From Nostoc punctiforme PCC 73102 (GTDB lineage: Bacteria; Cyanobacteriota; Cyanobacteriia; Cyanobacteriales; Nostocaceae), in contig NC_010628.1 in NCBI RefSeq assembly GCF_000020025.1, positions 6,030,001 through 6,062,000 of the forward strand: 32,000 bases of DNA, given 5' to 3'. A program made the translations under genes and the position numbers. The notes beneath the pieces were generated by a model. It saw only the letters and a list, made by a program, of their open reading frames with translations. It ran no database searches and had not been told where the DNA came from. Positions 1 through 32,000 of the stretch are shown here, in pieces. Positions within the stretch are counted from its first letter, which is position 1; the number at the start of each line of letters is the position of its first letter.

Positions 1-461
1 TATCTGTCACATTCTTTTTTAAAATTGGTATAAATTTTAGTTATCTGCCTCAAGATAGATGTTCGGGGTTTTTAAGTTTTAGATTATACACAAGATACTT
101 TTGTATTACAAAACCATATATTGTTTTAAAGGGACTCCGACAATACTCTAATGATTTCTGAAATGAAGAACCACTGGCTACGAAAGATCGCTCAGTGCAG
201 CTGACAAAACCCGTGTTGTTGACGTATTAACTAGCTTACGTCCAACAGTAAGAGCATCGAATCAAAGGTTGTTTCTGTCAGGCGGCGATATTGTCCATTC
301 CCTGCGAATGGAAGGGGTAGTGTTGGAATTGGACGATGTGGTAGTACTTTTGGGCTTATGTCGTCTAATGGCGATCGGATTTCGCAGCGACGAAATTCGG
401 CGGGTGGTAACGGTGGGATAAGAACAATTCAAAATCCATAATTTCAGAGGAATCAACAACA

Positions 462-3400
462 ATGGCACCTAATCCAGCAGTTTTTAACCTCTCTGACCTC
501 GACGGGAACAATGGTTTTGCGATCGCAGGCTCTAACTTAATCATCTCGCCTAGGTCAAACTTTAGCAGTGACGGAGACATCAACAGCGACGGTATCGACG
601 ACCTGATAATTGGTGGTGCTGACGAAAGCTACGTAGTGTTTGGCAACAGCAATGGCTTTGAAGCTAGCTTCAAACTCTCCGACCTCAACGGCAGCAACGG
701 CTTCGTGATTAGCAGTGGCTATTTAGGCTACTCCGTCAGCATTCCCGGAGACATCAATGGTGATGGCATCGACGACCTAATTATCGGGGCACCAGGTGCC
801 TCTCCCAACGGCAAGATTAATGCTGGGAAAAGCTACGTGGTCTTTGGCAACAGCAATGGCTTTGGAGCCAGCCTCAATCTCTCTTCTCTGGACGGCAGCA
901 ACGGCTTCGTAATCAACGGCATTGATCGGCTTAACTACTCAGACTCCCTTGTAAGCAGTGCCGGAGACATCAATGGTGATGGCTTAGACGACCTAATTAT
1001 CGGGGTAGCTGGTGCCTCTCCCAACGGCAAGTTTTCTGCTGGGAAAAGCTACGTGGTCTTTGGGAGTGACAGAGGCTTGGAAGCTAGCCTTAATCTCTCC
1101 GACCTCAACGGCAGCAACGGCTTCGTGATTAACGGCATTGATGAGGGTGACGGCTCCGGCTCCCCCGTTAGCAGTGCCGGGGACTTCAACGGTGACGGCT
1201 TCAACGACCTAATTATCGCGGCATCTGGTGCCGACCCCAACGGCAAGTTTTCTGCTGGGGAGAGCTACGTGGTCTTTGGCAGCGGCAGCGGCTTTGGAGC
1301 TAGCTTCAATCTCTCCGACCTCAACGGCAGCAACGGCTTCGTGATTAACGGCATTGATGAGCGTAACTACTCAGGAAACTCCGTCAGCAGTGTAGGAGAC
1401 TTCAACGGTGACGGCTTCGACGACCTGATTATCGGGGCAAGTAGTGCCGGCAAATTCGGTGCTGGGCAGAGCTACGTCGTGTTTGGGAGTGACAGAGGTT
1501 TGGGAGCTAGCCTTAATCTCTCCGACCTCAATGGCAGCAACGGCTTCGTGATTAACGGCATTGATGAGGGTGACAACTCAGGCATATCTGTTAGCAATGC
1601 GGGGGACTTCAACGGTGACGGCTTCGACGACCTAATTATCGGGGCACAACTTGCCTCCCCCAACGGCAAATTCGCTGCTGGGGAAAGCTACGTGGTGTTT
1701 GGCAGCAGCAGCGGCTTTGGAGCTAGCTTCAATCTCTCCGACCTCAACGGCAGCAACGGCTTCGCGATCAACGGCATTGATGTAAATGATCGTTCAGGCT
1801 ACTCCGTCAGCGGTGTAGGGGATATCAACGGCGATGGCTTTGACGACCTGAGTCTCGGGGCAACTTTTTACTCACGCGTCCAAACCTCTAGGGAGAGATA
1901 CATCATTTTTGGCTTTGCTACTACTACAGCTCCTAATCAACCTCCAGTCGCAGTTACCGACACTGCGACCACGAACGAAGACACTGCCGTTAACATTTCA
2001 GTTTTAACCAATGATAGTGACCCAGATAGCAACCCCTTAACAGTGACAAATGTCAACGGGAGTGCGGTGACTGTTGGCATCCCTGTTACCTTGAGTTCCA
2101 GTGCTTTATTAACTCTCAATGCTGATGGCACTTTCACCTACGACCCCAACGCTCAATTTGAAACTTTAGCTGTGGGTCAAACTGGCAGCGATAGCTTCAC
2201 CTACACAGTTAGCGATGGCAGCTTTACCAGTACAGTTGGCGTTAACCTGACCATCAATGGGGTGAATGATCCACCTAGGCTTGCCTCTGTTTTCAATCTC
2301 TCTAACCTCAATGGCAGTAACGGCTTTGCGATTAACGGCATTGATGAGGGTGACGGCTCAGGCTCCCCCGTTAGCAGTGCCAGGGACTTCAACGGTGACG
2401 GCTTCGACGACCTAATTATCGGGGCAAGTAATGCCGACCCCAACGGTCAGTTAAATGCTGGGGAGAGCTACGTAGTGTTTGGCAGCAGTAGTGCCTTTGG
2501 AACTAGCTTCACCCTCTCGTCCCTAGACGGCAGCAACGGCTTCGTGCTCAACGGCATTGATGAGTTTGACTTCTCAGGCTCCACCGTTAGCAGTGCTGGG
2601 GATATTAACGGTGACGGCTTCGATGACCTGATTATTGGGGCACCTTTTGCCTCCTCCAACGGTAAAGACCTTGCCGGAGAAAGTTACGTAGTGTTTGGCA
2701 GCAGCAGTGGCTTTGGAGCTAGCCTTAATCTTTCGTCTCTGGACGGCAGTAACGGCTTTGTGCTCAACGGCATTGATGCGTCTGACTTCTCAAGCGGCTC
2801 CGTTAACAGTGTCGGCGACATTAACGGTGACGGCTTCGATGACTTGATTATTGGCGCACCTACTGCCTCCCCTAACGGTAAAGAACGTGCTGGGGAAAGT
2901 TACGTAGTGTTTGGCGGTAGTAGCTTTGGAGCTAGCCTTAACCTCTCCAACCTCAATGGCAGCAACGGCTTCGTGATTAACGGCATTGATGAGGGTGACA
3001 ACTCAGGCTCCTCCGTTAGCAGTGTAGGGGACATTAACGGTGACGGCTTCGATGACCTGATTATCGGAGCACCTTCTGCCTCCTTTGATAATGGGGAGAG
3101 CTACGTAGTGTTTGGCAGCAGTAGTGGCTTTGGAGCTAACCTCAACCTCTCCGACCTCAACGGCAGCAACGGCTTCACGATCAACGGCATTGATGTGAAT
3201 TACCGTTCAGGCTCCTCCGTTAGCAATGCCGGAGACTTCAATGGTGATGGCTTCGATGACTTGATTATCGGGGTAAGCAATTACTCCCGCTACGCCAAAC
3301 CTGAGTACGGAGAAAGCTACGTGGTCTTTGGCAGCGGCAGCGGCTTTGGAACTAGCCTTAACCTCTCCGACCTCAATGGCAGCAACGGCTTCGCTATCAA

Positions 3401-4766
3401 AGGCATTGATGAGGGTGACAACTCAGGCTCCTCCGTTAGCAGTGCCGGGGATTTCAACGGTGACGGCTTCGATGACTTGATTATTGGGGCAGCTTTTGGC
3501 GACCCCAATGGCAAGTTAAATGCTGGGGAGAGCTACTTACTGTTTGGTAGCAGTAGCGGCTTTGGAGCTAGTTTCAATCTCTCCGACCTCAACGGCAGCA
3601 ATGGCTTCGCTATCAAAGGCATTGATGAGCGTGACTACTCTGGCTCCTCTGTCAGTAGTGCTGGAGACATCAATGGTGACGGCTTTGATGACCTAATTAT
3701 CGGGGCACCAAATAACTCCCGCTTTGCAACTGGAGCCGGGGAGAGTTACGTCATCTTTGGCTTTGCGACTAAGATTACCACTGTCACTGAGGAAGATACT
3801 GCCGTTAACATCCTTGCTAGCACCATTCTAAATAGATATTCTGATGTTGATGGCGATACCTTAAGTATCACTGGCTTTACTAACCCTGCCAACGGCACAC
3901 TGGCTTTCAACGACAACGGCACTGTTGGCAATCCCAACGACGACTATTTTGTTTACACCCCTAATGCCAACTATAACGATACTGACAGCTTTACTTACAC
4001 TATTAATGACAGCAATGGCGGTAGCATTACTGGTACTTTTAACCTGACTATCAACCCAGTTAACGATGCACCTATTACAGTGAATGATACTGTTACAGAT
4101 GCGAAAAATACTGCTGTGAGTATTGAAGCAAAAACCCTGTTGGCTAACGATCGCGACATCGATAGCACCAACCTCAGCATCACTGGTGTCAGCGCTGCAA
4201 CTCACGGTACTGCGGTGCTGAAAAATAACGGCACTCCCAGCAACTCGGCAGATGATTTTATCGTGTTTACACCAACTTGCGGGTTTAGCGGTGCGGCTAG
4301 CTTTAACTACACTATCACTGATGGCCAACTCACCAGCACTGCGAAGGTTACTATCCAAGTGGGCGATCGCTTTTTTGGTGACAACGGCAACGATGTACTC
4401 CACGGCACTCCCGGTAATGACTACCTCAATGGTGGTAATGGCAAAGACATCCTCTACGGTGGTAATGGCAAAGATACCCTCTCTGGCGGCAATGGTAACG
4501 ACCTTTTATCTGGTGGTCTTGGTAGTGATATCCTCACGGGTGGCAATGGTGATGATAAATTTGTCTTCGCTGCTGGAGAAGGTAATGGTATTATTACCGA
4601 CTTCTGCAAGGGCAACGATTTAATTGGCTTGTCTAATGGTCTGACCTTTAGCCAACTGAGTTTCTGTGGTAACAATATTATCGTGACTACTACTGATGAA
4701 ATCTTGGCAACGCTGACTGGTATTAACACTAATACCCTGATTGCCTCTAATTTCACAATCGTCTAA
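462..4766 (+). CDS. Giant secreted FG-GAP (integrin-alpha-like) repeat / cadherin-like domain / RTX calcium-binding repeat protein, 1434 aa
   Basis: Single 4.3-kb ORF. It has 14 units of about 70 aa with the motif LNLSDLNGSNGFxINGID...GDxNGDGxDDLIIGA...GESYVVFG (FG-GAP with Ca-binding DxNxDGxxD loops). There are three segments of the type TNEDTAVNI...D.D...L.....P.NGT....DG.F.YTP...F.G.DSFTYT..DG (cadherin-like/VCBS-like). C-terminal GGxGxDxL nonapeptides follow (GGNGKDILYGGNGKDTLSGGNGNDLLSGGLGSDILTGGNGDD). Confidence 0.9.
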   Translation: MAPNPAVFNLSDLDGNNGFAIAGSNLIISPRSNFSSDGDINSDGIDDLIIGGADESYVVFGNSNGFEASFKLSDLNGSNGFVISSGYLGYSVSIPGDINGDGIDDLIIGAPGASPNGKINAGKSYVVFGNSNGFGASLNLSSLDGSNGFVINGIDRLNYSDSLVSSAGDINGDGLDDLIIGVAGASPNGKFSAGKSYVVFGSDRGLEASLNLSDLNGSNGFVINGIDEGDGSGSPVSSAGDFNGDGFNDLIIAASGADPNGKFSAGESYVVFGSGSGFGASFNLSDLNGSNGFVINGIDERNYSGNSVSSVGDFNGDGFDDLIIGASSAGKFGAGQSYVVFGSDRGLGASLNLSDLNGSNGFVINGIDEGDNSGISVSNAGDFNGDGFDDLIIGAQLASPNGKFAAGESYVVFGSSSGFGASFNLSDLNGSNGFAINGIDVNDRSGYSVSGVGDINGDGFDDLSLGATFYSRVQTSRERYIIFGFATTTAPNQPPVAVTDTATTNEDTAVNISVLTNDSDPDSNPLTVTNVNGSAVTVGIPVTLSSSALLTLNADGTFTYDPNAQFETLAVGQTGSDSFTYTVSDGSFTSTVGVNLTINGVNDPPRLASVFNLSNLNGSNGFAINGIDEGDGSGSPVSSARDFNGDGFDDLIIGASNADPNGQLNAGESYVVFGSSSAFGTSFTLSSLDGSNGFVLNGIDEFDFSGSTVSSAGDINGDGFDDLIIGAPFASSNGKDLAGESYVVFGSSSGFGASLNLSSLDGSNGFVLNGIDASDFSSGSVNSVGDINGDGFDDLIIGAPTASPNGKERAGESYVVFGGSSFGASLNLSNLNGSNGFVINGIDEGDNSGSSVSSVGDINGDGFDDLIIGAPSASFDNGESYVVFGSSSGFGANLNLSDLNGSNGFTINGIDVNYRSGSSVSNAGDFNGDGFDDLIIGVSNYSRYAKPEYGESYVVFGSGSGFGTSLNLSDLNGSNGFAIKGIDEGDNSGSSVSSAGDFNGDGFDDLIIGAAFGDPNGKLNAGESYLLFGSSSGFGASFNLSDLNGSNGFAIKGIDERDYSGSSVSSAGDINGDGFDDLIIGAPNNSRFATGAGESYVIFGFATKITTVTEEDTAVNILASTILNRYSDVDGDTLSITGFTNPANGTLAFNDNGTVGNPNDDYFVYTPNANYNDTDSFTYTINDSNGGSITGTFNLTINPVNDAPITVNDTVTDAKNTAVSIEAKTLLANDRDIDSTNLSITGVSAATHGTAVLKNNGTPSNSADDFIVFTPTCGFSGAASFNYTITDGQLTSTAKVTIQVGDRFFGDNGNDVLHGTPGNDYLNGGNGKDILYGGNGKDTLSGGNGNDLLSGGLGSDILTGGNGDDKFVFAAGEGNGIITDFCKGNDLIGLSNGLTFSQLSFCGNNIIVTTTDEILATLTGINTNTLIASNFTIV
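480..1916 (+). repeat. Tandem FG-GAP blade repeats, block 1 (7 units, about 210 nt period)
   Basis: Seven consecutive (F/L)NLS(D/S)L(D/N)G(S/N)NGF-initiated units (aa 7-485). Long stretches are near-identical at nucleotide level, e.g. ctctccgacctcaacggcagcaacggcttcgtgattaacggcattgatga recurs. Confidence 0.85.
2286..3764 (+). repeat. Tandem FG-GAP blade repeats, block 2 (7 units)
   Basis: Seven more units of the same type (aa 609-1101). They are separated from block 1 by a cadherin-like domain (about 1941-2273). Confidence 0.85.
4374..4562 (+). repeat. RTX (hemolysin-type) Ca-binding nonapeptide repeats
   Basis: GDNGNDVLHGTPGNDYLNGGNGKDILYGGNGKDTLSGGNGNDLLSGGLGSDILTGGNGDDKF. This is the consensus GGxGxDxL/I/F repeat typical of type I secretion substrates. 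Confidence 0.85.
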
Positions 4767-5208
4767 TATCCAAGTCGGGGAGCGAGGTTTTGCTCCTCTA
4801 AAAAACCAATAATTATCTATAGAATCAGCCCTTTCGTCAAACTAATTGTAATCACAAGTCTTTTGGAAGTCATAAGTCATAATAGGCTACCGAGTTAAGA
4901 TTCTGGATGGCAATGCGATCGCAGACACAAATCTTTGCAACAGATGAATCAGCTATAGGGAGGTACATCTGTTGCACTAATTTCGTGAAATGGTAGGACT
5001 TTTCACGCTATGTAGAATTAGAAAAATGATGTGTGCAATTTCAGTATTAAAGCGGAAACAACATCAATTTACTTGATGAAATTCCGCAATTGCCACCAGG
5101 ACAATTTCAAAACCGCAGTGTAGTCTTTAACTAGAAAAACAGTATTAGGCAATTGCTAGACAAAATGCCGACTATGGCCGCTAAACTTTTATAATATTTG
5201 TTGTTCTT

Positions 5209-5388
5209 ATGACTCCAAAACACACCAAAATTAAATTTCCACTTTGGCAGTATCTGAACCAGCCTTTATTTAGTCACGATACTAAATTAGTATTGAATCC
5301 CCAACGCTTTGCATTGATCTGGCGGCTTCGACTTCTAGAACGCTGTTGGGCTAAAGAATGTGATGCCAAAGGACCCCAACAGCATTAG
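5209..5388 (+). CDS. Possible small hypothetical protein (59 aa, below the ORF-track cutoff)
   Basis: Hand translation gives ATG..TAG, MTPKHTKIKFPLWQYLNQPLFSHDTKLVLNPQRFALIWRLRLLERCWAKECDAKGPQQH. A TATAAT box lies at 5191-5196. No recognisable family. Confidence 0.2.
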   Translation: MTPKHTKIKFPLWQYLNQPLFSHDTKLVLNPQRFALIWRLRLLERCWAKECDAKGPQQH

Positions 5389-5407
5389 CTACCTGAAAAG
5401 CCTCAAA

Positions 5408-6700
5408 CTAAGCCTCGTCTACAGAACGAGGCTTTTTGCCGTCAAGTAAAGCACTGACAGTCATATCTCCCATAACATTAATCGCGGTGCGGCAGCGATC
5501 CAAAAACCAGTCTATGGTAACCAGCAAAGCAATGTACTGGGTAGGTAAGCCTACAGAAGTGAACACTAGTGTCATTGTTACTAGTCCAGCATTAGGAATA
5601 TTCGCCGCACCTACAGATGCAAAAATCGAGGTCAGAATGACAATTAACTGCTGTCCTAGAGTCAGATGTTGCCCAATTAGTTGGGAAATATACAACGCAG
5701 ACATTGCTTCATAAAGGGCAGTGCCATCATTATTAAAATTTGCCCCGACTAATGCCCCCAAAGCAGCAGAAGATTCTCTTAAACCAACTTTTGTTTGCAA
5801 AACCTCAAAAGTTACGGGCATTGCCGCCGCAGAGGAAGAAGTTGAAAAAGCTGTTAAAAAGGCATCAGATCCGCCAGCTAGGAATTTTAGCGGGGGTACC
5901 CAAGAACCAAATTTTACTCTAGTAAGGTAATAGCACGCCTGCAATGCCAATGCTAACAGCACCGCCAGAATAAATGCACCCAAAGATTTAAACGGTGTAA
6001 ATCCCTGCATAGCAACTGTTTTAGCAACAATCCCAAAAACGGCGAAAGGCACTAAGGCTATTACCCAGTTGAGGACGCGGACTACCGCTTCGAATAAAAT
6101 CCCGATGACATCTTCTATTGGTTGGTATCCTTTTTTCCCTTGGGCAATTTGTTCAGATTTTAATCCCCGCAGGACGATGCCAAAACTTAGGGCAATAACA
6201 ATTAGTTGAATAACATTATTATCAACTAATGGCTTGAGGACAGCTTCCGGTACAGCATCTTTGAGTATTCCCCAAGGGTCAAGACTCTGAGTAGTTATTT
6301 GTGTAGTTGTTGAGGTAGCTACATTGCCCCAAGTTCCTGGACGCAGCACATTTGCTACGAAAAGTCCTACTAAAATAGCTACTGTAGTGTTAGTCAAAAG
6401 TAGCACCGCCAGCCGCCGTCCGGCTGTACCGGGGATATTGGTAGTCATTAAGGTATGCAGCACCGCTACCAGAATTAGAGGCGTAGCTAGGGCGCGGAGA
6501 GCCTTTAGCACCAACTCAGCCGGAATTGCTAAATTGTTAATTAAAGTGGCATTGCTGGGATTGGGATTTCCCGCACCAAGGGCAATTCCAACGCTGACTG
6601 CGGCTACTAAGGCGATGAGAATTTGCAATGTGAGAGGGATACGCTGCCACCAAGGGCTAGCTTTGGTTTCAGGCGAAGTAGTACTCTCTGTTTCACTCAT
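5408..6700 (-). CDS. Dicarboxylate/amino acid:cation symporter (DAACS / sodium:dicarboxylate symporter family), 430 aa
   Basis: Polytopic membrane protein with family-typical segments: SSSAAAMPV, GANFNNDGTALYEAM, GAANIPNAGLVTM, DWFLDRCRTAINVMGD. Confidence 0.85.
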   Translation of the reverse strand: MSETESTTSPETKASPWWQRIPLTLQILIALVAAVSVGIALGAGNPNPSNATLINNLAIPAELVLKALRALATPLILVAVLHTLMTTNIPGTAGRRLAVLLLTNTTVAILVGLFVANVLRPGTWGNVATSTTTQITTQSLDPWGILKDAVPEAVLKPLVDNNVIQLIVIALSFGIVLRGLKSEQIAQGKKGYQPIEDVIGILFEAVVRVLNWVIALVPFAVFGIVAKTVAMQGFTPFKSLGAFILAVLLALALQACYYLTRVKFGSWVPPLKFLAGGSDAFLTAFSTSSSAAAMPVTFEVLQTKVGLRESSAALGALVGANFNNDGTALYEAMSALYISQLIGQHLTLGQQLIVILTSIFASVGAANIPNAGLVTMTLVFTSVGLPTQYIALLVTIDWFLDRCRTAINVMGDMTVSALLDGKKPRSVDEA

Positions 6701-6893
6701 TAGTTAGATGCTGATGAACTGCTGTAACTATTAAAACAACACTGATGACAGTGACAATTTCGGAAAAAGAACAGCTTTAATTTTAGGTAAAAACTGCTAA
6801 TGTAATATTCCGTTGCTTTGCAAAATCCGGCTTGAAAGGGTATACCACAAGGTAGGCCCCTAAAGATATTTTGGCTTGTGGTTGGAGATGCTT

Positions 6894-9524
6894 ATGTCCT
6901 TTGTGCCTTTACATATTCACAGTGACTACAGTCTATTAGATGGGGCAAGTCAGCTACCAGAGTTGGTAGATCAAGCGATCGCACTGGGGATGAAAGCGAT
7001 CGCCCTTACCGATCATGGTGTCATGTATGGAGCCGTTGAACTGATCAAAATCTGCCGTAGTCAAAATATTAAGCCGATTATCGGCAATGAAATGTATGTA
7101 ATTAATGGTGATATCGAGAAACAAGAACGTCGCCCCAAATATCATCAAGTCGTTTTAGCTAAAAATACCAAAGGTTACAAAAATTTAGTCAAATTAACTA
7201 CAATTTCTCATCTTCAAGGTGTTCAAGGCAAAGGAATCTTTTCACGTCCTTGTATTAATAAAGATTTACTAAAACAATACCATGAAGGCTTGATTGTCAC
7301 CAGTGCTTGCTTGGGTGGAGAAGTTCCCCAAGCGATTCTCAGTAATAGACCAGATGCAGCCCGGAAAGTTGCACAGTGGTATAAAGATGTATTTGGTGAT
7401 GATTATTATCTAGAAATTCAAGACCACGGCTCCCAAGAAGACCGAATAGTGAATGTTGAAATAGTTAAAATTGCTAGAGAACTAGGCATTAAAATTATTG
7501 CTACTAATGATTCACATTTTATTTCTTGTTTCGACGTTGAAGCCCACGACGCTTTGCTATGTATTCAAACTGGCAAGCTAATTATTGAAGATAAGCGGAT
7601 GCGTTATAGCGGCACAGAGTATCTCAAATCTGGTGAAGAGATGCGGCAGCTATTTCGTGACCATTTGCCGGATGATGTGATTTCTGAAGCTGTAGCCACT
7701 ACTGAAGAAGTCGCTGATAAAGTCGAGCCTTACCATATCATGGGTGAGCCTCAGATACCTACACCCCCCATTCCCTCCGGTCATACTGCTGACACTTACG
7801 CCGAAGATGTTGCATGGAACGGACTTTTAGAACGATTAAATCGCAAATCTCGCCAGGAAGTTGATTCCGTCTATAAAGAAAGATTGGAATACGAACTGAA
7901 AATGATTCAGCAGATGGGTTTTTCCAAATACTTTTTAGTTGTATGGGACTACATTAAATTTGCTAGAGATAATAATATTCCTGTCGGGCCAGGTCGGGGT
8001 TCGGCGGCTGGTTCGTTAGTTGCTTATGCAATGCGAATTACTAATATTGATCCTGTGCATCATGGGCTACTATTTGAACGTTTTTTGAACCCCGAACGGA
8101 AATCCATGCCTGATATTGATACGGATTTCTGTATTGAACAACGGGATAAAGTTATTGAATATGTCACTGAGAAATACGGTGCAGATAGAGTTGCCCAAAT
8201 CATTACTTTTAACCGTCTAACTTCTAAGGCAGTTTTGAAAGATGTCGCCAGAGTATTGAATATTCCCTACGGGGAAGCTGACAAAATGGCGAAATTAATT
8301 CCTGTAGTGCGAGGGAAACCAACAAAACTCAAGGTGATGGTTTCCGATAAAACTCCAGAACCAGAGTTTAAAGAAAAATATGATAAAGAACCCCATGTTC
8401 GCCATTGGCTTGATATGGCGATGCGAATTGAAGGAACTAACAAAACCTTTGGTGTTCATGCAGCCGGGGTGGTAATTTCAGACGAACCACTTGATGAAAT
8501 TGTGCCGCTACAGAAAAATAATGATGGTTCTGTGATTACCCAGTATTTCATGGAAGATCTCGAATCAATGGGTTTGTTAAAAATGGATTTTCTGGGTTTG
8601 CGGAACCTGACGCTGATTCAAAAGACCGTTGATTTGATTCAAGAAACGAGAGGATATCGGGTTGATCCTGATGAAATTCCGCGCCAGGAAAGAAAAGCCC
8701 AAAAGATATTAGCTAAAGGTGAACATAGCAGTTTACCTAAAGATGTACAAAAAACTTATGAATTATTAGAAGCAGGTGAGTTAGAAGGGATATTTCAATT
8801 AGAATCTTCGGGAATGCGTCAGATAGTGCGAGATTTGAAGCCTTCTAATATAGAAGATATTTCTTCAATTTTGGCACTTTATCGACCGGGGCCATTAGAT
8901 GCGGGGCTGATTCCTAAGTTTATTAACCGCAAACATGGTCGAGAAAACATTGATTATCAACACACTGTTTTAGAACCAATATTAGACGAAACTTATGGAA
9001 TTATGGTCTATCAAGAGCAAATCATGAAAATTGCTCAGGATATGGCTGGATATTCTTTAGGACAAGCTGACTTGCTGCGTCGGGCGATGGGTAAAAAGAA
9101 AGTTTCTGAGATGCAAAAGCAGCGAGAAAAATTCGTGGATGGCGCAGCAAAAAATGGTGTTCCGAAAAAAGTTGCGGATGAGTTATTTGAGCAAATGTTG
9201 AAGTTTGCTGAATATTGTTTAAGCTATGAAACGGAAATATTGACAGTAGAATATGGATTATTACCGATTGGTAAAATTGTAGAAAAGCGCATCGAATGTA
9301 CTGTTTATAGCGTTGATAATAATGGAAATATTTATACACAACCTGTAGCACAATGGCACGATCGCGGAGAACAAGAGGTGTTTGAGTATTGTTTGGAAGA
9401 TGGTTCATTGATTCGGGCAACAAAAGACCATAAGTTTATGACTGTTGATGGTCAAATGTTGCCAATTGATGAAATATTTGAACGTGAATTGGATTTGATG
9501 CGGGTTGATAATTTGCCGAATTGA
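6894..9524 (+). CDS. dnaE: DNA polymerase III alpha subunit, N-terminal split half (DnaE-n) fused to an N-intein
   Basis: PHP-domain N-terminus [17 protein letters not shown] and pol III alpha core motifs ([30 protein letters not shown]). The ORF stops after only about 775 aa of extein plus 102 aa of intein. The track start (TTG 6876) and ATG 6888 are alternatives. ATG 6894 gives the canonical N-terminus. Confidence 0.9.
6975..7003. repeat. Two HIP1 (GCGATCGC) octamers, an example of the cyanobacterial highly iterated palindrome
   Basis: GCGATCGC at 6975-6982 and 6996-7003. I found at least 22 copies in the window by eye, starting at 519, 4363, 4915, 6975, 6996, 10182, 10713, 11004, 11990, 12015, 15454, 15814, 15869, 15957, 17754, 19088, 19688, 20707, 21718, 21981, 27537 and 28529. 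Confidence 0.9.
9216..9521 (+). other. Split-intein N fragment (DnaE IntN, 102 aa)
   Basis: It begins with Cys after the extein end ...KFAEY| : [102 protein letters not shown], followed by the stop codon. From memory this is identical to the Npu DnaE N-intein used in protein engineering. Confidence 0.9.
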
Positions 9525-9568
9525 GAAAAGGGATAGTGAGAAATCGGAATTTTCTACTTGTTATATAA

Positions 9569-9746
9569 ATGAGAGTTCACGGTACAATAAAAATTCGCAG
9601 CTTGGCAATCGTCATTGATAAAGAGGACGATATGTATAGCTGATTGTCCCAAAGTTGGTACGATTCAGCAGAGAGACACAATCGAACAGGTAATTGCTGG
9701 TTTGAGAGAAGCGACACAGCTTTACTTTAAGGAATCCTCTACCTAA
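9569..9746 (+). pseudogene. Frameshifted HicB-like (UPF0150 family) antitoxin remnant
   Basis: ATG 9569 reads MRVHGTIKIRSLAIVIDKEDDMYS then stops at 9641. Shifting by one nucleotide at about 9638 continues as ADCPKVGTIQQRDTIEQVIAGLREATQLYFKESST, stopping at 9744-9746. Joined, the two pieces resemble the small HicB/UPF0150 pattern (..DG.Y.A.CPEL.G..SQG.T.EEA..NL.EA..LY.E). Confidence 0.4.
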
Positions 9747-9824
9747 TTATTATGCCTATAGGCTAGAAGCATCAGGCTGCACTTAGTGACATGATCAAAG
9801 GAGGTCATGTTTTGATGTTGTCCT

Positions 9825-11042
9825 ATGAAGATATTGGTGCTGAATGCCGGATCGAGTACCCAAAAAAGTTGTCTGTACGAGATTGCAGATGAGGCTTTCT
9901 CCACCCAAGCATCTCAACCCCTTTGGGAAGGGAAAATCAACTGGACTCAAGATCGCGGTGTGGCAGAAATTGAGGTGAAAACTGCTACAGGTGCAACACT
10001 GCAAGAATCAATTTCTGATGATTCTCCACAGGCACACCTCGCTTATATGCTCAATACACTTAGTGATGGGGATACCAAGGTAATTGATCGGTTGTCAGAA
10101 ATTGATGTGGTGGGGCATCGGATAGTACATGGCGGAGAGGATTATCGAGATAGCGTGGTAATTACGGAGGATGTTAAAAAGGCGATCGCTAGCTTATCTA
10201 ACCTCGCTCCAGCACATAATCCAGTAGCTTTGTCAGGTATAGAAGCAATTGAAAAAATTTTAAAAGATGTCACTCAGATAGCAGTATTTGATACCGGGTT
10301 TCATGCCACTATCCCGGATGCAGCAGCAATCTACCCCGGCCCATATCAGTGGGTAGAGCAAGGTATTCGCCGCTATGGGTTTCATGGTATCAGTCACCAA
10401 TACTGTTCTCAACGTGCTGCCCAAATTCTCGGTCAAGATGTTGCATCTGGGCGGTTAATTACCTGTCATCTGGGTAATGGCTGCTCTTTGGCGGCGATTA
10501 AAAACGGTCGCAGCATTGATACCACAATGGGATTCACGCCCCTAGAAGGATTAATGATGGGTAGTCGTTCTGGTTCAGTTGATCCGGGGATTCTGATTTA
10601 TCTGTTGCGGTACTGTGATTACTCTGTCGAAAAGTTGGATGAGATATTAAATAAAGCTTCTGGGTTAAAGGGAATTTCGGGTGTATCTAGTGATATGCGT
10701 GAGGTGAGAAAAGCGATCGCTCAAGGTAATTCCCGCGCTCAACTCGCTTGGGATATCTACGTGCATCGTCTACGTTCTGGTATCGGTGCAATGGTTACCA
10801 GTTTGGGCGGATTAGATGCTTTGGTGTTTACAGCAGGCGTAGGTGAACACTCTGCGGAAATTCGCCAAGCCGCCTGTGAAGCCTTCGGTTTTTTGGGATT
10901 GAAACTTGATCTTCAGAAAAATCAACAGAAGCCAGTGGATGAAGATATTGCTACAAATGACTCAGCAGTACGGGTATTAGTTATTCATACTCAAGAAGAT
11001 TGGGCGATCGCTCAACATTGTTGGCAAATATTGAAAAACTAA
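9825..11042 (+). CDS. ackA: Acetate kinase
   Basis: MKILVLNAGSSTQKSCLYE N-terminus, VGHRIVHGG, AVFDTGFH, YGFHGISH, HLGNGCS, LEGLMMGSRSG and FTAGVGEHS motifs. 405 aa. Confidence 0.92.
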   Translation: MKILVLNAGSSTQKSCLYEIADEAFSTQASQPLWEGKINWTQDRGVAEIEVKTATGATLQESISDDSPQAHLAYMLNTLSDGDTKVIDRLSEIDVVGHRIVHGGEDYRDSVVITEDVKKAIASLSNLAPAHNPVALSGIEAIEKILKDVTQIAVFDTGFHATIPDAAAIYPGPYQWVEQGIRRYGFHGISHQYCSQRAAQILGQDVASGRLITCHLGNGCSLAAIKNGRSIDTTMGFTPLEGLMMGSRSGSVDPGILIYLLRYCDYSVEKLDEILNKASGLKGISGVSSDMREVRKAIAQGNSRAQLAWDIYVHRLRSGIGAMVTSLGGLDALVFTAGVGEHSAEIRQAACEAFGFLGLKLDLQKNQQKPVDEDIATNDSAVRVLVIHTQEDWAIAQHCWQILKN

Positions 11043-11138
11043 AAATTCTCAAAAAGCTAACTTCTTGTAAGAGTTGGCTAAACTAGCTTCGTTTAAGAGT
11101 TTCCTTTTAAGAATTTGTAGAAGAGTTCTGCATTATGC

Positions 11139-12095
11139 TTAATCTAGGTTTAATAGTAACCGACGTAGGATCAGTTTTCCAACTCGTGGCCTTATAAAAT
11201 TTAAAATATACTCTGTAAGTTTTGGGGCGATAAGTGACAATAATGACAAGAATAATGCATTAACATCTCTAAAGCTATGAATAGCACCAACAACAAAAAT
11301 AGGGATAATGCAAATCAGCGTCCATGCCAACCAATTTATAAATTTAGAGTTGATTGAAGTACGTCTTTGAAGCTGATTTATAAGTACATAGCGAGTAGTA
11401 GCAAATAGTATAGTGAAGCTTATCAAAGCAAATATTGATAGTATTGCATTTGCTGTATATAAACTGGAGACAACCAAACCAGCAGGAAACAGCGAAGCTA
11501 TCTCCCAAACTAGCAGATTTAGTTTAGTCCGAAAACAACTTAGTATTTCTTCTGTTAGCCAATAATGAGCAGAAATAATTGTGGAACAGTTGGAATTTTG
11601 CATAAAATCCAACTTGATTTTGTGGAATATATCACCATGAATAAGGACAGTGCTTTGCAAAATAATATCTTTCTCTTTATAAGCATTTGAAGCTAATTCA
11701 GGCTGCTCATAGTAAGAATTAAAGGTGAGTCCAGACTGTAAACTTGCTTTCCCCGGTGCGGTTTTACTCAGAAAATATTTTAGAATATTGACTATAACAG
11801 TAACGTAAAAAAAATCACTAACTTCTTTTTCAGTAACTTCTTTTTTATTTGCGAAAACAACATTATTGCCGAAACAGGCGTAATACCAAAGAGGAATTAT
11901 CACTTTTGGCGGAATGTATAGAGAAACACCAGTTTTTTGTGCTTGCTGAATCTGTTCTACAACTGTCTCATTTAGATAAAAACTACACTGCGATCGCTCA
12001 ACCTTAAGTTGAAAGCGATCGCCTTGAGGAACTTGTAAAAATAGAGAGAGTACAACATCACCTTGGTTGTCTGTTTTTGTTATGTTGGCGTTCAT
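11139..12095 (-). CDS. Hypothetical membrane protein (soluble N-terminal domain of about 190 aa plus about 4 C-terminal TM helices), 318 aa
   Basis: Long ORF. Its start ATG overlaps the upstream gene's stop by 1 nt (TAATG at 12093-12097). Hydrophobic segments: LLVWEIASLFPAGLVVSSLY, AILSIFALISFTILFATT, WLAWTLICIIPIFVVGAI, LFLSLLSLIAP. No family recognised. Confidence 0.6.
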   Translation of the reverse strand: MNANITKTDNQGDVVLSLFLQVPQGDRFQLKVERSQCSFYLNETVVEQIQQAQKTGVSLYIPPKVIIPLWYYACFGNNVVFANKKEVTEKEVSDFFYVTVIVNILKYFLSKTAPGKASLQSGLTFNSYYEQPELASNAYKEKDIILQSTVLIHGDIFHKIKLDFMQNSNCSTIISAHYWLTEEILSCFRTKLNLLVWEIASLFPAGLVVSSLYTANAILSIFALISFTILFATTRYVLINQLQRRTSINSKFINWLAWTLICIIPIFVVGAIHSFRDVNALFLSLLSLIAPKLTEYILNFIRPRVGKLILRRLLLNLD

Positions 12096-12946
12096 TATCG
12101 AGATAAATTTGCGATACCCTGTACCAAACTAATCAAAAAACTAAATGTTCCACGCCACTGCTTTTCTCCAGAAATAACTCCTTGATTATGTGTATTAATG
12201 ATTAGATTTTTAGCGTCTTCAGATAAACTAAAGAGTTCTTTATGGTAACGAGTAATAATATCTCCATCTAACTGCATGACAGTTTGAGCAAAAATAATAT
12301 CAGTTTTAGTACTTGTCACGTTACCACCATCAAGTGCAGCTTTAAGTTCATACATTTTACGCAGGGTACGAACAAATTTATCATTATTTAAAAGTCTTTG
12401 AATCTCTTTAAAAGTTTCAATCCAATCTTCTTGATTGTTTCCGTCTTTGTCATCAAGAATAGGTGTTGGAGCAGGTAGTATTGGTTGAGCTAGCTTAACA
12501 TTCTCCTGATCGGCTTCGACTAGGTTTGGTTGATGCTTCTTCGCATATTCAAGCCTCTGGCGATATCGTTTTACTCGCTCATCCTGTGGATTATAAAAAT
12601 CTGAACCTTCTTCAAGAAGAAGGTAAAAATATTCTCTTTCTATTTGGTTAAATAAACTTCTATAACGCTTATGCAGTTCTTGAGCTTGAGAACCTTCTTC
12701 TGGAATACCTTTTGCCTCAAAGTAGTCTGGATCGTGTATAGAATAAATTTCTTGATATGCCTCCCAAGCATTAAACTTTGAAGCATTAATTCTATCTACA
12801 ACCATCGTATTTACTTCTAAGGCTGTGATGTCAGAAACTAATGTCTGTACAGAAGATACTAAATTGTTTAACAAGACTCTAGCTTGGTTTTGAATATCTT
12901 GAGGTTGAGCAACATTTCGGTCTTTAGTTTGAATATTATTAGACAT
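12095..12946 (-). CDS. Hypothetical protein, predicted largely alpha-helical, 283 aa
   Basis: Long ORF translationally coupled to the downstream membrane protein. No family recognised. Confidence 0.6.
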   Translation of the reverse strand: MSNNIQTKDRNVAQPQDIQNQARVLLNNLVSSVQTLVSDITALEVNTMVVDRINASKFNAWEAYQEIYSIHDPDYFEAKGIPEEGSQAQELHKRYRSLFNQIEREYFYLLLEEGSDFYNPQDERVKRYRQRLEYAKKHQPNLVEADQENVKLAQPILPAPTPILDDKDGNNQEDWIETFKEIQRLLNNDKFVRTLRKMYELKAALDGGNVTSTKTDIIFAQTVMQLDGDIITRYHKELFSLSEDAKNLIINTHNQGVISGEKQWRGTFSFLISLVQGIANLSR

Positions 12947-13072
12947 AGTTTCACCCTCTCACAGTTCTGGCTGTAGCATTGTATGAATAGCTAGATACAA
13001 GCAAATAAACCTAACGATTTTGCTAGGTTTCGGTAGCTACTTTAGCTTAAATGGGTAATTAACAAAGAATGC

Positions 13073-13531
13073 TTAAAGTTCTGACTTTTTGTGATTTTTC
13101 ACGATTTCCATAAAAAAACCATACAATTTTTCGACACTTTCTATATTCTTGTGAATGATCTCCCGACCATCTCTAATTTGAGTCAAATGAAATTCGCGAA
13201 TTTCTTTATAGGGCCCACTATCAGTAAATTGACTACCAATCTCATTTTGGATATCACCACTAACAAGATTAATTCGGGTATATATTCTATTACCTGGTTT
13301 GGCTGCTTCTATGTCATTTTGTTGCTGATCGGATGACTCTGCTACCCAAGTAGTAATTTTTAAATCAATAGATTCAACTATTACTGTTTTGATGGCATCA
13401 ATAATTTCATTAACATCCAGTCCTTTTTTATCGGCATTAAGATTAGTTACTATTGTTTTAAAATCACTATTTTTTGCCTGAATGGATAGACTATTATTTT
13501 CCAAGTTGTTCGTAACTACAGTATCTAGCAT
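13073..13531 (-). CDS. Hypothetical protein, 152 aa
   Basis: ORF in the first position of the minus-strand three-gene cassette. It is preceded by about 430 bp of very AT-rich non-coding DNA. No family recognised. Confidence 0.5.
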   Translation of the reverse strand: MLDTVVTNNLENNSLSIQAKNSDFKTIVTNLNADKKGLDVNEIIDAIKTVIVESIDLKITTWVAESSDQQQNDIEAAKPGNRIYTRINLVSGDIQNEIGSQFTDSGPYKEIREFHLTQIRDGREIIHKNIESVEKLYGFFMEIVKNHKKSEL

Positions 13532-13959
13532 AAGATTAAGGACACAACAGGTCTAATTGCGAACAAAACTTTATTCTAAATGATGTTCTAAATCTTACTA
13601 CTGTTACTTAACAAAACTCAGTAATATCAAAGGAACTTAATAATTTAAGAATTTGTTGCTTAAGAAAAGCAAAGCTAGGATTTTTAGCAGGTAATTTCAT
13701 CTCAAAAAAGAAAATAATTTATTTAGATTTTGCAAATAAGAAAGCATAAATCATACTCTATTACTCAGTAGTTTTTGTATAAAGTAATACTATTATTACT
13801 AGTTTGTGGTTATACCTGTTTTCAGCTTCTCTTGAGGTAAAGATAGACTGCTATAGTAGCCGCTTAATGGATACCCTCTTGTGACAATATAGCTGAGTAA
13901 TTATACAAGAAGTATATTATATATAATGAATTGCTTCTGCCTGATAAAAGAAGAAAAAT

Positions 13960-14745
13960 ATGTTGTTGCAGCGTAAAGCCATTGCTACACCTTTTATAAT
14001 TTGTGTGTCTATTTTAGGAATTGGCTTGATTCAATTTCCTCAATTGCAAACACTGATAGATAGAAAACAATCTGCCTCTTTAGAGACTCTGGAAAAAGAA
14101 ATAACGTCAGAACATCTCCGTTTGAATTTTCTCAAAAAAATGCCTAGTTTTGGTTATGAAAATTTAATCGCAGATTTGGTATATCTCAATTTCTTACAGT
14201 ACTTCGGAGATGATGAAGTTCGGGATAAAACAGGTTACAGTTTAAGTCCAGAATATTTTGAAGTAATTTTAGAACGTGACCCACGATTTTTAGCAGCGTA
14301 TCGGAGTCTTTCTATCAGTACTTCATTGTATGCTGCTATGCCAGAACGCACGATCGCACTATCAGAGAAAGGCTTAAAATCACTATCTCCCTTTGTTCCC
14401 GAAAAATCTTATTACGTATGGCGTTACAAAGGAATTGATGAGTTATTATTTTTAGGAAACGCTAAAGCTGCCCAAAAGTCTTTCGCAACGGCGGCAAACT
14501 GGGCTAGCAATCTTTCAGATACAGAAAGTCAAACTATAGGAAATATTTCCCGAAAAACTGCGGAATTTTTGGGTCGAAATCCTAATAGCAAATATGCTCA
14601 AATTGCTACCTGGGCAATAATTTTAAATAGTCAAGTTGATGATAGAACTCGGAAACGAGCAATTAGGGAAATTGAAGCTTTAGGAGGAAAAGTATTTACA
14701 ACTTCTGAAGGTAGTAATAAAATTCTCTTTCCACCAAAAGATTAA
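13960..14745 (+). CDS. Hypothetical protein with N-terminal TM/signal anchor, helical-repeat-like, 261 aa
   Basis: ORF with hydrophobic N-terminus AIATPFIICVSILGIGLI. No catalytic motifs recognised. Confidence 0.6.
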   Translation: MLLQRKAIATPFIICVSILGIGLIQFPQLQTLIDRKQSASLETLEKEITSEHLRLNFLKKMPSFGYENLIADLVYLNFLQYFGDDEVRDKTGYSLSPEYFEVILERDPRFLAAYRSLSISTSLYAAMPERTIALSEKGLKSLSPFVPEKSYYVWRYKGIDELLFLGNAKAAQKSFATAANWASNLSDTESQTIGNISRKTAEFLGRNPNSKYAQIATWAIILNSQVDDRTRKRAIREIEALGGKVFTTSEGSNKILFPPKD

Positions 14746-14850
14746 GTTGATATTCATAGATTTTTGTTAGTAATAAAAAATGTAAAAATGTTGTCTTCTC
14801 GATATGCTTTGGAAATAAAAGTAACATTTGCAATATTATTAGGAGCAATA

Positions 14851-15273
14851 ATGATCTCAATACAATTGGCAGAATCTGACTTGAAAATATTAGGGTGTTT
14901 TCCTGTTATGTCCCAGTTACGTCCTCACATTGAGCAAGGTAAGTTTATAGAACAAGTTAGATATCAAATGAAAGAAGGATATCAAATTGCATTATTGGAA
15001 CTAGATGAACAAGCTGTAGCAGTGGCTGGATTTCGTATCTCTACGTGTTTAGCGCTGGGAAAGTTTTTATATATTGATGACTTAGTTGTTGATGAGTTGA
15101 AGCGGTCACAAGGTTATGGTAAACAGTTATTTCAATGGCTAATTGAATATGCAAGAAATCATGGCTGCGAACACCTCAGCCTTGATTCTGGCGTTCAGCG
15201 ATTTGCAGCTCACAGGTTTTATCTCACGGAGCGTATGAGCATTACAAGCCATCACTTTGGAATACAGTTGTAG
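14851..15273 (+). CDS. GNAT family N-acetyltransferase
   Basis: Acetyl-CoA binding motif region LYIDDLVVDELKRSQGYGKQLFQWLIEYARNHGC. I place the start at ATG 14851, which is preceded by aggag. The track start (TTG 14764) would add an implausible hydrophobic extension. Confidence 0.8.
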   Translation: MISIQLAESDLKILGCFPVMSQLRPHIEQGKFIEQVRYQMKEGYQIALLELDEQAVAVAGFRISTCLALGKFLYIDDLVVDELKRSQGYGKQLFQWLIEYARNHGCEHLSLDSGVQRFAAHRFYLTERMSITSHHFGIQL

Positions 15274-15290
15274 CGACAAGCAATCTGGTT

Positions 15291-16085
15291 GTGAAAAATG
15301 ATATTTTTTGGTACAATGGCAAATTAATTCACTCCCAAACTTTAGAGTTAGACATTAACGATCCAGGGTTGCTTTATGGGGCGACTGTTTTTACAACGTT
15401 GCGGGTTTATGAGAACTCATTAGATAGTAATTTAACTAATTGGCAAGCACACTGCGATCGCTTACTTTTCTCAATCCAAACTTTTGCTTGGCAGCAACCC
15501 GATTGGAACCGTCTGCGTCAAGGTGCCCAAATTCTTCTCGCACACTTCCCCGTTCTCAGAATTACCCTTTTTCCCGATGGACGGGAATGGATAACTGGCA
15601 GATTCCTACCACAAGATTTGACAGAAAAACAAAATAATGGTGTATTATGCGCCGTTGCCAGCTCGGAATTTTATCGTTCTCTCCCCTCTCATAAAACTGG
15701 AAACTATTTGAGTGCTTGGTTGGCAAAAACTAGCTTAGATGCTCAAGAAGCAATATTAGTCGATGCTCAAGGAAATTGGCTAGAAACCAGTACAGGCAAC
15801 CTTTGGGGATGGTGCGATCGCACTTGGTACACACCACCAATAAAGGCAGGGATTTTACCCGGAATTTTGCGATCGCAACTTGTAAACTGGTTGCAAAACC
15901 ACCAACAGCCAGTGCGGGAAGAACCTTGGAATGGGGAGCTAGTGCAGAGGTTTGAAGCGATCGCCTACACTAATAGTGTGGTAGAAATTATTCCCATCCA
16001 TACCGTTCATCTGCCTTCAGGGTCGCTACAATGTAATCCCTACCATCATAGTTTTCAGCTAATGAGGGAGCTTTTTTTAGCATGA
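15291..16085 (+). CDS. Class IV aminotransferase family protein (aminodeoxychorismate lyase-like)
   Basis: FWYNGKL......L.I.DPGLLYGATVFTTLRV N-terminus and ..TSTGNLW.....W.TPP...GILPGI.R pattern, typical of fold-type IV PLP enzymes (PabC/IlvE). GTG start. Confidence 0.75.
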   Translation: MKNDIFWYNGKLIHSQTLELDINDPGLLYGATVFTTLRVYENSLDSNLTNWQAHCDRLLFSIQTFAWQQPDWNRLRQGAQILLAHFPVLRITLFPDGREWITGRFLPQDLTEKQNNGVLCAVASSEFYRSLPSHKTGNYLSAWLAKTSLDAQEAILVDAQGNWLETSTGNLWGWCDRTWYTPPIKAGILPGILRSQLVNWLQNHQQPVREEPWNGELVQRFEAIAYTNSVVEIIPIHTVHLPSGSLQCNPYHHSFQLMRELFLA

Positions 16086-16198
16086 CAACCACGCCAAATT
16101 TGTTATATCTTAAGATAAGTTAACATAATTCTTAATAATCACCTTTCCGAGCAGAGAAGCTAGGCGATTGCGCGAAAAATACCGGAGGATAGACTTTA

Positions 16199-18040
16199 GT
16201 GAATAAAAGATGGAGAAATGCAGGGCTGTACGCGCTGCTGTTTATTGTCGTAATTGCGCTGGGAACAGCATTTTTTGACAAACAACCCCAAAGCAGAGAG
16301 ACATGGCGATACAGTCGCTTTATTCAAGAAGTTCAACAAGGCAGAGTAGAAAAAGTCAGTTTGAGTGCAGACCGTTCTACAGCACTGGTTACACCCAAAT
16401 ATGACCCAGCTAAACGGATTGTTACCTTAGTCAACGATCCAGACCTAATCAATACTTTGACTTCTAAAGGCGTTGATATTTCTGTATTGCCCCAAACCGA
16501 TGAAGGATTTTGGTTTAAGGCACTGAGCAGCTTATTTTTCCCTGTATTGCTTTTGGTTGGCTTATTCTTCTTGTTACGTCGCGCTCAAAGTGGCCCAGGC
16601 AGCCAAGCGATGAACTTTGGCAAATCCAAAGCCAGAGTCCAAATGGAACCACAAACTCAGGTGACATTTGGCGATGTCGCTGGTATTGACCAAGCCAAGT
16701 TGGAATTAAACGAAGTTGTAGACTTTCTGAAAAACGCCGATCGCTTTACCGCCGTTGGTGCAAAAATTCCTAAAGGTGTACTGTTAGTTGGTCCTCCTGG
16801 TACAGGTAAAACCCTCCTAGCTCGTGCCGTAGCTGGTGAAGCAGGTGTACCCTTCTTCTCAATCTCCGGTTCAGAATTTGTCGAAATGTTCGTCGGTGTG
16901 GGTGCATCTCGCGTCCGCGATTTGTTTGAACAAGCTAAGACCAACGCTCCTTGTATCGTCTTCATTGATGAAATTGACGCAGTAGGTCGTCAACGGGGTG
17001 CTGGTTTAGGTGGTGGTAACGATGAGCGGGAACAAACCCTCAACCAGTTGCTCACCGAAATGGACGGCTTTGAAGGTAATACAGGCATCATCATTATTGC
17101 CGCTACCAACCGCCCTGATGTCCTAGATGCAGCCCTGTTGCGTCCTGGTCGCTTTGACCGTCAAGTTGTGGTAGACCGTCCTGACTACGCCGGACGCAGC
17201 GAAATCCTCAAGGTACACGCCCGTGGCAAAACCTTGGCGAAAGATGTGGATTTGGATAAAATTGCCCGTCGTACCCCTGGATTTACTGGCGCTGATTTAT
17301 CCAACCTGTTGAATGAAGCTGCAATTTTAGCAGCACGTCGGAATTTGACTGAAATTTCAATGGATGAAATCAACGACGCGATCGATCGCGTATTAGCTGG
17401 TCCAGAGAAGAAAGACCGGGTAATGAGCGAAAAGCGCAAAACCTTGGTGGCATATCACGAAGCTGGTCACGCCTTAGTTGGTGCTTTGATGCCAGACTAT
17501 GACCCAGTACAAAAGATTAGCATCATCCCTCGTGGTCGTGCAGGTGGTTTAACTTGGTTTACCCCCAGCGAAGACCGGATGGACACAGGTTTATACAGCC
17601 GCGCTTATCTGGAAAATCAGATGGCTGTAGCTTTGGGTGGTCGAATTGCTGAAGAATTAATCTTTGGTGAAGAAGAAGTTACTACTGGTGCTTCTAATGA
17701 CTTGCAGCAAGTAGCACGGGTTGCGCGTCAAATGATTACCAGATTTGGGATGAGCGATCGCTTAGGCCCAGTCGCCCTTGGTCGCCAGCAAGGTAACATG
17801 TTCCTAGGACGGGATATCATGTCAGAGCGTGATTTCTCTGAAGAAACTGCCGCCGCCATTGATGAAGAAGTCCGCAAGCTTGTGGATGTAGCCTATACAC
17901 GCGCTAAAGAAGTGTTAGTAGGCAACCGCCACATTTTAGATCAAATCGCCCAAATGTTGGTTGAGAAAGAAACGGTAGATGCCGAAGAGTTGCAAGAAAT
18001 TCTATCGAATAACGATGTAACAACTGCTGCTTTTGCCTAA
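16199..18040 (+). CDS. ftsH: ATP-dependent zinc metalloprotease FtsH
   Basis: Walker [12 protein letters not shown], Walker [13 protein letters not shown] region [19 protein letters not shown], and the zinc site HEAGHAL. GTG start with GGAGGA 9 nt upstream. 613 aa. Confidence 0.95.
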
Positions 18041-18092
18041 TTCAATTTAGTAGTTAGGAGTTAAGAACAATTTTTAACTCCTAAGTGTTAAT

Positions 18093-18122
18093 AAAAGCCC
18101 GGTCTTCATGACCGGGCTTTTA
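18093..18122 (+). terminator. Rho-independent terminator of ftsH
   Basis: aaaaGCCCGGTCttcatGACCGGGCtttt. A second perfect 11-bp inverted repeat precedes it (ttaggagttaa/ttaactcctaa, 18054-18084). Confidence 0.8.
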
Positions 18123-18449
18123 ATATGGGGTTATATACCCCGAGGTTTCGTTATAGAGTTTCAGTATAAATCGCTTGTCTGATAGAGACTACCACCTGAG
18201 CATAATCAATTCCGGAAAATTAGAAAATTTTTTTAGATACACCCAAATTAAAAAAGCTATAGCTCTGACCTCAAAAGGAAAAAGCTCCAATCTAGCAACA
18301 ATTTGAGAAGTCTGGATGGTGAAAAATTCCCGAACCCATCATAAGCACAATCCACGAGCTTGCTTGCCCGACTCTGACGATACCCTAACTTTCCGAATCT
18401 TGACAGTACTAGCGTTAAGAGTGACTCGATACTCAACCAGCCGCCGATC

Positions 18450-18668
18450 TTAAACTCTGGATGCCGGTTTCAAAAATAGCCATGCCACAAAGAATGTAGC
18501 CGCAGTGAATAGTTGCGTCAAGTCTAAAGCTGATAGATAGCCATCTGCAAATGAAGCAATACTGCGATCGGTAATGCCAAATACCCAAGATGACAGTCCA
18601 AACAGCCAAATCCCGTTCTTGAGATTTCCGACGAATTGCTTAGAGTCTGATGGTTTTTGGTCTTTCAT
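18450..18668 (-). CDS. Possible small two-TM membrane protein, 72 aa
   Basis: ORF with two hydrophobic stretches (GIWLFGLSSWVFGI, LFTAATFFVAWLFL). No family recognised. Confidence 0.35.
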   Translation of the reverse strand: MKDQKPSDSKQFVGNLKNGIWLFGLSSWVFGITDRSIASFADGYLSALDLTQLFTAATFFVAWLFLKPASRV

Positions 18669-18881
18669 GAGCTTCTGTCCCGTTGGTAAAAAATTTGATG
18701 ATTAATCCGAAATACCTGCCACTAAGAATTTTTTCTGACTCCTGACGTTGAATTTACACTGCCTACTATTAATATTAATAAATATTTCACCTACTTGACT
18801 TCAATACCCAAAGGTACATCTTCTAATGATGACATTCCTCCTTTGGTTCTGCTACCTCTGATAGACGACTATGAATTGATT

Positions 18882-18909
18882 AGGGGCACACAGCTAGCTG
18901 TGTGCCCCT
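18882..18909. repeat. Perfect 28-bp palindrome (possible terminator hairpin downstream of the LtrA-like gene)
   Basis: aggggcacacagct/agctgtgtgcccct, 52 nt beyond the stop of the minus-strand gene ending at 18961. There is no clear U-tract on either strand. Confidence 0.35.
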
Positions 18910-18960
18910 ACAAATTGACAAATAACTTTGGATAATTTTTATTTTTTGGAAGCCCCTAAA

Positions 18961-20142
18961 CTAAATTTCCGGGTCAACCAAGCGGGTAGTGGGACGACTC
19001 TGATACAAATCTTGAACAACTTGGATAGCAGAAACTACAGCTACAAGGGCAATGACTGCAACAGGTAACAAACCTTTGCCAAAGATAGCGATCGCTAGCA
19101 GCACAACTGCGCCCCCAAGTCGATACTGGGAACGGATTTTGCAATAACGGATCACTCCAAATCGATGGAGAATGCTGACAGCCAGAGAGCATAATGCTAC
19201 TGAACCACAGATGAGCCATCGCTGGGAATCGGGTAGTGCTAAAGTTGCCTTACTCAACAAAATTTGTTCTACGCCGACTCCAGCAGCAGTAATCCCAATC
19301 ACTAGCGGTAAATGGGTGTAGAGCCAGAGATTGACAACACCGACCTTTCCTTCTGTCCGTGCCGTCTCAATAGGTTTACCACCCAAATTATCAAAATAGA
19401 CCCACCACCAGCTAAAGGCGATAATTAGACCAAATATGGCGGAAATCACAGTTAAAGTATCCCATTTCTGCTCAGAAACACCATTGACCACTGCAATGAT
19501 TGCTTCACCCAAGACAATAATGGTAAATAGCCCGAAACGTTCCGGTAAGTGGGAAGCGTGGGGAAGTAACCCTACTTGAAACTTATGTCCTTTTAAGGGT
19601 GTAGCAAAGTCAATAATGATTCCCAGTGTCCAAAATCCGAACCGCCAAGGGATGGGTACAGATGCTGATATTAACCAAAGCAAGGCTGCGATCGCAAAAC
19701 CGATAGCATAGCGAGTGGTCAAAGGACGCGCCGAGGGAATATGTCTTCCAGCACGCACGTACTCTATTACAAGCACAGCCCGACCGAGAGCGTAGGAAAT
19801 GGCAAAACCAGGGGAACTCTCACCCAAACCGTGGTGGATATTAATAGCCATTGCTGCTGCTGTCAGCATTTGTATACCAATCAGCAGTCGATGTCCCACA
19901 TCATCGCTATCAAAGCGGTTGGCATAGAATGTCGTCCCAATCCATGACCACCAAACTGGTATAAATAGAACTACAAACCCAAATAATCCTGATAGAGAGA
20001 TATCCTCGTTGAGATTGTGGGCGAGTTGAGAAACTGCAACTACAAAAACCAAATCATAAAAAAGTTCTAGCCAAGTGGCGTGTCGTTCTTCTTCAGTGTC
20101 TTCACCAATGCGTAATCTTGGCGGTTGGAGAAAATTTGCCAT
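18961..20142 (-). CDS. Low-temperature-requirement A (LtrA)-like integral membrane protein, 393 aa
   Basis: N-terminus ...EERHATWLELFYDLVFVVAVSQLAH, typical of the bacterial LtrA family, followed by about 10 hydrophobic helices. Confidence 0.75.
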   Translation of the reverse strand: MANFLQPPRLRIGEDTEEERHATWLELFYDLVFVVAVSQLAHNLNEDISLSGLFGFVVLFIPVWWSWIGTTFYANRFDSDDVGHRLLIGIQMLTAAAMAINIHHGLGESSPGFAISYALGRAVLVIEYVRAGRHIPSARPLTTRYAIGFAIAALLWLISASVPIPWRFGFWTLGIIIDFATPLKGHKFQVGLLPHASHLPERFGLFTIIVLGEAIIAVVNGVSEQKWDTLTVISAIFGLIIAFSWWWVYFDNLGGKPIETARTEGKVGVVNLWLYTHLPLVIGITAAGVGVEQILLSKATLALPDSQRWLICGSVALCSLAVSILHRFGVIRYCKIRSQYRLGGAVVLLAIAIFGKGLLPVAVIALVAVVSAIQVVQDLYQSRPTTRLVDPEI

Positions 20143-20410
20143 AGTGCTAATTGCGAATCGCTAATTGTTTTTTAGCATTAGCCGTCATCTATTAGCGAGC
20201 GTCTAGACGTTTTTGCTCCCTGCATCTGAAAATTCCCAATAGAAATATTAGTCTATTGAACCTCGTCGCTTTATCAGCAACCTATAATATTTGCAGTGTA
20301 GTAATAACGATTGCAGACTCTAGAAGCCGAGTGAAGTCTAGCTCTACAAACTCAAAAGCAACTATACCAACATAAACAATCATATTGGTAACTTAGATGC
20401 TAAATTTTAA

Positions 20411-20457
20411 AGCGGGCGATGGGACTCGAACCCACGACGTTCACCATGGGAAGGTGA
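20411..20457 (-). pseudogene. Orphan 3' half of tRNA-Gly(CCC): anticodon arm, variable loop, T arm and 3' acceptor strand, with no 5' half
   Basis: The minus strand reads TCACC-TTCCCAT-GGTGA ACGTC GTGGG-TTCGAGT-CCCAT CGCCCGC-T. That gives a 5-bp anticodon stem, a 7-nt loop with U33 and anticodon CCC, the canonical GTTCGAGTC T-loop, and discriminator U. The expected 5' acceptor strand GCGGGCG and D arm are absent from the adjacent sequence. Confidence 0.75.
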
Positions 20458-20800
20458 CTATTATCTTGATTTTGTAATACTTTCAGGCTTTGTGCAAAAC
20501 GCTACACCCAATTTACACCCAAACTGTAATTTATATGAATTCGTGTTATGTAGTTACATACCATTGCCGCTTACAAGTTATGATGATTGACTGGCTTCGG
20601 ACTTGGGCTGATTTTATGACTCATTCTATACCTTTGTAGCCAATGGCTCAATGACATCTATTGTTCTACAACAATCGGGTGTAATAAAGTTGTCAATTAA
20701 ACAGATGCGATCGCTTCAGACACAGACATAGACCTCAGTCTTAAAGTACGCTCAAGCAGTAAATGGGTGTAATTTAGGCTATTATGATAATTGTTAAATT

Positions 20801-20821
20801 ATTTAGGTAAAATACCTAAAT
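20801..20821. promoter_or_regulatory. Perfect palindrome ATTTAGGTA-aaa-TACCTAAAT upstream of the trypco2/CHAT gene set (candidate operator)
   Basis: 9-bp arms with a 3-nt spacer, 127 nt upstream of ATG 20948. A third half-site, atttagg, lies at 20772-20778. Confidence 0.3.
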
Positions 20822-20947
20822 TTTTAACCATTTCAAGAGAAAAATCGCCAAAAATCCCATATTTTTAAATTGCCAATTAATCACAGTATGCTCATGTAAC
20901 TTTTAGTATCTTCTAAAACATATATCAATTAATATAAGGATTTTGAT

Positions 20948-21328
20948 ATGTCTACAGAAATTGGTTTGGCTGAATTCATCCAGCAAGTAAAAAAAGAACT
21001 ACTGACTACTTACCCAAAGAATGAAAATGATACACCAATACTGTGTGTAGATTCTGTTGAGTTGGAACTACAAGTCACAGTCAAAACAGAAGGAAAGGGT
21101 GGTATAAAAATTAATGTTCTCCTCGGCGGAGAATTATCAGGCGGGGTTAGTAAGGATGGTGTACAGAAGGTAAAAGTGCAACTCTCGCCACTGTTAACTA
21201 AAGAGCAGATTCTCAAAGCCTACTACAAAGAAAATCCGGAAAAATGGCAGAAGTTTTTGGAGACAACTGTGGACGCATTACTGAAAGGTGATGGGGAAAG
21301 CAACCTCAATGAAGACCTCGGTGGCTAA
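20948..21328 (+). CDS. Small trypco2-like protein (trypsin/CHAT co-occurring beta-rich domain), 126 aa
   Basis: Pattern LAEFIQQVKKEL......P.L.VDSVELELQVTVKTEGKGGIKINVL.GGELSGGVSKDGVQKVKVQLSPL. From memory this matches the trypco2 family consensus (helix, then strands ending in h.h.L.P). AAGGA lies 7 nt upstream of the ATG. Confidence 0.6.
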   Translation: MSTEIGLAEFIQQVKKELLTTYPKNENDTPILCVDSVELELQVTVKTEGKGGIKINVLLGGELSGGVSKDGVQKVKVQLSPLLTKEQILKAYYKENPEKWQKFLETTVDALLKGDGESNLNEDLGG

Positions 21329-21356
21329 TATTCAGCACGATGGGTAAAGGGATAAA

Positions 21357-22916
21357 GTGAACACACTAGAACTGAGATTTTATCCGATTGAAGGGAAGCA
21401 GCATAGCTTCAAAGTGAGTGTCGAGGGTTCATCAGGGGAAGTCCATTATGAACCAGAGCTACCTTTTCTTGATGGTGAGATTCCAGATGTTGTGGATAGA
21501 CGTTTCACTATAGTTAAAGTATTAGAGTCAACTAAGTTTGACAACAATACCTTTGAAGATGAAAATGAGCAGGCTTGGATGCTACGCACAAGCCTTCTGC
21601 TGTCAGAGGGGAATGATTTTAAGCCTGGGTATTTGGCTGCTATCGGGAGTATACTCTATCAAGTATTAGGTAATAGTATTCAGCAGGTAATTGAGACAGC
21701 AGTAGCAGATGCTAAACGCGATCGCACCTGGTTACATATTCGGTTGAGATTTCCATCTGACGATCCCAAATTTGTCCATTTGACCGATTATCCTTGGGAG
21801 TTGCTCCATAACGATTATGATTTTCTGGCACATCAAGGCGTGACTTTCTCTCGTTATATTGCCTATGGCAGTCCTTGTCCCAACTTACCTACTGTTGAGC
21901 AGCTCAATGTCTTGTTGATTTCTTCTGGAGCAGGTGATAAAAGGCTGGGGCTACAATCCTTACCTGCTCTTGAGCAAGAAGCGATCGCCCAAGGACTTCA
22001 ACAAGCCAAAAATGAAGGGTTAATCCAACTGGAAATTCTCGCTCCTCCAACATGGAATGCTCTACGAACACGGTTGCTAGAGCGTCGAAATGCGGCAGTT
22101 CCTCATGTTCTCCATTTTGATGGTCATGGTTTTTTTGGAAAGCGCTGTAACCTAGCAGGATGCCGGAAAGCTTATAAGCAGAGTGCAACTCGTTGTGAAT
22201 GTAGTGCAACATTAGGAGAAGCCCAAGGTTATCTATTGTTTGAGCAATCTGATAGCACTGCCGACTATGTAAGTGCTAGGGAACTTGGTGAAATGTTGGG
22301 TAATTTGGAGCGTCGAGAGCAACCTAATTCAGATTGGGGAGTTACATTGGTAGTTCTCAGCGCTTGCAGAAGTGGAATGTCTCGTTTAAGTGAAACTGTC
22401 TTTAATGGTGTAGCTCAAAAGTTGATTGGTCAAGGTATTCCGGCTGTGGTGGCAATGCAGTATTCTGTCCGCGTGGATGCTGCTAGTGCTTTTTCTGAAG
22501 ACTTTTACAAATCACTTGGGCAAAAAGAGTCACTGGCAATCGCACTACGGCGAGGACAAAGTGCAATGGGGATTGAAGGTAATCAATGGTATCGCCCTGT
22601 GCTGTATCTGCGTTGGGAAGATAACGAGGGAGGAAAATTATTCAAGGATTCTCCAGAACGACCAAATGGTGAGTCTCAGGTTATCCTTTCCAAGGATGAT
22701 AGCTCAGTCAACATAGGAGCTACCTTTAGTAGCCCAGATAATGTCAAACGAAAAATTCTCACTGAGCGCCAAGAAAAATTAGAAAAGGAATATACATTAA
22801 TCAATCAACAAATTGATGAAACTATTGATGAGGTTTTGCGCTCTCGTCTTGAATTAAAGGCTGAAAGGATTTTTCGAGATTTGGAAAAGGTAAAATCTGA
22901 TTTATCAAAACTATAA
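21357..22916 (+). CDS. CHAT-domain (caspase-like) protease with N-terminal uncharacterised domain and C-terminal helical adaptor module, 519 aa
   Basis: Caspase-fold catalytic dyad context: PHVLHFDGHG (His257, nt 22125-22127) and TLVVLSACRSG (Cys336, nt 22362-22364), followed by IPAVVAMQYSV. GTG start. Confidence 0.8.
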   Translation: MNTLELRFYPIEGKQHSFKVSVEGSSGEVHYEPELPFLDGEIPDVVDRRFTIVKVLESTKFDNNTFEDENEQAWMLRTSLLLSEGNDFKPGYLAAIGSILYQVLGNSIQQVIETAVADAKRDRTWLHIRLRFPSDDPKFVHLTDYPWELLHNDYDFLAHQGVTFSRYIAYGSPCPNLPTVEQLNVLLISSGAGDKRLGLQSLPALEQEAIAQGLQQAKNEGLIQLEILAPPTWNALRTRLLERRNAAVPHVLHFDGHGFFGKRCNLAGCRKAYKQSATRCECSATLGEAQGYLLFEQSDSTADYVSARELGEMLGNLERREQPNSDWGVTLVVLSACRSGMSRLSETVFNGVAQKLIGQGIPAVVAMQYSVRVDAASAFSEDFYKSLGQKESLAIALRRGQSAMGIEGNQWYRPVLYLRWEDNEGGKLFKDSPERPNGESQVILSKDDSSVNIGATFSSPDNVKRKILTERQEKLEKEYTLINQQIDETIDEVLRSRLELKAERIFRDLEKVKSDLSKL

Positions 22917-22967
22917 ATTTTATATTTTTATATTAGTTAATTTTTTATAAAGAGAAAAGGTTGATTC

Positions 22968-23975
22968 ATGAATGTGAGGTCTGAGATACTAAGAGAATCA
23001 CCAATTGAAGTTAAGCGTAAAACTCTAAATAAGCGTTATACAGATTTGTTAAATCAATATACGTTAGCTAATCAAAAAATTGATGAGACAATTGAAGAGT
23101 CTGAACGTTACCGTCGGCAACAAGAGGCAGATAGATTGTACAGCGATCTAGAAGCTGTTGATAGAAAACTAAAACAACTTGATAAACAAAGCATTAATTC
23201 AAATCGTCGCTACTTAAATCTTGAACAAGATATAGCCAAAATTGATTTTGAGCAAGTAATGGAAAAAATTGACGAGATTATTCGTGGATTTCGTCGAGGA
23301 GTTAGAGGAGATGCATTGATAATAGTTCAAGAAAACCTTGCAATGGCTGGAGATTTATGCATTAAAAGAATACAAGAACGATTAGGGCAGGAAACAGGAG
23401 ATTTTAAGCATATTGAAATTGAATTTTCTCCTGAAGGATGTTTAGACAAAGTTGGTTTTTTAGAGAAGTTAGCAGAATATTTTAATGCTTCTTTTACTAA
23501 AGAGCCAGAGCAATTTGAGCAAGACTGTATTCAACTAATTATAGAAAAAATATGTGGTTCGCTTCAGGGAGGTAGTATTCTTTTTATGGAAGTTAGAAAA
23601 TGGGATGAGCTACCATGTCAAGAAGATATTTTTCAATGGTTTATTACTAGTTTTTGGATGCCTCTTATAGCTCGTTTAGAAATAGTTTCTCAAACTCATC
23701 GACGAGTGAAATTTATTGGTGCTATTGTGGCTGATGCAGAGTTTTCTTCAAGTTGTATCGATTTCGATTATTTATGTCTAGGTGAAAATCCTCCTAAAAT
23801 GCTGGTGTTACCTTTACAATTTTGGACGGTTGATGAAATTCAGGAATGGTTAGAATGCTATCCGGGTCTGGACAATCCTCGCAGTATACAACTAGCAAAA
23901 CGTATTCATCGAGCAAGTCAGAAGGGAATTCCATCACTAGTATGTACTGCATTGAGAAAAGAATTTATTGCATAA
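22968..23975 (+). CDS. Adaptor-like protein, 335 aa: N-terminal helical module homologous to the CHAT C-terminus plus an uncharacterised alpha/beta C-terminal domain (possible vWA-MoxR-associated, VMAP-type component)
   Basis: aa 15-71 align without gaps to CHAT aa 463-519, with 28/57 identical by hand count. The rest has alternating strand-like and helix-like segments (ALIIVQENLAMAG, SILFMEVRKWDELP, VKFIGAIVADAE). No intact Walker motifs were seen. Confidence 0.55.
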   Translation: MNVRSEILRESPIEVKRKTLNKRYTDLLNQYTLANQKIDETIEESERYRRQQEADRLYSDLEAVDRKLKQLDKQSINSNRRYLNLEQDIAKIDFEQVMEKIDEIIRGFRRGVRGDALIIVQENLAMAGDLCIKRIQERLGQETGDFKHIEIEFSPEGCLDKVGFLEKLAEYFNASFTKEPEQFEQDCIQLIIEKICGSLQGGSILFMEVRKWDELPCQEDIFQWFITSFWMPLIARLEIVSQTHRRVKFIGAIVADAEFSSSCIDFDYLCLGENPPKMLVLPLQFWTVDEIQEWLECYPGLDNPRSIQLAKRIHRASQKGIPSLVCTALRKEFIA

Positions 23976-24027
23976 ATAAAATTTTTTAACCGTTCACATA
24001 GCTGTTATTTAGATAAACATTGAATGT

Positions 24028-25005
24028 ATGGCTACAGTATCTAACCGATTAAAGTTTACGGGTGATTTCAACGCTCAACCTGAAAATCCACATAAGCATT
24101 CACCAACGCACCCAGAACCTTATATAATTTCTCCCGAATTAAAAAAAGCCGTCAATTTAGCTATCTACCTCCGGCGACCATTATTATTAGAAGGAGATGC
24201 GGGATGTGGTAAAACTCGCCTCGCTTCGGCTGTTGCTTATGAGTTAGGATTACCCCTTTACCGTTGGGATGTCCGTTCTACTACTAGAGCTTTGGATGGA
24301 CTATATGAATACGATGCAATTTTGAGACTGCATGATGTACAAACGCAGAAAGTAGCACCACTACCAATAGATGAATCACAAACAGATGAGGATGAAGATG
24401 AAGAAAGGTTAAATCATAATCCTGCTAATCCTAAGCACTACCGTAAATTTGGAGCGTTAGGAAAGGCATTTAAGTTAAAAGATTGTCCAGCAGTTGTGTT
24501 AATTGATGAGATTGATAAAGCAGATTTAGATTTTCCCAATGATTTGCTGACTGTATTAGATGAGCCTTGGGAATTCAAGATTAAGGAAACTGGGGAAACG
24601 ATTCGCGCTAACCATAAACCTATTGTCATCATTACTAGTAATAAAGAAAAAGGTAACTTACCTGCGCCATTTCTGCGGCGTTGCTTATATTACTATGTAG
24701 ACTTTCCTAATGAGAAGAAGCGATTACAGGAAATTGTCGAAAAACATTACCAAGTTCGTGAGGAAACACCCCCGCCTAGTGCTTTGGTGGAGAATGCGGT
24801 TGAGCGTTTCCTGGCTGTGTGGAATGAAGGTGGACTCTTCAAGAAACCGGGAACCAGTGAATTTCTTGATTGGCTAAAAGCACTCCACACCTTTGAGCCA
24901 AAACCATACAATGCAGCGCAACTTAAAAAAGACAAGCTACTACCCTACCGAGAGTTATTATTTAAGCTTCAGCAAGACTGGAAGAAATATGCTAAAACCT
25001 CATGA
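24028..25005 (+). CDS. MoxR-like AAA+ ATPase (AAA_5 type), 325 aa
   Basis: Walker A LLLEGDAGCGKTRLA (nt 24193-24216), Walker B AVVLIDEIDKAD (DE at 24505-24510), sensor-1-like VIITSN, and LRRC arginine. An acidic insert DESQTDEDEDEE is present. Confidence 0.85.
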   Translation: MATVSNRLKFTGDFNAQPENPHKHSPTHPEPYIISPELKKAVNLAIYLRRPLLLEGDAGCGKTRLASAVAYELGLPLYRWDVRSTTRALDGLYEYDAILRLHDVQTQKVAPLPIDESQTDEDEDEERLNHNPANPKHYRKFGALGKAFKLKDCPAVVLIDEIDKADLDFPNDLLTVLDEPWEFKIKETGETIRANHKPIVIITSNKEKGNLPAPFLRRCLYYYVDFPNEKKRLQEIVEKHYQVREETPPPSALVENAVERFLAVWNEGGLFKKPGTSEFLDWLKALHTFEPKPYNAAQLKKDKLLPYRELLFKLQQDWKKYAKTS

Positions 25006-26096
25006 GTTCCTTTAACCCCCAAGATTTAATTACTCGTGCCTTTATTCGTCTGCGCCAAAGTGGTTTTCAGCTTGGCGTGGGTGAACTTTTGGCGGCGAGA
25101 CAAGCAGTTGAGGGGGGATTTGGGGAAACTCCAGAAGAATTAGCTGAGACGTTGAAAATTTTATGGTGTCACTCTCCTTCAGAACAAACTCAGTTTGACC
25201 CCATTTGGGAATCTCTACCAGTCAATTTAAACCCCAAACTACCTGAAAAAAACCCTGGACAAGAATCAAAACCAGAAAAACATCAACAACAGGAGGAGAA
25301 ACCCCAAGAAAAACCATCACCACCGCCTTCTCAGGAAACTGGGACTGAAATCAAATCTGAACTGGAACTAGCATCACTCCCAATTCGCGCACCTTTTACT
25401 CCTGCGGAAACTGAGGATATATCTACATTACAGGCATACTATCCCATTTCCCGGCGTTCGATGATCTATAGCTGGCGATATCTCCGCCGACCTGTTGGGG
25501 ATGGGCCATTAAATGTACTAGATGTCGATGCCACCATTGAGCAAACCACTCGCCAGGGATTTTACTTAGCTCCAGTTTACCGCAGACAAGAAAGGAATAA
25601 TGCCCATCTGTTACTGCTGCTTGACCAAAATGGCTCGATGAACCCGTTTCACCGCTTCACTCGTGATTTAGTGGAAACGGCACTCTACGAAAGTTCTCTG
25701 CAACCAGAAAAAGTAGATGTATTTTATTTCCATAACGTGCCTGCTGCCAGTGTTTACAAAGACCTCTACCTGACAGAACCAATTGCTCTACAAAGGGTAT
25801 TAGCCGCCTGCGATAATCAAACTAGTATATTGATTGTCAGTGATGCTGGCGCTGCACGGGGGTATCGGGAGTTAAAGCGAATTCAGGCAACTACAAGTTG
25901 TTTATTTAAATTGAACCAGTACACTTCTTTGATTGCTTGGTTAAATCCTATGCCTGAAGAACGCTGGATTGGCAGTTCAGCAGAAATCATTGCTAATTTG
26001 GTGCCAATGTATCAGATGGATAATAATGGCTTAAGTAATGCTATTGATATTGTGCGCGGACAACCTCTCCAACACTTACATTCACCTCTCTCATGA
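25002..26096 (+). CDS. vWA-domain protein (CoxE-like, MoxR partner), 364 aa
   Basis: It overlaps the MoxR stop by 4 nt (ATGA). MIDAS-region strand LLLLLDQNGSMNPF (nt 25623-25640) and later strand ILIVSDAGAARG. A P/E/Q/K-rich low-complexity linker spans aa 78-118. Confidence 0.75.
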   Translation: MSSFNPQDLITRAFIRLRQSGFQLGVGELLAARQAVEGGFGETPEELAETLKILWCHSPSEQTQFDPIWESLPVNLNPKLPEKNPGQESKPEKHQQQEEKPQEKPSPPPSQETGTEIKSELELASLPIRAPFTPAETEDISTLQAYYPISRRSMIYSWRYLRRPVGDGPLNVLDVDATIEQTTRQGFYLAPVYRRQERNNAHLLLLLDQNGSMNPFHRFTRDLVETALYESSLQPEKVDVFYFHNVPAASVYKDLYLTEPIALQRVLAACDNQTSILIVSDAGAARGYRELKRIQATTSCLFKLNQYTSLIAWLNPMPEERWIGSSAEIIANLVPMYQMDNNGLSNAIDIVRGQPLQHLHSPLS

Positions 26097-28039
26097 CAGA
26101 TTTAGCTAATGCAGGGCAATTGCGAGAACAGGCGAAACAAGCAGTAGATAGATTTGTGCGGCGTTTCGATAAATCCTATCGACTATTAGCGTATCATGCT
26201 GCATTACCTTTGGTACTGACTCCAGAATTAGTAAACTACCTACGCAATGAGTTTTTGCGAAGTGAGCAAGTTCCTTGGGTAGCAGAGGTTGACTTGTTGT
26301 TGTCTGACCTGTGCAGTCAAGTGGGGTACGAACTTTACGCAATGGAAACCCATGTGCGGGAATATCTCCTAGAGCAAATGCAGCAAGACTCAAGCTTTGG
26401 CAAGCAGCGAATGCAAGAAGTAGCACAGGTCTTATACAGTTATGTCAGTTATCTAAGTCGGCTTAATCCCGGAAGACGGCAACAGGAAATAGAAGCTCAA
26501 CGATGGGCAGCAATGGTATATTTGGGGGATGAACAGTGTAAAAAGGCAGCGAGTGAAATTGTCCAGCGACTAATAGAAACCATTAGTGGAACAGATAGCG
26601 AAATTCTCTCTGACTCTGGTATTCGGGCTGAGTTAGCACGATTAGCACGCATTACCAAAGAACTATCGCCTCAGTTACAGCAAGAGCCTACTTTACTAGA
26701 GTCTGCAAGATTGGTACAGCAAGTTTTAAGAACATCACAGAAAGTTCCTGCGCTAGAAGAGTTGGCAAAGATTTTGACATCTTCTAAGCAGATAGTTGCT
26801 AATCTGGAAGGCTTTCCACCAATACAAACTTTTGAATTTCAAGTAGCAAGCATCACTATTCAGAGTGATGATATAGAAGCATTTAATCTTCAAATCTTTG
26901 AATTTGAAGTAGCAACTATCACAGGAATCAACGAGTCTAATATATCAAGTACAATTAATTCTGTAGAAATTGTTGATAATCTAGTATTTTCTCAAATAGA
27001 AAAACACCTAAGTAGAGTTGAAGAGTTAATCATACAGGCAGCAATATCAAATCAAAGTTATAAGAAAATTACAATACAAGGTTATACCACAAACTACCTA
27101 AGTAATGTTGCTAGCAAATTATGGAAAGTTTTATCGGCAGCATTAGGCGAAAAAGTTAATAAATCAAATTTAAAGAATGTTATTCAACGGTGGGTAAATT
27201 ATTCTCAAATAGATATTCACCGCAGTCTTGGACAAGCTCAGTATTTTATCGAAGACTTTGGGAATGGAATTTGGCTAGAGATGGTGCAGATTCCCGGAGG
27301 CACTTTTGTAATGGGTTCACCGGAAGATGAACTAGAGCGCCATGATGATGAAGATCCTCAGCATACAGTAACAGTACAGCAATTTTGCATGGGTAAACAC
27401 CCAGTAACCCAAGCACAGTGGAGAGCAGTAGCAGCACTACCGCAATTTAACCGCGAACTTGATGCTGACCCCTCTGAATTTAAAGGTGCAAATCGACCAG
27501 TTGAGCAAGTTTCCTGGTACGATGCGGTTGAATTCTGCGATCGCATCTCCCAACATACAGGAAAAAGCTACCGTCTGCCCAGCGAAGCAGAATGGGAATA
27601 TGCCTGTCGCGCTGGAACTACCACCCCATTTCATTTTGGTGAAACAATCACATCAAAACTGGCAAACTATAATGCTAGCTACACTTATGGCGCGGGTGTG
27701 GAAGGAATATATCGCCAAGAAACTACAGTTGTGGGCAGTTTTGGAGTAGCTAATGCCTTTGGGTTATACGATATGCACGGAAACATAGACGAATGGTGTC
27801 TCGATGATTGGCACGATAACTATGAAGGTGCGCCTACAGATGGCAGTGCTTGGCTTGACGAAAATGATAACCTTTATCAAAAACAAGGACGTGCCGTGCT
27901 GCGGGGCGGTTCCTGGTTCAACAATCCTGATTTCTGCCGTTCCGCGTCCCGCGTCATCAACAGTTGGGCGGAGCGCGACAACGTCGTCAGCAATGTTGGT
28001 TTTCGTGTTGTCTGCGCGTTCGGGAGGATTCTTCAGTAG
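26093..28039 (+). CDS. DGR target protein 1, 648 aa: N-terminal helical domain, duplicated FEF(E/Q)VA(S/T)IT motif, HTH-like segment, and C-terminal FGE-sulfatase (C-type-lectin fold) domain carrying VR1
   Basis: It overlaps the vWA stop by 4 nt (ATGA). C-terminal domain motifs: GGTFVMGS, HPVTQAQW, RLPSEAEWEYACRAG, YDMHGNIDEW, RGGSW...CRSASR. The last 47 codons coincide with VR1. Confidence 0.9.
   Translation: MTDLANAGQLREQAKQAVDRFVRRFDKSYRLLAYHAALPLVLTPELVNYLRNEFLRSEQVPWVAEVDLLLSDLCSQVGYELYAMETHVREYLLEQMQQDSSFGKQRMQEVAQVLYSYVSYLSRLNPGRRQQEIEAQRWAAMVYLGDEQCKKAASEIVQRLIETISGTDSEILSDSGIRAELARLARITKELSPQLQQEPTLLESARLVQQVLRTSQKVPALEELAKILTSSKQIVANLEGFPPIQTFEFQVASITIQSDDIEAFNLQIFEFEVATITGINESNISSTINSVEIVDNLVFSQIEKHLSRVEELIIQAAISNQSYKKITIQGYTTNYLSNVASKLWKVLSAALGEKVNKSNLKNVIQRWVNYSQIDIHRSLGQAQYFIEDFGNGIWLEMVQIPGGTFVMGSPEDELERHDDEDPQHTVTVQQFCMGKHPVTQAQWRAVAALPQFNRELDADPSEFKGANRPVEQVSWYDAVEFCDRISQHTGKSYRLPSEAEWEYACRAGTTTPFHFGETITSKLANYNASYTYGAGVEGIYRQETTVVGSFGVANAFGLYDMHGNIDEWCLDDWHDNYEGAPTDGSAWLDENDNLYQKQGRAVLRGGSWFNNPDFCRSASRVINSWAERDNVVSNVGFRVVCAFGRILQ
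27899..28025 (+). repeat. DGR variable repeat VR1
   Basis: 127-nt ungapped match to the TR (30586-30712). All 15 mismatches fall at TR adenines and there are no other differences. Confidence 0.93.
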
Positions 28040-28191
28040 CCCTTTATACTCTAGTGCTTTAGCCCTTTACTCTTCTTTTTTTGCCCTTTGTTAGCGTAGC
28101 GAAGCGGAGCGTTATAAATTTTTTTTCAAATTTAAGCCTGGGAAGTCCCCAAATTTACAATTAAGCAAGAAAGTAAAGCAAGTGGTAATAA

Positions 28192-29031
28192 ATGCCAAAA
28201 ATAGTTATAAGCCACACACAGAAGACAGCCCAATACTATGTAGAAGACTTAGGTAATGGAATTAATTTAGAGATGGTGGTGATTCCTGCGGACAGTTTTA
28301 TGATGGGTTCATCAGAAGATGAACTAGAGCGTAGTGATTCAGAAAGCCCTCAGCATTTAGTGAACGTTAAACAATTTTGTATGGGTAAGTATCCAGTTAC
28401 CCAAGCACAGTGGAAAGCCGTAGCAGCACTACCAGGGGTTAACAGAGAGCTAGAAGCTGACCCATCGAATTTCAAAGGAGATCAACGACCTGTAGAGAAA
28501 GTATCTTGGTACGATGCGGTAGAGTTTTGCGATCGCCTTGCTGCCCATACTAAAAGACAGTACCGCCTACCCAGTGAAGCCGAATGGGAATATGCCTGTA
28601 GAGCCGGAACTACGACTCCATTCCATTTTGGCGAAACAATTACATCAAAGTTAGCCAACTATGATGCTAACTATACTTATGTCGCAGGTGAGAAAGGAAC
28701 ATATCGACAAGAGACTACACCTGTGGGCAGTTTTGGCGTAGCTAACGCCTTTGGGCTATACGATATGCACGGAAATGTGTTGGAATGGTGTCTCGACGAT
28801 TGGCACGATAACTATGAACGTGCGCCGACAGATGGTAGTCCTTGGTTTAATGATAATGATAGCCTTTACCAAAGACAAGGAAATGCTGTACTGCGGGGCG
28901 GTTCCTGGATCTTCGATCCTGATTACTGCCGTTCCGCGTCCCGCAACCTCAGCTATAGGGCGGAGCGCGACGGCATCCTCAGCACTCTTGGTTTTCGTGT
29001 TGTCTGCGCGTTCGGGAGGATTCTTCAGTAG
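28192..29031 (+). CDS. DGR target protein 2, 279 aa: stand-alone FGE-sulfatase (C-type-lectin fold) domain protein carrying VR2
   Basis: Collinear paralog of aa 382-648 of the upstream protein, with the same motifs (RLPSEAEWEYACRAG, YDMHGNVLEW, RGGSW...CRSASR). The last 47 codons coincide with VR2. Confidence 0.9.
   Translation: MPKIVISHTQKTAQYYVEDLGNGINLEMVVIPADSFMMGSSEDELERSDSESPQHLVNVKQFCMGKYPVTQAQWKAVAALPGVNRELEADPSNFKGDQRPVEKVSWYDAVEFCDRLAAHTKRQYRLPSEAEWEYACRAGTTTPFHFGETITSKLANYDANYTYVAGEKGTYRQETTPVGSFGVANAFGLYDMHGNVLEWCLDDWHDNYERAPTDGSPWFNDNDSLYQRQGNAVLRGGSWIFDPDYCRSASRNLSYRAERDGILSTLGFRVVCAFGRILQ
28891..29017 (+). repeat. DGR variable repeat VR2
   Basis: 127-nt ungapped match to the TR. 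All 17 mismatches fall at TR adenines and there are no other differences. Confidence 0.93.
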
Positions 29032-29084
29032 CCCTTTATACTTTAGTCTTTTAGCCCTTTACGCTTGTTCTTTTTTCCTTTTTT

Positions 29085-29113
29085 GTCGCCTCATGGCGAC
29101 TCAAATTTTTTTA
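29085..29113 (+). terminator. Possible terminator after target gene 2
   Basis: GTCGCC-tcat-GGCGAC hairpin followed by tcaaattttttt. Confidence 0.4.
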
Positions 29114-29140
29114 TGAAAATATTAAAATTGATAAAATCAA

Positions 29141-29485
29141 ATGAAAGAATTATCGGTCATCCAAAAGACCTATGATTGTATTAAATGGTATGTGCCAATT
29201 ATTGAGCGATTGCCGAAAATACATAAGTTTTCTTTAGGAGATAGGATAATTAATCAACTATACGATTTATTGGAGGGTTTAATTAAAGCCAAATATGCGA
29301 AAAATAAACTTCCTCAACTAGAATCTCTCAATACAGAGCTAGATATTTTACGATATCAAACACGAATGCTGCTTGACTTCAATAAAATATCAGTTGAGCG
29401 ATACGAATATGCAATAAAATTATTAGATGAAATTGGTATTGAACTAGGTGGATGGATTAAAAAACAAAGAGAGAGGGAAAACTAA
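29141..29485 (+). CDS. avd: DGR accessory variability determinant (Avd; four-helix-bundle, 23S rRNA IVS protein family), 114 aa
   Basis: Size, position immediately upstream of the RT, and family pattern Y....WY.....LPK..KF.LGDRI......LLE.LI.A.Y...K...L......L..LR...R. Confidence 0.8.
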   Translation: MKELSVIQKTYDCIKWYVPIIERLPKIHKFSLGDRIINQLYDLLEGLIKAKYAKNKLPQLESLNTELDILRYQTRMLLDFNKISVERYEYAIKLLDEIGIELGGWIKKQREREN

Positions 29486-29505
29486 GTTTATTTAAATAAA
29501 ATATA

Positions 29506-30564
29506 ATGAAGCGTTACGGCAACCTTTACCCTCAAATTATTGATTTTGAAAATATACTTTTAGCATCTCGTCAGGCACAAAAAGGCAAGAGATTTCGGGA
29601 TAATGTTTTAGATTTTAATTATCATCTAGAAACTGAATTAATTAGATTGCAGGAACACTTAAAAGATAAAACTTATCAGCCAGGAGCTTACCGAACCTTT
29701 CACCTGATAAATCCCAAAAGCCGCCTCATTTCAGCCGCACCCTATCGGGATAGGGTTGTTCATCATGCACTATGCAATGTAATAGTACCAATTTTTGAGA
29801 GAACTTTCATTGCTGACTCCTACGCTAATCGAATTGGTTTTGGGACGCATCGAGCTTTAAAAAAATTTACTCATTTTGTTAGGAACAGCCGTTATATACT
29901 GCAATGTGATATTAGGAAATATTTCCCTACTATTGACCATATAACTTTAAAAGAATTAATACGCCGTAAAATCAAATGCCTCGATACATTGTGGTTAATT
30001 GACGCTATCATCGACAACAGCAACGAACAAGAAACGGTAATTGATTATTTTCCTGGTGATGATTTACTTACTCCTGTGACTCGTAGGAGAGGTTTACCTA
30101 TCGGAAATTTAACTAGCCAATTTTTTGCCAATATTTATTTAAATGGTTTTGACCATTTTATAAAAGAACAGCTAAATATATCCAAATATGTCCGTTATGT
30201 TGATGACTTTGCTTTATTTAGTAATGACCGAGAATTCTTAGCAGATGCCAGATTCGCTATAGAAGAATATTTAGCTCAATTGAGGCTGAAAATTCACCCA
30301 GTTAAAAGCCAGTTATTTGAAACGAAAATTGGTGCAACTTTTCTAGGGTTTAGAGTATTTTCAGACAGAATACGGGTAAGAAATAGCAATTTACATCAAG
30401 CAAGGCGCAGACTCAAGCGATTGAAAACAGACTATGCTCAAGGTAAAATTGAACTCAAGGAAGTAACTCAATCTATAAAAAGTTGGGTTGCTCACTTAGA
30501 ACATGGCGATACTTGGCAATTACGCAAACAGATATTTACTTCCCTCTGTTTTAGGAGAAAGTAG
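29506..30564 (+). CDS. DGR reverse transcriptase, 352 aa
   Basis: RT motifs: [62 protein letters not shown] (the DGR-typical IGxxxSQ), the catalytic YVDD at nt 30196-30207, and FLGFRVF. No maturase or endonuclease extension. The TR lies 22 nt downstream. Confidence 0.92.
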
Positions 30565-30585
30565 AGAAGGGGTATGCGAACCCGA

Positions 30586-30712
30586 CTGCGGGGCGGTTCC
30601 TGGATCAACAATCCTAAAAACTGCCGTTCCGCGTCCCGCAACAACAACAATAGGGCGGAGCGCGACAACATCAACAACAATATTGGTTTTCGTGTTGTCT
30701 GCGCGTTCGGGA
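30586..30712 (+). repeat. DGR template repeat (TR)
   Basis: An AAC/AAT-rich invariant copy of the VRs: ctgcggggcggttcctgg atcaacaatcctaaaaac tgccgttccgcgtcccgc aacaacaacaatagg gcggagcgcgac aacatcaacaacaatatt ggttttcgtgttgtctgcgcgttcggga. It contains 32 adenines, 29 of them in three variable patches. Confidence 0.93.
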
Positions 30713-31051
30713 TGTCTCTTCACCGCGAGAGTCGGCAGGTGGGAATCTGTCGAGAGTGCAACCGAAGAGTCCAGCCTACACCTGTGATGTCGGTGACGAT
30801 ATCCGAAAATCAAACTGGGTGGGGTAGCTTGGTAAGCTTGCTGAACAGTTACCTCACCATCCAACTATTCATATAACTTTTCACACTACTCTTCATTTCC
30901 AAGAAAAGTCAACGAATTAGCTTAATAGAGATAAATTACCTTAGCCATATTACTTACAACAAAACATCCAACTGTTTTATTTATCAACCTTGATGGTAGC
31001 TAGTTCAACTAAACTAGATGTACTATCAGTCTAATAGTTAGACTGATATTT

Positions 31052-31378
31052 ATGGTTGATGATGATGTAGGCTACGATTACCAACGGGTGCTAAAGCTGC
31101 TAAAATTTATGCGCTCCATTCGCTGTAAAACCTTGCATCCCCGCGACTTTACTGAAAAATACCAACTAACTCAAGCTCAACTAGCCGAATTGTTAGGCGT
31201 ATCCATACAGCTTGTCAAAACTTGGTTTGCACGAGAAAACGCACGACAACCAGAACAGAGGTATTTAGATCGTCTTGCTGAAATTGATGCCCTTTTAGAA
31301 ATCAAAAAAGTTATTGATGAAAAAATTCCTCCTCACCTGCAAGCACTATTCAATCTAGACAATAGGTTTAATAATTAG
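31052..31378 (+). CDS. Helix-turn-helix (XRE-like) DNA-binding protein, 108 aa
   Basis: LTQAQLAELLGVSIQLVKTWFA matches the HTH_3-type helix-turn-helix pattern. Confidence 0.6.
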   Translation: MVDDDVGYDYQRVLKLLKFMRSIRCKTLHPRDFTEKYQLTQAQLAELLGVSIQLVKTWFARENARQPEQRYLDRLAEIDALLEIKKVIDEKIPPHLQALFNLDNRFNN

Positions 31379-31447
31379 ACTATAAATCTTGACTTTGCTA
31401 GTTGGCAAACTTTATCTTGGTTTAAAACCGTTTGCTACTGATAAATT

Positions 31448-31702
31448 ATGATGTCCACTAGCTTTTTACCCAATGCGGAAGACTTAAATGTAGTTATTCC
31501 TAGTCAAGCCAACTCTCAAACAGTACCTCTCAGAGAACCCCTTAAACATCTCCTGATAGGTTCTTCCAAAGCTGTAATTAGCACCATTCGCTACTTACAG
31601 GTTATTGGCTATGCAGATGTTGGAGATTGGAGCCAACTCCTACCCACAGGTAATACAGGAGAATTCATGAGTATTCTAAGCCGTAACATTGTAGTGCAAT
31701 AG
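31448..31702 (+). CDS. Small hypothetical protein, 84 aa
   Basis: ORF followed by a strong terminator. No family recognised. Confidence 0.45.
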   Translation: MMSTSFLPNAEDLNVVIPSQANSQTVPLREPLKHLLIGSSKAVISTIRYLQVIGYADVGDWSQLLPTGNTGEFMSILSRNIVVQ

Positions 31703-31728
31703 CTTCTGGCACTACATAAACACAGTAC

Positions 31729-31756
31729 ATGCCCCTAATCGATTAGGGGCATTTTT
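31729..31756 (+). terminator. Rho-independent terminator
   Basis: ATGCCCCTAATC/GATTAGGGGCAT perfect 12-bp stem followed by tttt. Confidence 0.75.
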
Positions 31757-32000
31757 ACGAAAATCAACTTAACTGTTCTTAACGGAATTAGCACTTTTTT
31801 CTCTTTAGCTTTGAACTCGCATAAGCTTATGGACGTTACAAAAAGCCCTAAATTGCACCATCTCCTGCAATTGAGAGAGTGATTATTAACTTCAATAAAC
31901 GTAAATGCAAACAAAAGTTGAAAGCCAGAAAAACTCTTCGGATATGGATAAGTTCACAAACACCACATCTAATTTTGATTCGCAACATTATCCGTTCGTT

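Follow-up and report, generated by a model that had tools for sequence, protein, structure and literature searches.

With high confidence, positions 20948–30722 of the window (the whole 32,000-nucleotide stretch of DNA analysed) hold a DGR-coupled conflict system of the iSTAND-type MoxR-vWA 'ternary' class, corresponding to Npun_F4884–F4892 of Nostoc punctiforme PCC 73102. The block consists of nine co-oriented genes on the + strand followed by a template repeat (TR). In order, the genes encode a Trypco2 protein, a TCAD3-CHAT-EAD9 protease, an EAD9-iSTAND protein, a MoxR-like AAA+ ATPase, a CoxE-type vWA protein, DGR target 1 (carrying VR1), DGR target 2 (carrying VR2), Avd and a reverse transcriptase (RT). 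From Trypco2 to RT, the intergenic gaps are 28, 51, 52, -4, -4, 152, 109 and 20 nt. The first-pass annotation had placed all of the reading frames correctly and on the right strand, and its domain assignments were all right, as our Pfam profile searches show. It was also right that the genes form one co-oriented block, but of its 'ten genes' the tenth element is the TR. Exact protein matches in N. punctiforme are ACC83231 (protease), ACC83233 (MoxR), ACC83235 (target 1), ACC83236 (target 2) and ACC83238 (RT).

Both this locus and its proposed role as a 'hypervariable immune sensor' are already known. It had been suggested at first pass that the gene order with two VR targets was undescribed; in fact, the two-target DGR of Npun_F4884–F4892 is in the catalogue of Vallota-Eastman 2020 (PMC7517822), and Npun_F4885–F4892 was analysed in mBio 2025 (PMC12691664), where both targets, the RT, CHAT, MoxR and vWA are named with numbering that agrees with ours. 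The latter study found that the locus is expressed, and deep resequencing revealed low-level, adenine-specific hypermutation of both VRs. CHAT, MoxR, vWA and target 2 are co-expressed, and the TR-RNA is highly expressed (PMC12691664). The earlier statement that no experimental characterisation exists is therefore too broad, although it holds for function: we found no defence or cell-death phenotype in the literature for any member of this system class. The increment of the present analysis is small, namely that the system is typed as iSTAND-type, with what is probably a split vWA / vWA-L-FGS arrangement. Npun_F4884 (Trypco2), Npun_F4886 (EAD9-iSTAND), the EAD9 pairing and the helical N-terminal module of target 1 are unnamed in both publications, which loosely term MoxR/vWA 'STAND-family ATPases' (PMC12691664, PMC7517822). 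Searches of PADLOC-DB 2.0 gave no system-level match to a catalogued anti-phage system; matches were at domain level only (SAVED_CHAT at 1.7e-9, P-loop fragments of IetA and others, and generic RT/DRT models), and 5 of the 9 proteins had none. Mobile-element-like genes adjoin the locus.

The DGR cassette (Avd, RT, TR) diversifies two paralogous lectin-fold (FGS) proteins, in each of which about 20 codons at the C-terminal face are rewritten. The non-coding TR (30586–30722, +; direct-repeat family D2) begins 21 nt past the RT stop codon. VR1 (27899–28035, +) occupies the last 46 codons of target 1 (codons 603–648 of 648), and VR2 (28891–29027, +) the equivalent end of target 2. Over the first 127 nt, 15 of the TR's 32 adenines are changed in VR1 (Fisher p = 5e-11) and 17 of 32 in VR2 (p = 1e-12), with 0 of 95 other bases changed in either case. 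The 32 adenines lie mostly in AAC/AAT codons, and 20 variable codons allow about 6e18 protein variants per VR. VR1 and VR2 share the replacement base at 6 of 8 positions. Three non-adenine differences from the TR, at 30713–30716, fall in a 3' terminal segment that is identical between the two VRs and is IMH-like; the VRs have GGGAGGATTCTTCAG in common, where the TR has GGGATGTCTCTTCAC. Stems predicted downstream of the VRs are weak and AT-rich. A strongly structured segment of 111 nt at and past the 3' end of the TR (30707–30817, +; MFE -35.6 kcal/mol) is a candidate 3' element of the DGR RNA, and it has no Rfam match. Logan contigs are interrupted at the TR/VR repeats.

Avd (29141–29485, +; 114 aa, Npun_F4891 by position) matches Pfam bAvd at 1.5e-20 and scores 141.9 bits against the NCBIfam DivGenRetAVD equivalog, whose cutoff is 80. 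The RT (29506–30564, +; 352 aa, Npun_F4892) matches RVT_1 at 5e-21; among solved structures, the reverse-transcriptase chain 8ub7 is its best relative (E = 1.3e-46). Three features of a DGR are borne out: differences between TR and VRs over the first 127 nt are confined to adenines, RT and Avd adjoin the TR, and each VR lies at the C-terminus of an FGS-fold target.

Target 1 (26093–28039, +; 648 aa, Npun_F4889; Pfam FGE-sulfatase 2e-54) consists of a helical N-module (aa 1–276), a mid region (aa 277–395) and an FGS/C-type-lectin-fold domain (aa 396–640). The N-module defines a conserved family of 1741 representatives and is nearly always N-terminal in them. An AF2 model of the first 280 aa is mostly helical (pLDDT 75.6), with pLDDT below 50 over its C-terminal end (aa 232–280). 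The module is probably the element termed 'vWA-L'; no fusion of it to a vWA domain occurs among the best 150 representatives. In paralogues, the slot on the C-terminal side of the module, held here by FGS, contains TIR, PNP_UDP+SEFIR, kinase+STAND, SMODS or phosphoesterase (Metallophos) domains, and GUN4, sigma70 region 4, kinases and TPR are found as well. Target 2 (28192–29031, +; 279 aa, Npun_F4890; FGE-sulfatase 3e-52) has the FGS domain only. It is a paralogue of target 1 aa 372–648, 75% identical to that C-terminus, and lacks the tether. Its closest solved structures are PvdO (5hha) and then Treponema denticola TvpA (2y3c, E = 2.6e-22). Assignment of the targets as formylglycine-generating enzyme, PvdO or EgtB was rejected: the best score, to PvdO, is 167.7 bits against an equivalog cutoff of 500, and all other enzyme-family scores are far below their own cutoffs, so that the fold is common to both but the enzyme family is not. 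Neither signal-like N-termini nor any 19-residue window with mean hydropathy above 1.25 was found, and the FGS targets are accordingly predicted to be cytoplasmic.

The gene for the MoxR-like ATPase (24028–25005, +; 325 aa, Npun_F4887; Pfam AAA/AAA_5, named MoxR family by NCBI) is followed by that for the vWA protein (25002–26096, +; 364 aa, Npun_F4888; VWA_CoxE 3.3e-10), which overlaps MoxR upstream and target 1 downstream. Both of these -4 junctions read ATGA, as had been noted previously. Walker A (G[DE]AGCGKT), Walker B (LIDEID) and a PFLRRC motif are invariant in 66 MoxR orthologues, and with these NTPase motifs intact we count MoxR as a presumably active enzyme. In the vWA protein, D208-Q-N-G-S212 and D281 are conserved in 73 orthologues. 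Four-nucleotide overlaps occur at 21 of 67 vWA>target 1-type junctions and 29 of 60 MoxR>vWA junctions in related loci, -4 being the commonest junction. From this conservation we infer that target 1 may be a stoichiometric subunit of the ATPase/vWA module.

The protease arm lies upstream. The CHAT protein (21357–22916, +; 519 aa, Npun_F4885) matches Pfam TCAD3 (3e-31), CHAT (2e-27) and EAD9 (3e-20). Its dyad, His257/Cys337, is invariant in 17 homologues, and the protease is predicted on this basis to be catalytically intact; His257 had been identified at first pass, but the cysteine had been numbered 336. In NCBIfam the protein shows a weak match, far below cutoff, to HetF, a cyanobacterial cell-division/differentiation protease. 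The Trypco2 protein (20948–21328, +; 126 aa, Npun_F4884 by position; PF19631, E = 2.5e-18) is encoded by a partner gene of the protease: of the 16 related loci with a CHAT homologue, 10 have a Trypco2 gene accompanying it. The EAD9-iSTAND protein (22968–23975, +; 335 aa, Npun_F4886 by position) matches EAD9 at 7.8e-17 and iSTAND (PF19995) at 1.2e-8, with 35.9 bits against a gathering cutoff of 24. Its P-loop is degenerate, and GK[ST] is absent at the P-loop position in 58 orthologues. The N-terminal EAD9 of this protein and the C-terminal EAD9 of the CHAT protein are 49% identical over 61 aa (E = 7e-16), and the presence of EAD9 on both is in line with the homotypic adaptors set out by Kaur et al. 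2020 (PMC7159879), the Aravind-group work to which the first-pass annotation correctly pointed. The EAD9-iSTAND protein had been called an 'adaptor', but it is more than that: it forms the third core component in a ternary system of the iSTAND type, as well as the tether for the protease.

Conservation of the neighbourhood, which had been proposed as a check, was assessed in 80 loci containing an N-module gene, from Cyanobacteria, Chloroflexota, Abditibacteriota and other phyla. The order iSTAND>MoxR>vWA>helical-module gene is nearly universal, and immediately upstream of the N-module gene we find iSTAND in 55 of 58, MoxR in 64 of 66 and vWA in 67 of 73 loci. One locus, in Scytonema hyalinum, has the identical full order from Trypco2 to RT and TR. 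These data bear on the possibility that a DGR with two targets lies by chance beside an unrelated MoxR/vWA/CHAT operon. In keeping with such a chance arrangement, there are gaps of 152 and 109 nt around target 2 and before Avd, with a terminator-like hairpin and T-run between target 2 and Avd (29085–29100, +; consensus scan), which is suggestive at most because the total of such sites in the region does not exceed that in shuffles. Moreover, expression of Avd and RT is uncorrelated with that of the other genes of the locus (PMC12691664), and most related loci have no RT nearby: Avd or RT lies within 10 kb in only 18 of 56. However, the vWA gene overlaps target 1 and precedes the N-module gene with the regularity given above, an orthologous long target carries the same A-mutated VR pattern in 14 other loci, and Kaur 2020 (PMC7159879) reported that FGS-bearing ternary systems are frequently associated with DGRs. 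The linkage of vWA to the N-module and the 14 mutated VRs already conflict with independent neighbours, an explanation that we regard as extremely improbable. The 18 of 56 loci instead imply that the core machine can do without diversification, with the DGR as an accessory.

Among DGR lectin-fold targets, the characterised ones (Mtd, TvpA) bind ligands; because of this, and because TvpA is the second-closest solved relative of target 2, we favour a sensor role for the FGS domains. Under the model of Doré 2024 and Kaur 2021, signalling would run from the FGS sensor through MoxR/vWA to CHAT, and we hold this direction tentatively, at slightly less than an even chance. It is one of two published models, and the flow proposed at first pass coincides with it. 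The diversified FGS face would bind an invader-derived intracellular ligand, and the helical module and vWA would relay binding to the MoxR ATPase, which might use ATP to set a threshold for the complex with iSTAND or to remodel it. CHAT, docked by EAD9-EAD9 pairing and with Trypco2 as its partner, might then be activated to cleave cellular or system substrates, so that the infected cell of the filament would stop growing or die. Several observations count against this direction. The domains that replace FGS in paralogues (TIR, PNP_UDP+SEFIR, SMODS and others) look like outputs more than sensors. In Kaur 2020 (PMC7159879), EAD9 belongs to the adaptors whose recruited peptidases are classed as 'signalling' and not as terminal effectors. 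Target 2 lacks the tether, yet is both the more mutated of the two targets and the co-expressed one (PMC12691664). In addition, few related loci have Avd/RT nearby, no CHAT substrate is evident in the locus, and the class has no phenotype in the literature.

Some of the same observations fit signalling in the reverse direction, following Kaur et al. 2020. Here, the inactive STAND would sense the invader, e.g., nucleic acid, MoxR-vWA would set a threshold, and the EAD9-recruited CHAT would act as a signalling step that processes a vWA-linked component. The diversified FGS would be the output, binding invader molecules much as an antibody does and so neutralising or sequestering them, with target 2 as a constitutively untethered form. 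The effector-type enzymatic domains in the FGS position of paralogues agree with this order of events, as does the treatment of EAD9 as a recruiter of signalling components and of FGS as an effector in that paper (PMC7159879). So does the correspondence of target 2 to target 1 aa 372–648 minus its tether, and the poorly modelled linker of target 1 could be a cleavage site. However, a single variant per cell would make a weak neutralising agent, nucleic-acid binding by iSTAND lacks support, and with vWA and target 1 encoded here as two polypeptides from the outset, proteolytic release is less obviously needed. In later work, the authors of the 2020 paper reinterpreted FGS as a lectin that senses invaders (Kaur 2021, PMC8195603). 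We consider the reverse direction rather unlikely.

A further question is whether the machine is directed at invaders at all. It might instead be a diversified module for signal transduction or self/non-self discrimination, by which a multicellular cyanobacterium tunes programmed cell death in development, the recognition of kin or signalling in symbiosis ('regulatory pathway tuning', Vallota-Eastman 2020). In cyanobacteria, DGR targets occur as fusions to many signalling domains (PMC7517822). GUN4, sigma70 region 4, kinases and TPR are found on paralogues of the N-module, and the weak HetF match points the same way. The system is also expressed and slowly diversifying in axenic culture, where phage is absent (PMC12691664). 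However, hypervariability is hard to reconcile with an endogenous ligand that does not change. [quoted passage not shown] An endogenous role is, in our judgement, unlikely.

The pairing of targets admits a more speculative elaboration, new to the literature, which we offer as a long shot. The two targets would form a two-tier receptor system, with tethered target 1 as the signalling receptor on the MoxR/vWA/iSTAND platform. Target 2, free and more heavily mutated, might compete with target 1 or serve as a soluble co-receptor, by exchange or heterodimerisation; alternatively, CHAT might cut the linker of target 1 and so yield a form that resembles target 2. An extra FGS ORF, giving a long and short target pair, is present in 36 of 56 related loci. 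If the proposal were true, these pairs and the replacement bases common to VR1 and VR2 would reflect co-selection of both heads, and the arrangement would parallel the membrane-bound and secreted forms of immunoglobulin.

Among known systems, the closest are the iSTAND-type MoxR-vWA ternary systems defined by Kaur et al. 2020 (PMC7159879) and 2021 (PMC8195603), including their FGS/DGR linkage. As in those systems, MoxR lacks VMAP-type extensions, the vWA is CoxE-type, and the iSTAND third component has an N-terminal EAD matched to that of the peptidase. FGS is the commonest variable domain there (about 22%) and is DGR-linked. In a minority of them, 'vWA-L' and the effector are encoded by a separate gene beside vWA, as is probably the case here. 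The VMAP-component section of Kaur 2020 pairs caspase-superfamily peptidases with an alpha/beta-hydrolase neighbour, whereas Trypco2, whose name refers to co-occurrence with trypsin, is the partner in this locus and in 10 related ones. A VMAP-type ternary system was considered and rejected: none of the nine proteins has a VMAP-family Pfam match, and the third component is iSTAND. The 'putative antigen sensors' of multicellular bacteria described by Doré et al. PNAS 2024 (PMC10907252), a study centred on Thiohalocapsa, are likewise DGR-diversified, with adjacent Trypco and peptidase genes and the same proposed flow from sensor to MoxR to effector. However, cyanobacterial systems are called VMAP-type there, with the VMAP domain in a subset only and iSTAND unmentioned, while the third component here is iSTAND. 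With the DGR of Bordetella phage BPP-1 (Mtd/Avd/bRT/TR), the locus shares Avd, RT and adenine-specific transfer from TR to VR, and with T. denticola TvpA it shares a VR at the C-terminus of a C-type-lectin/FGS fold. Unlike in either of these, the TR lies downstream of the RT and there are two targets, and in place of a phage tail fibre or a surface lipoprotein, the targets are predicted to be cytoplasmic proteins wired to an ATPase/protease module.

The block lies on the + strand at window positions 20948-30722 (Npun_F4884-F4892) and consists of nine ORFs, separated by 28, 51, 52, -4, -4, 152, 109 and 20 nt, with a non-coding repeat (TR) that starts 21 nt past the stop codon of the last ORF. 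The first-pass annotation had described this gene block accurately, and its domains are matched by Pfam. In order, the ORFs encode Trypco2; TCAD3-CHAT-EAD9; EAD9-iSTAND; an AAA+ ATPase (AAA/AAA_5; MoxR family in NCBI naming); VWA_CoxE; a protein of 648 aa that ends in a 250-residue FGE-sulfatase domain (FGS, C-type-lectin fold; target 1, 26093-28039); a 279-aa protein with FGS only (target 2, 28192-29031); bAvd, which also scores above the equivalog cutoff of NCBIfam Avd; and RVT_1. Both the MoxR/vWA and the vWA/target 1 junctions are -4 overlaps with the sequence ATGA. Exact-sequence look-up in N. punctiforme PCC 73102 / ATCC 29133 identifies CHAT as ACC83231, MoxR as ACC83233, target 1 as ACC83235, target 2 as ACC83236 and the reverse transcriptase (RT) as ACC83238. 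PF26355 is precomputed for homologues that span the mid region of target 1. Among solved structures, the RT is closest to reverse-transcriptase chain 8ub7 (E 1e-46), and target 2 to PvdO and Treponema TvpA.

We considered whether the FGS proteins could be PvdO, EgtB or GldK enzymes, and rejected this because all NCBIfam scores are far below cutoff. PADLOC gave only domain-level matches to the block proteins and no catalogued defence system, and no Rfam family reached its gathering score anywhere in the window. Scans for promoters (24, versus 28.7 in shuffled sequences) and terminators (10 versus 9.1) did not exceed the shuffles; the sequence does not allow the limits of operons to be set. The consensus scan places a terminator-like hairpin between target 2 and Avd, in a search whose site counts are not above shuffles, and strong structure is predicted for the segment 3' of TR.

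The repeats carry the signature of the retroelement. TR (30586-30722, 137 nt) aligns with VR1 in target 1 (27899-28035) and with VR2 in target 2 (28891-29027). Its first 127 nt contain 32 adenines, mostly in AAC/AAT codons. Over this stretch, VR1 differs from TR at 15 of the 32 adenines and VR2 at 17, while neither differs at any of the 95 other positions (Fisher p 5e-11 and 1e-12, respectively). At the level of sequence, this pattern demonstrates adenine-directed rewriting of two paralogous lectin faces. We compute that the 20 variable codons allow about 6e18 protein variants per VR. In the final 10-15 nt, VR1 and VR2 are identical and both differ from TR at non-adenines, as would be expected for IMH versus IMH*.

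Some further observations concern these repeats. Within TR positions 30604-30682, eight adenines are substituted in VR1 and VR2 alike, with the same replacement base at six of them (e.g., at codon 613, where AAA in TR is GAT in both VRs; binomial p about 0.02, assuming that the three alternatives are equally likely). Selection, RT misincorporation bias or shared ancestry could account for this. In public N. punctiforme runs, every Logan contig is 100% identical to the window, and these contigs are uninformative on VR heterogeneity because they end at the repeats that target 1 and target 2 have in common with TR. Short-read assemblies break at 27607, 29018 or 30712, which lie in these repeats, and each full-length target is recovered in one contig, versus 85 contigs for MoxR. 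As artefacts of assembly, the breaks might be misread as VR polymorphism. A contig from a related strain (L086, Logan SRR16479526, 152-3373) aligns with window 28561-30561 at 93%. It encodes an RT protein identical to that of the window and an Avd, and upstream of Avd a 1073-aa Peptidase_C14-FGS fusion target replaces the short target 2; here the RT is conserved and the targets are swapped.

It might seem that the block is the mere adjacency of two systems. We consider this very improbable, since it is contradicted by neighbourhood conservation in related loci and by the mutated targets found there. The first 276 or so residues of target 1 form a strongly conserved, mostly helical module, whose profile finds 1741 cluster representatives. 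We collected 80 loci anchored on this module, using one genome per species and restricting each count to loci with enough flank. They are mainly cyanobacterial, but Chloroflexota, Abditibacteriota and other MAGs are also represented. A vWA gene is directly upstream of the module gene in 67 of 73 loci, with MoxR (64/66) and iSTAND (55/58) genes also upstream. The commonest junction is -4 at both MoxR>vWA (29/60) and vWA>module (21/67). The order iSTAND>MoxR>vWA>module is thus nearly universal, and it is established that the long-target gene is tied to the vWA, MoxR and iSTAND genes in genomes. Other components are less constant: an additional FGS ORF occurs in 36 of 56 loci, Avd or RT within 10 kb in 18 of 56, and a CHAT homologue in 16 of 48, while 10 loci have both a CHAT homologue and a Trypco2 gene. 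Given these counts, the core is a four-gene machine, to which DGR and protease are frequent but exchangeable accessories. In 14 RT-bearing loci, differences between target and TR are almost all at adenines. The full order, i.e., Trypco2, TCAD3-CHAT, iSTAND, MoxR, vWA, long target, short target, Avd, RT and TR, recurs in Scytonema hyalinum (L011).

A MAG contig (JBCCNE010000001.1) carries two copies of a Trypco2-CHAT-iSTAND-MoxR-vWA-module/FGS block in opposite orientation (15182-36033 and 43738-64589), with identical ORF coordinates.

All of 66 MoxR orthologues retain Walker A (G[DE]AGCGKT), Walker B (LIDEID) and PFLRRC without variation. CHAT His257 and Cys337 are invariant among 17 homologues; the first-pass annotation had placed the histidine correctly and the cysteine one residue early, at 336. 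The P-loop lysine motif of iSTAND is absent in all 58 orthologues. The EAD9 domains of the iSTAND and CHAT proteins are 49% identical, and their alignment establishes that iSTAND and the intact protease carry matching adaptors. A crude test detected neither hydrophobic segments nor signal-like N-termini in the block proteins, and for this reason the system is probably cytoplasmic. As a separate observation, the first metal-site motif of vWA (residues 204-214; window 25611-25643) reads D-Q-[N/E/D]-G-S-M in all 73 orthologues, with the canonical DxSxS in none of them, and metal or ligand binding by vWA may be atypical.

Our preferred model is that the diversified FGS would bind an intracellular invader ligand, that MoxR/vWA would set a threshold, and that the EAD9-docked CHAT would then be activated, leading to cell arrest or death. 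We hold it tentatively, at somewhat short of an even chance, and its direction is one that we infer. We favour it because those lectin-fold targets of DGRs that have been characterised bind ligands, because CHAT is the sole intact degradative enzyme and because later literature converges on it. If it is true, systems of this kind would amount to an immune receptor of bacteria that is anticipatory, relies on hypermutation and is linked to a caspase-like executioner. This would be a counterpart of the adaptive receptors of vertebrates and would be relevant to infection containment in multicellular lineages. N. punctiforme is genetically tractable.

The proteins that share the helical module bear on the opposite direction. 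In the best 150 of the 1741 representatives, the module almost invariably occupies the N-terminus. The domains C-terminal to it are most commonly FGS, and otherwise TIR arrays, PNP_UDP+SEFIR, kinase+STAND, NB-ARC+TPR, STAND+EAD7+SMODS, calcineurin-like phosphoesterase, trypsin+EAD8, GUN4 or sigma-70 region 4. Paralogues thus hold enzymatic, effector-type domains in the FGS slot. This supports the direction of Kaur 2020, in which iSTAND senses, the peptidase signals and FGS is a released binder, as do the classification of EAD9 as a recruiter of signalling peptidases and the presence of an already untethered target 2. We nevertheless judge this direction unlikely, and a signalling role outside defence is more doubtful still. 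We also looked among the same 150 for a vWA::module fusion as Rosetta-stone evidence, and rejected this candidate, as there was none; the one clearly internal module that we examined (P0164) accompanies EAD8 and Metallophos, with no similarity to the window's vWA or iSTAND.

Other parts of the window were also annotated. Downstream of TR (31052-31702 and, past the window end, 1842-5412 of L085), three small ORFs without a Pfam match are followed by the gene of a primase-like protein of 733 aa (DUF3854/D5_N/DUF5906); together they resemble a portion of an integrated mobile element that directly adjoins the DGR. An 882-aa DnaE (6876-9524, +; Pol III alpha with PHP, NTPase and finger domains) has at its C-terminal end a match to Intein_splicing that is weak (E 1.5e-4; 22 bits, against a Pfam gathering score of 35.8). 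It could represent the N-terminal half of a DnaE split by an intein, which in N. punctiforme would be the 'Npu DnaE' split intein. Positions 11139-14745 are AT-rich (GC 0.30-0.35, versus 0.40-0.55 elsewhere), and their ORFs of 318, 283 and 261 aa have no Pfam match; the stretch could be an island of foreign DNA, unconnected with the DGR block. Also unrelated is a probable secreted adhesin of 1434 aa (462-4766, +), which has 13 matches to FG-GAP repeats as well as cadherin-like/Big_9 domains and RTX repeats.

The suggestion that this arrangement might be undescribed was wrong, because both the locus and its class are covered in the literature. The supplement of Vallota-Eastman 2020 (PMC7517822) lists this RT with ACC83236 (VP1) and ACC83235 (VP2); it also names CLec-domain proteins from other parts of the genome, some of which it marks as remote variable proteins. 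An mBio 2025 study (PMC12691664) treats Npun_F4889/Npun_F4890 as targets 1/2 and Npun_F4892 as the RT, and reads the locus as a conflict system. It reports expression of every DGR part, with very high TR-RNA expression; co-expression of CHAT (F4885), MoxR (F4887), vWA (F4888) and target 2; and, by deep resequencing, adenine-specific but low diversity in both VRs, greater in VR2 than in VR1. The first-pass statement that experimental characterisation was lacking therefore holds for phenotype, for which our literature search found none, but not for expression, co-expression and VR diversity. As to the class, Kaur 2020 (PMC7159879) defined iSTAND ternary systems with FGS domains and DGR coupling; in its source data, N. 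punctiforme is in the multicellularity table and not in the gene-neighbourhood tables. Kaur 2021 (PMC8195603) described a helical 'vWA-L' linker, which in a minority of iSTAND systems forms, with the effector, a separate gene adjoining vWA, and re-cast FGS as an invader-sensing lectin. Doré 2024 (PMC10907252) proposed a flow from sensor to MoxR to effector and noted the long-plus-short target pair.

The first-pass interpretation thus matches a published hypothesis, and since the field had already identified the locus, the window brings no new object. Our increments are modest: the locus is typed as iSTAND-type, not VMAP; Npun_F4884 and Npun_F4886 are named and the EAD9 pairing is noted; the Trypco2-CHAT pairing is documented; and neighbourhood conservation is quantified. 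Compared with the published accounts, the result is a cleaner parts list: the iSTAND type, the EAD9 pairing, the Trypco2 partner, the split of vWA and helical-module sensor, and a probable cytoplasmic location.

Follow-up and report, generated by a model that had tools for sequence, protein, structure and literature searches.

Gene content of the locus

The window, that is, the whole stretch of 32,000 nucleotides of the Nostoc punctiforme PCC 73102 genome that was analyzed, carries an iSTAND-type MoxR-vWA ternary conflict system. Its genes run in the order Trypco2, TCAD3-CHAT-EAD9, EAD9-iSTAND, MoxR, and vWA, followed by FGS targets diversified by an adjoining diversity-generating retroelement (DGR), and every component (Trypco2, TCAD3-CHAT, iSTAND, AAA/MoxR, vWA, and FGS) was recovered with Pfam. 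The features are as follows:

20948..21328, + strand: Trypco2 small protein, 126 aa, first gene of the operon (PF19631 full length, E 2.5e-18)
21357..22916, + strand: TCAD3-CHAT-EAD9, 519 aa, caspase-like peptidase (Pfam TCAD3, CHAT, EAD9)
22917..22967, + strand: AT-rich intergenic spacer of 51 nt between the CHAT gene and the EAD9-iSTAND gene (sequence reading)
22968..23975, + strand: EAD9-iSTAND protein, 335 aa, third component of the ternary system (Pfam EAD9, iSTAND)
24028..25005, + strand: MoxR-like AAA+ ATPase, 325 aa (Pfam AAA, AAA_2, AAA_5)
25002..26096, + strand: vWA protein, 364 aa (VWA_CoxE E 3.3e-10, 40.2 bits against a cut-off of 26.4)
26093..28039, + strand: 648-aa protein with a C-terminal FGS/C-type-lectin-fold domain, first DGR target (FGE-sulfatase E 2.1e-54, aa 396-640)
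27898..28035, + strand: DGR variable region 1 (VR1), 138 nt (alignment to the template repeat, TR)
28192..29031, + strand: stand-alone FGS protein, 279 aa, second DGR target (FGE-sulfatase E 3e-52)
28890..29027, + strand: DGR variable region 2 (VR2) (alignment to the TR)
29141..29485, + strand: bAvd, DGR accessory protein (PF22296, E 1.5e-20)
29506..30564, + strand: DGR reverse transcriptase (RVT_1, E 5.4e-21)
30585..30722, + strand: DGR template repeat (TR), 34 adenines (BLASTN to VR1 and VR2)

The CHAT protein is 100% identical to an NCBI Nostoc punctiforme CHAT protein (P0139). It contains a TCAD3 domain (aa 1-45; E 3.3e-31) and a CHAT body (aa 101-404; E 2e-27), and the residues H253, H257, and C337, the last two of them catalytic, are invariant across 39 homologues. 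The next protein had been taken for an adaptor in the first-pass annotation. Its role as a core component was borne out, but it is not a mere adaptor: Pfam identifies it as the iSTAND third component (PF19995, E 1.2e-8, 35.9 bits against a cut-off of 24). Its sequence matches that of an N. punctiforme protein (P0001) with 100% identity, and its N-terminal EAD9 is followed by a disordered tether (aa 77-92) and a STAND-like alpha/beta body (aa 93-335). The best Foldseek matches of its AF2 model were plant NLR NB-ARC modules, ORC/Cdc6, and Apaf-1. A Walker A motif (GxxxxGK[ST]) after the strand at residues 115-121 was found in none of the 14 homologues examined; the window protein reads ENLAMAGDLC after its first strand, without GxxxxGK[ST].

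The MoxR-like gene scored 35.6 bits with AAA, 34.4 with AAA_2, and 33.1 with AAA_5, each over the model's own cut-off; the MoxR clade label comes from synteny with the systems in Kaur et al. and not from a clade-specific model, and the synteny of the gene extends to every related locus. The start of the vWA gene overlaps the MoxR stop codon. The 648-aa FGS gene lies directly downstream of vWA, and FGS is also next to vWA in L001, L002, L003, L005, L007, and L016, the related loci whose sequence extends far enough. The unassigned N-terminal half of this protein comprises aa 1-395, and the L001 orthologue also matches HTH_VMAP-M9. At the other end of the operon, a Trypco2 gene likewise stands upstream of the EAD9-tagged enzyme in L001, L002, L003, L008, and L015. 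None of the genes upstream of the system belongs to it; they are housekeeping genes and one encoding a large FG-GAP/cadherin/RTX repeat protein. PADLOC, from which the system is absent, returned no relevant hit to EAD9 or to the iSTAND protein, and CHAT weakly matched its SAVED_CHAT model through the protease body only.

The retroelement is a DGR, with a reverse transcriptase, an Avd protein, and TR/VR pairs differing chiefly at TR adenines. In BLASTN, VR1 (87%) had 19 mismatches to the TR, 16 of them at TR adenines, and VR2 (86%) had 20, 17 of them at such positions.

The locus resembles the iSTAND-type subsystem 2 of Kaur et al. (eLife 2020, PMC7159879) in its MoxR, its vWA, its iSTAND protein with an N-terminal EAD, its FGS domains, and its cyanobacterial host, FGS being the commonest effector in MoxR-vWA ternary systems (about 22%) in the same study. 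It differs in two respects. The FGS-bearing protein is encoded apart from the vWA gene, which only a minority of iSTAND systems show (Kaur et al. 2021, PMC8195603), and a DGR with two targets is attached, a linkage described mainly for VMAP systems (Kaur et al. 2020, PMC7159879).

The two EAD9 copies of the window

The CHAT protein ends and the iSTAND protein begins with the same helical module. This shared module is real and non-random, and it is EAD9 (effector-associated domain 9, Pfam PF19962). Its two copies and the tether in front of the first are placed as follows:

22578..22727, + strand: tether predicted to be disordered, CHAT aa 408-457, linking the protease body to EAD9 (AF2, homologue divergence)
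22728..22913, + strand: EAD9 copy 1, CHAT aa 458-519, C-terminal helical hairpin (PF19962)
22995..23180, + strand: EAD9 copy 2, iSTAND protein aa 10-71, N-terminal helical hairpin (PF19962)

Both copies cover positions 1-62 of the 62 positions of the Pfam model, with 72.2 bits (E 3e-20) for copy 1 and 61.2 bits (E 7.8e-17) for copy 2, against a gathering cut-off of 25 bits. The first-pass annotation had aligned CHAT aa 463-519 (22743..22913) with aa 15-71 of the next open reading frame (23010..23180). These coordinates are exact, and our recount gave the same 28 identities in 57 ungapped positions; the module was placed correctly, but its start was not, as the Pfam domain begins five residues earlier, at a conserved Ser-Pro. 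The remaining parts of the two proteins are unrelated, as had been claimed: whole-protein BLASTP found just one segment (30/61 identical, no gaps, E 2e-12), with everything else at E > 60. The observed Smith-Waterman score of 127 was reached by none of 20,000 shuffled sequences (mean 30.8, SD 5.8, maximum 65; z = 16.5), and the ungapped identity after shuffling had a mean of 5.2/57 and a maximum of 15. The similarity is therefore highly significant, and generic coiled-coil composition, which the first-pass annotation had named as a possible refutation, is ruled out as its source. A six-frame translation searched with an HMM built from 24 EAD9 copies revealed no third copy in the window. When the two-sequence EAD9 alignment was used in a word-indexed homology search, no matches were returned, because short divergent queries have too few exact words in common.

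In the AF2 models, copy 1 forms helices at 460-488 and 492-518 (pLDDT 87-96) and copy 2 at 12-40 and 44-76 (pLDDT 86-93). Each copy is thus predicted to be an antiparallel two-helix hairpin of about 60 residues that ends a disordered tether. For CHAT aa 408-458 the pLDDT was 26-42, and the mean pairwise identity among CHAT homologues was 17% at aa 431-457 versus 69% in the CHAT body. EAD9 is small, all-alpha, and non-enzymatic, with no catalytic motifs. A PDB sequence search returned no relevant match for EAD9 (none below E 0.07) or for the iSTAND protein, and no solved EAD9 structure.

At the DNA level, the two copies are 60% identical, with 74-75% identity at second codon positions versus 46% at third positions. 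Among the 30 positions with the same residue in both copies, the codon is also shared at 13, whereas local codon usage would predict 10.5. These low values indicate, as far as sequence comparison goes, that the copies are old paralogues held similar at the protein level and not the product of a recent duplication. Synonymous sites of the pair are saturated, yet 49% amino-acid identity is retained, and second positions are better conserved than third ones, suggesting purifying selection on both copies.

The EAD9 pair in related loci

The first-pass annotation had made conservation of the pairing in homologous loci a test of its reading, and the pair was kept in all 11 further distinct loci examined. 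In 12 of 12 distinct loci (the window, L001, L002, L003, L005, L008, L011, and L013-L017), the N-terminal module of the iSTAND protein recurs at the end of the gene immediately upstream. Pfam names this module EAD9 in every one of the 12 except L017, where it is too divergent for Pfam although the two copies share 86% identity. Most loci were obtained by exact-protein look-ups; scans with the adaptor alignment gave two loci in genome contigs and four in metagenome contigs, partly duplicates.

The first-pass annotation had also proposed to look for the same module on other effector types, and TIR, caspase C14, and trypsin domains do occupy the same gene slot. Besides CHAT, the slot holds TIR in L001, Peptidase_C14 in L005, L013, and L017, and Trypsin_2 in L016. 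For CHAT bodies that are 75-79% identical to that of the window, homology ends at aa ~430-437, and the alternative tails on such bodies are EAD1, EAD2, TIR+EAD9, SAVED, and direct fusions to VMAP-C or FGS. In an exhaustive profile search of 1.84 billion cluster representatives, 124 carried EAD9, almost invariably at the very N- or C-terminus. A Pfam scan of the 70 longer hits placed N-terminal EAD9 chiefly on scaffold proteins (18 of 37 with iSTAND, others with VMAP-C or NB-ARC) and C-terminal EAD9 on enzymes (TIR, caspase, trypsin, CHAT, patatin, SIR2, and kinase). Three very long, repetitive proteins with many short partial stretches (P0016, P0028, and P0115) were excluded from these architecture counts as coiled-coil noise.

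We also looked for a natural single-chain fusion of enzyme, EAD9, and iSTAND, the product expected from direct-repeat recombination, and found none. Two candidates were rejected. In profile comparison, only the EAD9 of P0117 (TIR, EAD9, ~350 aa) matches the adaptor family, and P0105 is merely an iSTAND protein with an N-terminal extension of 84 aa.

Enzyme-side and adaptor-side copies from the same locus (cis) are on average 58% identical, versus 32% between loci (trans), a difference reached in none of 100,000 permutations. Within a second clade, the actual pairing holds rank 1 of 720. In the Nostocales clade of the window, cis pairs are 38-49% identical and do not exceed trans pairs in similarity (rank 76 of 120), so there is no locus-specific matching signal for the window locus; the enzyme-side copies of this clade are 64-87% identical to one another, above their resemblance to their partners. 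In four loci the two copies are near-identical at the codon level (79-96% identical codons). This suggests that conversion of one copy into the other is tolerated, which, on the evidence of the sequences, fits a symmetric, self-compatible interface. The high cis similarity outside the window's clade could have arisen neutrally, through gene conversion between neighboring repeats. The stop-to-start distance from the enzyme gene to the iSTAND gene ranges from -10 to about 140 nt across loci.

Proposed docking of the protease on the iSTAND assembly

EADs were defined by their pattern of duplicated terminal modules, and a homotypic, Death-domain-like "EAD-coupling principle" was proposed for them, with EAD9 assigned to the group that recruits signalling components (Kaur, Burroughs, Iyer, and Aravind, eLife 2020, PMC7159879). 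The window pair is a member of this EAD9 family and differs in nothing essential, being small, all-alpha, non-enzymatic, terminal, and encoded in adjacent genes. What is added here to the published account is the predicted hairpin-on-tether structure, the fixed breakpoint at which tails are swapped, and the mixture of old paralogy in the window clade with recent DNA-level homogenization in other loci.

We consider it likely that the two EAD9 paralogues, at the C-terminus of CHAT and the N-terminus of iSTAND, dock homotypically and thereby hold the protease on the iSTAND/MoxR/vWA assembly. The two hairpins would bind each other most simply as a four-helix bundle, and this docking would keep the separately encoded CHAT protease on the assembly. 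On triggering, MoxR-driven remodelling or oligomerization of the scaffold would gather the tethered CHAT molecules, which might then be activated by proximity, as in the recruitment of caspases through CARDs in apoptosomes. The DGR-diversified FGS lectin-fold domains may provide a variable ligand-binding surface. In the literature searched we found no report of a physical interaction of EAD9 or of any other EAD.

Which component senses and which one acts is a matter of inference, and published models differ. In that of Kaur et al. (2020, PMC7159879), FGS is the effector released by the protease and the CHAT peptidase is a signal-transducing protease. The opposite was proposed for related DGR-linked ternary systems, with FGS as the sensor and the peptidase or TIR as the effector (Dore et al., PNAS 2024, PMC10907252). 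In the latter study, MoxR-linked, DGR-diversified FGS/CLec genes adjoin peptidase or TIR genes with adapter domains, and an EAD8 pair is read as homotypic recruitment; EAD9 and the window locus are not treated. EAD9 would act under both readings as the plug that makes the enzyme exchangeable.

The most serious alternative is that the EAD9 copies bind a common third partner (e.g., Trypco2, the MoxR hexamer, vWA, or nucleic acid) or self-oligomerize, instead of binding each other. Mutual binding and a common target cannot be told apart by co-occurrence and similarity alone, and Trypco2 accompanies CHAT-EAD9 and TIR-EAD9 in six loci. Moreover, the enzyme-side and scaffold-side copies of the window's clade are two distinct orthologous types with 38-49% cross-identity, as separately specialized surfaces would be. 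However, the loci L005 and L017, with C14 and EAD9, are without Trypco2, and the trypsin locus L016 has Trypco1, so there is no constant small partner. The same enzyme heads are elsewhere fused directly to scaffold domains (CHAT-VMAP-C, P0187), an argument that the tag serves to connect the enzyme with the scaffold, and the polarity of the module (scaffold N-terminus, enzyme C-terminus) and the repeated homogenization fit mutual homotypic pairing best. We therefore regard a common third partner as unlikely. It is highly improbable that the similarity is a functionless relic, left by generic composition or by duplication of the junction when an enzyme-iSTAND fusion split: the copies do abut the gene boundary in every locus, as such a fission would leave them, but composition is excluded by the shuffle test, both copies bear the above mark of purifying selection, and the module, always terminal, is carried by four enzyme classes in the slot and elsewhere by kinase, patatin, and SIR2 proteins.

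Homotypic docking of the two copies can be extended to a more specific proposal, which we put forward tentatively and hold to be possible rather than probable. The EAD9 pairs may be locus-private docking codes, in which a symmetric four-helix bundle with fast-drifting specificity (tail identity is 30%, versus 69% for the CHAT body) is periodically re-matched by gene conversion, so that paralogous systems in one genome are insulated from cross-talk and heads can be swapped at a fixed breakpoint. If so, the window pair may be at a "frozen" heterotypic stage, judging from its sequences, unconverted since before the Nostocales loci diverged.

The first-pass annotation had likened the shared module to Death-domain-like effector-associated domains. 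The terminal docking module and its recruitment logic match the published EAD coupling, but the likeness does not extend to homology with the Death fold. As in the Death-fold adaptors (CARD, DD, DED, and Pyrin), the same small helical module is shared by a caspase-family protease and a STAND-type scaffold, which implies recruitment and proximity-induced activation as in animal apoptosomes and inflammasomes, and the iSTAND body of the window is similar to the NB-ARC modules in Apaf-1 and in plant NLRs. However, the STAND module of the window has no P-loop, EAD9 is predicted to have two helices in about 60 residues instead of a six-helix bundle, and the Pfam scan of the window proteins gave no Death-family match. 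The resemblance of EAD9 to Death domains is thus one of functional logic and not of homology.

The EAD9 pair of the window is of an already known kind, a textbook example and not a discovery. Both the literature and Pfam have contained the idea since 2020, and a further example adds nothing conceptually. The locus is nevertheless a convenient test case, as N. punctiforme is cultivable and genetically tractable, the locus is compact, the modules are of about 60 residues on flexible tethers, and natural head-swapped relatives exist. Short self-matching hairpin tags, if orthogonal, could also serve as protein-docking parts. For the conflict systems themselves, EAD coupling is the proposed bacterial counterpart of CARD/Death-domain recruitment in animal cell-death machines, and it would explain how their enzymes are exchanged without rebuilding of the scaffold.

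The EAD9 pair and the locus that encodes it

The module shared by the CHAT protease and the adjacent adaptor lies in a locus with the following features:

20948..21328, Trypco2
21357..22916, TCAD3-CHAT-EAD9 protein (CHAT)
22968..23975, EAD9-iSTAND protein (adaptor)
24028..25005, MoxR-like AAA+ ATPase
25002..26096, vWA protein
26093..28039, 648-aa protein with a C-terminal FGE-sulfatase (FGS, C-type-lectin fold) domain
28192..29031, second FGS protein, stand-alone
29141..29485, bAvd
29506..30564, reverse transcriptase
30585..30722, template repeat (TR) of a diversity-generating retroelement (DGR)

The first-pass annotation had described a helical module that ends the CHAT protein and begins the next one, and its coordinates and sequences proved exact: 22743..22913 encodes aa 463-519 of the 519-aa ORF (21357..22916), and 23010..23180 encodes aa 15-71 of the following 335-aa ORF (22968..23975). 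Recomputing the alignment reproduced the gapless 28/57 identity that had been counted by hand. The remainder of the two proteins is indeed unrelated; BLASTP of the whole proteins gave a sole match of 30/61 identical residues (E 2e-12) and nothing else under E = 60. Generic coiled-coil composition, which the annotation had raised against its own reading, fails as an explanation, since the local alignment score of 127 lies beyond all of 20,000 shuffles of one segment (mean 30.8, SD 5.8, maximum 65; z = 16.5).

Pfam PF19962 (effector-associated domain 9, EAD9) covers both segments over profile positions 1-62 of 62 (CHAT aa 458-519, E 3e-20; adaptor aa 10-71, E 7.8e-17), and an HMM of the module found no third copy in the window. 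Both proteins are 100% identical to Nostoc punctiforme database entries. The DNA of the two copies is 60% identical, with 46% identity at third codon positions, and at identical residues 13/30 codons agree, compared with 10.5 expected from local codon usage. By these figures the duplication is old, and selection has preserved the protein-level likeness.

Both proteins were modeled by AlphaFold2 with homologue alignments. The adaptor model has helices at 12-40 and 44-76 (pLDDT 86-93), a disordered stretch at 77-92, and then an alpha/beta body; the CHAT model has a disordered tether at 408-458 (pLDDT 26-42) followed by helices at 460-488 and 492-518 (pLDDT 87-96). EAD9 is predicted to be a helical hairpin, unlike the Death fold, so its resemblance to CARD/DD domains would be functional, not evolutionary. 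The death-domain-like logic proposed for the pair thus stands as a functional parallel but not as a fold. No solved EAD9 structure was found. Foldseek matched the adaptor model best to plant NLRs (NRC2, Sr35, ZAR1), ORC/Cdc6, and Apaf-1, which is consistent with the iSTAND assignment, and the position of its P-loop reads ENLAMAGDLC, without GK[ST].

The caspase-type residues H257 (HFDGHG) and C337 (SACRSG) are invariant in 39 CHAT homologues, and the protease is therefore probably active. Between the catalytic His and Cys, aa 264-282 (22146..22202) carry C264, C269, C280, and C282 in GKRCNLAGCRKAYKQSATRCEC, also invariant in the 39 homologues; this stretch looks like a zinc-ribbon-like insert, of which no description was found.

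The locus also includes a complete DGR with two targets, spanning 26093..30722. Its TR (30585..30722) contains 34 adenines, and a variable region (VR) ends both FGS genes, with 16/19 mismatches at TR adenines in VR1 (27898..28035) and 17/20 in VR2 (28890..29027). The few non-adenine differences are confined to the last 12 nt (VR GAGGATTCTTCA, TR GATGTCTCTTCA), a pattern resembling an IMH-type boundary. The 100-aa ORF at 30574..30876, whose Asn-rich translation (RNNNNRAERDNINNN) is the template repeat in frame, is probably not a gene. In the 648-aa FGS protein, aa 1-395 (26093..27277) have no Pfam match, and the orthologue in related locus L001 matches HTH_VMAP-M9; the segment presumably corresponds to the vWA-L linker region described by Kaur et al. 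in 2021.

Upstream of the system, the window holds housekeeping genes and one large repeat protein (462..4766, 1434 aa; FG-GAP, bacterial Ig, cadherin-like, and RTX repeats), unrelated to the EAD9 pair. The N-terminal half of DnaE (6876..9524; PHP, pol III alpha, and finger domains) continues from aa 781 with a tail (...DNLPN), which is the N-terminal fragment of the split Npu DnaE intein, a common tool for protein trans-splicing; this fits the Nostoc punctiforme identity of the protein matches.

Conserved pairing and exchange of partners

Relatives of the EAD9-iSTAND protein are few (15 clusters in 5.8 billion sequences), and the pairing was examined in 12 distinct loci, the window and 11 others. 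In all 12, the upstream gene ends in a copy of the N-terminal module of the iSTAND protein. Pfam calls this module EAD9 in 11 of the 12; the divergent copies of L017 are beyond its reach, yet they are 86% identical to each other. The enzyme varies, and the module occurs on other effector types as the first-pass annotation had envisaged. CHAT carries the C-terminal copy in the window, L002, L003, L008, L011, L014, and L015; a TIR domain carries it in L001 (Nostocales HT-58-2), whose adaptor is 71% identical to that of the window; Peptidase_C14 in L005, L013, and L017; and Trypsin_2 in L016.

The name Trypco2 derives from co-occurrence with trypsin. Trypco2 precedes the CHAT-EAD9 genes of the window, L002, L003, L008, and L015 and the TIR-EAD9 gene of L001; L016, the sole trypsin-EAD9 locus, carries Trypco1. 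The caspase C14 loci L005 and L017 have neither, and L017 has in place of Trypco an alpha/beta-hydrolase gene, as described for caspase-bearing systems (Kaur et al.).

Tails are also swapped on the CHAT body. Similarity between CHAT proteins (bodies 75-79% identical to that of the window; 66-79% for P0147, P0152, P0153, P0156, P0162, and P0187) stops sharply at aa ~430-437, just past YLRWEDNEGGQLF (window ~22644..22667), and this point is a recombination breakpoint. Beyond it, other database proteins carry EAD1 (P0156, P0163), EAD2 (P0147, P0166), TIR+EAD9 (P0152), EAD1+EAD9 (P0178), SAVED (P0162), or a direct fusion to VMAP-M1/VMAP-C (P0187) or FGS (P0153). Mean pairwise identity among 39 CHAT-EAD9 orthologues is 69% for the body, 17% for the tether, and 30% for the EAD9 tail.

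An exhaustive EAD9 profile search of 1.84 billion representatives gave only 124 matches at E <= 1e-3, nearly always no more than a few residues from the N- or C-terminus. Pfam scanning of 70 of the longer matches independently called EAD9 in all of them. Those with an N-terminal copy (37) carry iSTAND (18), VMAP-C (2), NB-ARC (2), WD40, and other domains; those with a C-terminal (29) or internal (4) copy carry TIR (7), caspase (2), trypsin (2), or CHAT (2), as well as patatin, SIR2, PNP_UDP, protein kinase, and other EADs. There are exceptions with unusual architectures: P0046 (638 aa), a trypsin-beta-propeller protein, breaks this polarity with its N-terminal EAD9; P0034 (541 aa), a VMAP protein, has EAD9+EAD1; and P0031 (798 aa) has five EAD9 copies in tandem behind an nSTAND1 NTPase, an array that may serve as a multivalent docking platform.

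Similarity of the two copies within and between loci

Across the 12 loci, enzyme and adaptor copies are on average 58% identical in cis (same locus) and 32% in trans (different loci); the observed cis sum was not attained in any of 100,000 permutations, and the true pairing outranks every other one of the 720 permutations in the non-Nostocales clade. The pairs of L013, L014, L016, and L017 are 59-86% identical in protein and 71-90% in DNA, with the same codon at 79-96% of identical residues. This indicates recent homogenisation at the DNA level, by gene conversion or a renewed duplication, of the 3' end of the upstream gene and the 5' end of the downstream one.

That signature is absent from the window pair. 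In its clade, the enzyme-side copies group as one orthologous type (64-87% mutual identity) and the scaffold-side copies as another, and cis pairs (38-49% identical) do not surpass trans pairs (rank 76 of 120). The two types are ~45% identical to each other, whereas each is only ~25% identical to the corresponding type of the other clade; homogenisation or re-duplication has therefore taken place after the two clades diverged. Because near-identical pairs have been fixed repeatedly, and an asymmetric lock-and-key pair would break on conversion of one partner into the other, we infer, on this indirect evidence, that the EAD9 interface is probably self-compatible and truly homotypic.

A proposed docking model and the published framework

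The two proteins share the module, which sits terminally on flexible tethers, its pairing is conserved, and heads and tails are exchangeable. We suggest that the hairpins dock onto each other, most likely in a four-helix bundle, and would thereby keep the CHAT protease bound to the iSTAND/MoxR/vWA assembly. On sensing a trigger, the complex would bring about, by way of MoxR ATPase activity, protease clustering and activation by proximity. Downstream, the protease might release the FGS protein (the model of Kaur et al.) or might itself act as executioner, with an FGS sensor upstream of it (the model of Dore et al.). The main rival explanation, in which the copies share a third binding partner or do no more than self-associate, appears unlikely; that the similarity is a relic or compositional is effectively excluded.

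Homotypic recruitment of the protease to the complex, as the first-pass annotation interpreted the pair, finds support and matches what had already been predicted in print. EADs are small, mostly all-alpha domains defined by their occurrence in two places: one copy lies at an end of a core component (VMAP, iSTAND, Ubl, or GAP1), and the other belongs to an enzymatic protein with an effector or signalling role, most often the product of the neighbouring gene (Kaur, Burroughs, Iyer, Aravind, eLife 2020, PMC7159879). The window pair is exactly this pattern. The same paper described iSTAND ternary systems, in which FGS is the most frequent effector, and its authors restated the "EAD principle" in 2021 (PMC8195603). 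DGR-linked MoxR systems and an EAD8 pair have been discussed in the same terms but with the roles swapped, the diversified lectin domain acting as sensor and a peptidase or TIR as effector (Dore et al., PNAS 2024, PMC10907252). EAD9 is named in a single relevant paper of the searched literature, where no experimental test of any EAD interaction was found, and PADLOC has no model of this system.

The EAD9 pair is thus already known, as a Pfam family and through a principle named since 2020. The details added here, namely the predicted hairpin on a tether, the polarity of N-terminal scaffold and C-terminal enzyme copies, the fixed breakpoint, and the alternation of old paralogy with recent conversion, elaborate this picture and leave it unchanged. 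The window locus would be a clean place to test the predicted EAD9-EAD9 interaction.

Follow-up and report, generated by a model that had tools for sequence, protein, structure and literature searches.

In the prototype diversity-generating retroelement (DGR) of Bordetella phage BPP-1 (gene order mtd-avd-TR-brt), information passes from a template repeat (TR) to a variable repeat (VR) with adenine-specific changes, a reverse transcriptase (RT) is paired with Avd, and the VR forms the 3' end of a gene for a target protein with C-type-lectin fold. In addition, TR and VR diverge right after a GC-rich, A-free IMH-like block, and a structured RNA (RT-10 motif) lies beside the TR. The locus described here resembles BPP-1 in all these respects, but it has two targets and the order target-target-avd-RT-TR, with the TR located 3' of the RT, and it is chromosomal rather than phage-borne. 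Its targets are of the FGE type and cytoplasmic-looking instead of being a tail fibre, and the 8-bp GRNA-loop cruciform found directly 3' of the BPP-1 VR is replaced by a pyrimidine-rich element of ~85 nt. Position of the TR 3' of the RT and several CLec targets are also known from the DGRs of Trichodesmium erythraeum and Nostoc sp. PCC 7120; in Trichodesmium IMS101, however, the candidate targets number 12 and the RT is a pseudogene, whereas our locus combines an intact RT with two targets of its own. A target of the FGE-sulfatase-type C-type-lectin class is likewise found in Treponema denticola, where TvpA is a surface lipoprotein, whereas the targets considered here are encoded in a MoxR-vWA operon, with no signal peptide noted.

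The window, a stretch of 32,000 nt, originates from the chromosome of Nostoc punctiforme PCC 73102, with the DGR genes corresponding to Npun_F4889-F4892 (positions below are those of the window, and all features are on the + strand). Those window proteins that were looked up are exact matches to ACC83231-ACC83239 of the finished chromosome. The locus is a complete DGR that has already been published and deep-sequenced, and hence is not new: DiGReF 2012 (PMC3521204) lists it with two VRs, and the supplement of Vallota-Eastman 2020 (PMC7517822) includes its RT and both variable proteins. The published element (Npun_F4889, target 1; Npun_F4890, target 2; Npun_F4892, RT) is identical to ours, ACC83235, ACC83236, ACC83237 and ACC83238 being exact matches and the two VRs, RT and neighbours being as published. 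According to a recent study (mBio 2025, PMC12691664), deep resequencing revealed low-level adenine-specific variation in both VR1 and VR2. Since diversity in culture was barely over the detection limit there, current activity of the DGR is low, a point against the DGR reading. The same study reports that the TR RNA is highly expressed, comparable to the abundant 265-nt TR RNA of Trichodesmium, and that the MoxR, vWA and CHAT neighbours are co-expressed; its accessible part mentions no RT-mutant control. Deep sequencing of the VRs, which the initial annotation had suggested as a check, was thus available from that study, with a weakly positive outcome.

A repeat finder detected three in-register copies starting at 27899, 28891 and 30586, which MAFFT aligned over 127 nt each without gaps or indels. 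These are VR1 (27899-28025), VR2 (28891-29017) and the non-coding, AAC/AAT-rich TR (30586-30712) 3' of the RT gene. The TR consists of 32 adenines and 95 other residues, and at all 95 non-A sites the three copies are the same. VR1 deviates from the TR at 15 positions (8 A>T, 7 A>G) and VR2 at 17 (7 A>T, 6 A>G, 4 A>C), each of them a TR adenine; by the hypergeometric distribution, all mismatches would fall on A by chance with a probability of 4.8e-11 (VR1) and 1.1e-12 (VR2). Within the window, the adenine-degenerate pattern is confined to these three copies, with zero occurrences expected from shuffles. Of the adenines, 29 are arranged in three patches (10+9+10), and the other three are part of GAG, GAC and the final GGGA. 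By codon position 1/2/3, the TR adenines distribute as 17/14/1, and the TR has 18 variable codons and ~5e17 possible peptides; a single codon (AAA) is able to mutate to stop codons, which counts against the DGR reading. The overlapping 100-aa ORF at the TR (30574-30876) only mirrors the target reading frame. Exact counting and the computed alignment therefore bear out what had been aligned by hand in the initial annotation, namely 15 and 17 adenine-only substitutions, 95 invariant non-A positions, 29 adenines in three patches and an AAC/AAT-rich template; its list of codon changes is correct as far as it goes, but omits atc>gtc in VR1.

It had also been proposed that the two VRs were diversified independently. 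Their mismatch sets do differ, but at six of the eight adenines changed in both VRs the same base was introduced (e.g. AAA>GAT in both), which has a probability of ~0.02 if the three alternative bases are equally likely. VR1 and VR2 are for this reason not fully independent; the shared changes, which also count against the DGR reading, point to selection or a history in common and not to entirely independent draws.

Both VRs end four codons ahead of the stop in ORFs with an FGE-sulfatase domain. Target 1 (ACC83235; Npun_F4889; 26093..28039) has 648 aa with a C-terminal FGE-sulfatase/CLec domain (PF03781, E 2.1e-54), its N-terminal 396 aa giving no credible Pfam match; target 2 (ACC83236; Npun_F4890; 28192..29031; 279 aa) comprises this domain only (PF03781, E 3e-52) and matches PvdO (5hha) and TvpA (2y3c, E 2.6e-22) in the PDB. 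Judged by these domain matches, both targets are predicted to be C-type-lectin proteins of the FGE type, whose genes carry the VR at their 3' end. They are followed by an intact 114-aa ORF for the accessory protein Avd (ACC83237; 29141..29485), which scores 141.9 bits against NCBIfam NF033474 (cut-off 80) and matches Pfam bAvd PF22296 with E 1.5e-20. The adjoining RT gene (ACC83238; Npun_F4892; 29506..30564; PF00078) encodes a protein that, among solved structures, is most closely related to the Bordetella DGR RT (8ub7_A, E 1.3e-46); group II intron RTs come next in the PDB comparison, the best with E 2.9e-17. Its translation carries IGNLTSQ and YVDD, corresponding to the [I/L]GxxxSQ and YxDD signatures of the DGR clade, to which the enzyme would belong. 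An intact YVDD box, a DGR-type SQ motif and an intact Avd were thus correctly recognised before, and the claim of a complete DGR holds, with adenine-only mismatches, Avd, RT and C-type-lectin targets each passing a computed test.

At the 3' border of the repeats we propose a candidate IMH of VR1 (27996..28035), composed of an A-free GC-rich block followed by the imperfect repeat GGATTCTTCA, with the TR counterpart TGTCTCTTCA. Past the part shared by both, the VR continues with GGATTCTTCAGTAG and the TR with TGTCTCTTCACCGC, and this junction is the same in six out of six sister strains, consistent with an IMH at the 3' end of the VR and a different version, IMH*, at that of the TR. Immediately beyond the 127 nt, non-A positions differ between TR and VR (30713 T>G, 30715 T>A and 30716 C>T); these differences are the expected IMH/IMH* boundary and no refutation. 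Directly downstream of the targets, conserved non-coding elements follow VR1 (28039..28121; a pyrimidine-rich tract with CCCTTTA repeats, GCGTAGCGAAGCGGAGCG and a T-run) and VR2 (29031..29104). The latter includes a GC hairpin ~68 nt downstream of VR2 (GTCGCC-TCAT-GGCGAC, 29085-29100; 6-bp stem, 4-nt TCAT loop), again followed by a T-run. We defined the element from an alignment of 29 Nostocales VR flanks, and nhmmer found 86 matches to it in 726 kb, all of them immediately 3' of the stop codon in genes that carry a VR. Downstream of VR1 there is no GC-rich inverted repeat, GCGTAGCGAAGCGGAGCG being found in its place. Such a repeat is required by the Bordetella element, and its lack at VR1 counts against the DGR reading; according to Wu et al., downstream inverted repeats occur in only 34% of DGRs.

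The TR is flanked by structured RNA that is conserved in ~70 loci. Its 5' part (30535..30577) contains hairpin P0 (30535-30565), which spans the RT stop codon and for which RNAalifold with 22 homologues found compensatory changes in 8 of 11 pairs, and the motif GGGGYAGGC (30569-30577), conserved in the homologue alignment. The 3' structured domain (30713..30859) starts with an IMH*-like sequence (30713-22) and folds into helices P1 (30715-21/30764-70), P2 (30725-26/30758-59), P3 (30732-40/30745-53), P4 (30784-92/30797-804), P5 (30817-29/30847-59) and P6 (30835-37/30840-42). Among 51 homologues, its 41 pairs are 95.6% paired and 34 of them show compensatory changes; the observed values were reached by none of 500 shuffles. 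A search of Rfam with the 3' domain gave no match.

For comparison we used six sister strains, whose RTs share a 90%-identity protein cluster with the N. punctiforme RT. Their TRs differ by 6 or 9 nt in length and by several substitutions, and in all nine gap-free TR/VR pairs the differences of a VR from its own TR are restricted to adenines inside the repeat. This comparison shows the flow of information to be from TR to VR. A third VR-bearing gene of the N. punctiforme genome, ACC81713, has a VR that mismatches the present TR and appears frozen on another TR version.

Kaur et al. 2020 (eLife) and Dore et al. 2024 (PNAS) described ternary conflict systems of the MoxR-vWA type, whose FGS domains are diversified by DGRs and for which protection against invaders such as phage was hypothesised; Kaur 2020 linked the FGS domains of cyanobacteria to TvpA in particular. 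A corresponding set of genes precedes the DGR. It begins with a Trypco2-domain adaptor protein (20948..21328; PF19631, E 2.5e-18) in conflict-system operon context, followed by a putative effector of the architecture TCAD3-CHAT(caspase-like protease)-EAD9 (ACC83231, exact protein match; 21357..22916; PF19972, PF12770, PF19962), which by gene order is Npun_F4885, a locus tag given in the mBio 2025 study (PMC12691664). The third ternary component (ACC83232; 22968..23975) has an N-terminal EAD9 (PF19962, E 7.8e-17), matching the C-terminal one of the upstream CHAT protease, and an inactive STAND (iSTAND) domain (PF19995, 35.9 bits, cut-off 24). Next are a MoxR-like AAA+ ATPase (ACC83233; Npun_F4887; 24028..25005; Pfam AAA and AAA_5, E ~1e-8; database name MoxR family ATPase) and a CoxE-type vWA protein of 364 aa (ACC83234; Npun_F4888; 25002..26096; PF05762 VWA_CoxE, E 3.3e-10), the two ORFs overlapping by 4 nt. 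The locus thus has both a MoxR AAA+ beside a CoxE-type vWA and an iSTAND protein linked to an effector via shared EAD9, as well as Trypco2 and FGS proteins with an adjoining DGR, as in the published systems. A single fusion protein with the FGS domain at the C-terminus of the vWA component, as in the systems of Kaur 2020, is absent; instead, the vWA protein and the 648-aa FGS target are separate ORFs overlapping by 4 nt (ATGA, 26093-26096, vWA stop and target-1 start). This is a split variant, which does not alter the similarity in mode of operation. No model of a MoxR-vWA iSTAND system exists in PADLOC. In sister strains, near-identical DGR cassettes adjoin VMAP-type or TIR-EAD9 neighbours instead.

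Taken together, the locus is best explained as a chromosomal DGR of N. punctiforme with mutagenic transfer from TR to VR1 and VR2, whose targets most likely act as sensors of the adjacent conflict operon; we put the probability of this reading at roughly 0.93. The adenine-only differences could be historical if VR1 and VR2 had been diversified formerly and the element were inactive by now, as suggested by the near-threshold activity in culture, by related cyanobacterial DGRs that can be culture-inactive (with the IMS101 RT as a pseudogene) and by the apparently frozen ACC81713. We regard such a fossil as improbable, since RT, Avd and all three repeats are intact, and none of 95 non-A sites differs, compared with ~16% divergence of the paralogous sequence next to them (the target genes are ~84% identical over the 300 nt immediately upstream of the VR); the adenine-specific diversity and strong TR-RNA expression in the mBio 2025 study (PMC12691664) also speak against it.

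Gene conversion or ordinary divergence among three repeats, without any reverse transcription, is conceivable for tandem paralogues such as targets 1 and 2, which are 75-84% identical over the FGE domain. Neither process is able to place all 32 differences at adenines of a single non-coding copy (P ~1e-11), a count that effectively refutes this explanation; moreover, six other strains display the identical asymmetry, and a dedicated RT and Avd are located between the copies. It seems just as far-fetched that the near-identical repeats are an artefact of assembly or sequencing. Short-read contigs from public runs do end precisely where the repeats do (29018, 30712), and one contig (L002) joins the VR of another gene to the VR2 flank, but the Avd-RT-TR region is 100% identical in independent assemblies, the proteins that were looked up match the finished chromosome exactly and homologous loci share the layout.

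With the DGR reading, the transcript would consist of the 5' hairpin, the 127-nt TR and the folded 3' domain of ~150 nt. We infer that the RT-Avd complex reverse-transcribes the TR into cDNA with random bases opposite template adenines, a scheme that extends to its biochemistry and priming and to a possible role of the VR 3' element. The cDNA would then replace the homologous 3' end of the two paralogous target genes, with the conserved ...CGGGA junction as the presumed 3' limit of transfer. To the published element the present analysis adds the adenine-only pattern in six sister strains, with the VRs of each strain matching its own TR, the covariation-supported structured RNA flanking the TR, and the conserved non-coding element of ~85 nt 3' of VR-bearing genes across Nostocales. 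The RNA structure, the VR 3' element and the mismatch between the ACC81713 VR and the present TR were not found in the accessible DGR literature. The anatomy, the adenine-only pattern, the tracking of each strain's TR by its VRs and the RNA covariation are established here. As an outcome, up to 18 codons in the ligand-binding face of each target could be recoded, and the diversified proteins would most likely serve as variable ligand sensors of the adjoining MoxR-vWA-iSTAND-CHAT conflict operon, a role that was hypothesised by Kaur 2020 and Dore 2024.

Three in-register copies, starting at 27899, 28891 and 30586, were located by the repeat finder, and their alignment with MAFFT is free of gaps. 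The template repeat (TR, 30586-30712) comprises 127 nt, by exact count 32 adenines and 95 other bases. The variable repeats VR1 (27899-28025) and VR2 (28891-29017) differ from it at 15 and 17 sites, respectively, all of them TR adenines (P=4.8e-11 and P=1.1e-12 given base composition). The claim of the initial annotation that template and variable repeats differ only at adenines is thus borne out; its list of codon changes survived an exact recount, and its figure of 29 adenines in three patches is correct as well. A TR pattern degenerate at adenines has only three matches in the 32 kb and none in shuffles. Past the 127 nt, TR and VRs differ at non-adenine positions (30713, 30715 and 30716) and the similarity is soon lost, which is where the divergence of IMH and IMH* (conserved and differing sequences at the VR and TR 3' ends) is expected in a diversity-generating retroelement (DGR). 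Both VRs end four codons ahead of a stop codon, and the TR starts 21 nt past that of the reverse transcriptase (RT) gene. TR adenines occupy mainly first (17/32) and second (14/32) codon positions, and the 18 variable codons would allow about 5e17 possible peptides, AAA being the only TR codon able to yield stop codons. Eight adenines are changed in both VRs, six of them to the identical base (e.g. AAA>GAT in both; P about 0.02 assuming that the three alternative bases are equally likely), a pattern that suggests either a shared history or selection acting on these residues.

The genes of the element all lie on the forward strand. Target 1 (26093-28039, 648 aa) carries a C-terminal FGE-sulfatase domain (E 2e-54), and target 2 (28192-29031, 279 aa) ends in the same domain (E 3e-52) and matches the solved DGR target TvpA (2y3c) with E 2.6e-22, and also PvdO. 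Over the first 396 residues of target 1, a Pfam search returned no domain; a tandem repeat with a period of 66 nt (26825-26856 and 26891-26922, encoding FEFQVASIT and FEFEVATIT) is located in this unannotated region 5' of the FGE domain. The accessory protein Avd (29141-29485) scores 141.9 bits with the NCBIfam DGR Avd model (cut-off 80). The RT (29506-30564), with the motifs IGNLTSQ and YVDD, matches the Bordetella DGR RT 8ub7 with E 1.3e-46, far better than the best group II intron RT (E 2.9e-17). What had been stated about RT and Avd from the sequence therefore holds. Exact protein matches of the window are ACC83220 and ACC83231-ACC83239 of the Nostoc punctiforme PCC 73102 chromosome. Elsewhere in the window, 462-4766 encodes a 1434-aa protein with 13 FG-GAP repeats, bacterial Ig and cadherin-like domains and RTX repeats, and 6876-9524 an N-terminal fragment of DNA polymerase III alpha with a weak intein-splicing match at its end, presumably the split DnaE intein known from this species.

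The element was catalogued with two VRs in DiGReF 2012 (PMC3521204), and Vallota-Eastman et al. 2020 (PMC7517822, supplement) list ACC83238 as its RT along with two variable proteins, ACC83236 and ACC83235. According to an mBio 2025 study (PMC12691664), in which the targets are Npun_F4889 and F4890 and the RT is F4892, expression of the TR-RNA is very high and target 2 is co-expressed with the CHAT, MoxR and vWA genes. The same study describes adenine-specific diversity in VR1 and VR2 upon whole-genome deep resequencing, higher in VR2 than in VR1 and barely over the detection limit. The deep sequencing that the initial annotation had proposed as a check has thus already been done, and the finding is known. 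We consider the locus to be a genuine DGR that is active at least at a low level (probability about 0.93). The DGR itself is a textbook case in a model cyanobacterium, catalogued since 2012 and experimentally probed, and offers nothing new; pieces that are possibly new are the RNA flanking the TR and an element 3' of the VRs.

Six sister strains (L029, L030, L032, L034, L036 and L038), whose RTs fall into one 90%-identity protein cluster with that of N. punctiforme, share the gene order MoxR, long FGS target, short FGS target, Avd, RT and TR (6/6 loci; FGS denotes the sulfatase-type C-type-lectin domain of the targets). Compared with the TR of N. punctiforme, their TRs show length differences of 6 or 9 nt along with several substitutions. 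Because of the different lengths, the degenerate N. punctiforme pattern is useless on these strains, and TR/VR pairs were located by BLAST within each locus. All nine pairs that can be aligned without gaps equal their own TR at every non-A position, with differences inside the repeat restricted to adenines, and the junction ending in CGGGA is identical in the sister strains. Since the VRs of each genome match their own TR, this is direct evidence that, in each lineage, information passes from the TR to the VRs. An exact-pattern scan of a genome collection in which the source genome is absent gave 18 loci from other Nostocales; neither RT nor Avd was found in these, and they were used for VR-flank comparison only.

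A further VR resides in ACC81713, a 1073-aa caspase-FGS protein encoded outside the window in the same genome and entered by Vallota-Eastman et al. 2020 (PMC7517822, supplement) as a remote variable protein. Its gene appeared in the public short-read contig L002, joined to the VR2 flank and Avd-RT. A strain with the same RT and another target was considered and rejected, the protein being ACC81713 of the same genome; L002 appears to have been joined wrongly via the common VR flank. Public short-read contigs carrying the RT (L002-L010) either begin at 29018, the first base past VR2, or break off at 30712, where the TR ends. These breaks and the mis-join in L002 are an effect of the repeats on the assembly graph. 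The VR of ACC81713 (about 3236-3358 in L002) differs from the TR version found in the sister strains at adenines only, and from the present N. punctiforme TR by a 9-nt gap and non-A differences in the 3' block. Judging from this fit, it was probably written by another version of the TR and is now frozen and no longer writable, and is thus probably not a present target.

About 150 nt 3' of the TR are nearly invariant in seven close strains, while the TR itself varies. A metagenome scan contributed another 80 loci, their RTs showing 64-91% identity, and homology past the TR is recognisable in about 70 loci in all. For 51 distinct sequences, RNAalifold proposed a 3' domain (30713-30859, forward strand, about 150 nt) of six helices, P1-P6, at 30715-30859. 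In this model of 41 pairs, 95.6% of the cells are paired versus 83% in shuffles and about 40% with slid partners, 34 pairs show compensatory changes, and each of the observed structure measures was reached by none of 500 shuffles. In P1, an IMH*-like CUCUUC pairs with GAAGAG, adjoining the invariant GAGUCCAG; in the proposed RNA, this helix may sequester the IMH*-like sequence next to GAGUCCAG. The 5' part (30535-30577) consists of a hairpin, P0 (30535-30565, forward strand), that spans the RT stop codon and has compensatory changes at 8 of 11 pairs, directly followed by a conserved GGGGYAGGC. A long-range pairing of GGGG (30569-72) with GUCC (30768-71) displays one-sided changes only and is not claimed. 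Rfam 15 yielded no family at gathering scores over the window and, around the TR, two chance-level matches at E<=10, which places the RNA outside the curated families; a tRNA scan of the window found none. Its functional analogues are the RT-10 motif, which in phage BPP-1 lies between TR and brt, and, in the Bordetella DGR RNA, the Sp region. Promoter and terminator scans remained at chance level. A sigma-70-like site (TTGAAA-17-TAAAAT, 30421-30449) lies within the 3' end of the RT gene, some 135 nt 5' of the TR; it could be a promoter for the abundant TR RNA, such matches occurring at chance frequency in the region. Similarity to the sister strains stops about 150 nt past the TR, and the region from about 30862 on (to 32000 in the window) may be a strain-specific mobile insertion. 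Downstream of the TR there are small ORFs and, at 31052-31378, a gene of the XRE-type HTH kind; beyond the window (L001, 1842-5412) there is a 733-aa DUF3854/D5_N primase-like gene.

Directly 3' of the stop codons of VR-bearing genes we found a non-coding element of about 85 nt, common to the flanks of VR1 and VR2 and to VR flanks of Scytonema, Calothrix, Tolypothrix, Aulosira, Nostochopsis and Nostoc. It is pyrimidine-rich with CCCTTTA repeats, and its consensus reads TAGCCCTTTATACTTT...CTTTTnCCCTTTAC...CTTGTTCTTTTTT, followed by either a short GC hairpin or GTAGCGAAGCGGAACG and after that by a T-run. The element is present in comparison loci L011-L038 and in many of L039-L118, and its cross-genus conservation is 0.65-0.68 versus 0.61-0.64 for coding DNA 100-400 nt upstream. 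All 86 matches of an nhmmer-type profile in 726 kb directly follow stop codons of VR-bearing genes; those in the window are 28039-28121 and 29031-29104 only, on the forward strand after the stop codons of target 1 and target 2. Folding of the VR 3' flanks gave no convincing common structure (z-scores +1.9 to -2.0), and the element is therefore described by sequence alone. It is a putative target-side signal, a putative terminator, or both. Phage DGRs have a cruciform of 7-10 bp with a GRNA loop, whereas this element lacks one; it could serve as target-recognition signal in place of the Bordetella cruciform, choosing which FGS genes are writable. Tentatively, and at somewhat less than even odds, we regard this element and the bipartite TR-flanking RNA as two undescribed cis-acting parts of the cyanobacterial DGR lineage.

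Upstream of the targets, five genes encode Trypco2, TCAD3-CHAT-EAD9, EAD9-iSTAND, a MoxR-like AAA+ ATPase and a CoxE-type vWA protein. Among the MoxR-vWA ternary conflict systems of Kaur et al. 2020, this operon falls into the iSTAND class, where FGS is the commonest effector domain and is often diversified by DGRs. In departure from the scheme of Kaur et al. 2020, the vWA protein and target 1 are encoded by two ORFs here, the stop codon of the former overlapping the start codon of the latter in ATGA (26093-26096). PADLOC has no model for the operon and returned only generic RT and CHAT matches. Residues 117-648 of target 1 share 53% identity with the C-terminal portion of a 957-aa fusion protein in sister strain L032; the CoxE-type vWA protein was rejected as a homologue of its N-terminus, the sequences being unrelated. 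Across L029-L038 the DGR cassettes are near-identical and their neighbours differ: iSTAND in N. punctiforme, VMAP-CHAT or trypsin (trypsin-EAD9) in L030 and L032, and TIR-EAD9 in L029. The N-termini of the long targets also differ (EVE, HTH_VMAP-M9, SBD). This variety points to modular shuffling, and the DGR-plus-sensor module thus appears to be paired with different conflict-system genes.

The covariation-supported RNA, the VR-flank element and the per-strain evidence that VRs follow their TR offer concrete starting points for experimental work, the strain being genetically tractable. DGR targets of such conflict systems have been proposed as antigen sensors (Dore et al. 2024), and in the view of the literature, DGR-diversified lectin-fold proteins together with MoxR-vWA-protease operons may be programmable ones. 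Such sensors would amount to a form of adaptive immunity of multicellular bacteria, and the wider importance of DGRs of this kind is already recognised there.
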